Shown: piece after piece, positions 1-64,000 of the stretch
How the letters are laid out: each line of letters starts with the position of its first letter
Position numbering within the stretch: the stretch's first letter is position 1
Assembly (NCBI GenBank): GCA_963823995.1
Contig: CAWGNQ010000006.1
Location: 503,685-567,684 of the forward strand
Source of the DNA: an uncultured Acidobacteriota bacterium
Lineage (GTDB): Bacteria; Acidobacteriota; UBA6911; RPQK01; JAPXNP01
DNA: 64,000 nt
Direction: 5' to 3'
Program-made: the position numbers and the translations under genes
Notes under the pieces: generated by a model
The model's input: only the letters and a program-made list of their open reading frames with translations
The model's database searches: none
What the model was told of the DNA's origin: nothing

Positions 1-1908
1 CTTGGCGCCGATAGCGGCCAGCTGCGATTCGAGCTTCTGCTGTCGAGACCGGTAATCGGCGAGTCCCGGGACGCGGTCGGGGATTCGTCTGTAGAAACCC
101 AGGTAGCCGCCGGCCCGATTGAACTCGGCCAGCACATCGAGCGTTTCCACCGGGATCGATTCCACCTCGGGCAGAATCACCGCCTCGTAACGCCCCGTTC
201 CAATGGCCAGTCGTCCGGACTCGATCCGGGCCAGGCGGGTCAACGCGTCGTCGTTGAGAAAATCGAAGTCGAAGCCGGCCGTTCGGAGCCCCTCGACAAG
301 CTCTTCGCCGAGACTTTGTTCGATCGCCTCGTCGAAATGAAATCCTCCGATGCCCTTGCGGGACAGGATGTCGGCCATCGGGATGTAAATCGCGACGCGA
401 TTCACGGCCTCACCCCGGCGAAGAACCGACGCACAACGCCGGACGTAAGCGGCAAGATGGTGATAATGGCGCCACCAGGTGTTGGTCGGATTGATGTGGG
501 TCGACGCGTAGAATCGCCAGCCCGGCAGTCCGGCCTGGAGAGGGGAATAGGAGTAGCCGTGGTTGACGATCTGGTTGATGCCGTCCAGAAACGCCGCGTC
601 GGTCGCGGCCTTCATCATCTCCAGGTTGACCATGAACATCGGCATCCGAAGCCACGTATAGGTCTCGGCCGAGACGACGGGCTTCGAGTAGACGTGAGCG
701 GCGGAGGAGGCGAGCCGACGGTGCCGGATGTTGACCTTGTTGACGTCGCCTCCGAAGATCGTCTCGCCTTCCGGAATGTCGACGGTCCCGTAGGCCTTCA
801 TGATGTCGCCCATGGCCCCGTGGGCTTGGACACGGGAAGGAATTCCCTTCGCTTTGCACCAGTCGGCCAGTCGTCCGAAGAAGTTCTCGAGCGTGAGCTC
901 GGAAAGCGTCTGGTGATAGTCGTACCGGATGCGTTCGGCCGCCTCGTCCGTCGGCTCGATGAGCAGGTGCATTCGCTCGACGAGGTCGTACCCGCGGCGC
1001 TTGCGGAATTCTTCGAGCAAGGAGGGCGTCCAGTCGGCACCGTAGACTTCGAGACTGTCGCAGAAGACATTGTCGAAGACCGGAGCGCGTCGAGCGGCCA
1101 GCTCCTCGAGGGTTCGCTCGCCGGTTGCGTCGAGAAAAAGATCCAGCGACGGCCGGGCGAAGTGGTCGATGACGTAGCCTTCCATGCCGAGCGTGGGGCG
1201 TTTGACCTGCATGTAGGTCGGTGCATCGATGGCGGCGTAGAACCGCCACCTTCCCGCTCCGACCGTCAGCCCTTCGCTTCCCAGCTGTTTGATTTCAGCC
1301 TGACTCAGGATTCGCGATGCCGGCTCGTCGGCGGACTGAACGAGAGATCGTCCGGAGACGGTCGCGACCCGCTCGCCTTCGCCCAGCTCAGCCGCCGGAT
1401 TCCATTGAATCCTCGCCGGACCGTGGAATTCACGGGTCAGGAAGCGGATTCGGCGAGCGGCCTGGTCGAGCTGGACGAAGGGACCGCCGAACGGCCAGCC
1501 GCTGCCGAGCGTCAGATCCACTTCGAGCCCGAGCCGGTTTCCCTGCTCGACGGTAAAGGCGAGAAGGTCGTACCAGCGGGCCGAGAAAAAGGGAATGTTG
1601 AGGATTCCACGGTCGGGATCGTCGATCGCGACCGGATACACGGGTTGGATCTCCGCCCCGCCGATTCCGGCATCGCGCATGCTCTCGAGCTCGCGGGCAA
1701 TTTCACCCCGGGTCACCGCACCGCCGTACCACCACCAGCGCGTCTTCGGCCGGCAGTCGAGAGGAGGTTCGCTCAGGGCGTTCCAGAGAAGATCATGCAC
1801 GTTCGCTGGTCCTGGAGTCTGTGGCGCTCCTCGAACTCTCTTCGAGAGCAGGGGAAGACCCGCGCTGTAGCCAAGGAAAGCCCGCCGATTCAGTTTGCGC
1901 TGTTCCAT
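1..1908 (-). CDS. Secreted glycoside hydrolase, GH106-like (alpha-L-rhamnosidase-type TIM barrel), TAT signal; 3-prime end runs off the window
   Basis: This ORF is missing from the provided track because it has no stop inside the window. Manual reverse-complement translation in the frame ending at position 1 gives a continuous ~636 aa protein starting at ATG 1906-1908: MEQRKLNRRAFLGYSAGLPLL... (twin-arginine motif NRRAFLG), then WWWYGGAVTRGEIARELESMRDAGIGGAEIQPVY, typical of GH106-type hydrolase N-termini. The plus-strand ORF 316..2079 is its antisense. Confidence 0.7.
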   Translation of the reverse strand, partial: MEQRKLNRRAFLGYSAGLPLLSKRVRGAPQTPGPANVHDLLWNALSEPPLDCRPKTRWWWYGGAVTRGEIARELESMRDAGIGGAEIQPVYPVAIDDPDRGILNIPFFSARWYDLLAFTVEQGNRLGLEVDLTLGSGWPFGGPFVQLDQAARRIRFLTREFHGPARIQWNPAAELGEGERVATVSGRSLVQSADEPASRILSQAEIKQLGSEGLTVGAGRWRFYAAIDAPTYMQVKRPTLGMEGYVIDHFARPSLDLFLDATGERTLEELAARRAPVFDNVFCDSLEVYGADWTPSLLEEFRKRRGYDLVERMHLLIEPTDEAAERIRYDYHQTLSELTLENFFGRLADWCKAKGIPSRVQAHGAMGDIMKAYGTVDIPEGETIFGGDVNKVNIRHRRLASSAAHVYSKPVVSAETYTWLRMPMFMVNLEMMKAATDAAFLDGINQIVNHGYSYSPLQAGLPGWRFYASTHINPTNTWWRHYHHLAAYVRRCASVLRRGEAVNRVAIYIPMADILSRKGIGGFHFDEAIEQSLGEELVEGLRTAGFDFDFLNDDALTRLARIESGRLAIGTGRYEAVILPEVESIPVETLDVLAEFNRAGGYLGFYRRIPDRVPGLADYRSRQQKLESQLAAIGAK

Positions 1909-1917
1909 TGCGGTAGT

Positions 1918-1962
1918 GTAGGACAACCTTCCGCGGTTGTCCCGGTGCCCGAAAGAACGGTC
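1918..1962 (+). repeat. Copy 1 of a ~46-bp palindromic element (GTAGGACAACC-N6-GGTTGTCC-CGGTGCCCGAAAGAACGGTC), 10 nt upstream of the start codon of the minus-strand GH gene
   Basis: Perfect 8-bp inverted repeat GGACAACC/GGTTGTCC with a 6-nt loop. About 90% identical to a second copy at 40342-40387. Confidence 0.6.
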
Positions 1963-2209
1963 CCGAGCTTCCCCACGCGCATACCTGGTTTTGATGCACC
2001 GTGCGGCTTTCTCGGTAGCCACTGCTTCGGGCAGCGAGAACGTTTCCCTACTCTAGGGCATTCTTCCATTCCGGTGTAAGATTGGGACCTTGCAACTTCG
2101 AGGTATCGCCAGGACGCGCGGGAACAAAACCGCGCTCGAATGGAGAAGAATCCGATGAAAGATTCTGTTCACTTGCGCAAGGCACGCTCTTACAGCCGCA
2201 CCCATCGTC

Positions 2210-4723
2210 TTGACACTCCTGATCATCCCTTGTTGGCCGCCGCCGGAGGTGTCCGGTCAGAACAACCAGCTCAAGCTCAACGACCAGGGGTACTTCGAGG
2301 AGACCGGTTTCAACGTGTTCGTTTTCAGCGATCAGTACAACGGGATGTTCTTCGACGAGAAGACGGCCGGAATCGAGCTGATCCATCATGGCGTCCGAAC
2401 GGCCACGGGCGGTGCCGTCAGGCTGAAGCCGACCCCCGAGCAATGGGATCAGATTCCGAAAGTCGTCGATCGAAAAGTGGACAAGGCGAGCAACACGATC
2501 GAAGTGACTCTCCGGTATGAAGCTTTCGACTTCGACTCCAGACTCGTCGTCACGCCGAAGGATCAGGGCGTCTCGATCAGCGTCTATCTCGACAAGCCTC
2601 TGCCTGCAGAGCTCGAAGGGCGCACCGGGTTGAATCTCGAGTTTCTGCCCTCCGCCTATTTCGAGAAGACTTATCTGATGGACGGTCAACCCGGAATCTT
2701 CCCGCTCTACCCATCCGGGCCCATGGTCGTGAAGCCCGCCGGTACGCAGATTCGCCAGTTCGAAGGCTACTCGACTTTCGACGATCGAGGGCGGGGCGAA
2801 TACGTGGAGCCTGATCCGATTGCGATCGGCAAGACTTTGGTGCTGGCACCTGAGGATCCGGAACGCCACATTGATATCCACAGTCTCACCGCCGACCTGA
2901 TGCTGCTGGATGGCCGCAATGTCGCGCAGAACGGATGGTTCGTCGTCCGTACCCTGATTCCTGCGAAGGCCACGGGCAAAGTCGCTGAATGGTATCTGCG
3001 GCCCCATACGATCCCCAGCTGGAAGCGGACCCCCGTCATCGGGTTCTCGCAGACCGGATACCATCCCGACCAGCAGAAGATCTCAGTGATCGAGTTGGAC
3101 CGGAACGACACCCCCCTGCCGAAGGCTTCGGTCTATCAGGTGACGGCCTCCGGCGACGAGGTCGAAAAGCTGACGGGTGACGTCAAGCCCTGGGGCGAGT
3201 ACCTTCGCTACCGGTACGCCACCTTCGATTTCAGCTCCGTCAAGGATCCCGGTCTCTACGTCATCAAGTATGGAGATCAGAAGACCGATCCGTTTCCCGT
3301 CGGGCCGGAGGTACATAAGGACATCTGGTACAAGACCCTCGATGTCTGGTTCCCCGTGCAGATGGACCATATGTTCGTCAATGAAGCCTATCGGGTCTGG
3401 CACGGTGCGGCGCATCTGGACGACGCGCGGCAGGCGCCCGTCAACATTCAGCATTTCGACGGCTATCGGATGGGGCCTTCGACCGAGACGAAGTACAAGC
3501 CGGGAGAGCACATTCCGGGACTGAACGTCGGTGGCTGGTTCGATGCCGGAGACTACGACATCCGGACAGGCTCTCATTCCAGTACGATCATGTACCTGGT
3601 CGATACCTGGGAGAATTTCAAACCGGAACGGGACGAGACGCTGGTCGATCAGGCGCGCCGTTTTGTCGACATCCACCACCCGGACGGAAAGGCGGACATA
3701 CTCCAGCAGATCGAGCAGGGCGCGCTGGCACTCGTCGCGCAACACCGGGCCTTCGGCCGGGCGATTCCGGGGATCATCGTTCCTCACCTGCATCAGTATC
3801 ATCACCTCGGTGACGGTTCGACTCAAACGGACGGTCTGCTGTACAACCCGGAACTGGAGCCTCATCAGACCGATGGGTTCAGTAGCGGCACGCCCGACGA
3901 TCGATGGGCCTTCACGAACAAGTCCGCTGCGAACAACTACGTGTCCAGCGCCGCTCTGGCGGCGGCCAGCCGCGCGCTGCGCGGTTTCAACGATCCACTG
4001 GCGGACGAGTGTCTGGCGGATGCTGAAAAGGCCTGGAACGACGAACGCGAGGCGCCTGCTTCCAACGAAGCCGGCTTCATGGCGGCTTTTCGCCAAAGTG
4101 CAGAATTGACGTCGACGCTTCAGTTGCTGATCGCGACGAAGGATCAGAGATATGCAGATCGCTTCGACGAGCTGATCTGGCCCGCCCTGGATCGTGCGCT
4201 GGGTCGAAGCATCTCGACCGCCGTGAGGGCGGTACCGTATCTCGATTCGGCGTTCAAGGAAAAGCTGCAGCCCTATGTCGTCAAATACAAAGACGAGGCC
4301 GCCGGCCTGTACAAGCAGAATCCCTACGGCGTTCCGATCACCACGGGCGGCTGGGCCGGCAATCAGACCGTCATCAACTGGTCTGTCACGAACTATCATC
4401 TCCACAAGGAGTTCCCCGAGATCTTCGGGCCTGAGTATGTCTACCGCGGACTGAATTACATCCTCGGTTGCCATCCGACCTCGAATGTCTCGTTTGTCTC
4501 TGGCGTCGGGACCCGTTCCAAGAAGATTGCCTACGGAAACAACCGCGCCGACTACACTTTCATTGCCGGCGGAGTGGTTCCGGGAGTGCTGGTCCTCAAA
4601 CCGGACTTTCCCGAGAACAAGCTGGACTGGCCCTTCCTCTGGGGTGAGAACGAGTATGTGATCGACATTTGTGCGGAGTACATCCTCCTCTCCAATGCGG
4701 TCGACCACCTGCTGGGCGAGTAG
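2210..4723 (+). CDS. Glycoside hydrolase family 9 (endoglucanase/glucosaminidase-like) with a long N-terminal domain; true start probably ATG 2155 followed by a 1-nt indel
   Basis: Carries the GGWFDAGDYDIRTG GH9 signature and a C-terminal WGENEYVIDICAEY motif. The listed ORF starts at a TTG with a poor N-terminus. The same frame stays open back to 2159 and encodes a signal-peptide-like KILFTCARHALTAAPIVLTLLIIPCW. ATG 2155, with a GGAGAAG Shine-Dalgarno 5 nt upstream, lies 1 nt out of frame, just before an AAA run. Confidence 0.8.
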   Translation: MTLLIIPCWPPPEVSGQNNQLKLNDQGYFEETGFNVFVFSDQYNGMFFDEKTAGIELIHHGVRTATGGAVRLKPTPEQWDQIPKVVDRKVDKASNTIEVTLRYEAFDFDSRLVVTPKDQGVSISVYLDKPLPAELEGRTGLNLEFLPSAYFEKTYLMDGQPGIFPLYPSGPMVVKPAGTQIRQFEGYSTFDDRGRGEYVEPDPIAIGKTLVLAPEDPERHIDIHSLTADLMLLDGRNVAQNGWFVVRTLIPAKATGKVAEWYLRPHTIPSWKRTPVIGFSQTGYHPDQQKISVIELDRNDTPLPKASVYQVTASGDEVEKLTGDVKPWGEYLRYRYATFDFSSVKDPGLYVIKYGDQKTDPFPVGPEVHKDIWYKTLDVWFPVQMDHMFVNEAYRVWHGAAHLDDARQAPVNIQHFDGYRMGPSTETKYKPGEHIPGLNVGGWFDAGDYDIRTGSHSSTIMYLVDTWENFKPERDETLVDQARRFVDIHHPDGKADILQQIEQGALALVAQHRAFGRAIPGIIVPHLHQYHHLGDGSTQTDGLLYNPELEPHQTDGFSSGTPDDRWAFTNKSAANNYVSSAALAAASRALRGFNDPLADECLADAEKAWNDEREAPASNEAGFMAAFRQSAELTSTLQLLIATKDQRYADRFDELIWPALDRALGRSISTAVRAVPYLDSAFKEKLQPYVVKYKDEAAGLYKQNPYGVPITTGGWAGNQTVINWSVTNYHLHKEFPEIFGPEYVYRGLNYILGCHPTSNVSFVSGVGTRSKKIAYGNNRADYTFIAGGVVPGVLVLKPDFPENKLDWPFLWGENEYVIDICAEYILLSNAVDHLLGE

Positions 4724-4791
4724 ATCCGGGCAGGCCGGCCGGATCGATGGCTGCCGGGGGCCGGGACCCCGGCAGCGCGGAGGAGATACCC

Positions 4792-6829
4792 ATGAAATCT
4801 GTTGCCTTTGATGGGGAGGTCCGGAAGGGGACCCCCGACCACGTACTGAGAGTTCTGTCTTTCGCTTTCCTGATCTTCGGGGTGTCGGTCCTGTTCGGAG
4901 CCTGCACCCGACCGTCGCCGGCTTCCGCCGCGGAAGAGACCGTCCAGCCCGGGATTGCCGTGCTCCTCGTCGACACCGACCGTGTCATGGGAGAGATCGA
5001 ACCGGGCGTCTACGGCCAGTTCCTCGAACATATCAACCATTCGGTCGTCGATGGTCTCTATGCCGAGCAGGTCCGGGGCCAGGGATTCGAAGGGAACGAC
5101 TTCGAGACCTACTGGCAGCCCTTTGCCGAGCAGGGCAGTCAGGGAAGCGCGGACGTTGTCGAAGGGCAGTTTCCCAACGGGGAGAAAGGTGTCAGGCTGG
5201 ACGTTTCCGGCGGCACGATCGGCATCCGGCAGCGGCGGATCGACCTCGAGGTGGATCACGACTATGACGGATCGGTCTGGCTCAAGCCCGAAGAGGGATC
5301 AGCGCAGGTTGTTCTTCGAGTGAAGGACTCCACCGGGGTCGTAGTGGCGCAGACGCCTCTCGAGACCCAAGGCTCGGATTGGCAGGAGGCGTCCTACCGC
5401 TTCTCGTGCCCGAAGGCCGACACCGAGGGGATGGTCGAGATCTCCGCCTCGGGAAGCGGGCGGGTGCTGGTGGACTTTCTGTCGATGATGCGGGCCGACG
5501 TGCGTAAAAACGGAATGCTGCGTCCCGACCTCCTCGAGGCACTTCAGGATCTCGAGCCACCGTTCGTCCGCTGGCCCGGCGGATCCTTCGCTTCCTTCTA
5601 CAACTGGAAAGACGGTATCGGCCCTCGGGTATCGCGCAAATACCGCCCCAATGAGCTCTGGGGCAATTACTCCGATTACAACGGATTCGGTGTGGACGAG
5701 TTTATGGAGTTGTGCCGACAGTTGGGGGCGGAGCCGTTGATCTGTCTCAGCGCGACGAGCACGAAGCCCGAGGAAATCCAGAACGCCATGGACTGGGTTC
5801 ACTATGTCAACGACCCGCCCACGACCGAGTGGGGGAAGAAGCGTGCGGAGAACGGCCACGCAGAGCCCTACAATGTGCGTTACTTCCAGATCGACAACGA
5901 GCCGATGAACCACGGCCTGACTCCGGATCAGTACGCTGAGATCGTGAACGTCTATGGGAGTCGGCTGAGGAAGATCGCTCCGGAAGCCAAGATCGTAGCC
6001 TGCGGACAGAAGCGGTCCAACGACATGGTGTGGAGCGAGAAGGTCATCGATGAAGCCGGAGAGAACTTCGACATCCTCGGTTGCCACAACTATGAATACG
6101 AGCCCGAGAACTTCGAGACGGGTCTCCGCCGGATCCAGGATTATCTGGTCAAACTCAGGGATTACGTCAGGGCGTCCGCGCATCCGGACATCAAGCTCGC
6201 CGTGCTGGAGTGGGGCCTGTGCCGGAGCTATGCCTGGCGTGCGGGGCTGCACACGGCGGGCAGTCTGATGATTTACGAGAAGCTGAGCCCCGAGCTGGAG
6301 ATGAGCTGTCCCGCGCTGCTGATGCGGAACACAACGGACGACCCGACCTGGACGGCCTTCATCTACCATGATCATGTCTCATGGTTCCCGGGATCGGGAT
6401 ACGTCGTGGAGAGAGCTGTTTCGGGATCACTTCGCGGAGAAGCATTTCGCATCCACGACCGGGACCTTTGCAGATATCGAGCATCGGAGCGAGTTCTTCG
6501 ATGGCATTGCTCAGATGAAACCCACTGACTGGAAACCCGGAACAGTCGACGCGATCGCTACGGGCAGTGCCGACGGCAAACGCATCGTCATCAAGGCGGT
6601 CAACTACGAGCCGACGAGCAACGTGCTGCTCACCCGGCTTCAGGGTTCCGGAGTGCCCGAGAATGCCGAAGTGAAAGTGTATTCGGTCTCCGCCGGTCTG
6701 GACGACGCCTGTTCGATTGAGAATCCTGGTCGGATTGCTCCTCACGAATCGAGCATGGCTTATTCGAAGGATCTGACGATCGACCTGGATCCCTACGAGG
6801 TGGTCGTGGTGGAGATTACGGCAAGATGA
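4792..6829 (+). pseudogene. GH51 alpha-L-arabinofuranosidase (lipoprotein signal LFGAC) interrupted by a +1 frameshift near 6408-6415; may be an assembly error
   Basis: Start is ATG 4792 with an AGGAGA Shine-Dalgarno 7 nt upstream; signal MKSVAFDG...VLFGACTRP. Catalytic domain shows VRWPGGSFASFYNWKDGIGP and QIDNEPMNHG. Frame 1 turns into nonsense after ...FIYHDHVSWFPGSGYVVE, while ORF 6368..6829 in frame 2 continues with ELFRDHFAEKHF...SADGKRIVIKAVN, the conserved GH51 C-terminal beta-sandwich. The junction sits in a GAGAGAG dinucleotide run. Confidence 0.75.
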
Positions 6830-7073
6830 GTGTCGAGTTTCGGGGGCGCGTTGCCCGAATGGCCTCAGCCGTGGTCTGGTTTGAAATCTCGGTCTACACG
6901 CGAAACCTCGGCGGTTCGATCTCTCGCAAAGCCGCAGAGAACGCAAAGGTTTTCTTTGTCTCTGAGTCCCTCTGCGACCTTGGGACCTTGGCGTGGAATC
7001 GGACCTGCAGGTCTCGACAGCTGGGCGACAAAGGTCAAGGCAGGGTCCAAAGGGTTTGGGCAAGACGCCCCCG

Positions 7074-7102
7074 GGTTCCGAGTTCCGAGGCTCAGAGTTC
7101 CT
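7074..7102 (+). repeat. TTCCGAG heptamer tandem repeat (gttccgag-ttccgag-gctcagag-ttcc) in the GH51/GH29 intergenic region
   Basis: Direct reading. Related copies lie at 15124-15146 (+) and 40485-40506 (-), each just 3-prime of a hydrolase gene on the gene strand. Confidence 0.5.
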
Positions 7103-7152
7103 TCGGCCGCCCATCGAAGAGCCGTGGGGGATGGGAGGACGTCCGCTTCCCC

Positions 7153-8676
7153 CTGGGAAAGCGGAAGCTTCGCGCCTCCGCTTCCGCGCTCCAAAGCGGC
7201 TTCGCCGCAGTATTGCTGCTGATCCGTCTCACTTCTCTCGGCTTTGCTCAAAATGCCGTGCCGCCGCCGCTTCCCGTGATGCCGATTCCCACTGAACGGC
7301 AGCTGGAATGGCAGCAGCGCGAGCTGGCCATGTTCGTCCATTTCACCGTCAACACCTTCACCAACCGGGAATGGGGAGACGGGACCGAGGATCCTGCAAT
7401 CTTCGATCCGTCGGAGCTCGACGTCGTCCAGTGGGTAAAGGCGGCCCGGGAATTCGGTTTTCGTTCCGTCGTCTTGACCGCAAAGCATCACGACGGCTTC
7501 TGTCTCTGGCCCAGTCGCTACACCGATCACTCGGTTCGCAGCAGCCCCTGGCGCGACGGTCGTGGAGACGTGGTGGGCGAACTCGCCCGGGCCTGCTCCA
7601 AGGCCGGGATCCGCTTCGGAGTCTATCTGTCACCCTGGGATCGTCACGAACCGAGCTACGGGAACGAGCTTCAATACAACCTGTACTATCTGGGACAGCT
7701 GCGCGAACTGCTGACGGGCTATGGACCGCTTTCCGAGGTCTGGTTCGACGGCGCTAAAGGTGAAGACGCCCGGGACATGAACTACTATTTTCAGACGTAC
7801 TGGGCCCTGGTCCGCCAGCTGCAACCGGGTGCCGTCATCTTCTCGGACGAAGGCCCCGACGTCCGCTGGATCGGAAACGAGCGCGGAAGCGCCGGCGAGT
7901 CCTGCTGGTCGATGCTGGATCGATCCAGAGTGTCGGTCGGGAAATCCGACACCGATTACCTGAATACGGGCGATCCCGACGGACCACAGTGGGTTCCTGG
8001 AGAAACGGACGTCTCGATCCGCAAAGGCTGGTTCTGGCATCCCGATCAGAAGCCGAAGTCGGTCGGGGAACTCGTTGACATCTACTTTCACTCCGTAGGA
8101 CGAAACAGCGTGCTGCTTCTCAACGTGCCTCCGGACAACCGGGGAAGGCTTCCTGAGCCCGACGTCCGCCGGCTTCGGGAATTTCGGAGCGCTCTGGATT
8201 CGATCTTCCGAAAGGACCTGGCTGCGGGGGCGACCGGTCGGGCCGGCAATGTACGGGGAGGGTCACCCGATTTCGGTGTGGAAAAGACGCTGGACGGTCA
8301 ACTGGAAACCTACTGGGCGACGGATGATGCTGCTCGATCGGCGTGGGTGGAATATGATCTGGGCAAACCCCGCCGCTTCAATGTCTGCCGGTTGCAGGAG
8401 CCGATCCAACTGGGTCAGCGCATCAGGCGCTATCGCCTCGAAGTCGAGACTCCGTCGGGCTGGAAGGCCGTTGCGGAAGGAACGACGATCGGGTACAAGA
8501 AGCTCGACCGATTCGAGCCGGTGGAGGCCCGACGTGTCCGGCTGCGGATTCTGGATTCCCGGGCTTGTCCGTTGCTCGCGGAGTTCGGGCTCTACTTCGA
8601 TCCCGGCCGGGGGACTCGTGCCGCTCGAGCAGCGGCTCGGGGCCTGAAGAAGACAACAGTCCGAGAGCTTCGATGA
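7153..8676 (+). CDS. GH29 alpha-L-fucosidase with C-terminal F5/8 type C (discoidin) domain; start codon unresolved
   Basis: Shows ERQLEWQQRELAMFVHFTVNTFTNREWGDGTE and VVLTAKHHDGFCLWPSRYTDHS (GH29), plus a C-terminal TYWATDD...discoidin-like region. The signal-peptide-like KRKLRASASALQSGFAAVLLLIRLTSLGFAQNA has no in-frame ATG or GTG; CTG 7153 and TTG 7211 are candidates. ATG 7131 is 1 nt out of frame immediately before a C5 homopolymer at 7149-7153. Confidence 0.75.
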   Translation: MGKRKLRASASALQSGFAAVLLLIRLTSLGFAQNAVPPPLPVMPIPTERQLEWQQRELAMFVHFTVNTFTNREWGDGTEDPAIFDPSELDVVQWVKAAREFGFRSVVLTAKHHDGFCLWPSRYTDHSVRSSPWRDGRGDVVGELARACSKAGIRFGVYLSPWDRHEPSYGNELQYNLYYLGQLRELLTGYGPLSEVWFDGAKGEDARDMNYYFQTYWALVRQLQPGAVIFSDEGPDVRWIGNERGSAGESCWSMLDRSRVSVGKSDTDYLNTGDPDGPQWVPGETDVSIRKGWFWHPDQKPKSVGELVDIYFHSVGRNSVLLLNVPPDNRGRLPEPDVRRLREFRSALDSIFRKDLAAGATGRAGNVRGGSPDFGVEKTLDGQLETYWATDDAARSAWVEYDLGKPRRFNVCRLQEPIQLGQRIRRYRLEVETPSGWKAVAEGTTIGYKKLDRFEPVEARRVRLRILDSRACPLLAEFGLYFDPGRGTRAARAAARGLKKTTVRELR

Positions 8677-8680
8677 GACC

Positions 8681-10453
8681 TTGCTGCGGTCCGTCTTGCA
8701 GGATCGCGAAGATCCGTCTATCGTCCTTCCCGAATTGAATGGTCATCCAGCTTCGAATCCGACGGACTCCGAACTGCATCAAGAGCCGTTCAGACGGTAC
8801 TCTCCCCACCTGGTCCCGGTTTTGCTCCTGGCATTTTTGACTCCGATCTTCCTGCATTCCTTCGTGTGTCTCTGGAATCTCGGTGCGACGCCGATCGAGG
8901 GGAGTGACCCCGGTCTCGTAATGTGGACGATCAGTTGGGTCAATCACGCGCTTCTGAATCAGGCGACCGACCTCTTTGCGGCGAACGCTTTCTATCCCTA
9001 TCCGGGAAGCCTCGCCTACTCCGAACACGGTTTCGGGGTAGCGATTCTGGTGAGCCCGTGGTACTGGTTTTCGGATAATCCCGTCGTTCCCTATAATCTG
9101 CTCCTGCTCTTCAGTTACTTCGGCTCCGCGGTCGGGATGTACTGCCTGGCTTTCTACTACACAGGTTCCAGGTGGGCCGCTTTTGTGAGCGGAACGATTT
9201 TCGGGTTCGCCTTCTTTCGGAGCCATCACTTCGGCCATCTGACCCTGATCTGTACAGCCTGGTTTCCACTCTCGATCTGGGCGCTCCACCGATTGCGCGA
9301 TCGGTTTTCCTGGAGACTCGGCGTCGTCTGGGTGGCGGTGACCGCCATGCAGTGCCTGAGCAACTGGTACATCGCCGTCATGCTGGCGTTGACGCTCGGA
9401 TGCTTGACGCTCTTCCTCTGCCTTCGCTCGCCTCGACCGTGGACTTTCCTGCTTCGTATGGCTCCCCTGGCTGGCGCGATTGCGTTGATCATCCTCCCAT
9501 TCGCCCGGCCCTACATGATGCATTCCGTCGACCACAGCATGGAGGAGGGCACGGTTTTTTCCGCCGATGCGATCGATTACGTGACTCCACCCTGGAATAC
9601 CATTGCGGGTCAGTTGCTGGGCAACCAGGGTCACTGGATCTGGGGAGAGAGGACGATCTATCTCGGTCTGGCGGCCTTGCTCCTTGCCGCTGCCGGTCTG
9701 CTTTCGAATCGGCACCGGAACATCGCCTGGTTCTACCTCGGACTGGGAGCCCTCGGCTTCGTGTTCTCCCTGGGACCACGTATGCCCGGTGGGACGCTTC
9801 TGCCGCTGGCGCTGGTCTACAAGGCAGTTCCGTTTCTTGGCCAGTTCCGTGCGACGGCCCGATTCGCCTTCCTCGTCGCCTTCGCGGTCTCGGTCCTCGC
9901 CGGCTTCGCGGCCGCGAAGCTGCGATCGCGACCTGGCCTGCTCGCGACACTGATCATGATCATTCTGGTCGAGTACTTTCCTGTCGGACTCGGCTTCAGA
10001 CCCTGTTCAGCTAAGGCATTTGCGCCAAGGCCCGTCGATTCCTGGCTGAGGGAGCGGAACCCGGAGCCGGTCGGCCCGCCGGGTGATCGCCGACCCCGCC
10101 AGCGCGAACGAAAGGTCGTCCTCGAACTGCCCGACTACAGCGGGACCGATCAATGGCCGAAGGAGAGCCTCTACATGCTCTACTCCACCCAGCACTGGAT
10201 GAATCTGGTCAACGGCTATACACGCTTCTATCCTGCGGACTATGCTGCGGATTTCAGAGCCTACGACGGTTTCCCCGACCCCGGTTCGATCCGGTTCATG
10301 CGACGGCGAGGGATCGACTACCTGGTGGTTCATCTTCAGGCGTATGACGAGCAGAGAAGGGAGCAGTTCCTTTCGGCGCCAGGCCTCGTCCGGCGATTCG
10401 GCGATGACTGCGTCTTCGAAATTTCCGCCCTGCAGCCGTCCGGGGGTGAGTAG
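8681..10453 (+). CDS. Polytopic integral membrane protein, putative GT-C-type glycosyltransferase (YfhO/PMT-like)
   Basis: 590 aa with more than 10 predicted hydrophobic helices (LVPVLLLAFLTPIFL, LLLLFSYFGSAVGMYCLAFYY, etc.) and a soluble C-terminal domain. Starts 4 nt after the GH29 stop. Family assignment is an inference. Confidence 0.45.
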   Translation: MLRSVLQDREDPSIVLPELNGHPASNPTDSELHQEPFRRYSPHLVPVLLLAFLTPIFLHSFVCLWNLGATPIEGSDPGLVMWTISWVNHALLNQATDLFAANAFYPYPGSLAYSEHGFGVAILVSPWYWFSDNPVVPYNLLLLFSYFGSAVGMYCLAFYYTGSRWAAFVSGTIFGFAFFRSHHFGHLTLICTAWFPLSIWALHRLRDRFSWRLGVVWVAVTAMQCLSNWYIAVMLALTLGCLTLFLCLRSPRPWTFLLRMAPLAGAIALIILPFARPYMMHSVDHSMEEGTVFSADAIDYVTPPWNTIAGQLLGNQGHWIWGERTIYLGLAALLLAAAGLLSNRHRNIAWFYLGLGALGFVFSLGPRMPGGTLLPLALVYKAVPFLGQFRATARFAFLVAFAVSVLAGFAAAKLRSRPGLLATLIMIILVEYFPVGLGFRPCSAKAFAPRPVDSWLRERNPEPVGPPGDRRPRQRERKVVLELPDYSGTDQWPKESLYMLYSTQHWMNLVNGYTRFYPADYAADFRAYDGFPDPGSIRFMRRRGIDYLVVHLQAYDEQRREQFLSAPGLVRRFGDDCVFEISALQPSGGE

Positions 10454-10538
10454 AAGCTCGGTGCGGTCTTCATGAGCGCTCCAGGGCCTGACGAGTCTGT
10501 GGATTGCGGCTAGAATCGAGGGTCAGGAGGTAGGCGAA

Positions 10539-13281
10539 GTGTCAGATGGAGACCAGAAAGTGCGGAGAGCGGGATCTAGAAGTACGGCCGTCAGACGTCG
10601 GGTCGCCTGGAGGCCGTTGCTCTGGGTGATCGGAGCGCTGCTGCTCCTTGTTTTGGTCGCGGTGGCCTGCCACCGGTCTCCGAATCTCATCCGTTCAACC
10701 GACCCGGTTGCGTTCTCCCGCAGAGACCATGTCGTGTTGCCGGTGAGCCAGATTCTGAGCCCCGCGGGCGCTCAGGTCGAGCTTCCGGGCCTGCGCCCCC
10801 AGGCTCTGGCCCTGAGCCCGGACGGGCGGGTCCTCCTCACGGCGGGCAAAACGCCTGAGATCATCGTGATCGATCCGGACACCGCCGCCGTCAGACAGAG
10901 GGTTCCTCTGCCCGCCGCTGGACAGGATGTGCCGGCGGATGCGGTCTCCACGCATTTCCTGCAGCCCGACGAAGAGGGTCAGCTGAGCTACACGGGGCTG
11001 GTCTTCTCGCCTGACGGCGGGAGGGCCTACATGTCCGACGTCAACGGCAGCGTCAAGGTGTTTCGGGTTTCGGAGCCGGGAAGCCTGGAACCGCTTCGGT
11101 CGCTGCCGCTTCCTGCCACCGGGCTGGAGCGGCGAGGCGAGCCCATTCCTTCGGGTCTTCGGGTCTCGGAGGATGGGAAGCGCCTCTTCGTCGTGCTGAA
11201 CCTGACCAACCGGCTGGTCGAGCTCGATGCCGCGAGCGGGCGGATCCTGCGCAGGTTTGAGGTCGGAGTCGCCCCGTTCGACGTGATCCTGGCCGATGGA
11301 AAGGCGTATGTGAGCAACTGGGGAGGCCGCCGACCTGAGGCCGACTCCGTCGTCGGTCCGGCCGGGCGGGGCTCCGAGGTGCGCGTCGACCCGAAACGCT
11401 ACGTGGCCTCGGACGGATCGGTCACGGCCATCGATCTCGAGGCCGGTCGCGTGGTTCGGGAGATACCGGTCGGACTGCATTCCTCGGGCCTGGCTCTGAC
11501 GCCGGACCGGCGCTTCCTCGCCGTTGCGAACGCAGCCAGTGACTCCGTTTCGGTGATAGACACAAGAAGAGACGAGGTCGTCGAGACCATCTCCCTGCGT
11601 TGGCAGCCGAGGGACTACTTCGGAGCGAGCCCCAACGCGCTCACCTTCGACTCGACGGGACGGAAGCTCTTCGTCTGCAACGGAACCCAAAACGCCGTTG
11701 CCGTCGTCTCCTTCGATCCGGGACACTCGACCCTGGAGGGAATGATCCCGGTTGGATGGTTTCCGGGGGCGATCCTGTATGACGGCGCTCGAAACGCACT
11801 CGTCGTGGCCAATATCAAGGGGCTCGGTTCCGGACGCCGGACATTCGGACCGGAGGAAGAGGGGTTCAATTCCCGCCAGTACTTCGGTTCGATTTCGGTG
11901 GTCCCGGTCCCGGACGATCGCCAGCTGGTCCGCTACACGAAGACCGTGCGGCGAACTTCCGACGGGAGATCGATCGAAGCCGCACAGTTGCCGGCTCGCC
12001 CGGGACGGGCCGCCCGTCCCGTCCCCGAGCGGGTGGGCGAGCCTTCGGTCTTCAAGCACGTCGTCTACATCATCAAAGAGAATCGTACCTATGATCAGGT
12101 GCTCGGGGATCTCGCCCGGGGCAATGGAGATCCGCGGCTCTGCGTCTTCGGGGAACGGGTGACGCCCAACCTGCACAAAATCGTCAAGGAGTTCGTCCTG
12201 TCTGGACAACACCTACTGTTCGGGGATCCTGAGTGCCGACGGGCATCAGTGGTCGACGACCGCAATGGCAACCGACTATATGGAGAAGTCGTTTGCCGGA
12301 TTCCCTCGAAGCTATCCGGACGGGATGAGCGACGACGACGTCGATGCGCTGGCCTATGCGCCGACCGGATTCATCTGGGACAACGTTCTGGAGCAGGGGA
12401 AGACGCTTCGCGACTACGGTGAATTCTCGATCGCGGAGATCGGATGGACCGATCCGTGGCGGATGCCGCCGCCGACTTTCATCGACTTCTACCGGGACTT
12501 CATCAACAAGACGGGGTTGACCCGGGTGGGGAGTCGACCCGCCATCGAATCTCTGCGTCCCTATCTCGACAGGGAGGTGGGTTGGAGCCTGGATGTTCCG
12601 GAGTTCTCCGGGCCGACCGGTTCATCAAAGAGCTCGGCGAGTTCGAGAAGAGCGGCCGGTTTCCGGATCTCGTCATCATCTGTCTGCCCAACGATCACAC
12701 TTCGGGAACCAAGGAAGGGATGCCGACTCCCGAGGCTCATGTGGCCGACAACGATCTGGCCTTCGGCCGGATCGTCGAGGCGATCAGTCACAGCCGCTTC
12801 TGGAAGGAGACCTGTATCTTTGCGATCGAGGACGATCCGCAGGACGGCTGGGATCATGTCAGTTCCTTCCGGACGACCGCTTACGTGATCAGTCCCTACA
12901 CCCGACGCGGCGCGGTCGTCGGCACGCAATACAACCAGCCCGGCATCCTGCGCACGATCGAACTGATCCTGGGCCTTCCTCCGATGAACCAGATGGATGC
13001 GGCCGCTACGCCGTTGTTCGACTGCTTTCAGGACAAGCCCGACTTCACTCCGTACGATGCCGTCCCGAACAACATCCCGCTCGACCGGCTGAATCCTCCC
13101 GCCAGAGCTGGAAGGACAGTCGTATGCGAGGTATGCGGAGTTGTCGGCGACGCTGCCGTTGGACGAAGTGGACCGGTGCCCGGAAGATCTTCTCAACAGG
13201 ATCCTGTGGCATGCACGGAAAGGGCCGGACGCTCCCTATCCGGAATGGGCAACGACGCCGAACTCCGACGAGGACAAATGA
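10539..13281 (+). pseudogene. YVTN beta-propeller plus phosphoesterase (PF04185-type acid phosphatase / phospholipase C family) protein broken by three single-nt indels; may be an assembly error
   Basis: The N-terminal half is intact (YVTN-type propeller repeats: SPDGRVLLTAG, SEDGKRLFVVLN, TPDRRFLAVANAASDSVSVID), followed by VVYIIKENRTYDQVLGDL (phosphoesterase). The protein continues across ORFs 10539..12422 (frame 3), 12265..12888 (frame 1), 12444..13304 (frame 3), and an unlisted frame-1 tail ELEGQSYARYAELSATLPLDEVDRCPEDLLNRILWHARKGPDAPYPEWATTPNSDEDK ending with TGA at 13279-13281. Junctions lie near 12201 (extra T in ctgtctg), 12613 (missing C in gggccgac) and 13104. Confidence 0.7.
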
Positions 13282-13490
13282 GGGATTCCGAATTTCCATT
13301 TTGACTGGGCACGCAGTTCGCGCCGGAAGGAGAGTCAGGAGTCGACGGCCGTGCAGCGGGTCCCTCACTTCGTTCCGGCTCTGATGCGGCCAATGGAAAA
13401 TCTCGACGCTCTGCCGTCCTTGCGTTGCCGCGCGCTGCCCGCTATTCTCAGATCGATCGTTCGCCCATTCTTCGAAGAAGGGGGCCTTTC

Positions 13491-15092
13491 GTGAGAGTAC
13501 TTTCCGTATCGTTCTTGTCGCTTCGATCCTGATCCTTGCCGGCTGTTCCACTCAGCAACAGGCCGTCGGGACCCCTCCCAACATTCTGTTCATCATGTCG
13601 GACGATCATGGCGAGCAGGCGATTTCGGCGTATGGGAGTCAATTGATCCAGACACCGAATATCGACCGAATCGCCAACGAGGGCGTCCGCTTTACGAGCA
13701 GCTTCGTCACGAACTCGTTCTGCGCCCCCAGCCGCGCCGTCCTTCTGACGGGCAAGTACAGCCACATCAACCGGCTTCGAGACAATCGAGATCAGTTCGA
13801 CGGTAGTCAGATGACTTTCCCGAAGCTGCTCCAGAAGGCCGGATATCAGACGGCGATCGTAGGGAAATGGCATCTCAAGACGGATCCGACGGGCTTCGAT
13901 CTCTGGAAGATTCTGATCGATCAGGGCGAGTACTACAATCCCGACTTCATCGAGATGGGTGAGAAGGTCCATGAGACCGGATACGTCACGGATTTGATCA
14001 CGGACTTCGCTGTCGACTTCCTCGATCATCGAGATCCGAACAAGCCCTTCTGTCTCCTTCTTCACAACAAGGCGCCCCATCGAAACTGGATGCCGAACGC
14101 AAAATACATGGATCTGTATGACGAGCGAGACGATCCCCGAGCCGGAGACGTTCTGGGACGACTATAAGGGCCGGATCGCCGCCCAACAGCAGGACATGCG
14201 CATCGCAGGGATGTACCTGAGCATGGACATGAAGCTCTTCGAGGACGCCTACGGCAAGGAAACCGGAACGGGCGGTCAGGCCGGCTTTCCTGCGGGAATG
14301 GTCTGGAAGATGGAATACAACCGGATGAACGACGAACAGAAAGCCGCCTGGAACGCGCACTACGATAAGGTCAATGAGGAGTACAAGAAGAATCCGCCGA
14401 CGGGAAAGGCCCTGACCGAGTGGAAGTACCAGCGTTTCATGAAGGACTACCTCCGCTGCATCGCCTCGGTGGATGATAATGTGGGTCGAGTTCTCGACTA
14501 CCTCGACGAACACGATCTCGCGAAGAACACGATCGTCGTCTACACCTCGGATCAGGGCTTCTACCTGGGCGAGCATGGCTGGTTCGACAAGCGCTTCATG
14601 TACGAGGAGTCGTTCGAGATGCCGCTCATGATCCGCTATCCGGCCGAGATCGAGGCCGGCCAGGTGTCGGACGATCTGGTCATGAACCTCGATTTCGCAC
14701 CCACCTTCCTCGACTATGCCGGCGTCCCGGTTCCCGAGCAGATGCAGGGAGTTTCCCTGCGGCCGTTGATGGAGGGATCCAGGCCGGACAACTGGCGCGA
14801 GGCCGTCTACTACCACTACTACGAATACCCGCATGGGTGGCACAACGTGAAGCGGCACTACGGAGTCCGGACCGACCGCTACAAGCTGATCCACTTCTAC
14901 AATGATATCGACGTGTGGGAGCTCTATGACCTGCAGAAAGACCCGCACGAGTTGCACAACGTCTACGGACAGCCCGAGTACGCGGACGTCCAGGCCGACC
15001 TCCACGCTAAGCTGAAGGAACTGCAGCAGCAGTACAGGGACACGAACCCGGAATCGGACGAGCTCCCGCCGGTCGAAGTTCCGGGGAAATAG
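13491..15092 (+). pseudogene. Sulfatase (arylsulfatase / N-acetylglucosamine-6-sulfatase-like lipoprotein) with two frame-disrupting indels; may be an assembly error
   Basis: ORFs 13595..14167 (frame 2: FIMSDDHGEQAISAYG...CAPSRAVLLTGKY) and 14118..15092 (frame 3: ...YTSDQGFYLGEHGWFDKR...) are two parts of one sulfatase. The junction lies near 14128-14140 in a gagcgagacga run. Upstream, frame 2 encodes a lipobox signal, ...IVLVASILILAGCSTQQQ, with no start codon. GTG 13491 (Shine-Dalgarno AAGGGGG 6 nt upstream) gives MRVLSVSFL in frame 3 and would join it by a 1-nt shift near 13517-13522. Confidence 0.7.
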
Positions 15093-15123
15093 CGCTGGGG
15101 GCGAGGGCCTGTGTCTGATGTCC

Positions 15124-15146
15124 AAGTTCCGGGTTCCGAGTTCGGT
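15124..15146 (+). repeat. TTCCGAG-type heptamer repeat (agttccg-ggttccg-agttcgg), 30 nt after the sulfatase stop
   Basis: Direct reading; same motif family as 7074-7102 and 40485-40506. Confidence 0.45.
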
Positions 15147-15198
15147 CGACACTGCGGCCTCGACAGACGGTTGGCGAGATTGTGGAAGGTCGAGGGTT

Positions 15199-15227
15199 TT
15201 GACATATTTATGATTCCTCTATATGCT
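15199..15227 (+). promoter_or_regulatory. Sigma70-type promoter: TTGACA, 17-nt spacer, TATGCT; predicts a leaderless vapB transcript starting near ATG 15235
   Basis: TTGACA at 15199-15204, a 17-nt AT-rich spacer, then TATGCT at 15222-15227. It sits in a short low-GC island just upstream of vapBC. Confidence 0.55.
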
Positions 15228-15234
15228 TTTATGC

Positions 15235-15480
15235 ATGAGGACCACCATTGACATCGATGACGATCTCCTTCGTGAGGTGAAGCGCTACGCGGTGGAGAAC
15301 GACCGGACGATGCGCGCGGTCATCGAGGAGGCGCTCCGTTCCGATCTGGTCAGGAGGAAACGGCGCCGGGATGCGCTCGAGGTCGACGAAGTGATCACGT
15401 TCAAAGGACGTGGTACGAAACCAGGCGTCGATCTGGACAGTACAGCGGACTTGCTCGATCTGATGGAGTCGGGTCGGTGA
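15235..15480 (+). CDS. vapB: Type II antitoxin, ribbon-helix-helix VapB family
   Basis: MRTTIDIDDDLLREVKRYAVENDRTMRAVIEEALRS is a classic VapB/RHH N-terminus. Its stop overlaps the vapC GTG start (GTGA overlap). Confidence 0.8.
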   Translation: MRTTIDIDDDLLREVKRYAVENDRTMRAVIEEALRSDLVRRKRRRDALEVDEVITFKGRGTKPGVDLDSTADLLDLMESGR

Positions 15481-15905
15481 CTCTCGTCGACGTGAATGTG
15501 CTCATCTACGCCCACCGCGAAGAGAGCCCTCGGCATCAGGAGTACCGGGATTGGCTCCGGTCATTGTGGGCCGGACCCACCGATTTCGGGGTTTCGGAGC
15601 TGGTGCTCAGCTCGTGCCTGCGGGTTTTGACTCATCCCAAAGTCTTCGATCCCCCAACCCCCCTCGATCGCGCTCTGTCCTACGTGAATCAGGTGCGATC
15701 ACAGCCGAACTGCATTGTCATTACTCCCGGCAACCGGCACTGGGACATCTTCTGTGAACTGTGCGCCAATGCCGAGGTCAAGGGCAATCTCGTCGCCGAC
15801 GCCTACCTGGCCGCGCTGGCCATCGAATCGGGCTGTGAATGGCTGACGACCGATCGGGACTTCGCCCGATTTTCCGGTCTGCGTTGGAGACACCCGCTGG
15901 CTTGA
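15477..15905 (+). CDS. vapC: Type II toxin, PIN-domain ribonuclease VapC
   Basis: 142 aa; MTLVDVNVLIYA...LVADAYLAALAIESGCEWLTTDRDFARF. The PIN-domain acidic residues are present (D5, E?, D99, D118-like). Confidence 0.8.
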   Translation: MTLVDVNVLIYAHREESPRHQEYRDWLRSLWAGPTDFGVSELVLSSCLRVLTHPKVFDPPTPLDRALSYVNQVRSQPNCIVITPGNRHWDIFCELCANAEVKGNLVADAYLAALAIESGCEWLTTDRDFARFSGLRWRHPLA

Positions 15906-16070
15906 TGCCGAGGCAACCCGCAGTCGGCTTGGCGGATGCTCGGGCACGCCGCCCCGGGGCGCCGCCACGACGGGCTCGGCGTCGCAGCCGGCTGATCTTC
16001 GGGACTGGACTTTGCGCCGAGCACCCAACAGAATGGTCGAAGAAGTCGATCCAGTCGCATCGGAGGTCAC

Positions 16071-17744
16071 ATGAAAGGTTTAGGCAAACATCGCAGTCGC
16101 ATTGTCACCGAAGGTCGAAATCGAGCCGGAGCCCGGGCCTTTTTCAAGGCCGTGGGCTTCTCCCACGAGGATCTGTCCAAGCCGATCATCGGCATTGCCA
16201 ATACCTGGATCGAGACCATGCCCTGCAACATCCACCTGCGCGACCTGGCCGCGAAGGTCAAGGAAGGGGTCCGTGCGGCAGGTGGTACGCCCATGGAATT
16301 CAACACGATCGCCATCAGCGACGCGATCACCATGGGGATCGAGGGCATGAAGGCGTCGCTCGTCAGTCGGGAGGTCATTGCCGATTCGATCGAACTGGCC
16401 GGTCGCGGTTATCTGTTCGACGCCATCGTGGCACTGGTCGGTTGCGACAAGACGATACCCGGCGCCGGTATGGCTGCGATCCGCCTGGACGTACCCAGCC
16501 TCGTGCTCTACGGAGGGACGATCTTACCGGGCCACTACCATGGGCGCGACGTCAACATCCAGGACGTCTTCGAGGCGGTCGGGGCCACCGCCGCCGGGAG
16601 GATGTCCGAGGACGAGCTGTACGAACTCGAGGAAGTCGCCTGCCCTGGGCCGGGAGCCTGCGGTGGGCAGTTCACGGCCAACACGATGGCCACTGCCATG
16701 GAGTTTCTCGGTCTTTCCGCGCTGGGAACGGCCAGCACTCCTGCGGCGGATCCGAAGAAGTCCGATGTGGCCGTCCGGTGCGGAGAGCTGATCATCGGAA
16801 TGCTCGAACAGGAGCTGACGCCGAGCCGGATCTTGACGCGGGGAGCTTTCGAGAACGCAATCGCTGGTGTCTCCGCCACCGGGGGCTCGACCAACTCCGT
16901 ACTGCACTTGTTGGCTCTGGCGCGGGAGGCAGGCATCCCGCTCGTCATCGAGGACTTCGACGCGATCAGTCGGAAGATTCCCCTATTGGCCGATCTCAAA
17001 CCATGGGGACGGTACCTGGCGGCCGATCTCTATCGGGCCGGAGGGATCGAGCTGGTCGCGCAACGGCTGGTCGAAGGCGGCTTCGTCGACGGGACTCAGT
17101 TGACTCCCACCGGGCGAACACTCGCGGAGGAGGCGGCGCATGCCTCGGAAACACCAGGTCAGGACGTCGTCCGTGATCTCGAGCATCCGATCAAACGTTC
17201 GGGAGGACTGGTCGTCCTGAAGGGGAATCTCGCGCTCGAAGGGTGCGTTCTGAAGGTCACGGACCGGCGAAAGACGCATCATGTGGGCCCGGCCAGGGTC
17301 TTCGACCGGGAAGAAGATGCCATGGCGGCCGTGACGTCGGATTCGATTCGCCCCGGCGACGTGGTGGTGATCCGCTACGAAGGACCCCGTGGAGGCCCCG
17401 GCATGAGGGAGATGCTCGGTGTGACGGGTGCCATTGTCGGAGCCGGGCTGGGCGAAGAAGTCGCTCTGATCACGGACGGACGCTTCAGCGGGGCGACGCG
17501 AGGACTGATGATCGGGCACGTCGCTCCGGAAGCGGCCCGGGGCGGGACGATCGCACTCCTGCAGGAGGGAGATAAGATCGAGATCGACATCGATTCGCGT
17601 ACGATCAGCGTGCAGGTTTCCGAAGCGGAACTGCAGGTGCGTGCGAAGGCCTGGAAGGCTCCGGGACCACATTACCGGGGCGGAGTCTTCGCGAAGTACG
17701 CGAGGTCGGTGTCCTCCGCCTCCGAGGGCGCGATCACCGTCTGA
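16071..17744 (+). CDS. ilvD: IlvD/EDD-family dehydratase (dihydroxy-acid dehydratase or sugar-acid dehydratase)
   Basis: 557 aa; shows CDKTIPG, ACPGPGACGGQFTANTM, GGSTNSVLHLLALA and RFSGATRG, the 2Fe-2S/4Fe-4S dehydratase signatures. GGAGG Shine-Dalgarno 6 nt upstream of the ATG. The genomic context (CAZymes for arabinose and fucose) leaves a pentonate-dehydratase role possible. Confidence 0.8.
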   Translation: MKGLGKHRSRIVTEGRNRAGARAFFKAVGFSHEDLSKPIIGIANTWIETMPCNIHLRDLAAKVKEGVRAAGGTPMEFNTIAISDAITMGIEGMKASLVSREVIADSIELAGRGYLFDAIVALVGCDKTIPGAGMAAIRLDVPSLVLYGGTILPGHYHGRDVNIQDVFEAVGATAAGRMSEDELYELEEVACPGPGACGGQFTANTMATAMEFLGLSALGTASTPAADPKKSDVAVRCGELIIGMLEQELTPSRILTRGAFENAIAGVSATGGSTNSVLHLLALAREAGIPLVIEDFDAISRKIPLLADLKPWGRYLAADLYRAGGIELVAQRLVEGGFVDGTQLTPTGRTLAEEAAHASETPGQDVVRDLEHPIKRSGGLVVLKGNLALEGCVLKVTDRRKTHHVGPARVFDREEDAMAAVTSDSIRPGDVVVIRYEGPRGGPGMREMLGVTGAIVGAGLGEEVALITDGRFSGATRGLMIGHVAPEAARGGTIALLQEGDKIEIDIDSRTISVQVSEAELQVRAKAWKAPGPHYRGGVFAKYARSVSSASEGAITV

Positions 17745-17745
17745 C

Positions 17746-20076
17746 TCAGGAGAGCGGGGCGCTGAGAGATGCGGTGCTGACTTCCGTGCCGGCGCAGGGA
17801 AACAGGATCGAGAACGTCGTTCCTCGGCCCGGTGCGCTCTCCACCTGAATGGAGCCGTTGTGCTGTCGGACGATGCCGTAGACGGTCGACAAGCCCAGAC
17901 CCGCGCCCCTGCCAAAGGCTTCGGTGGTGAAGAACGGGTCGAAGATCCGTGAGACCGTGTCTGGATCCATTCCCCGGCCGGAATCGGACACCCGAACTTC
18001 GACGTATGTGCCCGGGTCCAGCTCCGAAATCGTCTTGGAGTCGGATGCGTCCAGGCGGCGATTCCGCACGGAGAGGCGGAGTTGCCCACCGTTCGGCATC
18101 GCATTTCGCGCATTGGAGACGAAATTCTCGAGTACCCGCTCGATCAACTGGGTGTCGGCCAGGACCGGAGCGATACCGACGCCGTATTCATACTCCTGCC
18201 GGATTCCCTCACCCGCCAGGCGGGACAGGTTCGGTTGTAGGGCCGAGACGAACTCGGAGAGATCCACCCGGCGGAGATCGAGCAGCAGCTTTCGGCTGAA
18301 GGCGAGCAGTTTCTCGACCAGCCTGGCCGCCCGCAGCCCGGCCATCCGAATCTCCTCGAGATCCTCCTGGATTCCGGCTCCGCTGCGATCCGCCGCGAGC
18401 GCAAGCTCGGTCCGACCATTGATGATCATCAGGAGGTTGTTGAAATCATGGGCAACCCCGCCGGCAAGGTTGCCGACGGCCTCCATCTTCTGCGAGTGCC
18501 GAAGTTGGCTCTCGAGCCGCCTTCGTTCCTCGATGTCTCGAATAACGAGAAGACCCCGCTCTTCTCCGCCGACCGATGATCTCTGGGCCAGCATCTCCGC
18601 CCAGAAACTCGATCCGTCGCAGCGGCGCACGTGGAGTTCGTGCAGGGACGGCGCCGGACTGTGGAGGGCCGTCTCGACCCGCTCGGACCCCTCCTGGACC
18701 AGATCGCAGATGCCCTTCGTCACCAGACCTTCGCAGGAGCATCCCAGAAGCCGGGCCGCCGCCTCGTTGCTCTGGACGATGCGTCCCGTTTCGCCTTCGA
18801 CCAGCAGGATCCCTTCGTCGACGGCATTGAAAATCTCCCTGTAGATCGCTTCCGATCGCAGCAGTCTCTCTTCCGCCCGGACGCGCCGCTCGGCCAGTGA
18901 CAGCGCTTCGCGCGAGAGCAGGACGATCACGAAGGTGCCGGCCAGTACGAAGAGCCCGAGGGCGAGATCCGGATAATTCGGGCGGTCTCCCAGGAGGTAG
19001 CCTCCCAAGCCGAGCACAGGCAGGGAGAAGAGCATCAGATTATCGCGAAACTGCAAGACGGGCAGATAGCCGACGAAGGTGATGGCGATCCAGGCCAGAG
19101 GGCTGAGATCGACTCCGAACAACCAGCCGAAGAACAAAACCGCCGCAAAGCGCAGGCGCGCCACACGCCACTGACCCAGCCGCCTGGATGCGAACTCGTC
19201 CGCCAGGACCAGACCGCAAAGGACGAGGTAGAAGATCAGCACTCTGTCGTCGATCCAGCCCGAGTGAGCCACCAGATCACACAGAAAGGACAGCGAGATC
19301 AACGAGAAACCGGCTTGCCTGAGGACCGACCCGCGGATCAGTTCGGACTCTCGGTTCGGCGGCCCGGGAGCCGACATTCGAATCAGCAGAAACAGACCGG
19401 TGGCGAAAAGCACAGCCAGGACCCCCAGGGAACCTGCGTTGTAACCGTCCCACTCGAACCGAAACTCGCGAATGTCCAATTTGAATCCGTCGGAGGGAGG
19501 GAAGGTGAAGGCCACACTCCGAACCAGGGATGTTTGCAGGACTCCGTCCTGGAGGTCCGGATCGAGATTCGGATCTTCGGACGGTTCGAGATGGTCCAGA
19601 GGGAACTCGGTGCGGGTCCACCCCTGATCGGGGCCGCGAAGCGGGCCGTTGAAGATCTCCCCGTACTCGACATCATGCCGGTGGGTTCGTTCCCGAAGCG
19701 TGACTACGAACTCGGGGATCGTTCCATGGCCGCGCCAATCCAGCGTCAGGCGGGCGCCGAAACGGGGGGCGCCGGACAATTCCGTGACACCGAAGCCGAG
19801 GTACTGGTCCGACCTGGGAATCCCGACCTCCAGGAAGCGCTCGCCCGTTGCCGGCGTCTCCCGGAAGGTCAACGAAGAGTCCTGGAGCAGGTAGAGATAG
19901 ATCGGATACTGCTCGGTGAAGGCACCCAACACGTAACTGCCGGGGTCGATGATCGCCGCCGATCCGCCGGGGGGAAAGAAGAGGATCAGGACGATGATCG
20001 TCACCAGAGGCAGCAGCGCGAAGACTGCAACAACGGTGCGCAGGAGTCCGTTCATGCTCGACAATGCTTGAGACAT
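17746..20076 (-). CDS. Sensor histidine kinase with N-terminal 7TMR-DISM-type extracellular and 7TM module, PAS, HisKA and HATPase domains; no cognate response regulator in the window
   Basis: 776 aa; signal peptide plus a ~200 aa periplasmic domain, then 7 hydrophobic helices, a PAS region (EGILLVEGETGRIVQSNEAAARLLG), the H-box HSQKMEAVGNLAGGVAHDFNN and the ATPase boxes NARNAMPNGG / SGRGM / GLGL. Confidence 0.8.
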   Translation of the reverse strand: MSQALSSMNGLLRTVVAVFALLPLVTIIVLILFFPPGGSAAIIDPGSYVLGAFTEQYPIYLYLLQDSSLTFRETPATGERFLEVGIPRSDQYLGFGVTELSGAPRFGARLTLDWRGHGTIPEFVVTLRERTHRHDVEYGEIFNGPLRGPDQGWTRTEFPLDHLEPSEDPNLDPDLQDGVLQTSLVRSVAFTFPPSDGFKLDIREFRFEWDGYNAGSLGVLAVLFATGLFLLIRMSAPGPPNRESELIRGSVLRQAGFSLISLSFLCDLVAHSGWIDDRVLIFYLVLCGLVLADEFASRRLGQWRVARLRFAAVLFFGWLFGVDLSPLAWIAITFVGYLPVLQFRDNLMLFSLPVLGLGGYLLGDRPNYPDLALGLFVLAGTFVIVLLSREALSLAERRVRAEERLLRSEAIYREIFNAVDEGILLVEGETGRIVQSNEAAARLLGCSCEGLVTKGICDLVQEGSERVETALHSPAPSLHELHVRRCDGSSFWAEMLAQRSSVGGEERGLLVIRDIEERRRLESQLRHSQKMEAVGNLAGGVAHDFNNLLMIINGRTELALAADRSGAGIQEDLEEIRMAGLRAARLVEKLLAFSRKLLLDLRRVDLSEFVSALQPNLSRLAGEGIRQEYEYGVGIAPVLADTQLIERVLENFVSNARNAMPNGGQLRLSVRNRRLDASDSKTISELDPGTYVEVRVSDSGRGMDPDTVSRIFDPFFTTEAFGRGAGLGLSTVYGIVRQHNGSIQVESAPGRGTTFSILFPCAGTEVSTASLSAPLS

Positions 20077-20165
20077 AGTTCGGCCGTGTCTGCCGTTCGA
20101 TCTTAAGATCGGTTCCTCCGGGAAAGACCATTAGGGTTCTGAGACTGGTTGAAGAGGAGTGCTCC

Positions 20166-21443
20166 TCAGCTCTGGAAGAGGACGAGAGTGTTCGGAGGAA
20201 TCTGGGCGTCATTGATCTCGTCGCCGCTGAGGATCGTCCCGTCGGGCAGGCGATAGAAGGTCGATGGATAGTTCCACTTGCGTCCGGCAATTCGGGAGGG
20301 CAGCCGGTTTCGCTTGACGTGCCCGCCGTAGACGTACCCGACCAGAACTCGGGTTCCGGCAGGCAGCGACTCGAGCAGGCGCCGGGTCGAGCGCCTTCGA
20401 TACAGGTCGTGACCGGTTCTCACCATGCCGCTGGGAAGCAGGTAGATGGTGGTGTTACTGTCGAACGCCTCCCCCGCGATTTCATGTCCGCTCTCTCCCA
20501 GTTTTGCTTCGACGAAACCTTCGAAACTCGACTCGTCTTCCTGAGAGACCAAGACAGCGGTGCCCACGGGTATCTGACCCCAGTCCGTAATCTGGTCGCC
20601 GGACTGACGGGTCCCGTTCGGGAAGATGTAGACCGTGTGAGCGCTGTCGTACTGGTCGCGCGCAATGTACCAGGCGGTGCGTCGGGCCGTGATGACATTC
20701 TCGTCGCTGCCGGCGGGCGTGCCGGCAGCCGCGACCCTGGAGGGAGCTGCCGATGCGACTCCTTCACGGAAATGGTAGAGGTAGTGTTGCAGCTCCACAT
20801 CAGCCACCTTGACCCTCCCGGCACGGACATCCGGATCGGATGAGGGACTCGCCGTCAATCCGAGTCTCTGGCGGACATCGGGCCGCGCGAAGATCATGCC
20901 GCATCGTTTCCGGCCACGGTGGTTGAAGGGATAGAAGCGGTTGGGGCGACCGTAGGCAACCATCGAGTGGGTAAGGACGTTCTTGTCCGGAATTTTGTAC
21001 AGGCTTTGCAGTTGTCGGAGAAGCTCCCGGACAGCCCGATACTGTGCGTCAGTGATGTCCTGGTCGTGGTACCCGACGATTTCGATCCCGATCGAGTAGT
21101 TGTCGATCGGGCCGTGACCCTCCCACATGCTCCTGCCTGCATGGGTCGCAATTTTCGACTTGTCGACGACCCGGTACACGCGTCCTTTCTTGGTCACGAA
21201 GTAGTGGGTTTCACCGCGACGCCAGACCTTCCGAAGCGAACCGGTCTCTCCGCCCTCCGTCGTGTGCAGGATGATGTACCTGGTGTGAGGACGTTTCGGA
21301 CGGACGCGGTTTCTGGGACTGAAGTGGTTGCGGATGTCCAGACTGGCGGCGAAGATCTGCGTTCCGGAGATGGCGGCCAGTCCGATCGCCGTACACCAGG
21401 CATGTCGAATGACATCTCTGCGCGAAACTTTCCCTGAATCCAT
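20166..21443 (-). CDS. Secreted amidase_2/PGRP-domain peptidoglycan amidase (N-acetylmuramoyl-L-alanine amidase-like) with a C-terminal repeat domain
   Basis: Amidase_2 core YIILHTTEGG...HYFVTKKGRVYRVV...ATHAG...NYSIGIEIVGYH...AQYRAVRELLRQL. N-terminal signal with an RR motif. The C-terminal ~200 aa hold paired YxxPxGTxxSGD repeats. Confidence 0.7.
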   Translation of the reverse strand: MDSGKVSRRDVIRHAWCTAIGLAAISGTQIFAASLDIRNHFSPRNRVRPKRPHTRYIILHTTEGGETGSLRKVWRRGETHYFVTKKGRVYRVVDKSKIATHAGRSMWEGHGPIDNYSIGIEIVGYHDQDITDAQYRAVRELLRQLQSLYKIPDKNVLTHSMVAYGRPNRFYPFNHRGRKRCGMIFARPDVRQRLGLTASPSSDPDVRAGRVKVADVELQHYLYHFREGVASAAPSRVAAAGTPAGSDENVITARRTAWYIARDQYDSAHTVYIFPNGTRQSGDQITDWGQIPVGTAVLVSQEDESSFEGFVEAKLGESGHEIAGEAFDSNTTIYLLPSGMVRTGHDLYRRRSTRRLLESLPAGTRVLVGYVYGGHVKRNRLPSRIAGRKWNYPSTFYRLPDGTILSGDEINDAQIPPNTLVLFQS

Positions 21444-21561
21444 GTTCGACTGTCATTCGAGGGGTGAGAGAATCAGGTCGTTCGCCCAGCATCCATGCGT
21501 CCCCTGCTACCTCGCTCTCGGACCCCCAACTTCGATATCTGGGCGGGACAGCGCTAGAACC

Positions 21562-22290
21562 CTACCACACTACGGTGCTGTTTCGCGGACCCAGCCGGAA
21601 GTAGAGCTGCCCCTGGAACGGAGTTCTATGCAGCGCTCCGGTGTCGTAGTCGACGATCTTTCGATCGAGAATGCGGAGTCCCGCCGCGTCAATCGTCCGG
21701 GCGATTTCAGCCGGGCTGAACAGGTAACCCCGACCGTGAAGCTTGCGGCTGCCGAAGACCAGGTCGAACTCTCTCGCACCGTTCTCGCTTCGGAAATGGA
21801 CGATGTCGTCGAGAAGGTTGCGGAACAGGGTTGTCCAGCCGTAGGCGCGGGCATTGTAACGATTGTGGACATCCATGTGCAGCGAGCCCCCCGGGGCCAG
21901 GAGGGAGGCCATCGTGCGGAGCGCCGCGACCCGCGCATCGAAGCCTCGAATGTGCCCGAGTACGTTCCACAGACAGGTCATGTTGTCGAAAGTCTGATCG
22001 GGAGGATGAAACTCCTCAATGGGGATGATATGGACACAGGAACATGATTTGCGGCAAAGGGACGCCATGGCCGGGCTCGGTTCGACCATCACCAGGCGCT
22101 CAATCCCGGCTCGGAGCACCAGCCGTTGTGCCCGGACCCCGTCTCCGGCGCCCACGTCGAGCAAGCTGTTTCCGGTCAGCCAGGGGGCGACGAGTCGATC
22201 GATGCTCGCCAGATACGCCGCGCGCCGTCCGGCGTATTCCCGAAAAAAGGGTGCGAGATCGTCATAGAACGCATCGGTTGAGCTCGTCAT
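21562..22290 (-). CDS. Class I SAM-dependent methyltransferase
   Basis: LLDVGAGDGVRAQRL (motif I) and MVEPSPAM (motif II). Divergent from the epimerase/aminotransferase/KamA gene run. Confidence 0.7.
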   Translation of the reverse strand: MTSSTDAFYDDLAPFFREYAGRRAAYLASIDRLVAPWLTGNSLLDVGAGDGVRAQRLVLRAGIERLVMVEPSPAMASLCRKSCSCVHIIPIEEFHPPDQTFDNMTCLWNVLGHIRGFDARVAALRTMASLLAPGGSLHMDVHNRYNARAYGWTTLFRNLLDDIVHFRSENGAREFDLVFGSRKLHGRGYLFSPAEIARTIDAAGLRILDRKIVDYDTGALHRTPFQGQLYFRLGPRNSTVVW

Positions 22291-22407
22291 TCTCCGCGCT
22301 CACGTTAACACAGGGACCAGGAGGCCGGGATTGCCTGCGCACGGGGGGCACCTCGGGCTGCACCCGGTTCGCAGTGGTCGTGCCAACCCGGTTATACTGC
22401 GTGGGAT

Positions 22408-23607
22408 ATGACCGGCAGCTTGCGTCGAATCGCATTCGTCACTACCTCGAGGGCCGACTACGGTCACCTCTACTGGCCCATGAAGGAGGTGCTGCAAGCT
22501 CCGCAGTTGGATCTGTCCCTGATCGTTCTCGGATCGCACCTGTCGCCCGAGTTCGGGCGAACCGTCGGAGAAATCGAACGAGACGGATTTCCGATCACCG
22601 ATCGCATCGAATGTCTGCTCAGTAGCGACAGTGACGTCGGGATGGCCAAGACCATCGGTTTGGCGACACTGAGTCTGGCCGAGGCGTTGGATCGACATCG
22701 ACCCGATCTGCTCGTCCTCATAGCCGACCGGTACGAAATGCTGGCCCCGGCATCGACCGCTCTGGCTCTCCGCATCCCCATCGTACATATCGAGGGTGGG
22801 GAAGTGAGCGAGGGAGCGATCGACGAAGCGGTCCGCAATGCCCTCACCAAATTGAGTCATATTCACTTGACGCCGACCGAAAGCTCGCGACGACGGGTTC
22901 TGGCGATGGGCGAGGAGTCTTGGCGGGTGCACCGGGTCGGCGCTCCTTCCCTCGATCACCTTTATCGGCGTCCGATTCCCGGACGGGAGGAGGTTGAGCG
23001 GGAACTCGGTGTCGATCTCGACATGCCGACGATCCTGGTTCTCTATCACCCTGTGACTCTGGCGCGGGACACTACGTTCGAGGCAGACTCGCTCTACGAG
23101 ATTCTGGCCGGGCTCGAACAGCAGATCCTGTTCTGTTTCCCCAATTCCGACGCCGGTAGTCGCGCACTGATCGAGCGGTCGCGAGTTTTTTGCCGGCATC
23201 ATCCAAAGGCCCGCCTGTTCGTAAATCTGGCACATTTGAAGTACTGGGCGCTGCTGCGACACGTCAGCCTCCTGGTCGGAAACTCGAGCAGCGGCATCAT
23301 GGAAACACCCTCGCTGTCCCTGCCGACGGTCAATGTAGGGATTCGGCAGCGTGGGCGGGAACGAGCCCGCAACGTCATCGACGTGGAATCGGAGCCCGAT
23401 GCGATTCGCAAAGGCATCCTGGAGGCGCTGCGACCTGAATTCCGCGCCTCGCTGGAGGGCCTGGTCAACCCCTATGGAGACGGGCATGCCTCCGAACGAA
23501 TCGTGCGGATCCTGAAAGAGGTCGAACTGGGGGACCGTCTCCTCATCAAGCCCGCGGTTCCGCTGATGCCTTCAGCCGAACCTGTTGCGGCCGTGCAGGA
23601 CCCATGA
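22408..23607 (+). CDS. UDP-N-acetylglucosamine 2-epimerase (hydrolysing), NeuC/LegG-like
   Basis: IAFVTTSRADYGHLYWPMKEVL, HLSPEFGRTVGEIERDGF, HIEGGEVSEGAIDEAVRNALTKLSHIHL and NSSSGIMETPSLSLPTVNVGIRQRGRE match the hydrolysing-epimerase family. Confidence 0.75.
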   Translation: MTGSLRRIAFVTTSRADYGHLYWPMKEVLQAPQLDLSLIVLGSHLSPEFGRTVGEIERDGFPITDRIECLLSSDSDVGMAKTIGLATLSLAEALDRHRPDLLVLIADRYEMLAPASTALALRIPIVHIEGGEVSEGAIDEAVRNALTKLSHIHLTPTESSRRRVLAMGEESWRVHRVGAPSLDHLYRRPIPGREEVERELGVDLDMPTILVLYHPVTLARDTTFEADSLYEILAGLEQQILFCFPNSDAGSRALIERSRVFCRHHPKARLFVNLAHLKYWALLRHVSLLVGNSSSGIMETPSLSLPTVNVGIRQRGRERARNVIDVESEPDAIRKGILEALRPEFRASLEGLVNPYGDGHASERIVRILKEVELGDRLLIKPAVPLMPSAEPVAAVQDP

Positions 23608-24755
23608 CGAAGGTTCCCCTTTCGTCACCCGATATTGGGCGCGAAGAGATCGAGGCGGTCGTCGACGTACTCGGCAGTGCGAGACTGAGCTGGGGTCCGC
23701 GGCTGAAGCAATTCGAAACAGAGTTCGCGCGATTTGTGGGACAGGAGTTTGCTGTTGGAGTCTCCAGCGGAACGGCCGCTCTGCACCTGAGTCTGCTGGC
23801 AGCCGGCGTCGGGGCAGGTGATCTGGTCGTAACCACTCCACTTTCCTTCATCAGCTCCGCCAACGCGGCATTGTACGTGGGTGCACGGCCCGTCTTTGTC
23901 GACGTCGAATCGAGGACAGGGAACCTCGATCCGAATCGGGTCTCCGATTGCGTTCGCAACCTACGCAGCGGCGGTCTGCCTGTTCGAGCCATTCTGCCCG
24001 TACATCTCTTTGGTCATCCCGCTGCAATGAACCCGCTTCTCGAAATTGCCCGGGAGAACGATCTGCTCGTCATCGAGGACGCATGTGAAGCATTGGGTTC
24101 CGAATATCGGGGGCGACAGGTCGGCAGCTTCGGGCATGCATCCGCCTTTGGGTTCTATCCGAACAAGCAGTTGACAACCGGCGAGGGAGGCATCGTCGTC
24201 ACCTCGGATCCAAAATGGGCCGACCTGTTCGAGTCTCTGCGAAACCAGGGGCGGGGCACCGGCTCGTCCGAGGCTGTGGCGGTCCGCCTCGGCTACAACT
24301 ACCGGCTGAATGAGCTGAGCGCCGCGCTCGGACTGGTCCAGTTGCGGCGATTCGACGATCTGCAACGGAAGCGCGCACGGGTCGTCGAATGGTACAGGCA
24401 GCGTCTCGAGGGCATCCATGGCATCGGACTTCCGGAGGTCCTGCCGGAAGCGACTCGAATGTCCTGGTTTCTCTTCCGTGTGATTCTGAGTGGTCCCGAG
24501 GAACGCGCGAGAGTCGAAGGCGCCTTGGCAGAGCGTGGCATTCCATCCCGCGGATACTTCACGCCGATTCACCTGCAGCCTTACTATCGGGAGCATTTCG
24601 GATTTCAGTCGGGCATGTTTCCAATCGCGGAACGTCTGGGAGGTTCTTCCCTGGCGCTTCCCTTTTCCAGCGTCATGACCGAGCAGCAGGTCGACATGGT
24701 CTGCCACGAACTCCGCCAGGTGTTCGAATCGCAGCGCCTGCATGCCGGTCATTGA
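23604..24755 (+). CDS. DegT/DnrJ/EryC1/StrS-family PLP-dependent sugar aminotransferase
   Basis: FAVGVSSGTAALHLSL, VIEDACEALGSEYRGRQVGSFG and SFYPNKQLTTGEGGIVVT (the PLP-lysine region). Overlaps the epimerase by 4 nt (ATGA). Confidence 0.8.
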   Translation: MTKVPLSSPDIGREEIEAVVDVLGSARLSWGPRLKQFETEFARFVGQEFAVGVSSGTAALHLSLLAAGVGAGDLVVTTPLSFISSANAALYVGARPVFVDVESRTGNLDPNRVSDCVRNLRSGGLPVRAILPVHLFGHPAAMNPLLEIARENDLLVIEDACEALGSEYRGRQVGSFGHASAFGFYPNKQLTTGEGGIVVTSDPKWADLFESLRNQGRGTGSSEAVAVRLGYNYRLNELSAALGLVQLRRFDDLQRKRARVVEWYRQRLEGIHGIGLPEVLPEATRMSWFLFRVILSGPEERARVEGALAERGIPSRGYFTPIHLQPYYREHFGFQSGMFPIAERLGGSSLALPFSSVMTEQQVDMVCHELRQVFESQRLHAGH

Positions 24756-24959
24756 CGACACCGCCGGGAAGCTGACCATGACGGCCATGACGGGACCGAT
24801 TGCGTCGCGCTGGTCGTCCCGTCGTGGCGAAAAAGCCTGTGTCAATCCGGTGATGAGAAATCCGCAAAATTCTCTGTTACTTGTCGCCCTGTTCGTGCAT
24901 CATATCAAGCGGCCGTTCGTTCCGCGCGGACATGATGATACGAATGGAGTAGCTTCAAA

Positions 24960-26360
24960 ATGAGACACGTTCGAATGACCGAAAGGAGGAGCGCTACCGC
25001 GCCGTCGATGCCGGCTCGCGAAAGCGAAGCCGAGCTCGACCATCCTCCGCCCCTTCCGACCGCTACGGTGTCCGCACGCTCCGCGCCGACACCATCGGAT
25101 TCTTCTCCTTTTCCCGCAAGACAACCGTTTCCGCAGGCTCAGTGGGCCGACTGGCGCTGGCAGTTGCGTCATCGCATCCGGTCGGTCGAACAGCTCCTGG
25201 AGTATTTTCCCGGAGTCCAGGAAACGGACGCCTTGAGGCAGGCCTCGGACCGATTCCCTCTGGCCGTTACGCCCTACTATGCCTCACTCATCCGCAGCGT
25301 CGGGGTCGACGACCCGGTCTACCAGATGGCGGTGCCCCAAGTCGGAGAGCTCTTCGACGGACCGTTTCTCACCGAAGACCCACTGTCCGAGGATGAAGAC
25401 ATGCCGGTCCCCGGTCTGGTCCATCGCTACCCGGACCGAGCACTTCTGATTGCGACGTCCGCGTGTGCGGTCTACTGTCGTCACTGTACGCGTAAACGGG
25501 TCACGGGCCACCGGGAAACCATGATCAGCCGCACCGATCTGGACCTCGTCATCGGGTATCTGCGGCAGCACCCGGAAATTCGGGATGTCATCGTCTCGGG
25601 CGGAGATCCGCTGACTCTGGCTACCGAGGTACTGGAAGAGATCCTCGCCGCCCTGCGTGCCGTGCCGTCCGTGGAGATCATCCGGATCGGCACCCGAACT
25701 CCGGTGACACTGCCCATGCGCATCACCGATGAGCTCGTCGAGATGCTGCGGCGCTACCACCCGGTCTTCGTCAATGCGCACTTCAATCATCCGGTGGAAC
25801 TGACGGCCGACTCAACCGAGGCCTGCCTCAGACTCGCGGACGCAGGCATTCCCCTCGGCAATCAGTCGGTCCTGCTGCGGGGGGTCAATGATTCCCCACT
25901 GGTCCTCGAGACGCTCTTCCGGTCTTTGTTGCGCATTCGAGTGCGTCCGTACTATCTGTTTCAGTGTGACCTCGTGAGAGGAGTCGAGCATTTCCGTACG
26001 CCCATTTCGAGGGGATTGGAGATCATGGAGTACCTGCGGGGCCGGTTGAGCGGTCTGGCAATTCCGACCTTTGTCGTCGATGCTCCACACGGCGGTGGAA
26101 AGATCCCCCTGCTGCCGACCTATATTCTCTCCATGAGCCCGACCCACACGGTACTGCGCAACTTCGAGGGGCTGATCGTCTCCTATCCGGAACCGGCCGC
26201 CGCGGAGCTCCAGCTTCCCGGTTCGGCCCGCGACGGGACGCGGGGGGGAGTCTGGGAGGTTGCCACAGGAAGGCGGTCCCACCTGCAGCCGGAACAGATG
26301 GAGCGGCAGGAGCGACGGTCCGCGAATGGGCGATCTCGTCGGACAGGTGAACCTCGATGA
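24960..26360 (+). CDS. KamA-family radical-SAM 2,3-aminomutase (lysine 2,3-aminomutase-like) with a Pro/Ser-rich N-terminal extension
   Basis: Radical-SAM CAVYCRHCTRKR (CxxxCxxC), VIVSGGDPL, and the KamA core WQLRHRIRSVEQL...LLRGVNDSP...YYLFQCDLVRGVEHFRT. The substrate (lysine, glutamate or arginine) cannot be read from the sequence by eye. Confidence 0.8.
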   Translation: MRHVRMTERRSATAPSMPARESEAELDHPPPLPTATVSARSAPTPSDSSPFPARQPFPQAQWADWRWQLRHRIRSVEQLLEYFPGVQETDALRQASDRFPLAVTPYYASLIRSVGVDDPVYQMAVPQVGELFDGPFLTEDPLSEDEDMPVPGLVHRYPDRALLIATSACAVYCRHCTRKRVTGHRETMISRTDLDLVIGYLRQHPEIRDVIVSGGDPLTLATEVLEEILAALRAVPSVEIIRIGTRTPVTLPMRITDELVEMLRRYHPVFVNAHFNHPVELTADSTEACLRLADAGIPLGNQSVLLRGVNDSPLVLETLFRSLLRIRVRPYYLFQCDLVRGVEHFRTPISRGLEIMEYLRGRLSGLAIPTFVVDAPHGGGKIPLLPTYILSMSPTHTVLRNFEGLIVSYPEPAAAELQLPGSARDGTRGGVWEVATGRRSHLQPEQMERQERRSANGRSRRTGEPR

Positions 26361-28099
26361 TTCGGATTCGCCGGGTCTACAGCACAGCGCTCTCCGTCGA
26401 TCGACAGCGCCTCGATCAAGTTCGGCAGATCTTCCGGGCGAACTTTCCTTCGGTGGCCGGATATGCCGACACGCTGGCCCACAAGCTCGATCATCCGTTC
26501 AAATACGGCTATCGTACCTTCCTGCTGGTCAGTGAATCGTCGCTCGCCAAGGTCACCGGATTCTCGCTTTTGCTTCATTTGCCGGAGGTCAACAGCACGG
26601 TCCTCGACTTCATCGCGGTCGGTCGAACGATTCGAGGCGGTGGCGTCGGCACTGCCCTCTACGAGTCCACGCAAAGTTACCTGAAATCCATCGGTTCACG
26701 AGGTCTCTACATGGAGGTGCTCCCGGATGATCCCGCGGTCGTCAAGGATCGCCGCGAACTGAGGGAGAATCGGCGTCGACTCGCTTTCTACGAAGCCCAC
26801 GGTGTTTTTCCGGTCATCGGAACCGAATATGAAACGCCCATCGACGAGTCGCCCGCACCCTATCTGCTGTTCGATCCCCTCGGCCGTAAGGGGCCTCTCC
26901 GCCGATCCGAGGCGCGGAACGTCGTACGCCTTCTGCTGGAGCGCAAGTACTCACACGTGGTTCCACCGGCCTATATCGAGCGGGTCGTCGAGTCCTTCAC
27001 GGATGATCCGGTGCGCATGCGGGAGCCGCGCTATGGCGGCGAGAAGCCCGGCCAGGCAATTCCGCGGGTTTCCGGGAGCGAGTTGCTGGCGCGCCCTTTC
27101 ATCCTGGTTTACGATGATCGGCACCGCGTCCACCATGTCCGTGAGCGGGGCTATGTCGAACGCCCGGCGCGCGTCAAGGCGCTGGTCGAGTCACTGCGGC
27201 CGACCGAGCTCTTCAATGTCGAGGCGCCCCGGAATCACGGCGAGAGTGCGATCCGGAGGGTCCATGACGGTGGTTTCGTCTCATATCTGAAGGCCGTCTG
27301 CCGGACCCTGGAGCAGGCGAAGCCGGTCTATCCGTACGTCTTCCCGATCCGACGCCCCGACCGTAAACCCCGGGAGCTGGCCATCCGTGCGGGCTATTAC
27401 TGCATCGATACGTTTACTCCGCTCGACCGGAATGCCTATGAAGCCGCCCGGGCCTCGGTCAATGTGGCCCTGTCCGCCATGGAAAAGCTGATTCGGGACG
27501 GGTCCGGACTCGCCTATGCTTTGTGCCGGCCACCCGGTCACCATGCCGAGCGCAAGGCATTCGGAGGTTTCTGCTATTTCAACAACGCGGCGATTGCCGC
27601 CAGTGAGCTGAGCCGTTTGGGGCCGGTCGCGCTGCTCGACCTCGATTTTCACCACGGAAACGGAACGCAGGACATCTTCTATCGACGATCGGACGTCTTG
27701 ACCGTTTCGGTTCATGGACATCCGAATTACGCCTATCCCTATTTCTCCGGCTTCGGCGATGAGACGGGCGAAGGGGAGGGGAAGGGCTTCAACTTCAATT
27801 TTCCTCTGCCGGAGGAGTCCGGACCCGAGCGTTACTTCGAAACGCTGCAGAAAGCTCTCAAACAGGTTCATCAGTTCAAGCCTCGTTTCCTCGTTGTTTC
27901 GCTCGGCTTCGACACGATGACGGGAGATCCCACCGGGGCCTTTCTGCTGACGGCGGCCTCCCTCCGGGAAATCGGTCGTCGATTGGGGCGCCTGAACCAC
28001 CCGACCCTCGTCGTGCAGGAGGGTGGCTACAACCTGCGTAACCTTCGCCGGGGTGCTGTTGCGTTCTTTTCGGGTTTTGGAGAGGCATTGTGGACCTGA
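26357..28099 (+). CDS. Fusion protein: N-terminal GNAT acetyltransferase plus C-terminal class-II HDAC-like / acetylpolyamine amidohydrolase deacetylase
   Basis: N-terminal GNAT motif A DFIAVGRTIRGGGVGTALYE. C-terminal HDAC signatures CRPPGHHAERKAFGGFCYFNNAAIAA and LDLDFHHGNGTQDIF with the downstream GFDTMTGDP. Overlaps the kamA-like gene by 4 nt. Confidence 0.75.
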   Translation: MIRIRRVYSTALSVDRQRLDQVRQIFRANFPSVAGYADTLAHKLDHPFKYGYRTFLLVSESSLAKVTGFSLLLHLPEVNSTVLDFIAVGRTIRGGGVGTALYESTQSYLKSIGSRGLYMEVLPDDPAVVKDRRELRENRRRLAFYEAHGVFPVIGTEYETPIDESPAPYLLFDPLGRKGPLRRSEARNVVRLLLERKYSHVVPPAYIERVVESFTDDPVRMREPRYGGEKPGQAIPRVSGSELLARPFILVYDDRHRVHHVRERGYVERPARVKALVESLRPTELFNVEAPRNHGESAIRRVHDGGFVSYLKAVCRTLEQAKPVYPYVFPIRRPDRKPRELAIRAGYYCIDTFTPLDRNAYEAARASVNVALSAMEKLIRDGSGLAYALCRPPGHHAERKAFGGFCYFNNAAIAASELSRLGPVALLDLDFHHGNGTQDIFYRRSDVLTVSVHGHPNYAYPYFSGFGDETGEGEGKGFNFNFPLPEESGPERYFETLQKALKQVHQFKPRFLVVSLGFDTMTGDPTGAFLLTAASLREIGRRLGRLNHPTLVVQEGGYNLRNLRRGAVAFFSGFGEALWT

Positions 28100-28174
28100 T
28101 GGATTCCGGGCGGTGAACTGCCTGTTCCGATACCGAATCGATCGGCGGCCGCTTTACCAGGGGGCGATAGGGCA

Positions 28175-29164
28175 ATGAAGACAGGTCTGGTCTACGATCT
28201 ACGCGATGACTATCTGGCCGAAGGCTGGACGGCCGAAGAGGCGGCTGAGTTCGATTCCGTGTCGACGATCGACGCACTCGTGGAGGCATTGGGCACTCTG
28301 GGGCACGATGTCGAGCGGATCGGGCATGCTCGGCGCCTTTGTGCCCGAATCGTCGAGGGTGCTCGATGGGATCTCGTCTTCAATATCGCGGAGGGCGTGA
28401 AGGGGAGAAGTCGCGAGGCTCAGGTTCCGGCCCTGCTCGAACTGTTCGACATTCCCTATACTTTTTCCGATCCGCTGGTCTGTGCGGCAACCCTCGACAA
28501 AGCCGTTGCGAAGCGGCTGGTCCGTGATGCCGGTCTGCGGACGCCTGATTTCGTTGTTCTCCGCAACCCTGCGGAGATTGCGTCGGTCGACCTGGTTTTT
28601 CCGCTCTTCGTCAAGCCTCTTGCGGAAGGAACGGGGAAGTGGATCGACTCGACTTCAAGGGTCGAGGATCACGAGGGTCTGCAGAGCGTCTGCATGAGTC
28701 TCCTGGCCCGCTCCGGCCAGCCCGTTTTGGTCGAGGAGTACCTCCCGGGTCGGGAGTTTACGACGGGGATCGTCGGTACCGGCTCCCGGGCACAGATCGT
28801 TGGCAGCATGGAGATCACCATCCGCCAGAGCGCCGGAACGGCCGATTATTCCTACACAGTCAAGCAGGAGTGGCGGGAGTTGTGCGACTATCCCGTCCTG
28901 GAGCCGGGAGGGCTGAAGGACGAGGTCGAGAGACTCGCACTGGATTCCTACCTCGCCCTCGAGTGCCGGGACTTGGCCCGGGTGGACCTGCGGCTGGATC
29001 GCGACGGACGCCCCTCCTTCGTCGAGATCAATCCGCTGCCGGGCTTGAATCCCGTCTATTCCGATTTGCCGATTCTCTCGCGCCTGAACGGATGGGAGTA
29101 CGTTGACATCATTCGGGCGGTCGTGGACAGTGCCCTGGAACGGCATGAAGGAGGTGGGCGATGA
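28175..29164 (+). CDS. ATP-grasp ligase, D-alanine-D-alanine ligase (Ddl)-like
   Basis: FPLFVKPLAEGTGKWI, VLVEEYLPGREFTTGIVG and RVDLRLDRDGRPSFVEINPLPGL are ATP-grasp motifs of Ddl-type amino-acid ligases. 329 aa. Confidence 0.7.
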   Translation: MKTGLVYDLRDDYLAEGWTAEEAAEFDSVSTIDALVEALGTLGHDVERIGHARRLCARIVEGARWDLVFNIAEGVKGRSREAQVPALLELFDIPYTFSDPLVCAATLDKAVAKRLVRDAGLRTPDFVVLRNPAEIASVDLVFPLFVKPLAEGTGKWIDSTSRVEDHEGLQSVCMSLLARSGQPVLVEEYLPGREFTTGIVGTGSRAQIVGSMEITIRQSAGTADYSYTVKQEWRELCDYPVLEPGGLKDEVERLALDSYLALECRDLARVDLRLDRDGRPSFVEINPLPGLNPVYSDLPILSRLNGWEYVDIIRAVVDSALERHEGGGR

Positions 29165-30699
29165 AGCCGGCTGAGGTCCTGATTCTCCACAACCTGCCGG
29201 CGGAGCAACCAGCTGTGGGCCTGGAGCGATTTCCGGAATCGGATGAGGGGGTTCTCCGTGAGGCAGCTGCGGTCGCAGACGCCCTTGTGCGGCTCGACGT
29301 CGGATTTCGCAGGGCCGGCGTTCGCACCTTCGAAGACGTGGTCAGTGCCGTCTCGGGAGGGAGAGAATGGCTGGTCGTGAACCTCGTCGAGAGTCTGGGG
29401 GCTGATGCCGCCGACGCCTGCTACGTCCCGATGGTGTGTCGTGCTTTGGGGCGGCAGTTCACCGGAAGTGACAGCCGTTGTCTTGCGATGACCCTGGACA
29501 AGAATCTGGCGAAGTGCGTCTTGCGGTCGCAGGGTGTGCGGACGCCGCAATGGCTTTTCGTGCCTCGCGGCAGTGACGTCGTGACGCACCCGGATCTCGT
29601 TTTTCCGGTCATCGTCAAGCCGGTCGCCGCGGATGCCAGCGAAGGCATCGACCCGGCTTCTGTCGTGAGGCAGCCGGGCATGGAACTGGTGTCGGCCATC
29701 CGGAGGATCCACGAGCGGATGGGACAGGACGCCCTGATCGAGGAGTTTGTGGCGGGCAGAGAATTCAATATTTCGCTTCTTCAGCGAGGCACCGCTCTCG
29801 AAGTCCTGCCGCCGGCGGAGATCGAGTTCGTCGACTTTCCGGCGGGAAAGCCTCGTATTGTGGACTATGCGGCCAAATGGCTTCCCGCCACCTTCGAGTA
29901 CCGGAACACGGTTCGAAAGGTCCCTGCCGAAGTGGACGGACCTCTGGCAAGCGAGATCCGATCGATCGCCCTGGCCGCTTGGGCCGCGGCCGGATGCGGA
30001 GACTATGCGCGGGTGGATCTGAGACTCGACGGCCAGGGAGTGCCGTTTGTCCTTGAAGTGAATGCGAACCCCGATATTTCCCCGGATGGCGGTTTTTCGG
30101 CGGCTCTCGAGGCCGCCGGTGTGACGTTTGCGGACTTTGTGGCGAGTCTCCACGAGAATGCTTCGGCCCGAAGGCGTCCCCTGCAGCTACCGACTCGACG
30201 GATCACGGTCGATGACCGTCTTCGGATTCGCAGGACCGAGGCCGGTGACCGGGACGGGATCGTCAGCCTTCTTTCGGCGACGGGCTTTTTCAAACCGGAC
30301 GAGCTCACGGTCGCAGCTGAAGTGCTTGACGGGACCGTTGCACCGGACAGCACGCATTATCAGTCCTACACGTGCGAGCAGGACGGTTTTCCGGTCGGGT
30401 GGGTCTGCTGGGGCCCCACACCCTGCACGCAGGGAACGTTCGATCTCTACTGGCTGGCAGTCTCGCCGCTCGAGCAGGGGAGGGGCATCGGGAGGCTTCT
30501 GATGCAGTTTGCCGAGGAAAGCATCCGGGACCAGGGTGGGAGGATCATCGTGGTCGAGACCGCCGGCCGCTCGGAGTACGCACCGACGCGGGCGTTCTAT
30601 ACGAGAATCGGCTACTGGGAGCAGGCAAGACTGGTCGACTTCTATGCTCCCGGTGACGACAAGGTCCTTTTCACGAAGCAGTTTCCGCTCGGTGTCTGA
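29161..30699 (+). CDS. Fusion protein: Ddl-like ATP-grasp ligase plus C-terminal GNAT acetyltransferase
   Basis: ATP-grasp: FPVIVKPVAADASEGI, LIEEFVAGREFNISLL and RVDLRLDGQGVPFVLEVNANPDIS. The C-terminal ~170 aa form a GNAT (LAVSPLEQGRGIGRLLMQFA). Overlaps the previous gene by 4 nt. Confidence 0.75.
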   Translation: MKPAEVLILHNLPAEQPAVGLERFPESDEGVLREAAAVADALVRLDVGFRRAGVRTFEDVVSAVSGGREWLVVNLVESLGADAADACYVPMVCRALGRQFTGSDSRCLAMTLDKNLAKCVLRSQGVRTPQWLFVPRGSDVVTHPDLVFPVIVKPVAADASEGIDPASVVRQPGMELVSAIRRIHERMGQDALIEEFVAGREFNISLLQRGTALEVLPPAEIEFVDFPAGKPRIVDYAAKWLPATFEYRNTVRKVPAEVDGPLASEIRSIALAAWAAAGCGDYARVDLRLDGQGVPFVLEVNANPDISPDGGFSAALEAAGVTFADFVASLHENASARRRPLQLPTRRITVDDRLRIRRTEAGDRDGIVSLLSATGFFKPDELTVAAEVLDGTVAPDSTHYQSYTCEQDGFPVGWVCWGPTPCTQGTFDLYWLAVSPLEQGRGIGRLLMQFAEESIRDQGGRIIVVETAGRSEYAPTRAFYTRIGYWEQARLVDFYAPGDDKVLFTKQFPLGV

Positions 30700-30945
30700 C
30701 CGCTCCAGCAGGTACGACTCGATCTCGTCCCAGTAGCCCTGGTCGACGCGGACCTGCTTACAGGACGAGCAGATGGACATCAGACCTCGCTCGATCGGCG
30801 CCCATAGACGAAAAAAGGGCGCCGCGATTGTGCTGCAAGCAGCAGTATTCGCGGCGCCCTGGACGAAGCCGTTACCTGGAATGCCGGACGGCGGGTTGCG
30901 CCGTCCGGTCATGGCGGCGAACATCCTCCGTGATCAATTCGAAGA

Positions 30946-31293
30946 TCAGCGCGAGGCGTGGGCCGCCTGTTGAATGGGCATACCCGCTTCCCGCCAGGCC
31001 TTCATCCCGCCTTCATAGCGGTCGACATGCTCGTAACCTTCCGACTCCAGTTTCTTGGCGGCGGTTTCGGAGGCCGTACAGTCGGACCCGGCACAGTAGA
31101 CGACGATTCGGTGCTCCTTATTCTCCGCTCGTCTGCCGACTTCTCTCAGGAAATCTTCGCGTTCGAGCGGAATGTTCAGTGAGCCCGGAATATGTCCCTC
31201 ATCAAAACTATCCTCGCCCAGCACGTTGATCAAAAGGAAGTCCTCTTTGCGCTTTCTCATATCTTTCAATTCGTCAGTTGACAGCTTTCTCAT
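30946..31293 (-). CDS. Single-domain rhodanese-like sulfurtransferase
   Basis: 115 aa; FLLINVLGEDSFDEGHIPGSLNIP...IVVYCAGSDCTAS (rhodanese active-site loop with Cys). GGAAGGAAAGG Shine-Dalgarno 5 nt upstream of the ATG. Confidence 0.7.
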   Translation of the reverse strand: MRKLSTDELKDMRKRKEDFLLINVLGEDSFDEGHIPGSLNIPLEREDFLREVGRRAENKEHRIVVYCAGSDCTASETAAKKLESEGYEHVDRYEGGMKAWREAGMPIQQAAHASR

Positions 31294-31600
31294 AATGACC
31301 TTTCCTTCCTGATCCTCTGTGACGATAAGTCACATTGGATCATATATTTAAATGATCATATATCTATGTTTCCGAAAATTCGTTGCGAGCACTGTAAAGT
31401 GCCATTTACATAGTCATACAACCAACAAATTAATTATATCAATGGATAGGTCGCATTTCAAAGATGGCTTTGCTGACGTCGAGTCACAGTCACACCACAG
31501 CTCATATAGCATCACAGCCGTGATGATCGGAGGCACCCCGCTCTGTCGCGGGCCGGGTTCGGCGACGCGACACCGCTTCACTGAGGTACTTCTCGCGCTA
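31294..31600. other. AT-rich ~300-bp non-coding spacer between the encapsulin and rhodanese genes, carrying the direct repeats GATCATATAT (31339-31348 and 31354-31363)
   Basis: GC content is strikingly lower than the surroundings. There is no convincing ORF (the listed 107-aa and 77-aa ORFs have no support). A 7-bp inverted repeat TGTCGCG...CGCGACA lies at ~31539-31567, just 3-prime of the encapsulin stop. Confidence 0.5.
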
Positions 31601-32404
31601 TTGCGTCTTCCACTGAATGGGAATGACGGCTGTGCCGTCGAGGACACGAAACGTGAATGTCTCGGTGAAGTATAGCTGGACCTTCCTGGTGTCGTGGTGG
31701 TGGTAGCCGATGGCCAAGTCCTGCCCCAAGGTCAGCTTCATGTCCCCGCCGCGCAAGGAGACGAGCACGGTCTCCTGGAGGAACGGACTGAGGATGATCG
31801 GATTCCCGAGCAGCCGTTCGAGGTGCGTCTTCAGCGGGTAGCACTGGTTGTGTTCGCTGATGCCCTGCCAGAGCTTCGAACCGGCGACCAGAACGTAAGG
31901 CCCATCCACGCCGTTCCGAGCGAATTTGGTGATCCCCACTGCTACGGCCTCGAGCAGGTTTGCGGGATCACCGGAAAAGCTGAGTTCGTCGTACTTGCTG
32001 CACTCGCGCAGACCTTTGATCCCACCGGCGGAAAAACCGTGGTAGATCGCCTGTTCTTCGAACATCGCGATCTTGCGGGCGGCATCTTCCAGGGGGAGGA
32101 GATCGATCGCCTCGTCGCCCCGGGAGGCATTGTCCAGCTCCCAGACATCCAGTTCGAAAAGAATACGAGACTCGATGAGGGGACGAACGGCTCGGATTCC
32201 AAATCCGACTTCTCCCATCGAGGCCTCGTCGGCGTTTGTAAGGCGGCCCAGGGGAACGGCCGAGTAGTCCCATCCGTGGGGACCTGCCACATCGACGATC
32301 CGACGTCCGGACAGGGATGCCCGCAGGACCTCCTGTGCTCGGTGGTCGATGGACTTCCAAGCGGCTTCGGTGATGGGTGCGAGTTCTCTTCTCAAGATGT
32401 TCAT
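31598..32404 (-). CDS. Family 1 encapsulin nanocompartment shell protein (linocin M18-like, HK97 fold)
   Basis: MNILRRELAPITEAAWKSIDHRAQEVLRASLSGRRIVDVAGPHGWDYSAVPLGRL...ILFELDVWELDN...GPYVLVAGSKLW...GQDLAIGY...QLYFTETFTFRV aligns along its whole length with T. maritima-type encapsulins. AAGGAG Shine-Dalgarno 6 nt upstream. Confidence 0.9.
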   Translation of the reverse strand: MNILRRELAPITEAAWKSIDHRAQEVLRASLSGRRIVDVAGPHGWDYSAVPLGRLTNADEASMGEVGFGIRAVRPLIESRILFELDVWELDNASRGDEAIDLLPLEDAARKIAMFEEQAIYHGFSAGGIKGLRECSKYDELSFSGDPANLLEAVAVGITKFARNGVDGPYVLVAGSKLWQGISEHNQCYPLKTHLERLLGNPIILSPFLQETVLVSLRGGDMKLTLGQDLAIGYHHHDTRKVQLYFTETFTFRVLDGTAVIPIQWKTQ

Positions 32405-32439
32405 CGTCGACTCCTTTGACTCTGTACCCGGAGGCGGGG

Positions 32440-32799
32440 CTATTCGTTCAGTTCCCTGAGACCACCGATGCTCAGCCCCTCTCCCGGAGATCCTCCTTCA
32501 GCTGAATCCGAGTCCTCTCCGATCGAGGTGATGTCTCCCTCGGTAAACAGGTAGGTGTGCATTCGTGCGTCCCAGCCCGGCATGTTGCGTCGCAACCATT
32601 CGAGCGTCATGCAGGCATGTTCCATTTCCTCGTCTCGATTGTGGGCGAGGATGGCCTTCAGCTCCTCGTTGTCGGACGATGCGATACGCTGCTGGTACCA
32701 GTCTACAGCTTCGACTTCCTCGATCAGACTGCGCAGGGCCCGTACGTAATCGCGGTCCTGCTCAGACATTTGCTCCGGCGGCTCGTGGTAATCGGTCAT
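32440..32799 (-). CDS. Encapsulated ferritin-like cargo protein (EncFtn/Flp) with C-terminal encapsulin targeting peptide
   Basis: The start is set at the internal ATG 32799 (GGGAGG Shine-Dalgarno 5 nt upstream). EEVEAVDWYQQRIASSDNEELKAILAHNRDEEMEHACMTLEWLRR is nearly identical in pattern to characterised EncFtn proteins. The C-terminal EGLSIGGLRE matches the GSLxIGSL cargo-loading motif. Confidence 0.85.
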   Translation of the reverse strand: MTDYHEPPEQMSEQDRDYVRALRSLIEEVEAVDWYQQRIASSDNEELKAILAHNRDEEMEHACMTLEWLRRNMPGWDARMHTYLFTEGDITSIGEDSDSAEGGSPGEGLSIGGLRELNE

Positions 32800-33070
32800 C
32801 TGAACCTCCCGTCGGTTTGTTGGATTTTCAATCGGCGGCGGTGTGAGCCCAACGACTCTCGAATCGAGCCCTGCTGGCAAGCGGAAAAAGTTGTCTACAA
32901 ATGACTTACATGGTGCCGCCGCTTTCAGTATACAGAGCTGCGGAGGAAACCGACAAGCGATGGGGACGAATACCGGAGAGCGCCACCCCGACTTGCCAAC
33001 TCCGGCCCGGGCCGGTCGCCAAGGGCTGAGGAGTTCCTGGAAAGGAGACCGGAGCCTGGAAACGGGAAAA

Positions 33071-33114
33071 GTGATCGTCCGTGTCCGTCCGCGTCCGTCC
33101 GTGAGTGTCCGTGT
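33071..33114. repeat. Imperfect GTCCGT/GTGTCC hexamer microsatellite (~7 units) immediately 3-prime of the GH5 stop
   Basis: gtgatcGTCCGTGTCCGTCCGCGTCCGTCCGTGAGTGTCCGTGTC, read directly. The pyrimidine/purine strand asymmetry excludes a hairpin. Confidence 0.6.
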
Positions 33115-35517
33115 CTACTGGGAGGAGCGTTGGAACTCCAGCCGTCCGAGATTGTAGCCTCCCACGGGCATCTCGAGCCGCAGCGTGTGGTTCCCCGCGT
33201 TCAGGAGAAGACCGACGAGGTGTAGGGACATCCAGTTCTGCCAGCCACCGGTCAGGGGAACCGGAATCGGCTGCGGCGAAAGTGCCGTGCCGTCCCACCG
33301 GACCTGCAATCGACCTCCGGTCTGCGGCGTAGCGACCCGGATCTCCAGGTCGTAGAGCCCGGTCTCACCGACATTCACGGTATAGGAGAGCCACTCGCCG
33401 GTCTCGATCCAGCCCACGTCGAAGGGCGCGCCATCCGGATCGGTCGAGGTCTCGATGTCGACCCCGTCGTTGCGATATTGCCACCCCATGTTCCAGGGCG
33501 TACTGTCGACGTAGTTGTCCCGCTGTGAGCGTCCGTCGTGATAGGAAGTTCCGTCGGTTCCCAGGTCGTAGTCGACCGCATCGATCACGCCGGGAATCGT
33601 CAGTTCGCGAGAGGGAACCGGGGCGGTGCCGCGATTCGGATCGAACAGCGCAAACAAAACATCCGGATGCTCGGTGCAGGATGAGAGTGCGAGATGGTCG
33701 GCCATATCGAGGAGCGCCGTTCGGGCCGAATCGGCCGTCGGACGAACGGTCGTGCGACCTTCCCAGTAATCCAGAAGGCTCTGGTAATCGGGAGGGATGG
33801 GCGCGGAGACCGGGCTCGAGATCGTTTCGAGCTTCTTGTGGGTCCACCAGCACCAACCGATGTCGCCGCGTTCAACCAAGTCCACCGATTGAGTCGCCCA
33901 GACATTCGAATTCTCTCCGAACTCCCCGAGCCACAAAGGCGCCTGCGTGGTCTGCCGGAGATTCAGGAATGCCTGGATGGAGTTCCGGTCGGTCCCGTTC
34001 CAGTACTTGTGAAAGCTGTAGACGAGGTTCGAATCGAACGGTGGAGTGAGATTCGAGAAATCCGTGGCGTACCAGCTCCCCTCTATGAAGAGTATATGGT
34101 CGGGATCGACCTCACGAACGGCACTCGCCAGTCGGATGTAGAGGGACCGGAGATCCTGATTGCTCGTTCCCTGGGGCATGACCGGCTCGTTCAGCAGGTC
34201 GTAGCCGATCAACCAGGGATCATCGGCGAACCGGCGGGCGATCTCCCGCCAGATGCGCACGCTGAGATCGCGATGCGATTGACCGGCAGCGCCCCAGAGA
34301 AGAGCGCCTGTATCCTCCGGACTGTCCGAGATGTTGTCGCCGTTTTGTCCGCCCGGTGCACAGTGCATGTCGAGGACGACCGCAAGGCCGTGGCGACCAC
34401 ACCAGTCGAGGAGACGCCTCAGCAGAAGAAAGCCTTCCTCCCTGAAGCCGTCGCTCGACGGATCGTAGATGTCGAGGTAGTGGAACGGCAGACGAATCGA
34501 ATTGAAGCCCCAGCGAGCGATCTGGTCGATGTCCGCTTCGGTCACGTAGCATTCCCGGTAACGGGCGAAGAATTCACGCGTCGTCTCTTCACCGGCCAGG
34601 TCCTGGATCATGTTCCGGATCGAGGTCGGCGATCCGTACCCGGGCAAGTGCAGGATGTAACCTTCGGGGACCAGCCAGCCGCCGAGGTTGATGCCCCGAA
34701 GGAGAATCGGGTCACCGAGCGGGTCGAGGATGCGAGTCTGCGCTGTCCGGAAATAGCCGGAGGTCGGGGAGGGGAGTGTCATCAGGGCCCCGTCGGCCCC
34801 CCGCTGGACGAGAGCCATCGTCGCGACGGGTCCTCCCTGTGTGACCTCCAGCGTCATACTTCCGAGGAACGGGGCGGGATGCTCCTCGAAATAGGTCTTG
34901 AAGAATTCGGCTTCCGTGATGAATTTGCTGAGTTGTCGATGAGGCTCGAGCGTGATATCCCCTTCGGTCACGACCTCACCGGCGGAGTCCTGAAGTGAGG
35001 TGTGCACCTTTGTTGAACGTGTGCCGGGATTGTAGATCGCGACGGCTGTGCTCTCGCTTTGCGTGACCCGGACGACCTGTCGTTGACTTGCTGCGGCCGT
35101 CGAAGCAGGGACGGAGACGAGGTGCCCCAGAACTTCGTAGACCAGGATCCCCGTCAGCGAGGCCCCGGGCGGAGCGAAGCTCACCACAACGGTGCCGTTC
35201 AGAAGCGCACCCGTTCCGTCGGTCTGAAGCTCGAACGTCCCGAGAGGTGGAATTTCGAAAGAGGCCGAACTGAGATCGGTACCGCCGATCGGGACTGTCA
35301 AAGCCGTGCTGTCGGGAGCGAAGAACCGGATCTCACCCGAGACGGCAGCCTGACTCTGATTCATCAAGGTCAATCGGCTGCGGTTCGGAAGGCCACCCTC
35401 GACGGTGCCGTTGACGAACTGCGGGAAGAGCAGATTGGCTCCCCAGGCGGTGGAAATGTCCGGGTAAACGAGGAACGCAAAGTAGACCACAAGGAGGATT
35501 TCAACAGCTCGACGCAT
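33115..35517 (-). CDS. Secreted GH5 endo-glycanase (cellulase family) with an N-terminal Ig-like region and a C-terminal CBM6/35-like domain
   Basis: The start is set at the internal ATG 35517 (MRRAVEILLVVYFAFLVYPDISTAWG signal). GH5 motifs GINLGGWLVPEGY, FNSIRLPFHY, AVVLDMHCAPGGQNG and LIGYDLLNEPV. The C-terminal TGGRLQVRWDGT...GGYNLGRLEF is CBM-like. Confidence 0.75.
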   Translation of the reverse strand: MRRAVEILLVVYFAFLVYPDISTAWGANLLFPQFVNGTVEGGLPNRSRLTLMNQSQAAVSGEIRFFAPDSTALTVPIGGTDLSSASFEIPPLGTFELQTDGTGALLNGTVVVSFAPPGASLTGILVYEVLGHLVSVPASTAAASQRQVVRVTQSESTAVAIYNPGTRSTKVHTSLQDSAGEVVTEGDITLEPHRQLSKFITEAEFFKTYFEEHPAPFLGSMTLEVTQGGPVATMALVQRGADGALMTLPSPTSGYFRTAQTRILDPLGDPILLRGINLGGWLVPEGYILHLPGYGSPTSIRNMIQDLAGEETTREFFARYRECYVTEADIDQIARWGFNSIRLPFHYLDIYDPSSDGFREEGFLLLRRLLDWCGRHGLAVVLDMHCAPGGQNGDNISDSPEDTGALLWGAAGQSHRDLSVRIWREIARRFADDPWLIGYDLLNEPVMPQGTSNQDLRSLYIRLASAVREVDPDHILFIEGSWYATDFSNLTPPFDSNLVYSFHKYWNGTDRNSIQAFLNLRQTTQAPLWLGEFGENSNVWATQSVDLVERGDIGWCWWTHKKLETISSPVSAPIPPDYQSLLDYWEGRTTVRPTADSARTALLDMADHLALSSCTEHPDVLFALFDPNRGTAPVPSRELTIPGVIDAVDYDLGTDGTSYHDGRSQRDNYVDSTPWNMGWQYRNDGVDIETSTDPDGAPFDVGWIETGEWLSYTVNVGETGLYDLEIRVATPQTGGRLQVRWDGTALSPQPIPVPLTGGWQNWMSLHLVGLLLNAGNHTLRLEMPVGGYNLGRLEFQRSSQ

Positions 35518-35614
35518 TGCGCCCGAGTCTAACAGTCCTCGTCGCGAAATCGCCAGCGAAAGCGGGTCGGGAGCGGAGGGAGCCGTGAGTTCCCGGCGCT
35601 GCTTCCGATCTTCG

Positions 35615-37312
35615 TCAGTACCGTTCTTGCCCGGGGAGCAGCGGATCCAGAGGGGAGGCATACCAGGAAGATCCTCCCTCGACCAGGTTCCAGCCCCAGT
35701 CGACCGAGAGGCCCAGGCCCAGAGGCGTACGCACTCGTAACTCGACTCCGGCATCTGCAAGCCAGCCCTGTGACCGTGGCGTACGCGGTGCTCCCCACGC
35801 CCTTCCAAAATCGAGAAACGGGGCCAGTTCGATGTCGAGCAGGCCGTTGCTCCACAGCCGCTTCTCGATTTCCGAGCGGACCAGATGCTTCCGCGTACCG
35901 AACGGGGCATTGCCTTTGAATCCGTCGAATGTAGCGATGTGGCCACGCAATCCCGTGGGATCATCACGGTCGAATCCGATGAAGAAGAGCGCATCGAGGG
36001 CCGGAGAGCCTCCAATAACGCCGCCCCGATAGGCCAGCCCCACCCGCCAGTCGAGCTCTCCCGGATCGAGATACGCGGATAGATCTGCGCCTCCTTCAAA
36101 CCGGATCATCCGCGTGCGCCGGCCAGCCAGGGTGCCTCTGCCGGTCAAGCGGCCGAGTGCCCTCAGCTCGAGCCGGTGCTTCGGCAGGTAGACCAGAGTT
36201 CTTTCGAGGCTCGTAGAATATTCGAGTGACCAGCCGTTCCAGTGCAAGGCGCCGGGCGTCGGCTCATGACTCCCGAAATTGAATTTCCTCCACACCAGGC
36301 GGGGGCCGCCGGACCAGTGCCAGCGGGCACCCGGGATCCAGTCGAGCTGAAAGCCGATCGACCTGTGCTCGAGCCCATAGACAGGAAACTGCCCGTTGCG
36401 ATCGGGTCCGTTGCCCCGCAGCTTCCAGTCCTCGTCTCGGAGGTCGGTTCCGAGAGACCAGCGCCACTGAGGATGGAGGGCAAACGGCCTTTCCAGGCGG
36501 CTCAGTAGCCTCTCTTTGCGAGCATCCCAACGAAAGAGCGTGTTGAGGTTCATCGCGGCTCGGTCCAGGTTGAACAAATCGGCGTGGATCGTCTGGTAGG
36601 GAAGTCCGCGCGCTGCCGAAAACAGCGCAGACTTCCTTCCGCCGAGCAAACCACGTCGTTCGAGCGCCGAAACGATGACCGTGAATCTCGAGTCCCGGTC
36701 CGGGTCGAGGCGGACGTTCAGACCCGTGTAAAGATGGAGTGTCGTCAGCTCCGCCAGCGTGTCGCGCAGCTCCTGCAATCGAAGAGTCTCTCCGGGTACG
36801 ATCGGAATGAGCCGGTTCCGGAGCAGAGGATCCAATCGCGTCCCCGACTCCAGTCTGACCCCCGAGATTTTCGGCTTGTCGATTCGATTCCAGAACTCCA
36901 AAGTCGAGGGGAGGTCTCCGCTGAGATAGCAGGTCGTACCGAGAAGGTCGAGGGCATAGGGATCTCCCGGGTTGAGGTGTAGGGCCCGCTCGACAAATCG
37001 TCGGGCCCGGTCCAGGTCACGGACTGTAAATGCCAACCCTCCCAGCTCGAGAGGAAAGCGGTAGTCGTCCGGAAAGCGCTCGCGCCCCGTTTCGAGGGTC
37101 GACCTGGCCGATTCGCTCCGGCCCAAACGAGCCTCCGCGAGCCCCCGGTAGTAGAGGACATCGGCGGCAGGAAGCGGCAGCCCGTCGGTCAGTTGCAGCA
37201 CTTCGTTCCAGCGCCCTGCCTGTGCGAGCCGACGCAGATCCTCGCGGTCCTCGGAAGGCCCGGCAAGCAGGGTACACGTAAGACTCAGAAGCAGAACTGT
37301 GCTGCGGAGCAT
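35615..37312 (-). CDS. TPR-repeat protein with a C-terminal outer-membrane beta-barrel-like domain (Omp85/ShlB-like)
   Basis: Signal MLRSTVLLLSLTCTLLAG. TPR-like helices (YYRGLAEARLG, RALHLNPGDPYALDLLG). The C-terminal half is rich in alternating hydrophobic/aromatic beta-strand patterns and ends in an aromatic residue. Domain family is an inference. Confidence 0.5.
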   Translation of the reverse strand: MLRSTVLLLSLTCTLLAGPSEDREDLRRLAQAGRWNEVLQLTDGLPLPAADVLYYRGLAEARLGRSESARSTLETGRERFPDDYRFPLELGGLAFTVRDLDRARRFVERALHLNPGDPYALDLLGTTCYLSGDLPSTLEFWNRIDKPKISGVRLESGTRLDPLLRNRLIPIVPGETLRLQELRDTLAELTTLHLYTGLNVRLDPDRDSRFTVIVSALERRGLLGGRKSALFSAARGLPYQTIHADLFNLDRAAMNLNTLFRWDARKERLLSRLERPFALHPQWRWSLGTDLRDEDWKLRGNGPDRNGQFPVYGLEHRSIGFQLDWIPGARWHWSGGPRLVWRKFNFGSHEPTPGALHWNGWSLEYSTSLERTLVYLPKHRLELRALGRLTGRGTLAGRRTRMIRFEGGADLSAYLDPGELDWRVGLAYRGGVIGGSPALDALFFIGFDRDDPTGLRGHIATFDGFKGNAPFGTRKHLVRSEIEKRLWSNGLLDIELAPFLDFGRAWGAPRTPRSQGWLADAGVELRVRTPLGLGLSVDWGWNLVEGGSSWYASPLDPLLPGQERY

Positions 37313-37332
37313 GGACGTCGACCCTCAGAGGA

Positions 37333-37866
37333 TCAGTCTACCGATCCGGGCAGTGCAAGCAGAGTCCAGTTGCCGGACGCTTTCCAGCGCTTCACGAAAT
37401 CGGACCGGGGGATGGCCAGAAGCTTGCGCTGGGCCGGATCATTCAGGTAGAGAAGCCCCTCGTCCGTATCGATGCCGACGACGACCACGAAATGAGCAAG
37501 GTCGTCGTCGGTTCCATTCGAAAGGCAAACGATCAAAGGGCGCCCTCTTGCCAGGTGATGTTCGAGATCCCGCTCTTCACCCTGAAAGATGAAGGTCCGG
37601 AAGCCGGTGCGCCTCAGGGCGTTTTCCAGAGCGGCTCCTGTGACGCCCAATTGCGGGTCCGCCTTCAAGGATTCCAGAGGGGAGGTCTTCGACGGTACCG
37701 TGTGACGCCCTCCCGTTCCCAAGGCATCCCAGTACTGTTCCACCATCGCTGCCGCAGCCGGACCGCAACCCCCGGGACCTTGAGCCACGAACGGAACGTC
37801 GATCCACTTTCCGGATGCTGCGGCCACCGTGACCTGCAGGGAGAGGAGCAACGGGACGGCCCACAT
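37333..37866 (-). CDS. Secreted peptidase C39-like domain protein (double-glycine-peptidase-related, PF13529-like)
   Basis: The start is set at the internal M (MWAVPLLLSLQVTVAAASG). IDVPFVAQGPGGCGPAAAAMV (the Cys in a QxxxCG context) and the later LAHFVVVVGIDTDEGLLYLNDP (His region) resemble C39-like domains. Confidence 0.5.
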   Translation of the reverse strand: MWAVPLLLSLQVTVAAASGKWIDVPFVAQGPGGCGPAAAAMVEQYWDALGTGGRHTVPSKTSPLESLKADPQLGVTGAALENALRRTGFRTFIFQGEERDLEHHLARGRPLIVCLSNGTDDDLAHFVVVVGIDTDEGLLYLNDPAQRKLLAIPRSDFVKRWKASGNWTLLALPGSVD

Positions 37867-37891
37867 TCTCCGCCTCACTTGGCAACAGGCC

Positions 37892-38293
37892 TCAGTCGGC
37901 AACAAGGATGAGTACGATGACGGCGGTGCCCAGAGCGATCAGGATGTACGTAATCTGCTGATTGGTCAGAGCCCCTGCACGGACGTCCCTTTGGACGCGA
38001 TCGACCTGATCGGCGAGTCGAGCCAGTTCAGCGTCGCTGAGGGCCGGCACCGCCGCGGTGACCTGCTCGGGGTCGAGGCTCGTCTTCGCAAAGGCATCCC
38101 TGGCGACATCGGATTCGAAGAAACGCTGGATCGCCCGAACGTTGGCTTCGCGCTGGAAAGCTTTCTGCTGGATCGCCCCGCTGAGATCCTTCGATGAGAC
38201 GATATGGTCCTGTTCCCCGGCGGAGAAGATCTCACTGGAGAGTGTGCAGAGGCCGATCACTAAAGCAAGTACGAAAGTTCGTCGTTTCGTCAT
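37892..38293 (-). CDS. Small exported protein of unknown function (N-terminal signal or anchor plus C-terminal TM helix)
   Basis: MTKRRTFVLALVIGLCTLSS...ITYILIALGTAVIVLILVAD; no recognisable domain. Confidence 0.4.
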   Translation of the reverse strand: MTKRRTFVLALVIGLCTLSSEIFSAGEQDHIVSSKDLSGAIQQKAFQREANVRAIQRFFESDVARDAFAKTSLDPEQVTAAVPALSDAELARLADQVDRVQRDVRAGALTNQQITYILIALGTAVIVLILVAD

Positions 38294-38521
38294 TATGAAA
38301 CTCCTCACTGAAGAAGCATTTTGATGGTCGTCGATCTCAGGGTCTGGCCAGTCCACCGTGGACCTTCCGGCCCGGTCGTCCGAAGACCTGAGTGCACTTA
38401 AATCTAAGGATAGCAGGATTTGCTGCAACCAGAGAACAGTCGCCGGCCTCTGGCATTCGCCTGCGCACGAGTGTACTCTCGCAGTCGCAATCTCGAGCCA
38501 TCACATGACGGGAGAATTGAC

Positions 38522-40345
38522 ATGAGTCGCCGTTCTATCCATGTTTCGATTTGCACCCTTGTGACCTTCCTCGTCTTGGTCTCTGCAGGCATGGCCCAGT
38601 CGACCGGCTGGCAACGCGGACAAGGCCCTCTTTCGACGCGCTGGACCAGCCAGGTGTTACCGGCGAACGTGCATCCCGAGTATCCCCGTCCCCAACTGGT
38701 CCGTGATGACTGGCAAAGCCTGAACGGCCTTTGGGACTACGCGATTCGACCCACGAATGCCCCTGCACCTTCGGAGCACTTCGACGGACAGATCCTCGTC
38801 CCGTTTTCCATTACATCGGCCCTTTCGGGTGTCATGGATCAGGTGGGGCCGGGGAACATGCTCTGGTATCGCAGGAGTTTCGAAATTCCGAGTCGTTGGA
38901 GGACGGGACGAGTTCTCCTGCACTTTGGGGCTGTCGACTGGGCTGCGACGGTCTGGGTCAATGGCCACCAGGTCGGCTCCCATGAGGGCGGGTATACGCC
39001 GTTCAGCTGTGATGTGACCTCGGCGTTGGCGGATTCGGCGGGCCAGGAGGTCGTGGTCTCGGTCTGGGACCCGACCGATGCGGGATTCCAACCCCGGGGG
39101 AAGCAAGTACGGAATCCGCACGGTATCTGGTACACACCGACGACCGGGATTTGGCAGACGGTCTGGGCCGAAACCGTCCCCGACACTTACATCGAAGCCA
39201 TTCGGATAACTCCCGACGTCGATGCCGGGGCTCTTCGGCTCTTGGTTCATACGAACCAGAAAACAGCAGGGGTCACCGTCAGGGCCGAGGTTGTCGACGA
39301 CGGCACCGTCGCCTCGGCAACCGGTCGCGCCGGCGACCAGATCGTGCTGGAGATCGATCATCCCAGGCTCTGGTCCCCCGAGACACCCTTCCTCTACGAC
39401 CTGCATGTTTCGCTGATCCGGAACGGGCAAAGCATCGACAGCGTCAAGAGCTACTTCGGCATGAGGAAGATCAGTCTCGGAAAGGGCCCGGACGGCGTGC
39501 TTCGCCTCCTTCTCAACGACAAGGCCCTTTTCCAGTTCGGTCCGCTCGACCAAGGCTTCTGGCCTGACGGCATCTACACGGCGCCGACCGACGAGGCGCT
39601 GCGCTACGACATCGAGGTCACCAAACGGCTCGGATTCAACATGATTCGCAAACATGTCAAGATCGAGCCCGAACGCTGGTACTACTGGGCGGACAAGCTG
39701 GGGATCCTGGTCTGGCAGGATATGCCGAGCGGCGATGCCTACATCCGTCCGAACGAGCCGGACATAACGCGCGTTGCGCAGTCCGCCTACCACTTCGACC
39801 GGGAGTTGAAGGAACTGATCGACAGCCGATACAACCACCCCTCGATCGTGATGTGGGTGCCGTTCAATGAAGGGTGGGGGCAATTCGAGACCGGCCGGAT
39901 CACAAGCTGGATCAAGAACTACGATCCGAGCCGACTGGTCGACAGCACCAGCGGCTGGGCCGACCGGGGCGTTGGAGACGTACACGACATCCACGCCTAT
40001 CCGGGTCCCACGGCTCCGGTCGTCGAACCCTATCGGGCCGTCGTGTTGGGGGAGTTCGGCGGGCTGGGTCTTCCGCTTCCGGGTCATACCTGGCAGTCGG
40101 AGGACAACTGGGGATATCGAAGCTTCAAGAATGCCCAGGAATTGACGGACGCCTACGTGCAGCTCCTCGAGAAGCTGAAGCCGCTCGTTGCCGACCGCGG
40201 CCTGGCAGCGGCCGTCTATACGCAGACGACCGACGTAGAAGTCGAAGTGAACGGGTTGATGACTTACGACCGGGCGGTCGTCAAGATGGACCAGGAGAAG
40301 GTCCGGCAGGCGAACGAGGAGTTATACGGAAAGGTTCCGGAGTAG
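38522..40345 (+). CDS. Glycoside hydrolase family 2 (beta-galactosidase/beta-mannosidase/glucosaminidase-like), secreted
   Basis: The start is set at ATG 38522 (GGGAGA Shine-Dalgarno; signal [26 protein letters not shown]). GH2 sugar-binding region [25 protein letters not shown] barrel with [32 protein letters not shown] and [12 protein letters not shown]. Confidence 0.75.
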
Positions 40346-40387
40346 GACAACCGTCCCCGGTTGTCCCGGTGCCCCGAAAGAACGGTC
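40342..40387 (+). repeat. Copy 2 of the ~46-bp palindromic element, starting at the GH2 stop codon
   Basis: gtaggacaaccgtccccggttgtcccggtgccccgaaagaacggtc: same 8-bp stem as copy 1, with a different loop and one extra C. Confidence 0.6.
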
Positions 40388-40484
40388 TCAGCACGACCCC
40401 CACGGATGCCGAGGCTTCGATGCGCCTTCCAGCTCTTCCGGTGCCCGCAGTTGCGGCAATCGGACAAGCAAGGATGCTTATCCT

Positions 40485-40506
40485 ACTCGGAACTCGGAAC
40501 TCGGAG
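40485..40506 (-). repeat. Three tandem TTCCGAG heptamers (read on the minus strand), just 3-prime of the GH127-like gene stop
   Basis: The plus strand reads ctcggaactcggaactcggag. Confidence 0.5.
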
Positions 40507-40507
40507 A

Positions 40508-43006
40508 CTACTCCCCGACGCGCCACTCGTAGACACCCGACGACGCTTCGGGGCGGGACTGGATGACGATCCGAACCGCGCGGGCCTGGACGGGCGCAAA
40601 GTCCACACGGCTGAACCGGTTCTCTTCGATCGGGTAGTCTCCGGAAGCGGAAACCGGTCGCCAGCTTTGCCCGTCGGACCAGAGAATCTGCCAGCTCTGG
40701 GGAAGCTCCACTTCGCCGTCGTAAACGAAGAATGCTTCGCTCGATGTTAACCGTCTGACTTCAGGAAAGTTGTACTGGATCCACTCGGCCGTGCCCGGGT
40801 GCGATCGGAACGTTGCTTTGGGGGCATCCTGGTGTCCGGCAGTCGGGACGACGCCGTCGTTGACCGCCGAAATCTGGTCTTCGTGCCAGATAAAGGACGC
40901 CACCGGCGGACTGGTGGACACACTCCAGACCTTTCCTTCTTCACCGGGCCCGGCGATCCGCGGGAAGGCCGAGATTCTCAAGCGGGCGGCACCCATGGGA
41001 ATCAGGCGCACCTGTTCGGCCGGGGCCTCCGACCGGACGGGACTTTGCCCGATTGCTCCGACGAGACCGTTCGACTCGAGCTGCCACTCGGGAATCCTCC
41101 TGGCGCGTGCCTCGAGCTCGATGGGTGCAGCATCGAGCTCGAACGGCTGATCGGCAATGGGCCCGTCCTTCTCGACGATCTTGAAGGAGGTCTGCGGCTG
41201 ATCCGGATCGACGATCAGGCCATAGTTCCAGGCCGATGCAGGATAGACTTCGTAAGCCGGCCACTGATCCGTTCCGCCATACTTCTCCCAACGCTCCTCG
41301 ATTCTCAACGAGTAGGTCAGCGGTCCCCGGCTCACCGAGATGGAATCCTTGTTCCTGGTCCAGTCCTTGACTCGGATCTTCATCGGAAAGCGGAGTCGAA
41401 CCACGTCCCCGGCCTGCCAGCTGCGGTTGAGCTCTAGCCAGGGTCCACGGCTGTTTCCGGGCGAAAGCTTCCGGCCGTTGAGTTCGATCTCGACCTCGTC
41501 GCTCCATCCGGGAATGCGAAGATAGAGCGGAAAGGAAACCGGCTTTTCGGTCGAGACCCGAAATTCGATTCGGTCCCTGAACGGATAGTCGGTCGACTCT
41601 TCGATCTTCACCCGGGTTCCGTCACCCACCCGTGCGCTCACGGAGTTGGGTGCATAGAGAACGGCGGCCAGACCGTTGCCGCGCGTTGCCATCCAGAGGC
41701 TCTCGGCAAAGTAAGGCCAGCCGAAGGCCACGTTGTGCTGGCAGCAGCGGTAGCGCCAGGGGTTGTAGGAAAGCGTGTCGCCGGTGTTCTCCAACAGTGG
41801 GCTCTTGCTCTGGCGGTCCAGCTGGACCATGTTCGGCGCCGTCAGATAATGAAGTCCCCGTAGATTGGGTGTCATCGAGGCGGGAAACGAGTTGAAGGCG
41901 ATCTCCTCGGCACGGTCGGCCCACTTCGGGTCGCCGGTGATGCGAGTCAGCATCTCGTCGCTGTGCATGAACTCCGCCATTGTGCATGTTTCTGCCGCCT
42001 GGCGGGGTCCGGTGAAACCGGGCCGGGCGTTCTCGTCGGCTCCGAACATGCCTCCCGGAACCTGTCCGTAAGTTCCCATAAAGGTCTCGTAATTTCGGAT
42101 GGTCGCCTCCAGGTGACGCGGGTCGTGGGACTGTTGGAAGTACTGGGCCGGTTCGCGGAAGCCTTGTGCGAGGTTGACGCCGTGCCAGGTCGGGATGTCT
42201 GCCGACCAGTCGGCCGTCTGCTCGTGATTGATCCGGGCAAGATCGAGCAGCCACGCCTCACCGGTGCGATTGTAGAGCCAGTAGATACTGTCGAGGTTGT
42301 CGCCCGCCCTCCAATGCTGCCAGGTGCCCTGGACGAAGACGTCCAGCGGAACCGTCGTCTGCCACTTGAAGTAGCGCCTCATCAAGGTCAGCACCCGGTC
42401 GTCGCCGGTCGCGTCGTAGTAGGTGCGCAATACGTAGAGCATGATCATGTTCGGCCAGAGATCGTTATCGGTCGTGTGTGACACGGCCGCCTCCTCGAGG
42501 TTGGTGCGCGGTCCGAAAAATCCGTCCTTTCCCTGGCTCGAGATCACGCCCTCGATCCACTTCCTGCTTTCGTCGATGATTCGCTGGTCATTCATGATGA
42601 AGCCGAGAGCCGTGAAGCCGCGAAGCCAGTAGGGAACCTCTTCCCATCCGTGTTCGCCCCGGCCGACCGGACTGACCCAGGCATTACCGTTGATGCTGCA
42701 CCAGTCGCTGACTTCCGTGAGATTTCCGACAAAACCGTCGGCCATGAGCCGGAGCTGAGCCCGGATCCAACCGTGAGGCTCAATGCTCCCGATGGGGAGG
42801 GCGAGCAGAGGGTTTGCCGTGAGCGGATCCCGATTGCCCACATAGAATTCGTTGCTGCCGCTCTTGGGCGGGCTTGCGACGAATCGGGCGTCGGCAGGCG
42901 GATCCGACTGGGCTCCGGAGACGGCCGGCGCAAGGATCAGTCCTGGCAACAAGAGAATCGGGGCCAGGAACCAGAGACGTTTCGACTGGAGCTCTCTGAT
43001 TGTCAT
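40508..43006 (-). CDS. DUF1680 / GH127-like glycoside hydrolase (beta-L-arabinofuranosidase family) with a C-terminal discoidin-like domain, secreted
   Basis: The start is set at the internal ATG 43006 (MTIRELQSKRLWFLAPILLLPGLILAPAVSGAQ). Large (alpha/alpha)6-type domain with the NPWRYRCCQHNVAFGWPYF Cys-Cys motif reminiscent of the HypBA1 catalytic Cys pair. The C-terminal beta-sandwich ends ...SGVYEWRV. Confidence 0.6.
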   Translation of the reverse strand: MTIRELQSKRLWFLAPILLLPGLILAPAVSGAQSDPPADARFVASPPKSGSNEFYVGNRDPLTANPLLALPIGSIEPHGWIRAQLRLMADGFVGNLTEVSDWCSINGNAWVSPVGRGEHGWEEVPYWLRGFTALGFIMNDQRIIDESRKWIEGVISSQGKDGFFGPRTNLEEAAVSHTTDNDLWPNMIMLYVLRTYYDATGDDRVLTLMRRYFKWQTTVPLDVFVQGTWQHWRAGDNLDSIYWLYNRTGEAWLLDLARINHEQTADWSADIPTWHGVNLAQGFREPAQYFQQSHDPRHLEATIRNYETFMGTYGQVPGGMFGADENARPGFTGPRQAAETCTMAEFMHSDEMLTRITGDPKWADRAEEIAFNSFPASMTPNLRGLHYLTAPNMVQLDRQSKSPLLENTGDTLSYNPWRYRCCQHNVAFGWPYFAESLWMATRGNGLAAVLYAPNSVSARVGDGTRVKIEESTDYPFRDRIEFRVSTEKPVSFPLYLRIPGWSDEVEIELNGRKLSPGNSRGPWLELNRSWQAGDVVRLRFPMKIRVKDWTRNKDSISVSRGPLTYSLRIEERWEKYGGTDQWPAYEVYPASAWNYGLIVDPDQPQTSFKIVEKDGPIADQPFELDAAPIELEARARRIPEWQLESNGLVGAIGQSPVRSEAPAEQVRLIPMGAARLRISAFPRIAGPGEEGKVWSVSTSPPVASFIWHEDQISAVNDGVVPTAGHQDAPKATFRSHPGTAEWIQYNFPEVRRLTSSEAFFVYDGEVELPQSWQILWSDGQSWRPVSASGDYPIEENRFSRVDFAPVQARAVRIVIQSRPEASSGVYEWRVGE

Positions 43007-43136
43007 AACGTTGGTCCTCCCTCCGACGACACCTGCGCCGTCGCGGCGCCCGAAGCCGAGCGAGGCGCAAAGACGGGAATCAGAACCGTAACAAGGAAAA
43101 CGTAAGGATGGCACTGCCCCATGGTTTGCATCACCG

Positions 43137-43694
43137 CTAACTTAGCACAAGCCTGAACTTTCCGGGGGCGACCTGAATTCGCAACTCTCTCGGATCGGAG
43201 ATCAGTCCTTCTCCGGTCATTTTGAGTGTCGATTCCTTCGTAGTCCAGCAGAGGTAAAAGAACTGAAGCCTCGGCAAGCGTACCTCGCTGAGAAAGGCGC
43301 GCAGTTCGTCAGTCGACATGAAGGTAGCGGCCACCTCGGACAGACAGGGGAAGTCTCGAACCCGTTCCAGATCCACTCCGACCTCTGCGCCACTGAAGGT
43401 CAAAAGCGCCAGATCTTCACAATGGGTGCTGCTGAAGTGGATTGGGGACTCCGCAGGAACAAAGGGAACGGAAGGCTTGCCGCGCGACGAATACTCGAAG
43501 CGGATCTCGGTCGATCTTCCGCAGCCATAGCGCTCGAACAAAATCCGAAGGGCGGCGCGCTGGACGATGAATCGTCGCTCGTCCTCCCGCAACTTGAAAG
43601 CGCTAATCCGTTTGCGCTCGCCATCGCTGAGCAGGCGCTCGAGATCCCCGACCGTTCGGTCACCCGGGCAGAAGTCGACGGCCCAGACGTGCAC
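43137..43694 (-). CDS. 4-prime-phosphopantetheinyl transferase, Sfp/EntD type
   Basis: GVDLERV (motif 2) and WTTKESTLK (motif 3, W/F-x-x-KE-S/A-x-x-K). 185 aa. Confidence 0.7.
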   Translation of the reverse strand: MHVWAVDFCPGDRTVGDLERLLSDGERKRISAFKLREDERRFIVQRAALRILFERYGCGRSTEIRFEYSSRGKPSVPFVPAESPIHFSSTHCEDLALLTFSGAEVGVDLERVRDFPCLSEVAATFMSTDELRAFLSEVRLPRLQFFYLCWTTKESTLKMTGEGLISDPRELRIQVAPGKFRLVLS

Positions 43695-43796
43695 TGTGTC
43701 TCCGGGAGGGATCGGAGAAACCGGCCCCGGTTTCCAGTGAATTATGGGAATCTCGCGCGAGATGAAGGCCCTCGAGTCGAGCAGATCCGCATTCGG

Positions 43797-44792
43797 TTAA
43801 TGTCCCCGGGGTGCAGTCACGATCGCGTTTTGAGTCACCGTTGGAATGATTCCAAGCAGACCGTAGCCGAGCGTTTTCACGGCGCTACCAGGAATAAAGA
43901 TGATGTCGTTGGGCCGGACGGGAAAATCGGGCTGCCTTCCCTGGAGGATGGCGGCAAAATCGACCTTCAGTTCCTGTCTGGAGCCGGAGGCGTTATACCG
44001 AACCAGCATTCCCTTGCTCATCTTTGCTGTTCGGGTCGGGCCGCCGGCCTGAGCGAGAGCTTGCGAAACCAGGAGTTTCTTGCCTTCCGGTATTTCGAAG
44101 GAACCCGCCTTCCCGACATCACCCACCACGAAGAAGAACTCGGTCTTTCTCTGCGGGACGTACAGGATGTCCCCTGCCTGAAGTTCCAGGTCGAGGTCGA
44201 GGCGTCCCCCTTCCAGGAGAGACTTGAGGTCGATCGGGATGATCCTGAACTGTTCGTTCGCCGACTGCTCGGTCTCCCCGGCAGGAGGACTCTGGCGTGG
44301 ACTTCTGGACTTCTGGCGGTAGAGGTAACCGGTCCGCTGTGCCACATCGTTGACTCCTCCCGCCATCGTGATCAGATCCATCACATGGAGACGACCGGTC
44401 GTCAGGTACTGTCCCGGCAGTCCGACTTCGCCGATAATGTAGACGGGACGGGCCCGGTACTGAGCGATGAGAACCTGTACCTGCGGATCCCGCACGAGCC
44501 CCTTCTTCTGAAGCTCCTCACGGATACTTGCGGTAAGTTCCGGTACGGTCATGTCGGTGACCGACAGAATCCCCAGGTGTGGGAGGTGGATCTTGCCGGA
44601 ATTACTGATCCTGACCGTCTTCGAGAGCTGATCCAGTCCCATCACCCTCACATTGAGCTGATCACCGGGCCCGAGTTGATAGTCTGCGGTCCGGACAGTG
44701 TCCGGCGGTGTCTCGCCCATTTCCTGGAAATTTCCGAGAGCAGCCGGGAGCTGCAGACAATAGGCGAGTGCAATCAGTAAAGAGAATCTCAC
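43797..44792 (-). CDS. Polysaccharide export protein, Wza/GfcE-like (Poly_export plus SLBB domains), paralog 1
   Basis: Signal; PGDQLNVRVMG (Poly_export PxDxL motif); SLBB repeats. The C-terminal 100 aa are ~70% identical to the upstream paralog. Confidence 0.75.
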   Translation of the reverse strand: MRFSLLIALAYCLQLPAALGNFQEMGETPPDTVRTADYQLGPGDQLNVRVMGLDQLSKTVRISNSGKIHLPHLGILSVTDMTVPELTASIREELQKKGLVRDPQVQVLIAQYRARPVYIIGEVGLPGQYLTTGRLHVMDLITMAGGVNDVAQRTGYLYRQKSRSPRQSPPAGETEQSANEQFRIIPIDLKSLLEGGRLDLDLELQAGDILYVPQRKTEFFFVVGDVGKAGSFEIPEGKKLLVSQALAQAGGPTRTAKMSKGMLVRYNASGSRQELKVDFAAILQGRQPDFPVRPNDIIFIPGSAVKTLGYGLLGIIPTVTQNAIVTAPRGH

Positions 44793-44862
44793 GAGTACCT
44801 CACAGTCCAGCGACCGGGCCGCGGCGCACCGATCAACACGATGATCAAGGGCGGCGACGTGA

Positions 44863-45933
44863 TCAAGGAATGACTCCGTAGATCAGTGCGCTTTGAGCGA
44901 TTCGCGGAATGACTCCGAGCAGGCCATATCCCACGGTTTTGGCCGTGCTTCCCGGGATGAATATGATGTCGTTCGACTGCACGTCGAAGTCCGCGTGCCT
45001 GCCGTTCAGGATCGCCGCAAAGTCAACGGGGAGCTCCTTACGCTCACCGGATTCGGAATAGCGCACCAGGATGCCGTCGCTCATCTTGGCGGTCTTGGTT
45101 GGACCTCCTGCCGAAGCGATGGCCTGAGTGACACGCAATTTGTGCTCTTCCGGGATCTCGAATGCACCCGGGCGGCCAACATCGCCCACGACGTAGCAGA
45201 GTTCGACCTTTCGCTCCGGAATCAGGATGACGTCGCCTGACCGAAGAGCAGGATTGGGCACGAGTAAACGCCCTTCCTTCAGCGGCTCGAGGTCGATTTT
45301 GATGACCTCCGTTCCCGGGGTCGTGCGCACGCTGCCGGGATCGATCTTTTCCGTCGACGGGGGAAGGGGAGCCTGCGTCTCTCCGCGCCTTTGCAGGTAT
45401 CCGTAACGATCGGCGGTGAAGTCAAGCCCTCCGGCGAGCAGTAGGGCGTCCATCAGATAAAGTTGTTGGGTCATCATATACTGCCCCGGGCGGTCCACCT
45501 CGCCCAGAACGTAGACGGGTTTCGCTTTGTACTCCACCACCGAGACGAGGACTTCAGGATGCTTGATGAGCTTCCTTTCGCGCAGTTTATCGGCGATCGT
45601 ATTTTCGAGTTCGGTGGCCGTCAACTCGGCGGCAGTGAGGGTCCCTATGAAAGGCAGGCTGATCTCTCCGGCGTTGCCCACGCGGACCGACTGTGCAAAA
45701 TTGTCGAGTCCGACGACTTCCAGGTCCAAAAGATCACCTGCTCCAATCCGGTAATCTGCCGACTCTCCCGGCAGCCGCAGAAAATTGAGCTCGCGATTGT
45801 TCTGCACCAGACTGTCCGGTCTCGTATAGTCCGGCGTGACCACGACCGGGGGCTCGTTGACTTGCGCCAATCCCGTTCCGGCAAAAAGCAGGAGGACGAC
45901 GAGGACGGGCGTCATCGTGCCGAGGCAGCGCAT
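44863..45933 (-). CDS. Polysaccharide export protein, Wza/GfcE-like, paralog 2 (tandem duplicate)
   Basis: The start is set at the internal ATG 45933 (MRCLGTMTPVLVVLLLFAGTGLAQ). IGAGDLLDLEVVG; the C-terminus GDVGRPGAFEIPEEHKLRVTQAIASAGGPTKTAKMS...IIFIPGSTAKTVGYGLLGVIP parallels paralog 1. Confidence 0.7.
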   Translation of the reverse strand: MRCLGTMTPVLVVLLLFAGTGLAQVNEPPVVVTPDYTRPDSLVQNNRELNFLRLPGESADYRIGAGDLLDLEVVGLDNFAQSVRVGNAGEISLPFIGTLTAAELTATELENTIADKLRERKLIKHPEVLVSVVEYKAKPVYVLGEVDRPGQYMMTQQLYLMDALLLAGGLDFTADRYGYLQRRGETQAPLPPSTEKIDPGSVRTTPGTEVIKIDLEPLKEGRLLVPNPALRSGDVILIPERKVELCYVVGDVGRPGAFEIPEEHKLRVTQAIASAGGPTKTAKMSDGILVRYSESGERKELPVDFAAILNGRHADFDVQSNDIIFIPGSTAKTVGYGLLGVIPRIAQSALIYGVIP

Positions 45934-46125
45934 GGAGAGCGGTTCGGCGTCCCCGTGTGGGAGACACCCCCGTCGCGCGTCGGTTGTGGGTTGATGGAGG
46001 ATGCCGATGCGACTCAGTGGAATTTTGGAGATCATGCCTACTTCGCTCATCGGAGAATGAATTTCAGTCATTATAGGAGCGCCTTTTCATTTGCTTCAAT
46101 AAATATGGGCCGGCAGGGTAGCGAC

Positions 46126-47109
46126 TTATCCCCACCTACGATAGTTGAAGATGACTTTGCTTCCATCCGATTCAAGGTGAAAAGGAAGTTCCTGAAGGCT
46201 GCTGAGTGCCGAACGCACTCCGTCCTGATGTTCACGCGGACAATAGATGAGCAGGAAACCTCCCCCGCCGGCACCGGTGATCTTCCCTCCCATGGCGCCG
46301 GCCCGAAGTGCCGCTTGATAGATCGTGTCGATGTCTCCGTTGGTGACCCGACTGGCCAGTTGCTTCTTCAGTTGCCAGGCGGAGTCCAGCAGGCGACCAA
46401 ACTCATCGAGCTCACCCGCTTCAAGGCATTTCCGGGCGGTCAAGGCGAGCGCTTTCAGCTCTCGCAAGACATCCATGCGTGACTCGATCTGCTGGACCTG
46501 TTCTGTGAGAATCGTCTCGGAGCGGCGCGTAACATTCGTAAAAAACAGCAGCAGATTGCGGTTAAGCCGACGTCCGAGGTTTTCCGGCAGGTTGAGAGAC
46601 TCGACCTCGATCTCTCCATTGGGCTGAAACCGGATGAACCTCTGACCCCCGAAGGCCGCGATGTACTGATCCTGATAACCGATCGGCTTGTGCAATGTTG
46701 CGATTTCGATCTCACAGGCCTCCCTGGCCAGTGATTCCGCGTCGCGCGTCACTCCGCGGTGCTGGTACATGGCATTGAGCAGACCGACGGTCACGGTGCT
46801 CGATGACCCCATCCCCGAACCGGCCGATGGGATGTCCCCCATGGTGGATATCTCGATGCCCTCTCGAACCCCCGTCTTCCTCAGGCATTCCCTCACCAGT
46901 TCATGCTGGAGCTCGTCGATGTCGTCGACCAGTTCGGTCTTCGTGTAACCAACCCGGATCTTTCGATCGAATCTCCTTTTAATGATTACGAAAATATACC
47001 GATCGACGGCCGAGGTCAGGACCCAACCTCCTTCCTTTTGAAAGAACTGCTCGAAGTCCGTTCCACCTCCGAAGAAACTGATCCTAAGAGGTGTCTGTGT
47101 GATGATCAT
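46126..47109 (-). CDS. GHMP-family sugar kinase (D-glycero-D-manno-heptose-7-phosphate kinase HddA-like)
   Basis: [13 protein letters not shown] (N-terminal HddA-like), [18 protein letters not shown] (GHMP ATP-binding motif) and [16 protein letters not shown]. Confidence 0.7.
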
Positions 47110-47289
47110 CGCAGATGCCTCTCTATGGGTGCGTCAGCGACCGAAGAAGGACCCGAAATCCTGGACCCCGAGTCTCCCGTTGTCGGTTGGTCGACGAGAC
47201 ACGAGATGCGTGTGGGAATGATCACAACGCTCTGGCGTTCTTGTATGCTAAAAATGCCTTTCTCGAAACCAGAGATCGGATGTTCAGCC

Positions 47290-49479
47290 ATGCCAGTTCG
47301 CCTGCTCACCAGCGCTTTGATTGCCTGGGTCACGCTATCCATTCCCTTGTTCGGAGGGACCTATTATGTCGCACCGGTCGGCTCGGACGGGTCTGCAGGA
47401 ACGAGCCTTCAGCCGTGGGCTACGTTCGAACGTGCATGGCAGACGATTCAGCCTGGCGATACACTGGTCCTCAAGGATGGGACTTACTACCAGAGCCTCG
47501 AACCACCCCTCGGAGGGACTTCGGCCGCACCGATCACGATCAGGGCCGAACACGAAGGAATGGCCGTCATCGACGGGCAGCACCAGCGGACACCCATACT
47601 GCTGCGAAATTACAGGGGTGCTGACTACTTTGTCGTGGAGGGGCTGGTGGCCAGGAACGGGTCCATTCCGCCCCTGCCCCAGTGCGTCATCTGCATCGAG
47701 ACAGACCACAATGTCTTTCGCCGGGTCTCTGCCTACAACGCAGCGACTGACTACAACACGACAGTTATCAGTCTGGGGAGTTCCGCCGACCACAACCTTG
47801 TCGAAGACTGTGTTGCGGCCGGCTCCGGTCGCAAGATGATCAACATCTATAAGGGGCACGACAACACGATTCGTCGTTGTCTGGCCTACTGGACCGGCTG
47901 GAACGGAGGCGAGAGCTGCCAGGACTGGCCCAATGGGGGCAACATCCACATCTACAATGCCAGCGACAACATCATCGAAAACTGCATTGCCATCGGTCCG
48001 GTGGGAAAATGGTCCGTGCTGGTCCAAGCGAACGCCGATCAGGCCGTCGCAGTCGGGAATCGGGTGCTGGGTACCATAGCTATCGACGCCGGGGTGGATC
48101 CGGACGGTTCGGTCATCGTGTGGCCGCGCACCCGCCCCCAGCCGACCATGTGCGATCCTGCGAAGGTCATCGATTTCGAGAACTGGCCCGAACACAGGGT
48201 CGGCTTCCGGCTCCATGGGCAAGGACTTGCCGAAGTCCGGAACAATACATTCCAAGATGTCTTCGCCTGGCGGAACGGAAGCCACGGCTTTTCGGTTCAG
48301 GTATCCAGCAATTTCTCCAACAACAGGCTCGTGCGGGCCACGCTGGTTTCGAACGGACTGGGGCTCTCCACGAAAGGAGGCGGCACCGGTACGGACGTCC
48401 TCTCGGAAGATCTGGCCAACGTCTCGGTGACCGATTGCTGGATTGGCACCATTCGAAATGGAAACGGCGTCGATGAACCTCCTCGAAGGGGAAGCGGAGC
48501 CAAACTGACGCATCGTTACGTGGACGGAGTGCTCATGGACGGATCCACGGGACAGCCGCCGCAACCCCTTTGGCCTTGGCCGATGGAAAGCCGAACTCGC
48601 AAGGAACTGGGGATTTCGGTGACAAACCTTATCGCGAGTGCGATTCCCTCCCAGGTCTCCCCAACCTCCGATCGGCCGTTCAGCAATCTCTCGCTGGCGA
48701 CCCGGTTCCATTCGTTTGGAACGGCTGTGGCTGGAACGGCGGTGACCGACGCAATCAGGCTCGAGAACCAGGGCACGGAGTCGATGGTGGTCACAGGGTA
48801 CGACTTCGAAAACGCTTCGGGGGCCTTCGGTGTGGCGAACGGCACCTGTCCGCCGCCTCCTTTCTCTCTGGAATCCAACGGTTCTTGTTCCTTGGACTTC
48901 TCGTTCGATCCCCTTACGGACGGTCCGGCGGCAGCCTCTTTTTCCGTCCAGTCGCCCGATCTTTCTCCTTATCCCGGACCACCCGAGGTCTATCTTTCCG
49001 GAATCGGCAGAAAACAACCTCTGTCCGAAGATGTTCCGGGGAAGATCGAAGTCGAACATTTCAGGAACTCCGGGGGCAACTTTCGGCTCAGCCCCACCGC
49101 CGACGGTGGCACCCTGAAACTGTCGAACATTGCGGCCGGCAGTTGGACGGAGTATGAGGTGGATGTTGCCGTCGACGGCAATTATGCTGTGTCCGTTCGG
49201 GCGGCTTCGGGAATGAGGACCGGTGACAGACGATTGGATATCCAGGTCGACGGAACAACGCTCGGTTCGTTTTTTCTGCCGTTCACTGGAGGCTGGGAAG
49301 ACTTCGCGGACAGCGCGATTGCGATGATCCACCTGCACGCCGGCAAGCACGTCTTGCGAATCCTGATGCAGACGGGCGGTTTCGATGTCAATTACATTTC
49401 CCTTTCCTTGCCTGCCGCCTCGGCGCCGACAAGTCCGCGGCGGTTGCGGTTCCGGGATTTCGGTGAAGGGGGAGAGTAA
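47290..49479 (+). CDS. Secreted right-handed parallel beta-helix protein (pectate-lyase-fold polysaccharide lyase/hydrolase candidate) with a C-terminal CBM6-like domain
   Basis: The start is set at ATG 47290 (MPVRLLTSALIAWVTLSIPLFGG). Repeated NxxxNC / GxxxIxN rungs (HDNTIRRCLAY, SDNIIENCIAIG, SNNRLVRATLVSNG). C-terminal YEVDVAVDGNYAVSVRAASG...VDGTTLGSFFLPFTGGWEDFAD is typical of CBM6/35. Enzyme activity is an inference. Confidence 0.5.
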   Translation: MPVRLLTSALIAWVTLSIPLFGGTYYVAPVGSDGSAGTSLQPWATFERAWQTIQPGDTLVLKDGTYYQSLEPPLGGTSAAPITIRAEHEGMAVIDGQHQRTPILLRNYRGADYFVVEGLVARNGSIPPLPQCVICIETDHNVFRRVSAYNAATDYNTTVISLGSSADHNLVEDCVAAGSGRKMINIYKGHDNTIRRCLAYWTGWNGGESCQDWPNGGNIHIYNASDNIIENCIAIGPVGKWSVLVQANADQAVAVGNRVLGTIAIDAGVDPDGSVIVWPRTRPQPTMCDPAKVIDFENWPEHRVGFRLHGQGLAEVRNNTFQDVFAWRNGSHGFSVQVSSNFSNNRLVRATLVSNGLGLSTKGGGTGTDVLSEDLANVSVTDCWIGTIRNGNGVDEPPRRGSGAKLTHRYVDGVLMDGSTGQPPQPLWPWPMESRTRKELGISVTNLIASAIPSQVSPTSDRPFSNLSLATRFHSFGTAVAGTAVTDAIRLENQGTESMVVTGYDFENASGAFGVANGTCPPPPFSLESNGSCSLDFSFDPLTDGPAAASFSVQSPDLSPYPGPPEVYLSGIGRKQPLSEDVPGKIEVEHFRNSGGNFRLSPTADGGTLKLSNIAAGSWTEYEVDVAVDGNYAVSVRAASGMRTGDRRLDIQVDGTTLGSFFLPFTGGWEDFADSAIAMIHLHAGKHVLRILMQTGGFDVNYISLSLPAASAPTSPRRLRFRDFGEGGE

Positions 49480-49614
49480 CCGGAAGTGGGCTTGACCGTG
49501 ATGACGACCTCCGATCCTGTCTTGGTTTTCTGCAACCGCATGACCAGCCTGATGCGTTTCCGGCATCGGAACGGGAAGGCGGCGGGCAGGGTCCGACGCG
49601 GATCGCGCCACCAG

Positions 49615-52095
49615 ATGCCCGCGATCGCCTTTCTGACGGTTGTCAGCCTGTCCACGATCGGCTTGTCGGCACCGGTTCTGAGCTCCGTCGAATCCGCCGG
49701 CGACGTGGGGAGGTTCGAGAAGTTCGAGGTGACATTCCAAGTGACCTCCACAGTCGCCCAGAACCTCCAGTGGCCTTATGACGGTGCGCCTCCGCGTGGC
49801 GTCGAAGAAGGCGTCGGAATCTCGGTCGATGCTCTCTTCACTCCCGACGGCTGGCAGACGGTCTACAGCCAGCCCGGTTTTCTCTTTCGAGACTTCGTCG
49901 ACGAGATCCGGGACGGCAAGGCCTGGCTCTATCCCACGGATCGAACCTCCTGGAAGGTCCGTTTTGCACCCGATCGGACTGGAAGTTGGCAATTCAAAAT
50001 CCGGGTGACAGACGCGTCGGGAACGGTCGTGAGTGGACCCCGCTCCTTCAGCGTTCACGACTCTCCGAGTCCCGGTTTCCTCCATGTCAGCACCGCCGAT
50101 CCACGGTACTTTGAATTCGATGACGGAAGCCCCTTCGTCGGATTGGGCTTTCAAGGATCGAAGTTGACAGAAGCCGATTTCCAGAAGATGAAGGAAAACG
50201 GCATCCAACTCGTTCGTGTCTGGCTCGGGCCGCTCTCGATCTTCGGTTCCCAGTGGAATCCCTACTACGAGATCCGGAATACGTACCTGGGGTACGTTCC
50301 CAGGGCGGGAGTGCTTCCTTTCACGGACGACGTCACCGGCCAAACGTCGATCAAATTGAGAATCGACTACGAGCCGGCCGGCAACAGTGGTTGGTTCGAC
50401 GCTTGCCGCGTGATCGGCTACTGGGGCACTCCAACGGAAGTCAAGCCGCACACACGCTATCGGATCCAGGTCACTTACCGAGGCTTCAATATCGAGGGGC
50501 CGAGGGATCCCTCGCATCCCGCGTTCGGACTGGTCGTGAAAACGGATGTGGCTTCTTCGGACTTCCAGCGCTCGTTCGACGGCGGCATAGGACGAACGCT
50601 GACGAACCATGGCCAGAACGCGCCCGACGCCTGGAATGTTCTGGAAGGCAGTTGGGATTCGGGGAGCCGGAACTTCCTGCCCAAGTTTTTCATGGTGCTG
50701 GAGAATGTTAGGAATGGACAGGTTTACATCGATCGATTCTCGATGCGCGAGGATCTGGGCGACGGAAGTCTCGGTCCCGAGATCATGCACAAGCCTTCGA
50801 TGCAGCACCTCCACTACTTTCAGCAGCGGAACTCGTTCTACCTGGACAAGGTCGTCGCCTGGGCCGAGAAGTATGGGGTCTATCTCAAGCTCGTCGTGCT
50901 CGAGAAGGGCGAGAAGATCATGAACAAGATCGACTTCAACGGCGAGTTTGCGCAGGACGATGAACAATTTTTCTATGGCAACTATCGAGAAGTCACCAAA
51001 GTTCGTTGGCTCCAGCAGGCCTGGTGGCGATATCTGCAGGCGCGGTGGGGTTACTCGCCGAGCATCCATTCGTGGGAGCTCTTGAACGAGGGCGATCCAG
51101 TCAACGCTCGGCACTACGCTCTGACCGACGAGTTTGGCAAATACATGCACTGCAGGGTCTTTGGCGCTCCGGTCGGATCGGGCGACGCATCCCGATGCAC
51201 CTATCAGCATCCCGACAGCCACCTGATCACAACGTCCTTTTGGCATTCGCTTCCGGCGGATCGATTCTGGTCGAACTCGGCCTATCCGAATGTCGATTAC
51301 GTGGACCTGCACGCCTACATCAGCACCGGATGGATCACCGATCCGGAAATCGAGACCGACGCCGCGCGCTACCATCTCGCCTACAGCAAGGAGGCCCGCG
51401 AAAACGTCGACTACTACGCGGAGCGGAATGGTCTGGCAACCAAGCCGATCATCCGCGGAGAGGCGGGAATCGACCGCCTCTCCGTACAGCAGGAGAATCC
51501 AAAGCTGGCACAGGACCGGCAGGGAATCTGGTTGCACAATCTCACGTGGTCTCAACTCGACGCCGGGGCCATGCTGGAGCTGTATTGGTGGGGACAAAAT
51601 CGCGAAACCCTCGAGGGACCGGACGGCAAACCGGGGCTTTATGAGATCTATCGGACGTTTGACCATTTCGTCCGGGACGTACCTCTCAACAATGGCCACT
51701 ATCACAGCATCTCGTTGCATTCGTCGAACGACCAGTTGCGTGTGGAGGGTCAGCAGGACGATCAGGCGGGCCGTGCACATCTGTGGATCCAGAACAAGGC
51801 GCACACCTGGAACAAGGTCGTTGACGGAGTGGCCATCGCACCCGCCTCGGGCAACCTGCAACTCGATGGCTTTGCCGCAGACGGTTACTATCGCCTTACC
51901 TGGTTCGATACCTATTCGATCGCCGCGGATCCAACTCCGACGCGGGTCGAGACCATTCAGGCATCCTCCGCAGGTGTCCTCACGATTCCGATCGTCAGTC
52001 TCGTGTCGGACGTTGCCCTGAAGATCTCCGGGGGGCAGCCCGTGCCGGAGGGTACACCGGCGCGCCCCAAGAATTTGCGGGCGTTCCGCCCCTGA
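49615..52095 (+). CDS. GH5-like TIM-barrel glycoside hydrolase with an N-terminal DUF5060-type beta-sandwich
   Basis: The start is set at the internal ATG 49615 (MPAIAFLTVVSLSTIGLSAPVLS). WKVRFAPDRTGSWQF (DUF5060-like), then a barrel with NGIQLVRVWL, WELLNEGD and YVDLHAY, consistent with a clan GH-A fold. Family is an inference. Confidence 0.5.
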   Translation: MPAIAFLTVVSLSTIGLSAPVLSSVESAGDVGRFEKFEVTFQVTSTVAQNLQWPYDGAPPRGVEEGVGISVDALFTPDGWQTVYSQPGFLFRDFVDEIRDGKAWLYPTDRTSWKVRFAPDRTGSWQFKIRVTDASGTVVSGPRSFSVHDSPSPGFLHVSTADPRYFEFDDGSPFVGLGFQGSKLTEADFQKMKENGIQLVRVWLGPLSIFGSQWNPYYEIRNTYLGYVPRAGVLPFTDDVTGQTSIKLRIDYEPAGNSGWFDACRVIGYWGTPTEVKPHTRYRIQVTYRGFNIEGPRDPSHPAFGLVVKTDVASSDFQRSFDGGIGRTLTNHGQNAPDAWNVLEGSWDSGSRNFLPKFFMVLENVRNGQVYIDRFSMREDLGDGSLGPEIMHKPSMQHLHYFQQRNSFYLDKVVAWAEKYGVYLKLVVLEKGEKIMNKIDFNGEFAQDDEQFFYGNYREVTKVRWLQQAWWRYLQARWGYSPSIHSWELLNEGDPVNARHYALTDEFGKYMHCRVFGAPVGSGDASRCTYQHPDSHLITTSFWHSLPADRFWSNSAYPNVDYVDLHAYISTGWITDPEIETDAARYHLAYSKEARENVDYYAERNGLATKPIIRGEAGIDRLSVQQENPKLAQDRQGIWLHNLTWSQLDAGAMLELYWWGQNRETLEGPDGKPGLYEIYRTFDHFVRDVPLNNGHYHSISLHSSNDQLRVEGQQDDQAGRAHLWIQNKAHTWNKVVDGVAIAPASGNLQLDGFAADGYYRLTWFDTYSIAADPTPTRVETIQASSAGVLTIPIVSLVSDVALKISGGQPVPEGTPARPKNLRAFRP

Positions 52096-52130
52096 CCATG
52101 AGCGTGACGTTCCAGTGGCGACTGAGAACG

Positions 52131-53162
52131 TCATGACTCCGCTGCGGACAGGAGGATCTCTAGGATCCTGCGCCGCATCTCTTCCAACTCGAACTTCTCC
52201 TCGACGATTTCCCGCAGCCGGTCGCGATGTGCCTGCCGGTCGGCATCCGTTGAGTGAACGTGCCGGGTGATCTTCTCGATCAGTTCCGATTCGGTCGCAT
52301 AGACGTATTCCGACGGCAGGATCTCATCGACACCGTCCCAAAAATGAGCCAGACAATGGCAGCCGGACGCCATCGCCTCGACCAGGGCATTCTGTTGCCC
52401 TTCCCAGTAGCTGTTCGAGATGAAGATGTCGATGTCCCGGAACCAGGCTACTGGGTCGGTCACCCATCCGTGGAAGACGACCGAGTCCGTCAGGTCCAGC
52501 CGTTTGATGGCGCCCTTCACGCTCGTGAAATAGCGTTCATTCTCTCCGCCGGGCCTGGGGTCACCGCCCAGATGGAGCCGCAGATGGAAGCCGCGTCTGT
52601 GGAGTTCCGCAAGCGAGAGAATCATTTCATAGACTCTCTTGATCGGAACCAGGTCGCAGAGCATTCCAAGATTGCCCCGAAACGTCCGGCTCTTCGAATC
52701 GATGGCGGGAAGAACTTTCCCGCAGGGGACGACGGACGTACTCGTGGAGTTGGGAAGGCGGCTTCGAAAATTCCGCTCCATCGCCCGACTCACGAGAATT
52801 ACGCGGCTGACGCGGTCCCAGCGCACGTGACCGGCAAACTCGAATAGCTCCCAAGAATGAAGTCGTGTGATGAGCGGCGTTGTTGACGACACCAGGGAGG
52901 CCTCAATCAGGAGGCGTCCAGCCCATTCGAAGAAGACCACATCATGGCGGCGAAGAAACGAACGAAGCTCCCGCCCCAGCCGCCAACGGTTGATTCGGGT
53001 CTGAGCGAGAGGTGGATGCCAGTCGTCGAAAGAGAACACGTCGACCTCGAAGTAGCGCCGCCAGTCCTCAAGGAGGTCCCCGATGAAACGCCGGTTTCCA
53101 TCGATTACGACGCCAAGTTTCAGCAGCGGGCCGCCTCCCGATCCACGAACAGTCTGTTCCAC
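52131..53162 (-). CDS. GT4-family glycosyltransferase
   Basis: The start is set at GTG 53162 (MEQTVRGSGGGPLLKLGVVIDG). The ORF as listed (to 53327) has an Arg-rich N-terminus that overlaps asnB and is unlikely to be real. EGQQNALVEAMASGCHCLA is the GT4 EX7E region. Confidence 0.65.
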   Translation of the reverse strand: MEQTVRGSGGGPLLKLGVVIDGNRRFIGDLLEDWRRYFEVDVFSFDDWHPPLAQTRINRWRLGRELRSFLRRHDVVFFEWAGRLLIEASLVSSTTPLITRLHSWELFEFAGHVRWDRVSRVILVSRAMERNFRSRLPNSTSTSVVPCGKVLPAIDSKSRTFRGNLGMLCDLVPIKRVYEMILSLAELHRRGFHLRLHLGGDPRPGGENERYFTSVKGAIKRLDLTDSVVFHGWVTDPVAWFRDIDIFISNSYWEGQQNALVEAMASGCHCLAHFWDGVDEILPSEYVYATESELIEKITRHVHSTDADRQAHRDRLREIVEEKFELEEMRRRILEILLSAAES

Positions 53163-54982
53163 AATTCGAAACTGATGAGGATTCCGATCGGGCGCGACAA
53201 GGACTCGCCGGCCATGTGGCGTCGAACGAGAGCGGTCAGGGACTCCGGAACGAAATAGCCCCTCTCCAGCGCGCGATCGCTCAGGAGCAGTTCTTCTGCC
53301 CAGGGTCGCAAAACGGTGCGAAGCCACTGATCATAGTCGGCGTACGGGCGGGCACGGGGTGAGGCGACTCCGGAAATGCCGGCGGCCCGGAGCCTCCAGC
53401 GCAACTGCCTGACGAAGCGGAGCCCCAGACTCTGGAAGCAATCCGCTAGCGGAAGGCCGTCCTCCGTCGTTGGCACTTTGGCCAGGGCGGGGTGGCAGTC
53501 GACGAGAAAGGCTTTGATCAACGAGCGGTTCCAGCGGACTCCCGGCGGCAGGTTCAGGACATAGTCGACCAGGTCGTTGTCGCAAAAGGGCGTCCGCACG
53601 AGAGTTCGGCTTCGGACCAGCTGTACACCGTGTAGGATGAATCGACGTTGGCGCTGGAGCAGATCGAAGTGATTCTGCCGATTCGCGGTCAGGCTCGATG
53701 AAGACCGGCCGAGACTCTTCTTGAATCCCTCGTACAGAGGGTGTTCGATTTCCCTGAGAACTCCTGGAGCGAGCAGCGTCTTCTGCTCTTCCTCTCCAAA
53801 CAGGGTGACCGTCTCGTGGAAGAGTTGGGTCGCAGATGTTTCCGGGTCGCTGCCGTTCCAGAGCCCAAGATGAAGGTGGCCACCCAGCAGGGCGTCACCG
53901 AGGAAACCCTTGAACAGAATTCGAACTCTCTCCGCCTGCCGGTCCAGATTCGCCAGGGCGTGCATGTGGACGACGCTCTCCATGCCGTCGGTCAAAATCA
54001 CTCCCTGTTCCGCACTGTGCTTGAGGTAAGTAGGATCCAGGACGTGAAAATGGTGGGCATTGCCGTTCAAACGGGCCAGACGCCGAGCCAACCGGGCATC
54101 GTCGCAGCCGGGTTGACCAAAAGTAAAGCTGACCTGATTCGCGGGATCGGCGACGTCGGAAAGAAGTGCCAAAAGCACCCGTGAATCGAGACCTCCGCTC
54201 AGCAGGATGCCGCTCTCCTCACTCCTGTCCTGTGCCTGCCGCCGCATCGCCTGTCGGAGCAGGTCCGTCAAATCGGAGACACACTCCTCCCACGAACCTG
54301 GCAGCCGGTCCTCACGGAATTGAAGGTCGAAGTAGCGGTGGACCTGGATCTGGTCGCGTTCGAAAACGACCAGCGAACCCGGAGGCACGAGTCGGATGCC
54401 GGACACGAGGGTCCGTTCGTCGAGCACGAACTCGAAGGAGAGCAGCTGGCTGAGCGCCGTGGCATCTACTCGGGGTTCGAGGGAGCGGTCGGCAAGCAGA
54501 GAGCGAATTCCGGCGCCAAAGAGGAAGCGGTCTGGCGTCAGTGCGTAGTAGAGCGGCAACGTTCCGAGCCGATCACAGGCCAGAATCAGGCGTGCCGTCC
54601 GGGCGTCCCATACGGCAGCCGCGAAAGCTCCGTTCAGCTGCTCGGCAAAGAAGAGGCCCGATTCCTCATAAAGATGGGGGACGAGGCCGAGCGGGTCGTC
54701 TGTTGCCGGTTCGTGTCCGGTCCGGACGAGTCTCCGACGGATCGCCTGGACATCGAAGATCTCACCCTCCACGACCGCACAGATACTTCGCGCTTCATTC
54801 CAGAAGGGCTGTCGGGGCGTTCCGAGGAAATTCAAACATGTCCGTCCTAGTCCGACTCCTTTTGCGGCGTACACGTCAGTCGAATAGGAGGGCAACTCCG
54901 TCAGCGCCCGGCCCATGCAGTCAAGTAGTCCGGGCTGTCCGGTCGAGGCTGTGCGATCGACGAATCCAAAGAGTCCTGGCAT
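53120..54982 (-). CDS. asnB: Asparagine synthetase (glutamine-hydrolysing), AsnB-like, embedded in a polysaccharide locus
   Basis: N-terminal Ntn glutaminase (MPGLFGF...C at position 2 after Met removal...). ILLSGGLDSRVLLALL PP-loop. 620 aa. Confidence 0.75.
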   Translation of the reverse strand: MPGLFGFVDRTASTGQPGLLDCMGRALTELPSYSTDVYAAKGVGLGRTCLNFLGTPRQPFWNEARSICAVVEGEIFDVQAIRRRLVRTGHEPATDDPLGLVPHLYEESGLFFAEQLNGAFAAAVWDARTARLILACDRLGTLPLYYALTPDRFLFGAGIRSLLADRSLEPRVDATALSQLLSFEFVLDERTLVSGIRLVPPGSLVVFERDQIQVHRYFDLQFREDRLPGSWEECVSDLTDLLRQAMRRQAQDRSEESGILLSGGLDSRVLLALLSDVADPANQVSFTFGQPGCDDARLARRLARLNGNAHHFHVLDPTYLKHSAEQGVILTDGMESVVHMHALANLDRQAERVRILFKGFLGDALLGGHLHLGLWNGSDPETSATQLFHETVTLFGEEEQKTLLAPGVLREIEHPLYEGFKKSLGRSSSSLTANRQNHFDLLQRQRRFILHGVQLVRSRTLVRTPFCDNDLVDYVLNLPPGVRWNRSLIKAFLVDCHPALAKVPTTEDGLPLADCFQSLGLRFVRQLRWRLRAAGISGVASPRARPYADYDQWLRTVLRPWAEELLLSDRALERGYFVPESLTALVRRHMAGESLSRPIGILISFELWNRLFVDREAARC

Positions 54983-54989
54983 GAGTCGT

Positions 54990-56393
54990 TCAGAAGATCC
55001 GTTTCAGCAGGGATCGTCGCAGCAGTGAGTGCAGGCCCCGGTTGAGGATCTGGCCGGGTTGATACCATACGCCGCGCAGGGCGGCAGACGCTACTTCACG
55101 GCTCTGACCCTTGTGGTGAAGCGAAAAGGCTCTGTTGATCAAACAGAGTCCACGCAGCCGGCGGACGAAGGGCCGCCCGAGTACGAGGGTGAGAGACGGA
55201 TCGAGAGCCCTCAGCACCCCGTCGGCAGACTTCGCTCCGAATTCCGATTCGTAGATCGAGATCTGATCCGCCAGCTCATGTAACAAGTCCGGCGGCTCCT
55301 GCGTCCACCGATAGTCCCGGGCTTTCGAGGCGTATGCTTGGCCCGCCTCCAGGCGGCCCCAGAACAGAGCTCGGATCATTTTGACCAGAAATCCATAAGC
55401 GATCGCCCTTTCGGCCTGCTTCCGAAGACTTCGTTGGCTCTCCGGGAGCTGTTCGAACATGCTGGACATGATCGCAACATGATCAGCGCTGTCGTCGGCA
55501 ATCGCCAGAGAAAGGAACATGTTCACGAGCTCGCAAGGATTACCCTCGACGACACCCGCCCTCAGGCGCACGGCATCCTCCAGGAACTGCCTGCCCTCCT
55601 GTGTTCGATGCTGCACGAAGGCATGGAAGGCGAGGACCATCGCCTGGTGGGCCATGCCGGCGTCGCGCGCCTCCGCGGATCCTTCGGGACACCTCGGGTC
55701 GGCTGTGAGCCGGGCGAGTGTGGCGTTGGCTTCCTCGAACCGTTCCCGGAGGTTCTTGCGGTATCGGTTCGAATGATGCCGCCTGTAGTTCAGGATTCGA
55801 TCGACACTGGCAAATCGGCACCCGGCCAGCGCCAGGCGGGCAGGGAACTCCAGGTCCTCGCTCCCGTTCACGCACGCCTCGTCGAACAGATCGACGGCCA
55901 CGGCCCAGTTCCGGCGCATCACCATATCGCTCGGAGCAAACGGAAATCCAGCCAGGAAATCGAGGAATCCGACCGAAAGGGGTGGGCGACTGAGGTTTCT
56001 GATTGTGTCCGAGGAATAGTTCAGCTCGTAACGGCCGTTGTAGGTGACTCCGACCTCCGGGTGCTCGTTCAGGAAGGCCGCGTGCGTCGCGAGCTTCTCC
56101 GGGTGGAAATAGTCGTCGGCATCGAGGAAAGCAATCCAGTCTCCATTGGAGTAACGAATTCCGGTGTTACGGGTGGCCGGAAGCCCCCTGTTCTCAGGAT
56201 GTTCCACGAGATGGATGCGGGGATCCGAGAACATGTCGACGACATGCGAAGTACTATCGGGAGAAGCGTCGTTGACGACGACGATCTCCAATTTGCCAAA
56301 AGTCTGGTTCAGGACGCTTCGAATCGCGTCGGCAAGGAATTCCGCTTGGTTGTAGGCGGGGATGACGATGCTGAAAGCCGGGGAATGCTCCAT
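54990..56393 (-). CDS. GT2-family glycosyltransferase with a C-terminal extension
   Basis: FSIVIPAYNQAEFLADAIRSVLNQTF, VVNDASPD and the DxD-like FLDADD. Confidence 0.8.
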   Translation of the reverse strand: MEHSPAFSIVIPAYNQAEFLADAIRSVLNQTFGKLEIVVVNDASPDSTSHVVDMFSDPRIHLVEHPENRGLPATRNTGIRYSNGDWIAFLDADDYFHPEKLATHAAFLNEHPEVGVTYNGRYELNYSSDTIRNLSRPPLSVGFLDFLAGFPFAPSDMVMRRNWAVAVDLFDEACVNGSEDLEFPARLALAGCRFASVDRILNYRRHHSNRYRKNLRERFEEANATLARLTADPRCPEGSAEARDAGMAHQAMVLAFHAFVQHRTQEGRQFLEDAVRLRAGVVEGNPCELVNMFLSLAIADDSADHVAIMSSMFEQLPESQRSLRKQAERAIAYGFLVKMIRALFWGRLEAGQAYASKARDYRWTQEPPDLLHELADQISIYESEFGAKSADGVLRALDPSLTLVLGRPFVRRLRGLCLINRAFSLHHKGQSREVASAALRGVWYQPGQILNRGLHSLLRRSLLKRIF

Positions 56394-56396
56394 GAT

Positions 56397-57245
56397 TCAG
56401 ACGATGTCGGCGAAAAGATGCTCGACCTTCCGAAACAATCCGTAGCCGGCGATGAAGATCACGACGGAGAGCACCAGCGAGACCATGAATGACGACCCAG
56501 GGAGAACTCCTGAGATGAGCACATCTCGATAGGCCTGAAGGATGCCGACCATCGGGTTCAGTAGATAGAAGCGCCGGTAAGGTTCGGGCACCATCGTCAC
56601 GGGATAGATGATCGGCGAGGCGTAGAACCAGATCTGAATGCCGAGCGCCAGCAACGATTTCACGTCGCGATAGAAGACATTGAGCGCTGAACAAGTCAGC
56701 CCGATTCCAGCGATCAGCAGGAGCTGGACGATCAGAATCAAAGGCAGAAACAGCCATGGGATCGTGAAGATCGGAAGCTGGTAGACGATCAGCAGGACTA
56801 CGAAGACCACGGCCGCGACGAAGAAGTCGGTAAATCTGGCCAGCATGGCCGCGATCGGCAGTACTTCGCGCGGAAGATAGATTTTCGTGATCAGGTTCAT
56901 GTTGAGCACCAACGAGTCCGCCATGTCCTGAAGCGAGTTCGAAAGCAGTGTCCAAGGAATGACGCCCACGAAGGAGAAGAGGATGTAGGGTGTGTCGCCG
57001 GTATTGACTCGAACGAACCGGGTAAACACGATCGTCAGAATAATCACCGAGACGGCCGGCTGAATGACGGCCCAAAGCCAACCAAGCAACGATTGCTGGT
57101 ACCTGCCACGGATCGTCCGACCTGTCCAGGCCCAAAGCAGTTCCTTGGACTTCAGTAACCGGGTCAAGGTAGCCGACTCCTGGGTCTGCACGAAGGTTCC
57201 CGGTAAATCAGCCTCTTTCATGTTTCCATTCCCGATTGGGCTCAA
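56397..57245 (-). CDS. wzm: ABC-2 type polysaccharide exporter permease (Wzm/KpsM/TagG family)
   Basis: 6 TM helices. The N-terminal LKSKELLWAWTGRTIRGRYQQSLLGWLWAVIQP is characteristic of Wzm. Confidence 0.75.
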   Translation of the reverse strand: MSPIGNGNMKEADLPGTFVQTQESATLTRLLKSKELLWAWTGRTIRGRYQQSLLGWLWAVIQPAVSVIILTIVFTRFVRVNTGDTPYILFSFVGVIPWTLLSNSLQDMADSLVLNMNLITKIYLPREVLPIAAMLARFTDFFVAAVVFVVLLIVYQLPIFTIPWLFLPLILIVQLLLIAGIGLTCSALNVFYRDVKSLLALGIQIWFYASPIIYPVTMVPEPYRRFYLLNPMVGILQAYRDVLISGVLPGSSFMVSLVLSVVIFIAGYGLFRKVEHLFADIV

Positions 57246-58416
57246 AAACCCCGTTCATCTCCTGATGACTCAGAACAGAACCTGCGACGTAGAAGAGCGG
57301 CGAAGTCGCAGAGTGCAGACCGAACGAGTCGCTTTCGTCCCGCGCAATCACCTGAGCGTAATAGGCCCCTCCATACAACTGGATGGGATCCAGGCGTAAG
57401 GTTACGATCCCTTCCCCACGTTGCAGGGCAAAAGACAGGTCATCCAGTCGGGAACGGATCATGCAACAGGTTAATCCATCCGATCGTAGGATTCGGACGA
57501 CCAGCTGCACGACCGTGTCCGCAAAGGCAATGTAGTGGATCTGAAGCACGGCAGGTTTGGATGAGGACAAACCGACGTGGTCGGGGGCCGGCAAAACTTC
57601 GACCCGTGAAATCTCGACCTCTTTGTCGTCGAACTCCACCTCATCGATCTCGAGCTTGCGAGCTCGCTCATGCTGAATGTCGCGGTCATATCGCTCGATG
57701 ACTTCCGCTGCCCGACCCTGAAGGACCAGGCGACCTTTCTGGATGTAAATGGCGGATTCACAGACCGACTGAACCAGCCAAAGGTTGTGAGAAACGAAGA
57801 TGATGCTCGTTCCTTTAGCCAGCAATTCGGCAATCCTGTCCATGCAGCGCTTTCGAAAAGTCGCGTCCCCGACGGCCAGCACCTCGTCGACCAGGAGAAT
57901 CTCAGGTTCGATGCAGGCGGCGACGGAGAATCCGAGACGCACTGCCATTCCCGAGGAATAGCGTTTCACGGGTGTGTCGATGAAGTCCTCGAGCTCAGAA
58001 AAGGCGACGATTTCATCGAAGCGTCTTCGAATCTCGCTTCGGGGCAGGCCCAGGATCGCTCCGTTCAAGAAGATGTTCTCGCGACCCGTAAGATCGGGGT
58101 GGAATCCTGCCCCCAGTTCGATCAACGCGGAGAGCCGGCCATGGATGCTGATCGTTCCCGAGGTCGGTCGAGTGATCTTGGCCAACAGCTTCAGGATAGT
58201 CGTCTTTCCGGCGCCATTCGGACCCACCAGTGCAAGGGACTGTCCCCGGTTGAGATCGAACGACACATCCCGAACCGCCCAAAGCTCTTGACGGGCTGTC
58301 GTCCCGTCCCTTCTCACCAATTTTCTGAGTGAGTTGGAAACGAGCGTCGGGAGACTCGTCCGGCTCAAGCCGAGGCGGTATCGTTTGAAAACTGCCCTGA
58401 ACTGAACCGTCTTCAC
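57208..58416 (-). CDS. wzt: ABC polysaccharide exporter ATPase with a C-terminal carbohydrate-binding domain (Wzt type)
   Basis: The start is set at GTG 58416, which overlaps the upstream stop as GTGA. Walker A GPNGAGKTT; signature LSGGM-like YSSGMAVRL; Walker B ILLVDEVLAVGD. A C-terminal ~150 aa beta-sandwich (Wzt_C-like) is present. Confidence 0.75.
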   Translation of the reverse strand: MKTVQFRAVFKRYRLGLSRTSLPTLVSNSLRKLVRRDGTTARQELWAVRDVSFDLNRGQSLALVGPNGAGKTTILKLLAKITRPTSGTISIHGRLSALIELGAGFHPDLTGRENIFLNGAILGLPRSEIRRRFDEIVAFSELEDFIDTPVKRYSSGMAVRLGFSVAACIEPEILLVDEVLAVGDATFRKRCMDRIAELLAKGTSIIFVSHNLWLVQSVCESAIYIQKGRLVLQGRAAEVIERYDRDIQHERARKLEIDEVEFDDKEVEISRVEVLPAPDHVGLSSSKPAVLQIHYIAFADTVVQLVVRILRSDGLTCCMIRSRLDDLSFALQRGEGIVTLRLDPIQLYGGAYYAQVIARDESDSFGLHSATSPLFYVAGSVLSHQEMNGVFEPNREWKHERG

Positions 58417-59285
58417 CAGAGCGTTTTCCTTGCGCGGCCCGGCACATCGACGAGGGCCGCAGACTCCTGGTAGACTCGCTCGCACCTACGCTCGACGATT
58501 CTCTGCTCTCGTCGGGTCAGGGCATTTCTCTTGCCGACGCTCCGGGTGTGAATGTACTCCCCATATTCTGGCTTGTAGCGCAATCTCGCAAACCGATAGA
58601 GGAACGGAAGGAGCGTCTCCTTTTCGGTGACGAGTGCATCATAGTCGACGACCAGGATATTCTCCCTGCCGAGGGCCTTCCTGAGGATCGAGAGTTGTGC
58701 CAGTTTCCAGCTGTATAAGGCACATGCCTTCTCGAGGGACTCGATCCGGGCGCCCCCGATCGTCCTGTAAAACCGGCCCCTCAGACCGGCCATTCCAGGG
58801 AGCACCGCTTGCTCGAAGGTACGATTCAGAGCTTCCGAGGGCCAGTTGTAGGCGAGCGAGAAAACTGTTGAATACGGATTCCGCAGAACCCAGATCATCT
58901 GGAAATCGCCCTTGTACTGCAGGTACTCAGGGTATGACTCGTCGACATACGTGGTTTGAAAACAGTAACGCCCCGATGCATCGGATTCGGCCATGCCGGC
59001 AAGGAGCAAGGCTCCGGAAAGTTCATCATCTCCTTCAACCCAGTGGGGAGTCATCCCCTCACTCTGGTTGAAGAGTCGGGCCAGCATCGTGGTCCCGGAC
59101 CGTTGGCATCCCGTGATCAGAAGAGCGTTTCGAAATTCCGGCAGCCGTTTCAGGAGATTCTTTGGCCGAGATCCGACGGCGGAGCGAAACTGCCGCCAAC
59201 TCGCGATCCGAGGTTGCTCCGCCTCCCTGTGGCTCGTGGGTGCTGTCGCTTTCATTTCCACGTTCAATTTCGGGATACTCCGCAA
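58413..59285 (-). CDS. Sulfotransferase-family protein (PAPS-dependent)
   Basis: LLITGCQRSGTTMLARL is a 5-prime-PSB-like P-loop. Size and context fit a polysaccharide sulfotransferase. The start could be the internal M at 59255. Confidence 0.6.
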   Translation of the reverse strand: MRSIPKLNVEMKATAPTSHREAEQPRIASWRQFRSAVGSRPKNLLKRLPEFRNALLITGCQRSGTTMLARLFNQSEGMTPHWVEGDDELSGALLLAGMAESDASGRYCFQTTYVDESYPEYLQYKGDFQMIWVLRNPYSTVFSLAYNWPSEALNRTFEQAVLPGMAGLRGRFYRTIGGARIESLEKACALYSWKLAQLSILRKALGRENILVVDYDALVTEKETLLPFLYRFARLRYKPEYGEYIHTRSVGKRNALTRREQRIVERRCERVYQESAALVDVPGRARKTLW

Positions 59286-59369
59286 GCGCCCCGGCTTCCT
59301 TCTTCAATTACTTTGCGATAATACCGTTTGACGCCGACCGGTCTTCACTCCGAAACGAACTTCACCCGC

Positions 59370-60428
59370 TCAGGAGCGATGCCGCACAGATCCGGACTTC
59401 TCAGCTTCATACAGAGCGGTCATAATTCGTTCAATGCTGCGACGAAAAGTTACACGGTTCACCATCAACTCGTAGGCTCTCTCGACGAACTCCTGGCGCT
59501 CCGTTTCATGCTCGAGGTAGTGGAGAATGGAGCTTGGAATCTGGTCCGGAGAAACCGAAATGTAGTGGACATTCGGCTGATAATCGGTACAGTGTTCCTG
59601 AAGGGGTTCCGAAACAACCAGCGATCGATTTGACATGGCCATCGCGAGCCGCGACATGTTGTCGTCGTACCAGGTTCGGGTGATGTTTAGGGTAATCGTC
59701 GAGCGGTTCAAGAGCACCGTTCGGTCGTGTCCGAAGGCGTACGGATTCTCTTCGTTGTCCGCCACATGCATACGGACGCCCTCCTTCTCGATTTCCGACC
59801 GAACTCGATCCAAGAGTCGGCTTCGTCTGCCCGAACCCCTCTTCCCGATCCAGAGCACATCGATATCCCTCTCCAATTGAAGGTCGTCGTACCAGTCAGG
59901 AATACTGCCCCAGGGAGCCGCCACCACGGGGATGCCGCGCGCTCTGTGGAGTCGTGCATACACCTCGGATGCGTCGGCGAGGACGTGTAGCAGTCCCTTT
60001 TGCCAGGCGTAGTGGTAGTCTCCGACATACCGAAATCGAAGCAATCGACGGTCGAGAAAAGAACCGGCAACACGCTTGAGACCGTTGTGTCTTCTGACGA
60101 TCCTCCCGACTCCGGATCTCATAGAAGCGAGGAACATGGTCAACGGGAGAGGAATCCGCAGATCGGGAAAGCCTTCCAGGTTCCACTGGATCGTGACAGG
60201 AGGTGGTGATTTGCCGGCTGCTTCTTCGAGACGTGGAAGCAGATCGCCGTATGGCGCAAATAGAAAGACGACGTCCACCCCCTCCGGGACCGGATCCTGG
60301 GGTCCGAAGTAGATCACAGTGTGGCCCAGCGACGTTAGTGCCGAGCCGATCGCGCGGGCGCACTCGTCGCTCGGAGCAGACCATTCCACGACCGCGACCC
60401 GCCGACTGGGCTCGGTTGGCTTGCCCAT
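59370..60428 (-). CDS. CgeB-like / GT1-fold putative glycosyltransferase
   Basis: The start is set at ATG 60428 with a GGAGGTGG Shine-Dalgarno 9 nt upstream. DIDVLWIGKRGSGRRSRLL...LNRSTITLNITR resembles DUF3880/CgeB-type GT domains. Weak assignment. Confidence 0.4.
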   Translation of the reverse strand: MGKPTEPSRRVAVVEWSAPSDECARAIGSALTSLGHTVIYFGPQDPVPEGVDVVFLFAPYGDLLPRLEEAAGKSPPPVTIQWNLEGFPDLRIPLPLTMFLASMRSGVGRIVRRHNGLKRVAGSFLDRRLLRFRYVGDYHYAWQKGLLHVLADASEVYARLHRARGIPVVAAPWGSIPDWYDDLQLERDIDVLWIGKRGSGRRSRLLDRVRSEIEKEGVRMHVADNEENPYAFGHDRTVLLNRSTITLNITRTWYDDNMSRLAMAMSNRSLVVSEPLQEHCTDYQPNVHYISVSPDQIPSSILHYLEHETERQEFVERAYELMVNRVTFRRSIERIMTALYEAEKSGSVRHRS

Positions 60429-60459
60429 GTTTACGCCACCTCCTGACGTGGAGTATAAG

Positions 60460-61788
60460 TCATTGGTCAATTCCGACCATGTGCCAGAGGCCTGCTCTCA
60501 CTCTAGCTCTTAGCCGGAACTCCAAACGCTTCCGCCAGGGATCCTCATGACCGGCTCGATCGGGGGCCGGTTGCGGATCGGCGGCCCAGGAAAGGGCTTC
60601 CCTCGTCGTCTCCTCGAAGGAGAGCTTCGTTCTGGCGATCTCCTGGGCAGTGGACTTCATTCGTAGCCTCAATGCTTCGTCACGTGACGATTTCAGAATC
60701 GCCTCGCCCAATCCCTGCCAGTCGCCCACCTCGAAGCACAGGCCCGCTCCCCATGAACTTAAGAGATTGCTCAGTTCCGAACCGGTGCTGGACAAGACGG
60801 GTAAACCGGCCCCGATCATTTCCACTAATCGAGTTCTTGTACCGTAGATCGTTTCGTAATGCATGGCATCGATGTTGAGCCCCAGATCGCTCAGAAGATA
60901 AAAGTCGGCCACCTTCTGCCACGGTTGCCAACCCACGAGATGAAAATGGTCCCGGTGCGAAGATGCTGCGATCATGTTCTGTAGTTCCGAGTAGACTGTC
61001 TGTGGCGCTTCGTATGTGCTCTCCCCCACGGAAACGTAGTGGACGCGCGGGTTTCTCCGCATCGCGAATTCCATTCCGCGAAACAGTGTCTCAACGTCAG
61101 TCCAGGTGTTGTACCCACCGCACCAGAGAACCAGGAAATCGTCAGGCGATATATTCAGCTTGTCTCCCCACGTCCATTTCGGTTCTTCCTGTTGTCGGCC
61201 CGGGGAAGGTGCCGACCCGGGAAGAATGACCCGCGAAAACTCATAACCGAAGTTCTCCCGAGTCAGGCGCCCGGCCATGGCCATCTCTCCGACCAGCATG
61301 TGCTTCTGCGGGACACCGCAGACCGAAAAGAGATCCCCGCTCCGAAGAACTTCCTTCATGAAGGCAACCGAAGTGGTCATTCCCCGGTTCGACTGCTTCC
61401 GGAAGCAGTAGGCCTGCTGGATGGTGAGCATATCGCCATAGATATCCATCCACCGGGGCCGATCGGTCCGAAGCTTGGTCGAGTAGAGGCAATGCGAAAA
61501 GTTGATGGAGAAGATGCAGTCGGGTCCGACACGGTCATGAGCCCTCTGGAGTTCTCCGGCCCAGCCCTGTCGTCCAAAGGGAATCGAGATACAGCGGACG
61601 TTCGGCCATGGAAGTCGGTTCGTCGCGAGAACGAGTTCCTGACCGTGGATTCCGGCACAGAATTCGATCTCATGTCCGGCGAGGGCGAGTGGCTCGAGGA
61701 ATTGCCAGGTACGGTAGTGACCGGCGTCGATGCGCTGATCGCCGAGCAGATGAGGCGTCGGATAACCGATCAACAGTATTTTCGCCAC
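60460..61788 (-). CDS. GT1/GT4-family glycosyltransferase (442 aa)
   Basis: MAKILLIGYPTP... The C-terminal domain ETIYGTRTRLVEMIGAGLPVLSSTGSELSNLL is a GT-B nucleotide-binding region. Confidence 0.6.
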   Translation of the reverse strand: MAKILLIGYPTPHLLGDQRIDAGHYRTWQFLEPLALAGHEIEFCAGIHGQELVLATNRLPWPNVRCISIPFGRQGWAGELQRAHDRVGPDCIFSINFSHCLYSTKLRTDRPRWMDIYGDMLTIQQAYCFRKQSNRGMTTSVAFMKEVLRSGDLFSVCGVPQKHMLVGEMAMAGRLTRENFGYEFSRVILPGSAPSPGRQQEEPKWTWGDKLNISPDDFLVLWCGGYNTWTDVETLFRGMEFAMRRNPRVHYVSVGESTYEAPQTVYSELQNMIAASSHRDHFHLVGWQPWQKVADFYLLSDLGLNIDAMHYETIYGTRTRLVEMIGAGLPVLSSTGSELSNLLSSWGAGLCFEVGDWQGLGEAILKSSRDEALRLRMKSTAQEIARTKLSFEETTREALSWAADPQPAPDRAGHEDPWRKRLEFRLRARVRAGLWHMVGIDQ

Positions 61789-61818
61789 GTTCTCCTCCGT
61801 CCGGGCAGACGCCGCGGT

Positions 61819-62856
61819 TTACAGGTGTCCGAAGAGGTCGAGGTTCTCCTCGATCCAGTGGTAAAGGCGGGTCACACCTTCCCTGACCGAAATCCGGGGT
61901 CGCCAGTCCAGCTCCCGCTCAGCCTTGCCAATGTCGCTGATGTAGATCGGTTGGTCGCCCGGCCTCCAAGCTGCGTAGGCGACTTCGAGATCATGTCCGA
62001 GCAACTCCTCCAGGAGACTCGAAAACTCCCGCCAGATGCTAATCGTGTTTCCCGCGCCTCCTCCGATATTGTAGATTCGGCCTCGGGCCGTGTCGATCTT
62101 CGAGACGATGGACTCATAGGCATCCAGAAGATCGTCGATGAAGAGCACGTCGCGCACTTGCTTGCCGTTCCCGAAGATGGAGATGGATCGCCGCTTGAGC
62201 GCTGCAATGATGAACCACGCCAGCCACCCCTGATCTTCGACTCCGAACTGTCGGTATCCATAGATACAGCTCTGACGCACGACGACCGTCCTGAGCCCGT
62301 AGATCCTCGCGTAGTCTCTGGTGTACTGGTCTCCGGCCCCCTTGGAGCACCCGTAGGGTGAATGAAAGTCGACAGCCTGAGTCTCCGGAATGCCTCTGGA
62401 CAGATGCTTGAAACGGTATCGGCTTTCTTCTTCGACGACCTCGACCGCGTCGAGCTCTCCGTAGACCTTGTTGGTGCTCGCGTAGATCACGACCGGGTCG
62501 TCTCCGTTCTCGCGAGCGGATTCCAGGACGTTGAACGTGCCGAGGGCATTCGCTTCGAAGTCGAGTCTTGGACTGCAGACCGAGGAGGTGACGGCGACCT
62601 GGCCGGCCAGATGGTACACGCGTGACGCACCCCGCATCGCGTCTCTCAGACGAGGATAATCGGTGATGTCTGCGCGGACGAAGCTCAAAGCGTCGGAAAA
62701 ATGATGTTCCCTCAGCCAGGACACATTGGCTTCACATCCTGATCGAGAGAGGTTGTCGTAAACGACGACTCTATGACCGGACTCCAGCAACCGGTGAACC
62801 AGATTCGAGCCGATGAATCCTGCGCCTCCCGTAATCAAAACCTTTTCTTGCGTCAC
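61819..62856 (-). CDS. NAD-dependent epimerase/dehydratase (extended SDR; CDP-/UDP-sugar epimerase-like)
   Basis: The start is set at GTG 62856 (GGGAGG Shine-Dalgarno; 4-nt overlap with the upstream stop). VLITGGAGFIGSNL (Rossmann fold) and YGCSKGAGDQY (catalytic YxxxK). The listed ORF start at 63255 adds an implausible Arg/Gly-rich 133 aa. Confidence 0.8.
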   Translation of the reverse strand: MTQEKVLITGGAGFIGSNLVHRLLESGHRVVVYDNLSRSGCEANVSWLREHHFSDALSFVRADITDYPRLRDAMRGASRVYHLAGQVAVTSSVCSPRLDFEANALGTFNVLESARENGDDPVVIYASTNKVYGELDAVEVVEEESRYRFKHLSRGIPETQAVDFHSPYGCSKGAGDQYTRDYARIYGLRTVVVRQSCIYGYRQFGVEDQGWLAWFIIAALKRRSISIFGNGKQVRDVLFIDDLLDAYESIVSKIDTARGRIYNIGGGAGNTISIWREFSSLLEELLGHDLEVAYAAWRPGDQPIYISDIGKAERELDWRPRISVREGVTRLYHWIEENLDLFGHL

Positions 62857-64000
62857 CGAGATCCTCCCGCTTCGTCCTGTGCCTGCATCGATCCTTCGTC
62901 GGAGCGGCGAGTCGGGAACCGCTTCGATTCGGGTCGAATCGGAGACGGACCCTCGAACGCCTTCTGGAGACTTCGGATACCTTCGAATGCGGCTTCCAGG
63001 TCGTCGACCATCCGCTCCAGGCTGAAATTCCGTCGGACCTCGTCCCGCCCGGCTCGGGCCAGCCGGTGGCATAGGCGAGGATCGTGGAGGATCCGGCGAA
63101 TCTGAGCTGCCAGTCCCTCCGGATCTCCCGCTCGGAAGGTCAAGCCGTTCTCGTTGTCCCGGAGGAGCTCGCCGGTCCCCCCGGTCGTCGTTCCGATGAC
63201 CATCAGTCCCGCCGCCATCGCCTCGAGCGCGACTCGGGCGAACGGCTCTTCCCATTCGGAAGGGAACAGCAGGACATCATAGCCCTCCAGGATCCCGGGT
63301 ATGGCGGCGCGATCGACCGAACCCCGGAATCGCACATGGCTCTGCAGTCCGTGACGGTAGACTTGTCTCTCAAGGCGGGCGAGATAGTCGCGATCACCAC
63401 TCCCGTAGAAGTCGATCGAAAAGCATTCGCCCCACTGCGTCAGGATGCGTGCCGATTCCACAGCTGTGTGAACACCCTTCTCATGAGCCATCCGGCCGAC
63501 GTAGACCAGGCGGATCCGATTGGCTCCGTCGACGCCGGGCACCTCCCGGTCCGTGCCGATCAGGTCGGTTCCACCATAGATAATGGTTCCGTGGGCGGCT
63601 CGAACGCCGAGGGAAATCAGTTGCTTCCGGACCGCCCTCGAAACGAAGAAGGGATGCGTCAAGGAGAGGGGGTATTCCTCGAAATCGTCCGTCATTCGAG
63701 CCAGCACCGAGTACAACAGACGCTTGGCCCATGCCGCATACCTGCGACGTGCCGGAGCCTGCAATTGTTGCCGGAAAGCACTGGGGAGTGAAGGCCAGTA
63801 GTCACAGAAGTAGTAGGCCACTCTGTCTTTCATCAGTCGTTCGATGAGTGCCGGGACAGCACGGTGGATGTTCCACATCCCCCATATCAGCACGACCTCC
63901 GGTGACGTCTGCTCGAGGATCCTTCGGGTCTGCTCCAGGTTTTCCGTGACCAGAGACTTCTGCCGAAGTATCCGCCCAATCGAAGAAGAAAGCCCGTTCG
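62853..64000 (-). CDS. GT4-family glycosyltransferase; 5-prime end beyond the window
   Basis: The reading frame stays open upstream of the listed GTG 63893 to the window edge (...LEQTRRILEQTSPEVVLIWGMWN...). The C-terminal domain FPSEWEEPFARVALEAMAAGLMVIGTTTGGTGELL is the GT4 EX7E motif. Confidence 0.7.
   Translation of the reverse strand, partial: NGLSSSIGRILRQKSLVTENLEQTRRILEQTSPEVVLIWGMWNIHRAVPALIERLMKDRVAYYFCDYWPSLPSAFRQQLQAPARRRYAAWAKRLLYSVLARMTDDFEEYPLSLTHPFFVSRAVRKQLISLGVRAAHGTIIYGGTDLIGTDREVPGVDGANRIRLVYVGRMAHEKGVHTAVESARILTQWGECFSIDFYGSGDRDYLARLERQVYRHGLQSHVRFRGSVDRAAIPGILEGYDVLLFPSEWEEPFARVALEAMAAGLMVIGTTTGGTGELLRDNENGLTFRAGDPEGLAAQIRRILHDPRLCHRLARAGRDEVRRNFSLERMVDDLEAAFEGIRSLQKAFEGPSPIRPESKRFPTRRSDEGSMQAQDEAGGSR

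Follow-up and report, generated by a model that had tools for sequence, protein, structure and literature searches.

Two Ddl-like ATP-grasp ligases, one fused to an acetyltransferase, belong to a recurring KamA cassette

Two adjacent genes in an uncultured Acidobacteriota bacterium encode ATP-grasp ligases that resemble D-alanine--D-alanine ligase (Ddl), and the second gene carries an acetyltransferase domain of its own. What might two such ligases make, and do they act together? We address this question within a stretch of 64,000 nt, referred to below as the window. The features concerned are as follows, with fused domains joined by a tilde.

22408-23607, + strand: NeuC-like hydrolysing UDP-GlcNAc 2-epimerase, a neighbour (TIGR03568, 424 bits, above cutoff)
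23604-24755, + strand: DegT/PseC-like aminotransferase, a neighbour (PseC/LegC models below cutoff)
24960-26360, + strand: KamA-family radical SAM enzyme, predicted L-lysine 2,3-aminomutase; cassette gene 1
26357-28099, + strand: GNAT-like~acetylpolyamine-amidohydrolase-type deacetylase fusion; optional dedicated cassette member
28175-29164, + strand: Ddl1, stand-alone Ddl-like ATP-grasp carboxylate-amine ligase, 329 aa
29161-30699, + strand: Ddl2~GNAT fusion protein, 512 aa; last enzyme of the operon
29161-30180, + strand: Ddl2, Ddl-like ATP-grasp domain, residues 1-340
30181-30216, + strand: inter-domain linker of Ddl2~GNAT, residues 341-352; poorly conserved, low pLDDT
30217-30699, + strand: C-terminal GNAT acetyltransferase domain, residues ~353-512; intact acetyl-CoA motif QGRGIG

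The operon and its fusion protein

The four genes KamA, GNAT~deacetylase, Ddl1 and Ddl2~GNAT form an operon in that order and are translationally coupled or closely spaced: the KamA stop overlaps the start of the GNAT~deacetylase gene (ATGA), and the Ddl1 and Ddl2~GNAT genes overlap by 4 bp. The original prediction of adjacent Ddl-like genes, the second fused to a C-terminal GNAT, is borne out at 28175-29164 and 29161-30699.

The C-terminal domain of the fusion protein has the GNAT fold and the acetyl-CoA pyrophosphate-binding motif Q/R-x-x-G-x-G/A. In the AlphaFold model, pLDDT falls below 50 at linker residues 344-346, and the linker columns of the alignment are gap-rich and of variable length; this is the junction at which the GNAT becomes a separate gene in other lineages.

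The ligases compared with canonical Ddl

Public databases name both ligases 'D-alanine--D-alanine ligase', and their top Pfam and PDB matches are Ddl (Ddl1 matches PF07478 at 3.3e-24), which favours a reading of the pair as two cell-wall isozymes making D-Ala-D-Ala or D-Ala-D-X. The scores speak against it. The best NCBIfam Ddl model gives 143 bits for Ddl1 and 106 bits for Ddl2 against a cutoff of 243, and every matching Ddl/Van model (39 for Ddl1, 37 for Ddl2) stays under its cutoff, which is at least 243 for all of them. In BLAST, only the last ~250 residues of either ligase align to canonical Ddl, with identities of 25-30%; by contrast, DdlA and VanA are covered from end to end and DdlB wholly or for the most part, with E-values of 1e-47 to 1e-78.

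The active sites can be compared residue by residue, with E. coli DdlB as the reference and source of numbering and with conservation counted over 48 Ddl1 and 51 Ddl2 sequences. The ATP, Mg2+ and acyl-phosphate residues K97, K144, E180, E187, K215, R255, D257, E270 and N272 are invariant throughout. Both ligases belong to the ATP-grasp superfamily with a Ddl-type fold and its catalytic residues, and both are predicted to be active ATP-dependent carboxylate-amine ligases. The D-Ala pocket, on the other hand, is replaced. H63 is Glu in 48/48 Ddl1 and 51/51 Ddl2 sequences, S150 is S/T in Ddl1 and Ala in Ddl2, Y216 is variable in Ddl1 and Trp in Ddl2, and S281/L282, which bind the carboxylate in DdlB, are not retained; G276 is D in Ddl2, which also carries an acidic NPDISPD loop. 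E15 of DdlB, which forms a triad with S150 and Y216, appears to be retained, in an N-terminal-domain alignment that is of low certainty because BLAST covers only the C-terminal ~250 residues. Pockets rebuilt in this way, with extra acidic residues, would suit substrates with one more ammonium group, among them beta-lysine and similar diamines.

In an unbootstrapped NJ tree with six references (DdlA, DdlB, VanA, Neisseria, Prevotella and Streptomyces), Ddl1 (49/49), Ddl2 (52/52) and the references (6/6) are each monophyletic. Ddl1 and Ddl2 are clades of their own outside DdlA/DdlB/VanA, and are not canonical D-Ala-D-Ala ligases. The two share 34% identity with each other, in keeping with the modest identity originally noted, and are divergent paralogues. 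Their partners are KamA and a GNAT, and no mur/fts genes lie in their genomic context. The outcome that had been named beforehand as contradicting the original prediction, a placement of both ligases among canonical Ddl enzymes and a conserved set of D-Ala residues, is not what the cutoffs, residues and tree give. On these grounds and on gene context, canonical Ddl paralogues were rejected, and the cell-wall reading is scarcely credible.

KamA as the defining partner

The window KamA matches lysine 2,3-aminomutase 2A5H at E=4.5e-136. The CxxxCxxC motif and the epsilon-ammonium-binding D293 and D330 (2A5H numbering) are present in it and in 54/54 cassette KamAs, the residues expected of a KamA/AblA lysine 2,3-aminomutase. 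AblA is the best-scoring model: TIGR03820 gives the window KamA 506 bits against a cutoff of 525.4, and the ten KamAs tested (the window and nine related loci) score 438-508, all under the cutoff.

An EF-P-like or RimK/LysX-like role has also to be considered, in which the ligases would beta-lysylate or extend a protein and the GNAT would acetylate that same protein. The EpmB model gives the window KamA 248 bits against a cutoff of 369, and neither an EpmA partner nor efp is conserved among the cassette neighbours; the locus does not belong to the EpmA/EpmB system of EF-P beta-lysylation, and we regard protein modification as very doubtful.

Synteny was counted over the 52 related loci with enough flank, out of 80 genome loci. 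Ddl1 is found in 49 of these, the GNAT in 47 and KamA in 46, and the order Ddl1-Ddl2-GNAT is collinear across loci. The family comprises about 1,288 clusters at 50% identity, and the cassette occurs in well over ten phyla, archaea included. Ddl1, Ddl2 and the fused acetyltransferase therefore belong to a KamA cassette that recurs in many bacterial and some archaeal phyla. The combination with KamA had been thought exceptional; with KamA in 46/52 loci, it is instead the defining conserved context of the ligase family and no oddity of the window. A search of the openly accessible literature found no description of the cassette.

The domains are joined differently in different lineages. Ddl2~GNAT is fused in the window and in most PVC-group and Acidobacteriota loci, Ddl1~Ddl2 is fused in P0219, P0221, P0234 and P0251, one locus (L095) reads KamA-Ddl1~Ddl2-GNAT, and all cassette genes are separate in Bacteroidota and others. 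Collinear synteny and these pairwise Rosetta-stone fusions point to one stepwise pathway for Ddl1, Ddl2 and the GNAT; that the ligases act stepwise with the acetyltransferase, as first proposed, is very probable.

The GNAT~deacetylase gene

The gene between KamA and Ddl1, overlooked in the original prediction, encodes a weak N-terminal GNAT-like domain (residues ~21-127, nt 26417-26737, PF00583 E=8e-5) and a deacetylase domain (residues 267-572, nt 27155-28072, PF00850 E=3.8e-75). The top PDB matches of the latter are acetylpolyamine amidohydrolases (APAHs): 6PHR (3.5e-75, spanning residues 268-574), 9GKZ, 3MEN and 3Q9B. It aligns end to end with 6PHR, 3Q9B and 3MEN, including the zinc and catalytic motifs CRPPGHHA, DxDxHHGNGTQ, GxDT and EGGY (the HH, D..H and D/Y motifs), and is by full-length similarity and motifs of the class II HDAC-like APAH type. 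It differs from these APAHs in its fusion to an N-terminal GNAT-like domain and its place within a KamA/ligase cassette. The fusion is found in 8/80 genome loci, and 3/3 sampled homologues lie between KamA and Ddl1; it belongs to the cassette as a dedicated, optional member. Its GNAT-like domain and the Ddl2-fused GNAT are not close paralogues.

Neighbours of the cassette

The sole other conserved neighbour is a TetR gene, in 10 loci. No transporter, carrier protein or efp gene is conserved beside the cassette across related loci, and no lysine, Na+ or c-di-AMP riboswitch was found in the window or 25 related loci. One could imagine a secreted product: an antibiotic or antimetabolite in the form of a small cationic peptide, akin to dapdiamides or the beta-lysine antibiotics, which the ATP-grasp ligases would assemble and acetylation would make harmless to the producer. 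Exporter, resistance or tailoring genes are not conserved, and so tiny a cassette in well over ten phyla, with archaea among them, would be unusual for an antibiotic cluster, making this quite improbable.

Directly before the cassette in the window, and on the same strand, come NeuC (above cutoff) and a PseC/LegC-like aminotransferase, an arrangement that L003 and L004, the two Acidobacteriota loci nearest to it, retain. They could suggest that in this Acidobacterium the cassette, the epimerase and DegT together N-acylate a nonulosonic-acid-like amino sugar with beta-lysine-derived groups. The NeuC/DegT pair is, however, absent from the other 78 loci, DegT and KamA stand 204 nt apart in the window (in L003/L004 the distance is 500-700 nt), and no dehydratase, NeuB-type synthase, CMP-transferase or glycosyltransferase adjoins the pair. 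Sugar decoration accordingly seems highly improbable. NeuC/DegT were rejected as core members since only the two nearest relatives keep them, and they are probably a separate unit unrelated to the cassette.

KamA is missing from 6/52 loci, five of which are Desulfobacterota loci where the cassette follows a homospermidine operon. In these five, Ddl1-Ddl2-GNAT comes after PvlArgDC, at 16-35 nt or overlapping in four and at 404 nt in the fifth (L077), and behind an arginase-family gene as well as, in three, a DS/SpeY-like gene; this trio constitutes the agmatine/SpeY homospermidine pathway (PMC13625781). The KamA-less loci raise the possibility that not every cassette uses beta-lysine and that the amine partner is a polyamine. 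The ligases could then couple an amino acid, beta-lysine or a different one, to primary amines on polyamines that the cell itself makes (putrescine, homospermidine, agmatine), giving aminoacyl-polyamines, with the two ligases serving two terminal amines and the GNAT and APAH tuning charge. Besides these loci, the kinship of the deacetylase to APAHs, the acidic acceptor pocket of Ddl2 with its loss of carboxylate-binding S281/L282, and the inferred resemblance of the 1,4-diamine skeleton of beta-lysine to putrescine are consistent with this idea. Polyamine genes adjoin in that one lineage only, however, and are not enriched among 109 flanking genes elsewhere; moreover, the housekeeping genes RecJ, RimI and PyrK/D are strung on the same strand in the Desulfobacterota loci, so the adjacency may be mere synteny. 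We consider polyamine conjugation unlikely.

Comparison with known systems

The AblA/AblB N-epsilon-acetyl-beta-lysine system likewise has an AblA-type lysine 2,3-aminomutase and a GNAT in one operon, and its product is an acetylated beta-lysine derivative, as is predicted for the cassette. The cassette is nevertheless not a member: its KamA falls just under the AblA cutoff, its GNAT is not AblB-like, and it has two additional ATP-grasp ligases, which imply amide-bond formation beyond simple acetylation. The AblB model TIGR03827 found no match at E<=1 in the Ddl2-fused GNAT, the N-terminus of the deacetylase fusion or the archaeal GNAT of L069, and AblB identity was rejected for either window GNAT.

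Ngg, the N-acetylglutaminylglutamine synthetase of the NAGGN osmolyte pathway, combines GNAT N-acetylation and peptide-bond formation in one polypeptide to give an N-acetylated dipeptide, according to PMC8070244, which cites Sagot et al. 2010. Ddl2~GNAT is its formal analogue, N-acetylation and ligation being united in one protein, and a small dedicated operon under a repressor is a further likeness. The likeness is formal and not one of sequence membership, and KamA here is the source of supply instead of glutamine. The cassette also has two ligases and an optional deacetylase, and lacks the AsnO-type amidotransferase partner of the Ngg/AsnO system: no Asn_synthase occurs among the operon genes, nor is it among the families enriched in the 109 flanking genes.

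With the Ddl/VanA family the cassette ligases share the Ddl branch of the ATP-grasp superfamily, from which cutoffs, clade, pocket and partners set them apart as described above. MysD and other non-cell-wall Ddl-like ligases show, like the cassette ligases, Ddl-type ATP-grasp enzymes put to use in making small molecules. The substrate of MysD is mycosporine-glycine, and its gene is found among DHQS, O-MT and ATP-grasp genes; by description and gene context the cassette, which has no DHQS/O-MT genes, is distinct. In the mycothiol and bacillithiol pathways, the ligase is not known to be an ATP-grasp enzyme or to be fused to a GNAT. The analogy originally drawn to these thiol pathways is not supported: an MshA/BshA-type glycosyltransferase, LmbE-type deacetylase and Cys ligase are absent from operon and flanks, and the MshD model scores only E=0.06 (12.6 bits). 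Without supporting genes or model matches, such a pathway was discarded.

A proposed pathway

KamA would convert L-lysine to (3S)-beta-lysine (3,6-diaminohexanoate), as its conserved substrate residues suggest. Ddl1 and Ddl2, whose consecutive action is suggested by gene order and fusions, would each form one amide bond via an acyl-phosphate, the chemistry expected from their family. The GNAT fused to Ddl2 would N-acetylate a free amino group with acetyl-CoA, after or just before ligation, which may cap or neutralise the product. Where the deacetylase is present, its APAH-type domain may strip acetyl from an aminoalkyl chain; acetylation would then be reversible and the charge state adjustable. 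For every member, the chemistry past an active ATP-grasp ligase and an acetyl-CoA-dependent GNAT is what we infer.

The predicted product is a small N-acetylated di- or tri-amide that contains beta-lysine and stays inside the cell, with N-acetyl-beta-lysyl-beta-lysine or a beta-lysyl-X conjugate as candidates. We think its likeliest role is that of a metabolite resembling a compatible solute or a polyamine, in formal analogy to Ngg and to AblA/AblB. Both archaea and bacteria have an acetylated osmolyte for which beta-lysine is a precursor (PMC9337991). The cassette itself gave no osmotic-stress signal, and many source habitats of its loci are freshwater, groundwater or digesters. The scheme as a whole, from beta-lysine through two ATP-grasp ligations to an N-acetylated amide-linked compound with such a role, we judge to be evenly poised. 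The broader proposal is a little short of that balance: an unrecognised N-acetylatable beta-lysine oligo-amide of very wide phylogenetic spread, for instance acetyl-(beta-lysyl)n or a beta-lysyl-diamine, would serve anaerobic bacteria and some archaea as a compatible solute or as a polycation that can be tuned. Its makers would be a new functional pair of Ddl-like clades that databases mislabel as D-Ala-D-Ala ligases.

If true, this would add a beta-lysine branch beside N-epsilon-acetyl-beta-lysine, EF-P lysylation, lysine fermentation and beta-lysine antibiotics. It would also give the Ddl fold, itself an antibiotic target family, substrate specificities that are new to it, and would point to an abundant new metabolite in Planctomycetota, Verrucomicrobiota, Acidobacteriota, Bacteroidota, Gemmatimonadota, Desulfobacterota, Chloroflexota and some archaea. 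With three or four genes, the cassette is directly amenable to heterologous expression.

Related names and relatives

Thousands of cassette proteins are publicly named 'D-alanine--D-alanine ligase' or 'GNAT family N-acetyltransferase'; they almost certainly do neither cell-wall job. PDB 2R7H, a Desulfovibrio 'putative D-alanine N-acetyltransferase' from structural genomics, is not fused, unlike Ddl2~GNAT, and appears to have inherited its name from Ddl-annotated fusion partners.

A plasmid search returned only more distant single ATP-grasp relatives, on rhizobial symbiosis plasmids beside CapA and in Thioflavicoccus. On Thioflavicoccus pTHIMO01, the related Ddl-like ligase lies beside SbnA/SbnB-like genes (2,3-diaminopropionate), a diaminobutyrate transaminase and KamA, a neighbourhood that links Ddl-like ligases to diamino acids and that we count in favour of the proposed pathway.

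Gene organization in the window

The cassette genes form a tight string on the plus strand of the window, whose G+C content is ~60%.

Cassette genes and their neighbours
21562-22290, minus strand: divergent SAM methyltransferase
22408-23607, plus strand: NeuC-like epimerase
23604-24755, plus strand: DegT/PseC-like aminotransferase
24960-26360, plus strand: KamA-family radical SAM enzyme
26357-28099, plus strand: 580-aa fusion protein, weakly GNAT-like at the N-terminus, followed by a histone-deacetylase-family domain
28175-29164, plus strand: Ddl1, a 329-aa Ddl-like ATP-grasp protein
29161-30699, plus strand: Ddl2-GNAT, 512 aa, a Ddl-like ATP-grasp domain with a C-terminal GNAT
30946-31293, minus strand: rhodanese, directly downstream of the cassette
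31598-32404, minus strand: encapsulin shell protein (Linocin_M18), downstream of the cassette
32440-32880, minus strand: EncFtn-like encapsulated ferritin, downstream of the cassette
33115-37312, minus strand: region with a cellulase carrying CBM6/CBM35 modules, a TPR protein, a C39/C70-type peptidase, GH2 and GH127

ATGA overlaps join KamA to the deacetylase fusion and Ddl1 to Ddl2-GNAT, and a ribosome-binding site, GAAGGAGG, is found at the Ddl2-GNAT start. Given these boundaries, overlaps and start, the original prediction of two consecutive Ddl-like genes, the second fused to a GNAT domain, is correct in both coordinates and domain calls. The two ATP-grasp parts share 34% identity over 246 residues. 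An identical protein is encoded on a 911-kb metagenomic contig; the closest genome loci are in Acidobacteriota MAGs (71% and 68% identity).

A 204-nt gap separates KamA from the upstream aminotransferase. The NeuC-type hydrolysing UDP-GlcNAc 2-epimerase and PseC/LegC-like aminotransferase genes (22408-24755, plus strand) overlap by 4 bp. No gene for a dehydratase, a NeuB-type synthase or a CMP-transferase lies close to this isolated pair. Decoration of a sugar together with this adjacent NeuC/DegT pair is a less likely role for the cassette. On the other side, the two nearest Acidobacteriota loci share the synteny of the rhodanese and encapsulin genes, and the cellulase, GH2 and GH127 genes indicate that the source organism lives by degrading polysaccharides.

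Comparison with D-Ala-D-Ala ligases

Identity of Ddl1 and Ddl2 as D-Ala-D-Ala ligases was rejected on model scores, BLAST span, pocket residues and a neighbor-joining tree. No Ddl/Van NCBIfam model scores above its cutoff for either protein (top Ddl model 143 bits for Ddl1 and 106 for Ddl2, versus cutoffs of at least 243). BLAST matches to Escherichia coli DdlA/DdlB and VanA cover only the C-terminal ~250 residues at 25-30% identity; by comparison, DdlA and VanA match each other from end to end, and the match of DdlB spans its whole length or most of it (E 1e-47 to 1e-78).

When 48 Ddl1 and 51 Ddl2 sequences are aligned with E. coli DdlB, the residues for ATP, Mg2+ and acyl-phosphate (K97, K144, E180, E187, K215, R255, D257, E270 and N272, DdlB numbering) are fully or almost fully conserved. 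The pocket for D-Ala has been rebuilt: H63 is replaced by Glu in all sequences of both clades; at S150, Ddl1 has Ser/Thr and Ddl2 has Ala; at Y216, every Ddl2 has Trp whereas Ddl1 varies; and in Ddl2, G276 becomes Asp and the carboxylate-binding pair S281/L282 is lost, with an acidic N-P-D-I-S-P-D loop in its place. The acyl donor's ammonium binds to E15 in Ddl, and an acidic residue is kept at this position in Ddl1 and Ddl2, where the N-terminal alignment to DdlB is less certain. In the tree, built without bootstrap, Ddl1 (49/49), Ddl2 (52/52) and the canonical Ddl/VanA references (6/6) form separate clades. Tight clustering of both proteins with canonical D-Ala-D-Ala ligases and a conserved D-Ala pocket, the outcome that would have spoken against the original prediction, is thus not what the tree and the alignment show.

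The retained catalytic residues and rebuilt pocket point to Ddl1 and Ddl2 being active Ddl-fold ligases of new specificity, and substrates with additional positive charge would fit their extra acidic residues. For a pair that keeps the Ddl fold and has lost the D-Ala determinants, a true cell-wall role is less likely.

KamA and the deacetylase fusion

For the KamA of the window, the match to Clostridium lysine 2,3-aminomutase (2A5H) has E=4.5e-136. Two aspartates in this family hold the lysine epsilon-ammonium; both are kept here, and all 54 cassette-linked KamAs retain the pair and the CxxxCxxC motif. AblA is the top-scoring model for the window KamA and for 9/9 others tested, all just below its cutoff, which marks them as a sister group of the osmolyte-pathway enzyme. 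We infer that the cassette KamA supplies beta-lysine.

The C-terminal domain of the 26357-28099 product is closest to acetylpolyamine amidohydrolases (APAH; 6PHR, E=3.5e-75), with catalytic motifs intact. The fusion belongs to a large conserved family with ~60% identity across phyla. Each of the three homologues looked up (in a complete Spirochaetaceae genome, a Sumerlaeota MAG and a Logan assembly) lies between KamA and Ddl1 in a TetR-KamA-fusion-Ddl1-Ddl2-GNAT operon, and in another locus (L071) the gene lies between Ddl2 and its GNAT. The fusion is thus an optional but dedicated part of the cassette, and its presence suggests an aminoalkyl amine as the group that is acetylated. In the Spirochaetaceae genome, a pyrrolysine insertion element (PYLIS_3) lies in an mttB gene ~3 kb from the cassette (L092, 341-440).

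Conservation and modularity

Homologues of Ddl2-GNAT with the same architecture number more than 1,300 in a 90%-identity database, and homologues at E<=1e-30 form 1,288 clusters at 50% identity. We fetched 80 genome loci, from Acidobacteriota, Planctomycetota, Verrucomicrobiota, Lentisphaerae, Eisenbacteria, Bacteroidota, Ignavibacteria, Chlorobiaceae, Gemmatimonadota, Dehalococcoidia/SAR202, Desulfobacterota, Myxococcota and Alpha- and Gammaproteobacteria, as well as Bathyarchaeota and Nitrososphaerales. Among the 52 with at least 3 kb on both sides, Ddl1 is adjacent in 49, a GNAT is fused or adjacent in 47 and KamA lies within 5 kb in 46.

The two ligases and the GNAT are met in every fusion state: Ddl2 fused to GNAT, as in the window; three separate genes (Bacteroidota, Gemmatimonadota, Dehalococcoidia, Sumerlaeota); or a Ddl1-Ddl2 tandem in a single polypeptide of 640-730 aa (P0219, P0221, P0234, P0251). 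At the one tandem locus inspected (P0221; L095, 6001-8109), KamA is upstream and a free GNAT downstream, and a sigma-54 activator is also a neighbour. The order Ddl1-Ddl2-GNAT is constant throughout. Together, these fusion states and this order argue strongly, on comparative grounds, for a single pathway in which the three activities follow one another.

When the flanking ORFs were clustered all against all and Pfam families were counted among the 109 immediate neighbours, the sole further conserved neighbour was a TetR regulator (10 loci); no transporter, carrier protein or efp was conserved. A secreted antibiotic and a protein modification are both less likely products of these ligases and acetyltransferase.

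Proposed pathway

KamA would convert L-lysine to beta-lysine, Ddl1 and Ddl2 would form two amide bonds in succession with ATP, and the fused GNAT would N-acetylate; loci with the APAH-type domain could also deacetylate. The sequences themselves show the genes, the integrity of their domains, their conserved association and the loss of the D-Ala determinants, whereas we infer which substrates are used, in what order the steps occur and what the cassette is for; an intracellular N-acetylated di- or tri-amide containing beta-lysine is the putative product. In function, the nearest precedents are the NAGGN-synthesis enzyme Ngg, a protein capable of both N-acetylation and ligation of glutamine (PMC8070244), and AblA/AblB of the N-epsilon-acetyl-beta-lysine pathway (PMC9337991), but the cassette belongs to neither system.

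The component families are all known already; the novelty lies in their conserved association, in the pair of Ddl-like clades and in the product that they imply. Public names ('D-alanine--D-alanine ligase', 'GNAT family N-acetyltransferase') are generic or wrong, and no paper on the cassette or on the function of 2R7H was found in the literature searched, most subscription journals being outside its reach.

Variant loci and the substrate

The main rival to a beta-lysine di- or tri-amide is a polyamine conjugate. Five Desulfobacterota loci (L036, L042, L052, L076, L077; e.g. L076, 6352-11540) have no KamA. In four of these, a pyruvoyl arginine decarboxylase gene (PvlArgDC) lies 16-35 nt before Ddl1-Ddl2-GNAT or overlaps it; the distance is 404 nt in L077. 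Upstream, four loci have an arginase-family gene and three a deoxyhypusine-synthase-family gene; with PvlArgDC, these families make up the agmatine/SpeY route to homospermidine (PMC13625781). The two loci scanned for it (L036, L042) have a small class I SAM methyltransferase gene 3' of the module.

A more distant Ddl-like ATP-grasp ligase is encoded on Thioflavicoccus mobilis plasmid pTHIMO01 (L085, 4464-9945), in a cluster with diaminobutyrate transaminase, SbnA/SbnB-like genes (the latter a cyclodeaminase) and a KamA-family gene, possibly a diamino-acid peptide pathway. Both cases link this ligase branch to di- and polyamino compounds, and beta-lysine presumably shares its 1,4-diamine spacing with putrescine.

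A single ATP-grasp protein with 33-37% identity to the Ddl2 domain is encoded on Sinorhizobium fredii pNGR234a (L084, 7773-10855) and ~14 other rhizobial plasmids; on this symbiosis plasmid, the one rhizobial locus inspected, it adjoins a CapA-family protein.

Follow-up and report, generated by a model that had tools for sequence, protein, structure and literature searches.

The window, that is, the whole stretch of 64,000 nucleotides from an uncultured Acidobacteriota bacterium analyzed here, carries a ferritin-like cargo gene, an encapsulin shell gene, an AT-rich spacer, a rhodanese gene, and the remnant of a membrane-protein gene. An earlier sequence-only reading of this DNA had placed the cargo, shell, and rhodanese genes on one strand, and both their positions and the strand, minus, were confirmed. 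The features, in the order of transcription, are as follows.

32927..32956, minus strand: candidate promoter of the EncFtn-encapsulin operon, TTGTCG-18-TATACT, 9 of 12 consensus positions (consensus scan)
32799..32440, minus strand: EncFtn, encapsulated ferritin-like cargo, 119 aa (PF22277 and TIGR04535 profile matches)
32443..32484, minus strand: C-terminal targeting peptide of EncFtn, GEGLSIGGLRELNE (direct sequence reading)
32404..31598, minus strand: family-1 encapsulin shell protein, 268 aa (PF04454 and NF041155 profile matches)
31597..31294, minus strand: AT-rich spacer with rhodanese promoter and 5' leader, 304 bp, GC 0.46
31433..31461, minus strand: near-consensus sigma-70-type promoter for the rhodanese gene, TTGAAA-17-TG-n-TATAAT, 11 of 12 consensus positions, extended -10
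31310..31342, minus strand: inverted repeat GATCC..GTGAC-TTATC-GTCAC..GGATC, abutting the Shine-Dalgarno sequence aggaaggaaagg (31299-31310)
31293..30946, minus strand: single-domain rhodanese, 115 aa (PF00581 match)
31078-31095, minus strand: rhodanese active-site loop C67-A-G-S-D-C72, with Cys67 aligned to the loop cysteine of 6mxv
30695..30786, minus strand: pseudogene remnant of a multi-pass membrane protein gene, encoding ...MSICSSCKQVRVDQGYWDEIESYLLE... (blastn, phmmer)

The EncFtn gene, whose ATG is preceded by the ribosome-binding site gggagg, encodes a protein that matched PF22277 in Pfam (E=2.7e-40, 136.5 bits against a cut-off of 27) and TIGR04535 in NCBIfam (155.5 bits, cut-off 125). 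Its alignment with the EncFtn of R. rubrum (5da5) scored E=2.9e-30, and the stretches EE.EAVDWY and EE.EH are conserved between the two, EEvEAVDWYqQR and RDEEmEHa in the window protein pairing with EElEAVDWYdQR and RDEEkEHa, and the metal-binding residues are thus retained. The ferroxidase center of the R. rubrum protein consists of Glu/Glu/His with neighboring Trp/Tyr. The tail of the window protein, GLSIGGLRE, fits the pattern L-[GS]-I-G-x-[LI]-[KR], a motif that, read by eye, recurs almost throughout the 75 distinct EncFtn C-termini listed for related loci. The profile cut-offs, the alignment with 5da5, and the tail motif therefore bear out the earlier identification of an EncFtn cargo with a C-terminal targeting peptide. 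Similarity with related loci L008, L001, and L002 starts at window positions 32966/32961, just 5' of 32927..32956, the putative promoter of the EncFtn-encapsulin operon.

The shell gene begins 35 bp after the EncFtn stop codon, so that the shell has a dedicated upstream cargo gene as in family-1 systems. Its assignment to family 1, for which the sequence-only reading had called for a profile search, was upheld by that search: the protein matched PF04454 over its full length (profile positions 1-253 of 253; E=6.9e-83, 278.2 bits, cut-off 24.3) and also NF041155 in NCBIfam (278.9 bits, cut-off 100). PF04454 is the sole domain of the 268 residues, with neither the cNMP-binding domain nor the extended N-terminus of family 2. 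At E<=1e-30 the shell has 3111 homologues, and among solved structures the T. maritima encapsulin comes closest to it (E=5e-66). From this similarity to T=1 shells we infer that it self-assembles into an icosahedral particle which loads cargo.

The EncFtn-encapsulin systems of R. rubrum and H. ochraceum (family 1, Flp/EncFtn cargo; 5da5, 7oe2, 7odw) have the same two-gene order of cargo followed by shell, likewise a C-terminal targeting peptide on the cargo, and a shell of ~265-270 aa with PF04454 only. The window system differs from them in host phylum, its closest named relatives being Acidobacteriota MAGs, and in the EncFtn tail, which is LSIGGLRE where LGIGSLK or LGIGKIKK would be commoner. 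The T. maritima encapsulin (maritimacin, T=1; 3dkt, 7k5w) is the closest solved shell (residues 1-264) and also holds a ferritin-like cargo; however, the two shell sequences have diverged, and the T number of the window shell is inferred. EncFtn and the shell gene probably constitute a classical two-gene family-1 encapsulin operon. By analogy with R. rubrum, H. ochraceum, and T. maritima, EncFtn oligomers with a predicted di-iron ferroxidase center would be docked inside the shell through the C-terminal LSIGGLR and would oxidize Fe(II), the iron mineral being held in the shell, which probably has 60 subunits in T=1 symmetry.

The gene beyond the spacer encodes a single-domain rhodanese, as had been read from the sequence. 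The protein matched PF00581 (E=3.3e-17, 63.2 bits, cut-off 22.2); no NCBIfam model passed. Its AlphaFold model (pLDDT 91) has the alpha/beta rhodanese fold, with a TM of 0.82 to 6mxv, and a cysteine stands first in the active-site loop. By their scores, the profile matches of EncFtn, shell, and rhodanese are all strong and not due to chance. Cys67 and Cys72 are invariant across the rhodanese subfamily, in which Cys67 is likely the persulfide carrier, while Cys72 might serve as the resolving cysteine. The loop, CAGSDC, contains no arginine; the Arg/Thr that enzymes using thiosulfate typically have there is missing. The generic single-domain rhodaneses (GlpE, PspE; Francisella 6mxv, Anabaena Alr3790) resemble the window protein in fold and in where the catalytic cysteine lies, whereas its CX4C loop, acidic residue, and lack of Arg/Thr place it, by sequence, in a distinct, uncharacterized, and large subfamily (80 clusters at E<=1e-30).

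Rhodaneses have been reported beside encapsulins only in family-2A desulfurase operons (PMC8346489, whose catalog includes 2,383 family-1 systems). These operons combine a rhodanese, a cysteine desulfurase, a serine O-acetyltransferase, and a family-2 shell, and all encapsulin-associated rhodaneses fall into one sequence cluster (both PMC11284452). These reports agree with the remark in the sequence-only reading that rhodanese association is a trait of family 2 and not of family 1, and in the literature we found neither a rhodanese associated with family 1 nor a CX4C class of rhodaneses. The A. baumannii family-2A rhodanese Ab-RLD (8w14) is likewise encoded by a single-domain gene beside an encapsulin gene and shares the fold. 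However, its shell belongs to another family than that of the window, its loop is the arginine-rich CRSGNR in place of CAGSDC, and its identity to the window rhodanese is only 19% (rank 32 in the fold search), both of which place the window protein outside the Ab-RLD cluster. Neither 8w14 nor M. tuberculosis 2fsx was among the phmmer matches of the window rhodanese at E<=1e-3, and, unlike the family-2A rhodanese, the window gene has a promoter of its own. The four-gene family-2A operon is not present: within ~12 kb in the window there is no cysteine desulfurase, serine O-acetyltransferase, or family-2 shell, nor any gene for sulfur trafficking or Fe-S assembly. On these sequence comparisons, the window rhodanese is unrelated to the rhodanese of family-2A encapsulins.

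Its place beside the shell gene could be explained in a few ways. First, the rhodanese could be a second cargo packaged in the shell. Adjacency is all that speaks for this; the C-terminus (...MPIQQAAHASR) has no targeting motif of the L-x-I-G-x-L-K type, there is no N-terminal extension, and the gene, which has its own promoter, was lost in relatives. Lacking the targeting motif, the rhodanese was rejected as cargo, a role we regard as exceedingly improbable. Second, it could truly serve the EncFtn encapsulin as an accessory factor, for example by supplying persulfide or thiol reducing equivalents that mobilize stored Fe(III), or by coupling iron release to Fe-S cluster assembly, in parallel with the rhodanese proposed to remobilize sulfur from family-2A desulfurase encapsulins. 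That precedent (PMC8346489, PMC11284452) favors such a role, but the arginine-free loop and the low identity to 8w14 argue against it.

The spacer between shell and rhodanese bears on the second explanation. The ~300-bp AT-rich gap described earlier is indeed there, and its core, 31201-31500 (GC 0.39), is the lowest 300-nt stretch of the 64-kb window (mean 0.604, sd 0.033). No Rfam match was found in the spacer at E<=1, and a known RNA element was accordingly rejected. Terminator prediction gave no intrinsic terminator between the two genes on the minus strand; a GC-rich hairpin at ~31530-31570 was rejected as a terminator after the shell gene, having no U-tract and a fold z-score of only -1.2. 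Since no terminator is predicted, read-through co-transcription from shell to rhodanese is possible, which, with the co-directional arrangement of the genes, speaks for an accessory factor. However, the hexamers and spacing of the rhodanese promoter are kept in L006/L118 (TTGCAG...TGATATAAT) and in L008 (TTGAAG...TGATAGAAT), and the surrounding spacer has diverged; such a conserved promoter of its own speaks against it. With a 304-bp gap, a conserved internal promoter at 11 of 12 consensus positions, and an order restricted to one clade and lost within it, the three genes probably do not make up a single EncFtn-Enc-rhodanese operon. Instead, the sigma-70-type promoter in the AT-rich spacer would drive transcription of a cytosolic rhodanese from a predicted start near 31426, giving a leader of ~130 nt.

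Third, the encapsulin operon and the rhodanese gene could be separate units of a common oxidative or general stress response, their neighborhood then reflecting co-regulation and not a biochemical hand-off. In favor of this explanation, which we consider unlikely, relatives in the rhodanese subfamily lie beside hemerythrin, PNPOx-like, ferritin-like, and BON/OsmY-like proteins; the PNPOx-like neighbor is of the general stress protein 26 type. Of eight contexts examined for distant CX4C members, two include a di-iron protein close by (L102, hemerythrin; L107, ferritin-like), a point against a wholly independent rhodanese. EncFtn systems are also thought to serve iron homeostasis and protection from oxidative stress (PMC8346489), and a structured leader (fold z=-2.9) with inverted repeats by the rhodanese ribosome-binding site suggests regulation. 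By eye, L006 and L008 each have an inverted repeat of different sequence at the same leader position. A conserved structured leader was considered, and the support from RNAalifold was weak (six sequences, -11.6 kcal/mol, covariation term -1.13). Against a common response, the homologue contexts are few and on short contigs, there is no adjacent regulator gene, and the EncFtn and rhodanese promoter regions share three 8-mers against 2.5 expected from shuffled sequence, none above chance, so that a common operator was rejected. The GTGAC-N5-GTCAC and ATATATGATC motifs were not enriched elsewhere in the window.

In the focal Acidobacteriota clade the fullest layout, EncFtn-Enc-rhodanese-membrane protein, is found with all four genes in L008-L017 and L019. 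The window and L006 have kept the rhodanese but not the membrane-protein gene, which is absent in L006 and in the window survives as the 92-nt remnant (84% identity by blastn to L008 7251-7342, the remainder of the gene being deleted; E=4.7e-12 by phmmer to residues 233-265 of the L001 membrane protein). In L118 the encapsulin gene is followed by the rhodanese. Conversely, L001 has kept the membrane-protein gene and has a 56-nt rhodanese remnant, and in L002-L004 the rhodanese is absent and the encapsulin intact. The rhodanese is thus decayed or absent in two of the five lineages of the clade, and, judged from the encapsulin tree, the rhodanese and membrane-protein genes were each lost at least twice. 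Because the rhodanese was lost in some lineages and the membrane-protein gene in others, both are dispensable to the encapsulin, which counts against an accessory factor. In the lineage of the window, the membrane-protein gene would be the one of the two downstream genes that decayed. Our first reading, drawn from the AT-rich spacer and the remnant at 30695-30786, was that a recent foreign rhodanese cassette had replaced the membrane-protein gene; it was rejected because both genes occur in L008-L019, the membrane-protein gene of L001 is intact and has the rhodanese remnant next to it, and the rhodanese is already present in the basal L006. The GC3 of the rhodanese gene, moreover, is lower than that of its neighbors only by a modest margin in all three lineages (0.62-0.65 vs 0.68-0.81).

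The adjacency has nevertheless been kept in three lineages (window, L006/L118, and L008-L019) despite saturating dS (1.6-3), and a dN/dS of 0.06-0.14 against orthologues shows purifying selection on the rhodanese, both points in favor of an accessory factor. However, an unrelated convergent ATP-grasp cluster is kept in four of the five lineages (window, L001, L006, L008) compared with three of five for intact rhodanese, and collinearity of the region therefore appears general. Rhodanese relatives of 41-50% identity sit in other gene contexts, with no encapsulin beside them where upstream sequence was visible, and such unrelated contexts also weigh against that role.

Beyond the clade, both the rhodanese and the membrane-protein gene are absent from L020, the sister locus in Acidobacteriota (65% identity). 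In our own scan of 80 GTDB species-level encapsulin loci, 72 of them with EncFtn directly upstream, a rhodanese lay within 6 kb in two, L019 of the focal clade and L023 of a GN15 bacterium, and in none of the other 78. Rhodaneses in the flanking DNA were detected with phmmer seeds, the Pfam model being applied to the immediately downstream ORFs only. Both matches in 826 kb of flanking DNA occupy the +1 position, with none elsewhere, and L023 carries an independent three-domain, YnjE-like sulfurtransferase 79 bp after its EncFtn-encapsulin pair; these two observations favor an accessory factor. However, the architecture in L023 is unlike that of the window rhodanese, its nearest relatives have no such rhodanese, and, leaving out the clade that prompted the question, there is one recurrence in 79 loci, for which a rough chance estimate is 0.1-0.15 and thus not significant. 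The synteny check proposed in the sequence-only reading therefore held for relatives within one Acidobacteriota clade, but the order does not extend beyond it and is lost in two of five lineages inside it.

Taken together, these observations make it likely, in our judgment, that the locus is a two-gene family-1 encapsulin operon and that the rhodanese is a separate gene with its own promoter, adjacent to it through an order inherited in one Acidobacteriota clade. The iron-storing nanocompartment is a known system and the rhodanese a probably independent neighbor. Since the rhodanese has its own promoter and its position is kept only in one small Acidobacteriota group, nothing shows it working with the compartment, and an accessory role seems quite unlikely to us. 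A link between iron storage and sulfur trafficking, which the sequence-only reading had offered, finds no support either at the level of the operon or as a general trait, given the conserved promoter, the single-clade synteny, the losses, and the 78 of 80 loci without a rhodanese; its alternative of coincidental juxtaposition is favored by the synteny test and that promoter. In a further variant, which we hold to be very unlikely, the CX4C rhodanese would be a lineage-specific partner of the family-1 EncFtn compartment, the ancestral four-gene cluster with the Cys-motif membrane protein a module, and the GN15 YnjE-like protein an independent invention; by donating persulfide or thiol, the partner could then reduce stored iron and set it free, or it could join iron and sulfur delivery to Fe-S assembly.

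If the rhodanese did serve the compartment, a thiol or persulfide route by which iron leaves encapsulin stores would be suggested and the family-2A rhodanese partnership would extend to family-1 iron compartments; a true partner would have no reported precedent among sulfur-transfer accessories of family-1 iron encapsulins. What the evidence favors is an ordinary EncFtn encapsulin whose neighbor is unrelated to it, and the practical value lies in this negative result: unless expression data or a statistical survey speak for it, rhodanese adjacency is not to be taken as an operon feature of family 1. Two minor by-products could deserve attention in their own right, namely the large uncharacterized CX4C rhodanese subfamily and the 293-aa membrane protein, which is unclassified and has a C-terminal CxxC...CPxC motif.

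This is a family-1 encapsulin operon of the classical type, with an EncFtn cargo and presumably iron-mineralizing, and behind it lies a rhodanese gene that probably has its own promoter. The sequence-only reading had placed three genes on one strand between 30946 and 32799, and reading of the sequence bore this out:

32799..32440, minus strand, EncFtn cargo gene (119 aa)
32404..31598, minus strand, shell gene (268 aa)
31597..31294, minus strand, spacer of 304 bp between the shell and rhodanese genes
31461..31433, minus (gene) strand, near-consensus sigma-70-type promoter, TTGAAA-17-TG-n-TATAAT (11/12)
31293..30946, minus strand, rhodanese gene (115 aa)
30786..30695, minus strand, 92-nt internal fragment of a membrane-protein gene

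The EncFtn gene, with gggagg ahead of it, encodes a protein that matches PF22277 (E=2.7e-40), lies above the NCBIfam TIGR04535 threshold (155.5 bits against a cut-off of 125) and aligns with R. rubrum EncFtn (5da5, E=2.9e-30), with EE.EAVDWY and EE.EH stretches conserved between the two. After a gap of 35 bp follows the shell, which matches PF04454 across the entire profile (E=6.9e-83) and NF041155 of NCBIfam (278.9 bits); both the proposed ferritin-like cargo and the proposed family-1 shell are thereby confirmed. The targeting peptide suggested for the cargo also holds, its C-terminal tail, GEGLSIGGLRELNE, agreeing with the L-[GS]-I-G-x-[LI]-[KR] ending that was seen by eye in nearly all of 75 distinct EncFtn C-termini from related loci. 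By analogy with characterized homologues, the compartment would store iron; the nearest solved structure is the T. maritima T=1 shell (E=5e-66), and the T number of the window shell is presumed from homology. The matches of the window are to uncultured Acidobacteriota: a contig of 1.5 Mb encodes an identical shell protein, and the nearest named relatives are Acidobacteriota MAGs. At the related locus L005 (4605-4958), and likewise at L006 and L007, EncFtn ends in ...GQGLGIGDPRRP, a degenerate targeting motif, and is followed by an intact shell gene. A metagenome copy of the L008-type locus (L010, 5128-5814) has its shell called at 228 aa with no recorded Pfam hit, which could point to a lesion at the 5' end or to misassembly.

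The AT-rich gap of about 300 bp noticed ahead of the rhodanese measures 304 bp, and its core (31201-31500) is, at GC 0.39, the window's lowest 300-nt stretch (mean 0.604, sd 0.033). Promoter-like sites number four in the spacer region against 0.7 expected. In a spacer alignment with L006, L118 and L008, the hexamers and spacing of the near-consensus promoter are conserved across these three diverged relatives (TTGCAG...TGATATAAT in L006 and L118, TTGAAG...TGATAGAAT in L008), while the remainder of the spacer has diverged and ranges from 186 to 304 bp. Such conservation suggests that the AT-rich stretch is best read as the rhodanese's own predicted promoter, presumably in use, and a leader of about 130 nt. 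No terminator is predicted 3' of the shell gene, so read-through from shell to rhodanese is possible. Compared with each other, the promoter regions of EncFtn and the rhodanese have no motif in common above chance expectation.

The leader's predicted fold is somewhat more stable than those of shuffled sequences (z=-2.9), and an inverted repeat adjoins the rhodanese Shine-Dalgarno sequence; at the equivalent place L006 and L008, read by eye, each carry an inverted repeat, though its sequence differs. The alignment fold of the leader is weak (covariation term -1.13), and an Rfam search of the spacer gave no match. Two exact copies of ATATATGATC, 16 nt apart (31338-31366), lie in the leader; the repeat is specific to this spacer and is not enriched elsewhere in the window. 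Two palindrome-like GTGAC-N5-GTCA(C) sites flank the promoter, one upstream of the -35 (31474-31489) and the other beside the RBS (31317-31334), and are neither above chance across the window nor conserved in relatives.

When the contexts of the closest shells and closest rhodaneses were compared, five layouts emerged within one Acidobacteriota clade, and the EncFtn-encapsulin-rhodanese order proved to be kept in only part of it. All four genes, namely EncFtn, shell, rhodanese and one for a multi-pass membrane protein of 293 aa, run in one direction in L008-L017 and L019 (shell 82% identical). The window keeps the rhodanese, with the membrane-protein gene reduced to the 92-nt fragment (84% identical to L008 7251-7342). 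In L006 the rhodanese is retained and the membrane-protein gene has left no trace; L118 shares this encapsulin-rhodanese junction on a contig that ends too soon to show the next gene. In L001 (shell 84-85%) it is the membrane-protein gene that survives, and the rhodanese is a 56-nt internal fragment (1627-1682, 88% to L008 6050-6105). Finally, in L002-L004 the membrane-protein gene lies immediately 3' of the shell and there is no rhodanese. The synteny is clade-restricted, with reciprocal decay of both downstream genes, and since the layouts interleave on a neighbor-joining shell tree, each accessory gene would have been lost at least twice. Of the five lineages, four (window, L001, L006 and L008, but not L002) keep a functionally unrelated convergent ATP-grasp cluster, as against three with an intact rhodanese, which argues that adjacency here reflects general collinearity.

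Nor is a rhodanese a general neighbor of EncFtn encapsulins in the loci scanned. At L020, the sister locus in Acidobacteriota (65%), there is no rhodanese; a histidine kinase and sigma-54 regulator lie upstream and an unrelated 664-aa protein downstream. A wider scan, limited to a single genome for each GTDB species, gave 80 loci (826 kb). An ORF and phmmer scan found EncFtn immediately upstream of the shell in 72 of these. When the loci were searched with nine rhodanese seeds, and the 66 ORFs directly downstream were scanned against Pfam, rhodanese domains turned up in only two: L019, of the focal clade, and L023, from a GN15 bacterium (shell 57% identical). The latter (WJMS01000114.1) encodes, 79 bp past the shell gene of an EncFtn-encapsulin pair, a 432-aa three-domain YnjE/SseA-like sulfurtransferase with loop CGTGWR (6850-8148), a singleton because its nearest shell relatives (L021, 72% to L023; P0013, 74%; P0016, 66%) are without it. 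Leaving aside the prompting clade, one recurrence in 79 loci has a roughly estimated chance of about 0.1-0.15 and is not significant, if rhodaneses make up about 0.2% of background genes, or judged by the absence of hits in ~800 flanking genes with the same method.

The single-domain rhodanese described on the encapsulin strand was upheld by PF00581 (E=3.3e-17) and by a confident model with a rhodanese fold (pLDDT 91, TM 0.82 to 6mxv); it passes none of the NCBIfam models and is 26-33% identical to its nearest solved structures. Its active-site loop, C67-A-G-S-D-C72 (31078-31095), has no arginine, and both cysteines are invariant in relatives. Among 1.84 billion representatives searched with a profile, 80 clusters match at E<=1e-30, a number that rises to 2,969 at E<=1e-10; a YC...C..S pattern is kept in all 40 single-domain representatives inspected. 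The rhodanese belongs to a large, uncharacterized single-domain CX4C subfamily (proteins P0135-P0196), and its chemistry is presumably that of a sulfurtransferase. Where retained, it is under purifying selection (dN/dS 0.06-0.14, synonymous divergence saturated) and is therefore a working gene, though not one on which the encapsulin depends. Members 41-50% identical occur in other gene contexts (beside hemerythrin and DUF488, a PNPOx-like protein, an aldo-keto reductase and ferritin-like protein, or a BON-domain protein), with no encapsulin nearby where upstream sequence is visible; this small sample hints at stress-related roles. As a cargo the rhodanese was rejected, its C-terminus being without the targeting motif.

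The rhodanese of family-2A encapsulins has the loop CRSGNR and is accompanied by a cysteine desulfurase and a serine O-acetyltransferase (PMC11284452; PMC8346489). The window protein, in contrast, has CAGSDC and just 19% identity to the family-2A structure 8w14, and neither partner gene was found within about 12 kb; together these rule out that identity. Our literature search found no report linking a rhodanese to a family-1 system. The suggested link between iron storage and sulfur trafficking, whether through Fe-S chemistry or iron mobilization, is improbable: nothing here requires it, and the conserved predicted promoter, clade-restricted synteny and rhodanese decay speak otherwise.

In the ancestral cluster the membrane-protein gene stood fourth; some lineages have lost it, and in the window it is a pseudogene remnant. 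Intact copies (L008 6552-7433, L001 1838-2761, L002 4093-4977) encode ~293-aa multi-pass proteins with the C-terminus ICSSCKK.RDDQGYWDEIESYLL-x5-FSHxxCPxC, for which neither Pfam nor NCBIfam gave a family match (DUF5985 only weakly, E=0.0015). The L008-type four-gene block faces a convergent ATP-grasp/GNAT fusion, ATP-grasp protein, GNAT-HDAC fusion and radical-SAM enzyme; in the window, 24960-30699 (plus strand) holds a radical-SAM lysine-2,3-aminomutase-like enzyme, a GNAT-histone-deacetylase fusion and two ATP-grasp ligases (one GNAT-fused). Genes have been gained and lost at a hotspot upstream of EncFtn: GH2/GH127 genes directly adjoin EncFtn in L008, and in the window (33115-43114) a GH5-CBM6 cellulase and a TPR protein are inserted between them and the encapsulin.

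What the first reader, a model, noticed from the sequence alone, without database searches (positions are those of the whole stretch)
52131..64000. ABC-transporter-dependent polysaccharide locus with a sulfotransferase and a Wzt carbohydrate-binding domain: a possible sulfated glycan
Eleven co-directional minus-strand genes include three GT4/GT1, a GT2, a CgeB-like GT, AsnB (amidation or aminosugar formation), an SDR epimerase, Wzm, and Wzt with a C-terminal binding module. A Wzt C-domain usually recognises a chain-terminating modification. A P-loop sulfotransferase sits directly upstream of wzt, overlapped by 4 nt. Many start/stop pairs overlap as GTGA or ATGA. Together with the sulfatase at 13.5 kb and the fucosidase and arabinofuranosidases, the window both builds and degrades decorated, possibly sulfated, glycans. 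Bacterial polysaccharide sulfation is uncommon outside rhizobia and marine taxa.
Basis: partly seen in the sequence, partly recalled or inferred. Interest (0 to 1): 0.55.

Follow-up and report, generated by a model that had tools for sequence, protein, structure and literature searches.

The report
Sulfotransferase coupled to glycan export pump
This is a real polysaccharide-building operon in which a sulfate-adding enzyme sits directly in front of an export pump, and the pump's sugar-reading domain carries arginines found only where that enzyme is present, so sulfate may act as the "ready for export" tag, which has not been described for such pumps.

Summary
Window 52131-64000 carries ten tightly packed minus-strand genes, not eleven: four GT1/GT4-type glycosyltransferases (one CgeB-like), a GT2, AsnB, an SDR, Wzm, Wzt and a sulfotransferase. 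The source contig shows that the locus continues past the window end.

The P-loop protein is a PAPS-type sulfotransferase by HMM, by motifs and by predicted fold. The Wzt C-terminal extension falls below the Pfam cut-off. Its model nevertheless matches full-length Aquifex Wzt, including the carbohydrate-binding domain (CBD).

New here: sulfotransferase-Wzt(CBD)-Wzm-GT2-GT4 is a conserved core across Acidobacteriota and Chloroflexota. Wzt proteins on a contig with the sulfotransferase keep R308, Q355, R359 and R395. Close Wzt relatives whose loci lack it carry H/F/T308, E/D355, L359 and T395, next to formyl- or acetyl-transferases instead. Positions 308, 355 and 359 align with the residues that hold the methyl cap in Aquifex Wzt.

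Best reading: a cytoplasmically sulfated glycan is exported by Wzm/Wzt, and the sulfate is part of what the CBD reads. Whether sulfate is a terminal cap or a repeat-unit decoration is unresolved. The sulfatase and fucosidase link is unsupported. Novelty: new variant of a known kind.

The parts
62853..64000 (-). GT4 glycosyltransferase, cut by the window end. On the source contig the full gene is 446 aa and would reach window coordinate 64193.
   Evidence: Glycos_transf_1 1e-33. Full gene at L001 4895-6235.
61819..62856 (-). SDR-family NDP-sugar epimerase/dehydratase (345 aa). Its GTG start overlaps the GT4 stop as GTGA.
   Evidence: Epimerase 1.6e-49 and GDP_Man_Dehyd 9e-51. Below every NCBIfam equivalog cut-off. 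Junction.
60460..61788 (-). GT1/GT4-type glycosyltransferase (442 aa). Conserved in the syntenic Acidobacteriota loci.
   Evidence: Glycos_transf_1 1e-8. Homologues at 520-525 bits in L009 and L040.
59370..60470 (-). Glyco_trans_1_2 (CgeB-like) glycosyltransferase. The public gene call starts at ATG 60428.
   Evidence: PF13524 7e-11..
58413..59285 (-). PAPS-type sulfotransferase (290 aa from TTG 59285, 280 aa from ATG 59255). 5'-PSB loop GCQRSGTT at 59088-59111. 3'-PB motif R135-N-P...S143 at 58857-58883. Invariant D86-D87-E88 is the candidate catalytic base. The stop overlaps the wzt start.
   Evidence: Sulfotransfer_3 38 bits (above cut-off) and Sulfotransfer_1 20 bits. Invariant motifs in 20 homologues. 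AF2 pLDDT 84, and all top-50 PDB fold hits are sulfotransferases. The public annotation starts it after the P-loop (224 aa, no Pfam hit).
57208..58416 (-). Wzt ATPase (402 aa): ABC nucleotide-binding domain plus a C-terminal carbohydrate-binding domain.
   Evidence: ABC_tran 3e-22. Galactan Wzt/RfbE and TagH families. Foldseek matches full-length A. aeolicus Wzt (8dne, 7k2t, 8dku) at E 2e-36 over 395-405 columns.
57211..57633 (-). Wzt C-terminal carbohydrate-binding domain (residues about 262-402, all-beta). Putative cap-pocket residues: R308 (57493-57495), Q355 (57352-57354), R359 (57340-57342). R395 (57232-57234) is also specific to sulfotransferase-linked loci.
   Evidence: Wzt_C 20.9 bits, below cut-off. 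Homologues carry PF14524. AF2 strands 267-401. Mapping to the A. aeolicus cap pocket by HMMER and by MAFFT. Covariation with sulfotransferase presence.
56397..57221 (-). Wzm ABC-2 permease (274 aa from ATG 57221). Overlaps the wzt stop by 14 nt.
   Evidence: ABC2_membrane 4.5e-13. Wzm/RfbD and KpsM families..
54990..56393 (-). GT2 glycosyltransferase (467 aa) with a C-terminal extension of about 250 aa. The gene directly after wzm in nearly every related locus, so a candidate polymerising enzyme.
   Evidence: Glycos_transf_2 6e-37. Homologues at 301-456 bits in L003, L009, L011, L082-L090.
53120..54982 (-). AsnB-type glutamine amidotransferase (620 aa).
   Evidence: Asn_synthase 7e-26 and GATase_7 2e-22. 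Recurrent in related loci.
52131..53162 (-). GT4 glycosyltransferase (343 aa by the public call). Second conserved core glycosyltransferase.
   Evidence: Glyco_trans_1_4 1.7e-14. Homologues at 209-382 bits in L003, L062, L082, L083, L085, L086, L089.
49486..52095 (+). 869-aa secreted-looking protein with a weak DUF5060 N-domain, convergent on the operon. Association uncertain.
   Evidence: DUF5060 22.9 bits, below cut-off. No homologue in the other loci examined.
46903..49479 (+). Right-handed beta-helix protein, lyase-like, with CBM6/CBM35. The true start is probably internal. Probable accessory enzyme acting on the product.
   Evidence: Chondroitinas_B, Beta_helix, CBM_6 and CBM_35_2. Homologues next to related loci: L062, L082 (325 bits), L085 (352), L089 (391).
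46126..47109 (-). GHMP-family sugar kinase. Probable precursor-supply gene of the same system.
   Evidence: GHMP_kinases_N/C. A 488-bit homologue lies directly upstream of wzt in L088, and 414-432-bit homologues lie near the sulfotransferase in L004 and L006.
43800..46086 (-). Two tandem outer-membrane polysaccharide export (OPX, Wza/KpsD-like) genes: 44866-46086 and 43800-44882.
   Evidence: Poly_export plus SLBB in both. The same GHMP-OPX-OPX trio (301-309 bits) abuts wzt in L088.

Best explanation
The locus is a cytoplasmic, ABC-transporter-dependent assembly line for a sulfated surface glycan.

Proposed steps:
1. Glycosyltransferases build the polymer on a lipid carrier at the inner face of the membrane. 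The conserved GT2/GT4 pair does this with variable GT1/GT4 helpers.
2. The SDR and AsnB-type enzymes supply or modify sugars, probably uronic acid or an amidated sugar.
3. The small single-domain PAPS sulfotransferase, translationally coupled to wzt, adds a sulfate ester before export.
4. The C-terminal carbohydrate-binding domain of Wzt reads an epitope that contains this sulfate, using an arginine-lined version of the known cap pocket (R308, Q355, R359, plus R395).
5. Wzm/Wzt then moves the chain across the inner membrane.
6. After export, MBOAT plus a DUF1574-like protein (just beyond the window) probably O-acylate the chain, the two OPX proteins take it across the outer membrane, and the neighbouring beta-helix enzyme trims it.

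Shown computationally: gene identities, folds, synteny, and covariation of pocket residues with sulfotransferase presence.

Inferred: the acceptor sugar, that sulfate sits on the non-reducing terminus and stops elongation, and every post-export step.
For: - Sulfotransferase identity: HMM, invariant PSB/PB motifs and fold.
- Wzt CBD: the model matches full-length A. aeolicus Wzt.
- Coupling: 4-nt GTGA overlap of the sulfotransferase stop and the wzt start.
- Conserved core: sulfoT-(0-1 gene)-Wzt(CBD)-Wzm-GT2-GT4 recurs in L003, L009, L011/L084, L040, L062, L082, L083, L085 and L086, spanning Acidobacteriota and Chloroflexota. In addition, 24 of the 120 best Wzt hits share their longest-contig length with a sulfotransferase hit.
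- Covariation: every Wzt with the sulfotransferase on its contig has R308 and R or K at 359. Four close Wzt relatives in loci without it (L087-L090) have H/F/T308, E/D355 and L359, next to formyltransferase+WbqC or GNAT+aminotransferase genes.
- Control locus: L089 keeps the same GT2, AsnB, GT4 and lyase but lacks the sulfotransferase and the arginines.
- Unbiased scan: only 9 of 402 columns separate the two groups, and 8 of them lie in the CBD. Three of them (308, 355, 359) are homologous to A. aeolicus cap-contact residues L300, T346 and H350. Hypergeometric P = 9e-4 over the whole protein and 0.012 within the CBD.
- No methyltransferase, kinase or Kdo transferase lies in the 20 kb seen.
Against: - No chemistry. 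Neither sulfate on the product nor any enzyme activity has been shown.
- The covariation rests on about two evolutionary switches on an NBD-only tree, and on only four verified sulfotransferase-free loci. One of those (L090) shows just 2.3 kb upstream of wzt.
- The loci that differ in the modifying enzyme may also differ in backbone sugars, so the pocket changes need not report the sulfate itself.
- The same sulfotransferase family sits without any nearby Wzt in 75 of 80 GTDB loci. One is a Wzx-flippase locus (L002), where it must decorate repeat units rather than cap a chain.
- All characterised terminators carry a coiled-coil ruler (PMC11231755). This sulfotransferase is a bare catalytic domain.
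- No initiating transferase and no PAPS-synthesis genes were found in the region examined.
- I could not inspect model coordinates to confirm that the arginines line one pocket.
Confidence: 0.5

Rival explanations
1. The sulfotransferase decorates internal repeat units along the chain. The Wzt CBD recognises something else: an unidentified cap, or the backbone itself. The tight linkage to wzt would then reflect only co-regulation of late cytoplasmic steps.
For: Close homologues of the enzyme (46% identity) occur in Wzx-type loci where no chain cap exists (L002), and 75 of 80 GTDB loci have no Wzt nearby. The enzyme has no coiled-coil ruler, unlike all known terminators. A second sulfotransferase just outside the window and an extra one in L083 fit multi-site decoration.
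Against: This reading does not explain why three CBD arginines, at positions homologous to the A. aeolicus cap pocket, are kept only where the sulfotransferase is present. No alternative cap enzyme is present in the window locus.
Confidence: 0.3
2. The sulfotransferase acts on a non-glycan substrate (protein tyrosine, lipid or small molecule) and is a passenger in the operon.
For: Among the best fold matches are tyrosylprotein sulfotransferases and the polyketide CurM sulfotransferase domain. TM-scores are only 0.4-0.5, so the acceptor cannot be read from the fold.
Against: In the loci examined the family is embedded among glycosyltransferase or polysaccharide genes. It is translationally coupled to wzt here. 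The CBD covariation is unexplained under this reading.
Confidence: 0.07
3. The product is an LPS O-antigen or a protein- or S-layer-linked glycan rather than a capsule or EPS. This concerns destination only and can coexist with any of the readings above.
For: CBD-bearing Wzt proteins are classically O-antigen exporters (PMC9445017). Related Anaerolineales loci carry Wzy_C (ligase/oligosaccharyltransferase-like) and PMT_2 proteins.
Against: In the window and in L088 the system is flanked by two OPX (Wza/KpsD-like) genes, which serve capsule or EPS export. No Wzy_C gene lies in the 20 kb seen around the window locus.
Confidence: 0.3

Closest known systems
Cap-dependent Wzm/Wzt O-antigen export (E. 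coli O9a / K. pneumoniae O3 WbdD-Wzt; K. pneumoniae O12 and O4 Kdo terminators; A. aeolicus WzmWzt, PDB 7k2t/8dku)
   Same: ABC-2 permease plus a Wzt whose C-terminal jelly-roll domain sits after the nucleotide-binding domain. A modifying enzyme is encoded beside the transporter. The pocket positions that hold the 3-O-methyl cap in A. aeolicus are the ones that vary with the neighbouring enzyme here.
   Different: Known caps are methyl, (methyl)phosphate and Kdo (PMC9445017, PMC11231755). Sulfate is not among them. Known terminators carry a coiled-coil ruler, and this sulfotransferase does not. Hydrophobic L300 and the cap-contacting H350 are replaced by arginines. The system is associated with OPX proteins rather than an obvious LPS ligase.
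Sulfated capsular polysaccharide locus of Vibrio sp. KMM 8419 (PMC11641403)
   Same: A sulfated bacterial polysaccharide proposed to be assembled in the cytoplasm and exported by an ABC transporter, with sulfotransferase genes in the cluster.
   Different: That system uses KpsMTED without a CBD, carries cysNDC for PAPS in the cluster, and sulfates the repeat unit. No coupling to transporter recognition was proposed.
Rhizobial glycan sulfotransferases (NodH; Mesorhizobium loti KpsS; S. meliloti LpsS, the last from my own knowledge)
   Same: PAPS-dependent Sulfotransfer_3-type enzymes with an R-x-G P-loop that act on bacterial glycolipids or polysaccharides (PMC11625862).
   Different: phmmer finds only 229 cluster representatives related to the window enzyme among 1.84 billion. 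This points to a compact, separate family, but I did not test whether NodH, KpsS or LpsS fall inside it. Those enzymes are not linked to a CBD-bearing Wzt.
Aeromonas salmonicida wb(salmo) O-antigen cluster (PMC4483657)
   Same: A 216-aa ORF with a sulfotransferase domain lies directly beside wzt in an ABC-dependent O-antigen locus. No sulfate was seen in the bulk O-antigen structure, as would be expected for a sub-stoichiometric terminal group.
   Different: That locus also has a WbbB-type terminator.

Membership tests
PAPS-dependent sulfotransferase superfamily (Pfam clan Sulfotransfer; Sulfotransfer_1/3) | 5'-phosphosulfate-binding P-loop (PKxGTT / xRSGTT) | tested here: met
   GCQRSGTT at residues 59-66, invariant in 20 homologues. 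Sulfotransfer_3 scores 38 bits, above the 27-bit cut-off, on this loop.
PAPS-dependent sulfotransferase superfamily (Pfam clan Sulfotransfer; Sulfotransfer_1/3) | 3'-phosphate-binding motif (R...S on the strand-helix after the central sheet) | tested here: met
   R135-N-P-x-S139...S143, with R135, N136, P137, S139 and S143 invariant. This stretch aligns to the equivalent CurM and SULT7A1 stretch.
PAPS-dependent sulfotransferase superfamily (Pfam clan Sulfotransfer; Sulfotransfer_1/3) | Sulfotransferase alpha/beta fold | tested here: met
   AF2 model pLDDT 84, pTM 0.83. All 50 best PDB matches are sulfotransferases: CurM ST at 2e-6, then TPST1/2, SULT7A1, Stf9, NDST1 and 3-OST. TM-scores are only 0.4-0.5, so this is a distant member.
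PAPS-dependent sulfotransferase superfamily (Pfam clan Sulfotransfer; Sulfotransfer_1/3) | Sulfate transfer from PAPS to a defined acceptor | not testable with these tools
   Needs an enzyme assay. The carbohydrate acceptor is inferred from gene context only.
Wzm/Wzt ABC-2 glycan exporter | ABC-2 permease plus a Wzt/TagH-type ATPase encoded together | tested here: met
   ABC2_membrane and ABC_tran. Best NCBIfam families are Wzm/RfbD, KpsM, Wzt/RfbE and TagH, all below equivalog cut-offs. The profile hits A. aeolicus Wzt at 1.7e-79.
Cap-dependent (CBD-bearing) Wzt subclass | C-terminal jelly-roll carbohydrate-binding domain (Wzt_C) | tested here: met
   Pfam Wzt_C is below cut-off for the window protein (20.9 vs 30.4 bits), but the match is precomputed in most 56-65% identical homologues. 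The model aligns over 395-405 columns with CBD-bearing A. aeolicus Wzt. A C-terminal strand follows a flexible loop, as in strand-swapped CBD dimers.
Cap-dependent (CBD-bearing) Wzt subclass | Dedicated chain-terminating enzyme encoded in the locus | tested here: inconclusive
   The only cytoplasmic non-glycosyltransferase modifiers in the locus are the sulfotransferase(s) and AsnB. The CBD pocket covaries with sulfotransferase presence. A terminating role has not been shown.
Cap-dependent (CBD-bearing) Wzt subclass | Terminator protein carries a coiled-coil molecular ruler (PMC11231755) | tested here: not met
   The sulfotransferase model is a single globular domain of about 265 residues with no long helix. 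No coiled-coil protein was recognised in the locus.
Cap-dependent (CBD-bearing) Wzt subclass | CBD binds the terminal modification, and export requires it | not testable with these tools
   Needs binding and export assays.
Group 2/3 capsule (KpsMTED-type) system | KpsM/KpsT transporter with KpsE (PCP-3) and KpsD (OPX), and KpsS/KpsC Kdo-linker enzymes | tested here: not met
   Two OPX genes are present at 43800-46086. No KpsE-, KpsS- or KpsC-like gene was found among the window ORFs scanned, and the ATPase carries a CBD, unlike KpsT.

The most novel reading that the evidence does not exclude
Sulfation is a fourth class of export-licensing cap for Wzm/Wzt transporters. A stand-alone PAPS sulfotransferase without a coiled-coil ruler terminates the chain by sulfating its non-reducing end. 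A CBD pocket rebuilt with arginines (R308, R359, R395) reads that sulfate. Sister lineages have swapped both the enzyme (to N-formyl or N-acetyl amino-sugar pathways) and the pocket residues.
Probability: 0.35. Interest if true: 0.75.

Novelty: new variant of a known kind. Interest (0 to 1): 0.62.

Why it matters
Cap recognition by Wzt is the quality-control step of a major bacterial glycan export route. Only methyl, (methyl)phosphate and Kdo caps are documented in the two papers consulted.

A sulfate-reading CBD would extend that code. It would also give a compact set of candidate specificity-determining residues, with natural loss-of-sulfotransferase variants to serve as controls.

The system is conserved in uncultivated Acidobacteriota and Chloroflexota, and the enzyme family also occurs in Desulfobacterota, Scalindua (Planctomycetota) and many Gammaproteobacteria. 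That would make bacterial glycan sulfation more widespread in soils, sediments and sludge than the rhizobial and marine cases suggest. It also offers candidate enzymes for making sulfated polysaccharides in microbes.

Tried and rejected
- Exact look-up of the sulfotransferase with either plausible start found nothing. The public record starts the gene after the P-loop (224 aa), and this truncated form led to the source contig.
- Searching with the CBD alone gave only 8 hits because of the word index, so I used full-length Wzt instead.
- I first asked whether sulfotransferase-wzt adjacency is general. It is not: 5 of 80 GTDB loci. The link holds only in one Wzt clade.
- I considered the 'sulfatase' between wzt and wzm in L085 as a de-capping enzyme and rejected it. 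It has FTPAA in place of the C/S-x-P-x-R formylglycine motif and no evident signal peptide, and it is only 26% identical to the window sulfatase.
- I rejected a functional link between the locus and the window's sulfatase, fucosidase and arabinofuranosidases. They lie 12-50 kb away, and no such link was seen in related loci.
- The promoter and terminator scan of 51900-64000 was no better than shuffles.
- The afdb50 fold library was unavailable.
- Taxonomy of the window could not be established. The contig is not a GTDB representative and carries no source name. Best synteny is with Acidobacteriota MAGs L009 and L040, which is inference only.
- The 1599-aa minus-strand ORF at 47335-52134 is an antisense artefact of the two plus-strand genes.

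Full report
**What is in the sequence**

Window 52131-64000 holds ten co-directional minus-strand genes, each with family support (Pfam, NCBIfam). In transcription order:

| Gene | Coordinates | Note |
|---|---|---|
| GT4 | 62853 to window end | cut by the window |
| SDR epimerase/dehydratase | 61819-62856 | |
| GT1/GT4 | 60460-61788 | |
| Glyco_trans_1_2 (CgeB-like) | 59370-60470 | |
| Sulfotransferase | 58413-59285 | |
| Wzt | 57208-58416 | |
| Wzm | 56397-57221 | |
| GT2 | 54990-56393 | |
| AsnB-type amidotransferase | 53120-54982 | |
| GT4 | 52131-53162 | |

The junctions are operon-tight. GT4/SDR and sulfotransferase/Wzt overlap as GTGA. Wzt/Wzm overlap by 14 nt. Wzm/GT2 and GT2/AsnB are 3 and 7 nt apart. 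The only sizeable gap, at least 84 nt, lies upstream of the sulfotransferase. Consensus promoter and terminator scans were no better than shuffles.

**The locus is cut by the window**

A 100% identical protein led to the source contig, L001 (ENA ERZ25039500 contig_15880, 911 kb). Window coordinate equals 69088 minus L001 coordinate. Upstream of the window end lie the rest of the GT4 (446 aa), a second sulfotransferase, a DUF1574-like protein, an MBOAT O-acyltransferase, another GT4 and a GT2 that runs off the fetched stretch. The second sulfotransferase is split over two frames: the P-loop lies in ORF 3954-4397 and the 3'-PB region in ORF 4231-4878.

The public gene call for the window sulfotransferase begins after its P-loop (224 aa). 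This explains why that call carries no Pfam annotation.

**The P-loop protein is a sulfotransferase**

- Sulfotransfer_3 passes its cut-off (38 vs 27 bits) but only on the P-loop. Sulfotransfer_1 spans residues 55-237 just below cut-off.
- In an alignment of 20 homologues the 5'-PSB loop GCQRSGTT is invariant. So are R135, N136, P137, S139 and S143 of the 3'-PB motif, a DDEL motif (candidate catalytic base, by analogy with the Glu of TPST-type enzymes, from my own knowledge) and GRYCFQTTY.
- An AlphaFold model (pLDDT 84, pTM 0.83) finds only sulfotransferases among its 50 best PDB matches. These are the CurM ST domain at 2e-6, then SULT7A1, TPST1/2, Stf9, NDST1 and 3-OST.
- TM-scores of 0.4-0.5 and a best PDB sequence E-value near 1e-3 mark it as a distant member.
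- An exhaustive phmmer scan of 1.84 billion cluster representatives finds only 229 relatives at E<=1e-3 and 90 at E<=1e-30. The family is compact and distinct.

**The Wzt extension is a carbohydrate-binding domain**

Pfam Wzt_C scores only 20.9 bits against a 30.4-bit cut-off. Most homologues at 56-65% identity do carry the precomputed domain.

The model of the whole protein (pLDDT 82) has an all-beta C-terminal part from residue 267 to 401. Its seven best PDB matches are full-length Aquifex aeolicus Wzt chains, aligned over 395-405 columns at E of about 1e-35 to 2e-36.

**Conservation of the system**

The sulfotransferase family occurs in Desulfobacterota, Anaerolineae, Acidobacteriota, Scalindua and many Gammaproteobacteria. 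It is next to a CBD-bearing Wzt in only 5 of 80 GTDB loci. In the closest GTDB relative, Desulfosoma L002, it sits beside a Wzx-type flippase among GT4 genes. The enzyme family as such is therefore a general glycan sulfotransferase and not an obligate partner of Wzt.

Seen from the Wzt side the picture differs.
- Among the 120 best Wzt hits, 24 share their longest-contig length with one of the 120 best sulfotransferase hits.
- Contexts retrieved for L082, L083, L084, L085 and L086 show a recurring core: sulfotransferase, then zero or one gene (AsnB or GT2), then Wzt(CBD), Wzm and a GT2 of about 470 aa, usually followed by AsnB and then a GT4 of about 335 aa. L084 has the GT2 but not the small GT4, and L085 has one extra gene between wzt and wzm.
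- Two Acidobacteriota MAGs are syntenic with the window over GT4-MBOAT-DUF1574-GT4-SDR-GT1-sulfoT-Wzt (L009 and L040), and L009 continues through Wzm-GT2. I infer, with low confidence, that the window is acidobacterial.

**The key comparative result**

Published work lists methyl, (methyl)phosphate and Kdo as the caps read by Wzt CBDs (PMC9445017; PMC11231755). That work also defines the A. aeolicus cap pocket: I299, L300, T346, A348, H350, the trap loop 352-356 and W362.

HMMER alignment and an independent MAFFT alignment give the same mapping onto the window Wzt:

| A. aeolicus residue | Window Wzt residue |
|---|---|
| I299 | V307 |
| L300 | R308 |
| T346 | Q355 |
| A348 | I357 |
| H350 | R359 |
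| D354 | D363 |

In the 65-sequence Wzt alignment, 56 sequences have R308, 55 have R or K at 359, and 51 have Q355. A minority carry F/H/I/T308, E/D355, L/T359 and N360. None of that minority shares a contig length with a sulfotransferase hit, whereas 22 of the arginine type do.

I then fetched contexts chosen against my hypothesis.
- Two arginine-type Wzt with no contig-length match both turned out to have the sulfotransferase (L085, L086).
- Four variant-type Wzt all lack it in the region visible.
  - L087: formyltransferase, WbqC and aminotransferase.
  - L090: formyltransferase and WbqC, with WbqC overlapping wzt by 4 nt.
  - L088: GNAT and DegT aminotransferase.
  - L089: GNAT and aminotransferase.
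- Loci found through the sulfotransferase also have a basic 308/359 pair, including the divergent L003 (R308, K359).

L089 is the best natural control. It keeps the same GT2, AsnB, GT4 and beta-helix enzyme but lacks both the sulfotransferase and the arginines.

An unbiased scan compared 25 sulfotransferase-linked Wzt with the 4 verified sulfotransferase-free ones. Only 9 of 402 columns are at least 90% conserved in the first group and share no residue with the second: W213, V306, R308, Q355, R359, D360, Y376, M387 and R395. Eight of these lie in the CBD. Three arginines are lost together. Three of the nine columns coincide with the ten pocket-homologous positions (hypergeometric P = 9e-4 for the whole protein, 0.012 within the CBD).

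Caveats:
- On an NBD-only neighbour-joining tree the variants form one nested clade plus one separate sequence. The pattern therefore reflects roughly two evolutionary switches, not many.
- L090 shows only 2.3 kb upstream of wzt.
- Loci that swapped the enzyme may also have changed backbone sugars.

**Surroundings**

Downstream, convergent on the operon, lie two plus-strand genes: an 869-aa protein with a weak DUF5060 domain, and a right-handed beta-helix, lyase-like protein with CBM6/CBM35. Homologues of the beta-helix protein flank related loci L062, L082, L085 and L089. This suggests a product-specific lyase and hence a uronic-acid-containing polymer. UDP-glucose dehydrogenase genes in L083 and L086 fit that idea.

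Beyond these lie a GHMP kinase (46126-47109) and two tandem OPX (Poly_export/SLBB) genes (43800-46086). The same trio lies directly upstream of wzt in L088, with 301-488-bit homologues. I therefore assign these genes to the same system. They point to a diderm host and an EPS- or capsule-type route across the outer membrane. No Wzy_C gene is in the 20 kb around the window locus, although Anaerolineales relatives have one. That would be compatible with ABC-dependent export in any case.

**Mechanism and rivals**

Best reading (confidence 0.5): the glycan is assembled on a lipid carrier in the cytoplasm. It is sulfated there by the PAPS enzyme, recognised through a sulfate-containing epitope by the arginine-lined CBD pocket, and exported by Wzm/Wzt. 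It is then acylated (MBOAT/DUF1574), passed through OPX and trimmed by the beta-helix enzyme.

The sharper claim is that sulfate is the terminal, elongation-stopping cap. I rate it at about 0.35. The same enzyme family works in Wzx loci, and the enzyme lacks the coiled-coil ruler found in every characterised terminator.

The main rival (0.3) is repeat-unit decoration with an unrelated CBD ligand. A non-glycan acceptor is unlikely (0.07).

**Comparison with known systems and novelty**

The transporter meets the tested criteria for the CBD-bearing Wzm/Wzt class. The enzyme meets those for PAPS sulfotransferases.

Sulfated polysaccharides exported by ABC transporters have been proposed before, for example the Vibrio sp. 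KMM 8419 capsule via KpsMTED (PMC11641403). Rhizobial glycan sulfotransferases are also known (PMC11625862). I found no report of a sulfotransferase functionally paired with a Wzt CBD.

One suggestive precedent is an unexplained sulfotransferase-domain ORF beside wzt in the Aeromonas salmonicida O-antigen cluster, where no sulfate was seen in the bulk polymer (PMC4483657).

I class the finding as a new variant of a known kind. It is unproven chemically but directly testable.

Noticed in passing
L001 3954-4878 (would be window 64210-65134, just outside the window): A second, different sulfotransferase gene is split over two reading frames: P-loop GVGRSGTT in one ORF and the RHP...S motif in the other. 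It is either a pseudogene or an indel error of a long-read assembly.
   Followed up: partly
window 13385-15089 (+): The SGSH-type sulfatase is also split between two overlapping frames (13385-14164 and 13998-15089). Together with the split sulfotransferase, this suggests homopolymer indels in the assembly.
   Followed up: no
window 58413-59087 vs 59285: The public gene call for the sulfotransferase starts at an internal Met after the P-loop (224 aa). As a result it carries no Pfam domain in the databases. Several homologues in the representative library also begin at this position (query residue 57).
   Followed up: yes
L085 11291-12742: An alkaline-phosphatase-superfamily protein annotated as Sulfatase/SGSH_C lies between wzt and wzm. 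It has FTPAA instead of the C/S-x-P-x-R motif (Thr nucleophile, NPP-like) and no evident signal peptide. Its role in a sulfotransferase-bearing operon is unexplained.
   Followed up: partly
L082-L087, L089 (upstream of the sulfotransferase or wzt): BNR_2 beta-propeller proteins of about 500 and about 900 aa recur upstream of the core in Anaerolineales-type loci, often with a Wzy_C(+TPR) protein or a PMT_2 GT-C protein, and in two loci a radical SAM enzyme. None is present in the window.
   Followed up: no
window 31601-32497 (-): An encapsulin shell protein gene (Linocin_M18, E 1e-82).
   Followed up: no
window 24939-30696 (+): A cluster of lysine-2,3-aminomutase (radical SAM + LAM_C), a GNAT-histone-deacetylase-like fusion, and two ATP-grasp (D-Ala-D-Ala ligase C-like) proteins, one of them fused to a GNAT. 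It looks like a beta-lysine-derived metabolite pathway.
   Followed up: no
window 47335-52134 (-): A 1599-aa open frame antisense to the two plus-strand genes. It has no domain support and lower GC3 (0.58), so it is a high-GC artefact rather than a gene.
   Followed up: partly
L004 and L006 (Anaerolineae), about 5 kb downstream of the sulfotransferase: Strong homologues (414-432 bits) of the window's GHMP kinase sit near the sulfotransferase in loci that lack Wzt. This hints that the kinase supplies the sugar that is sulfated.
   Followed up: no
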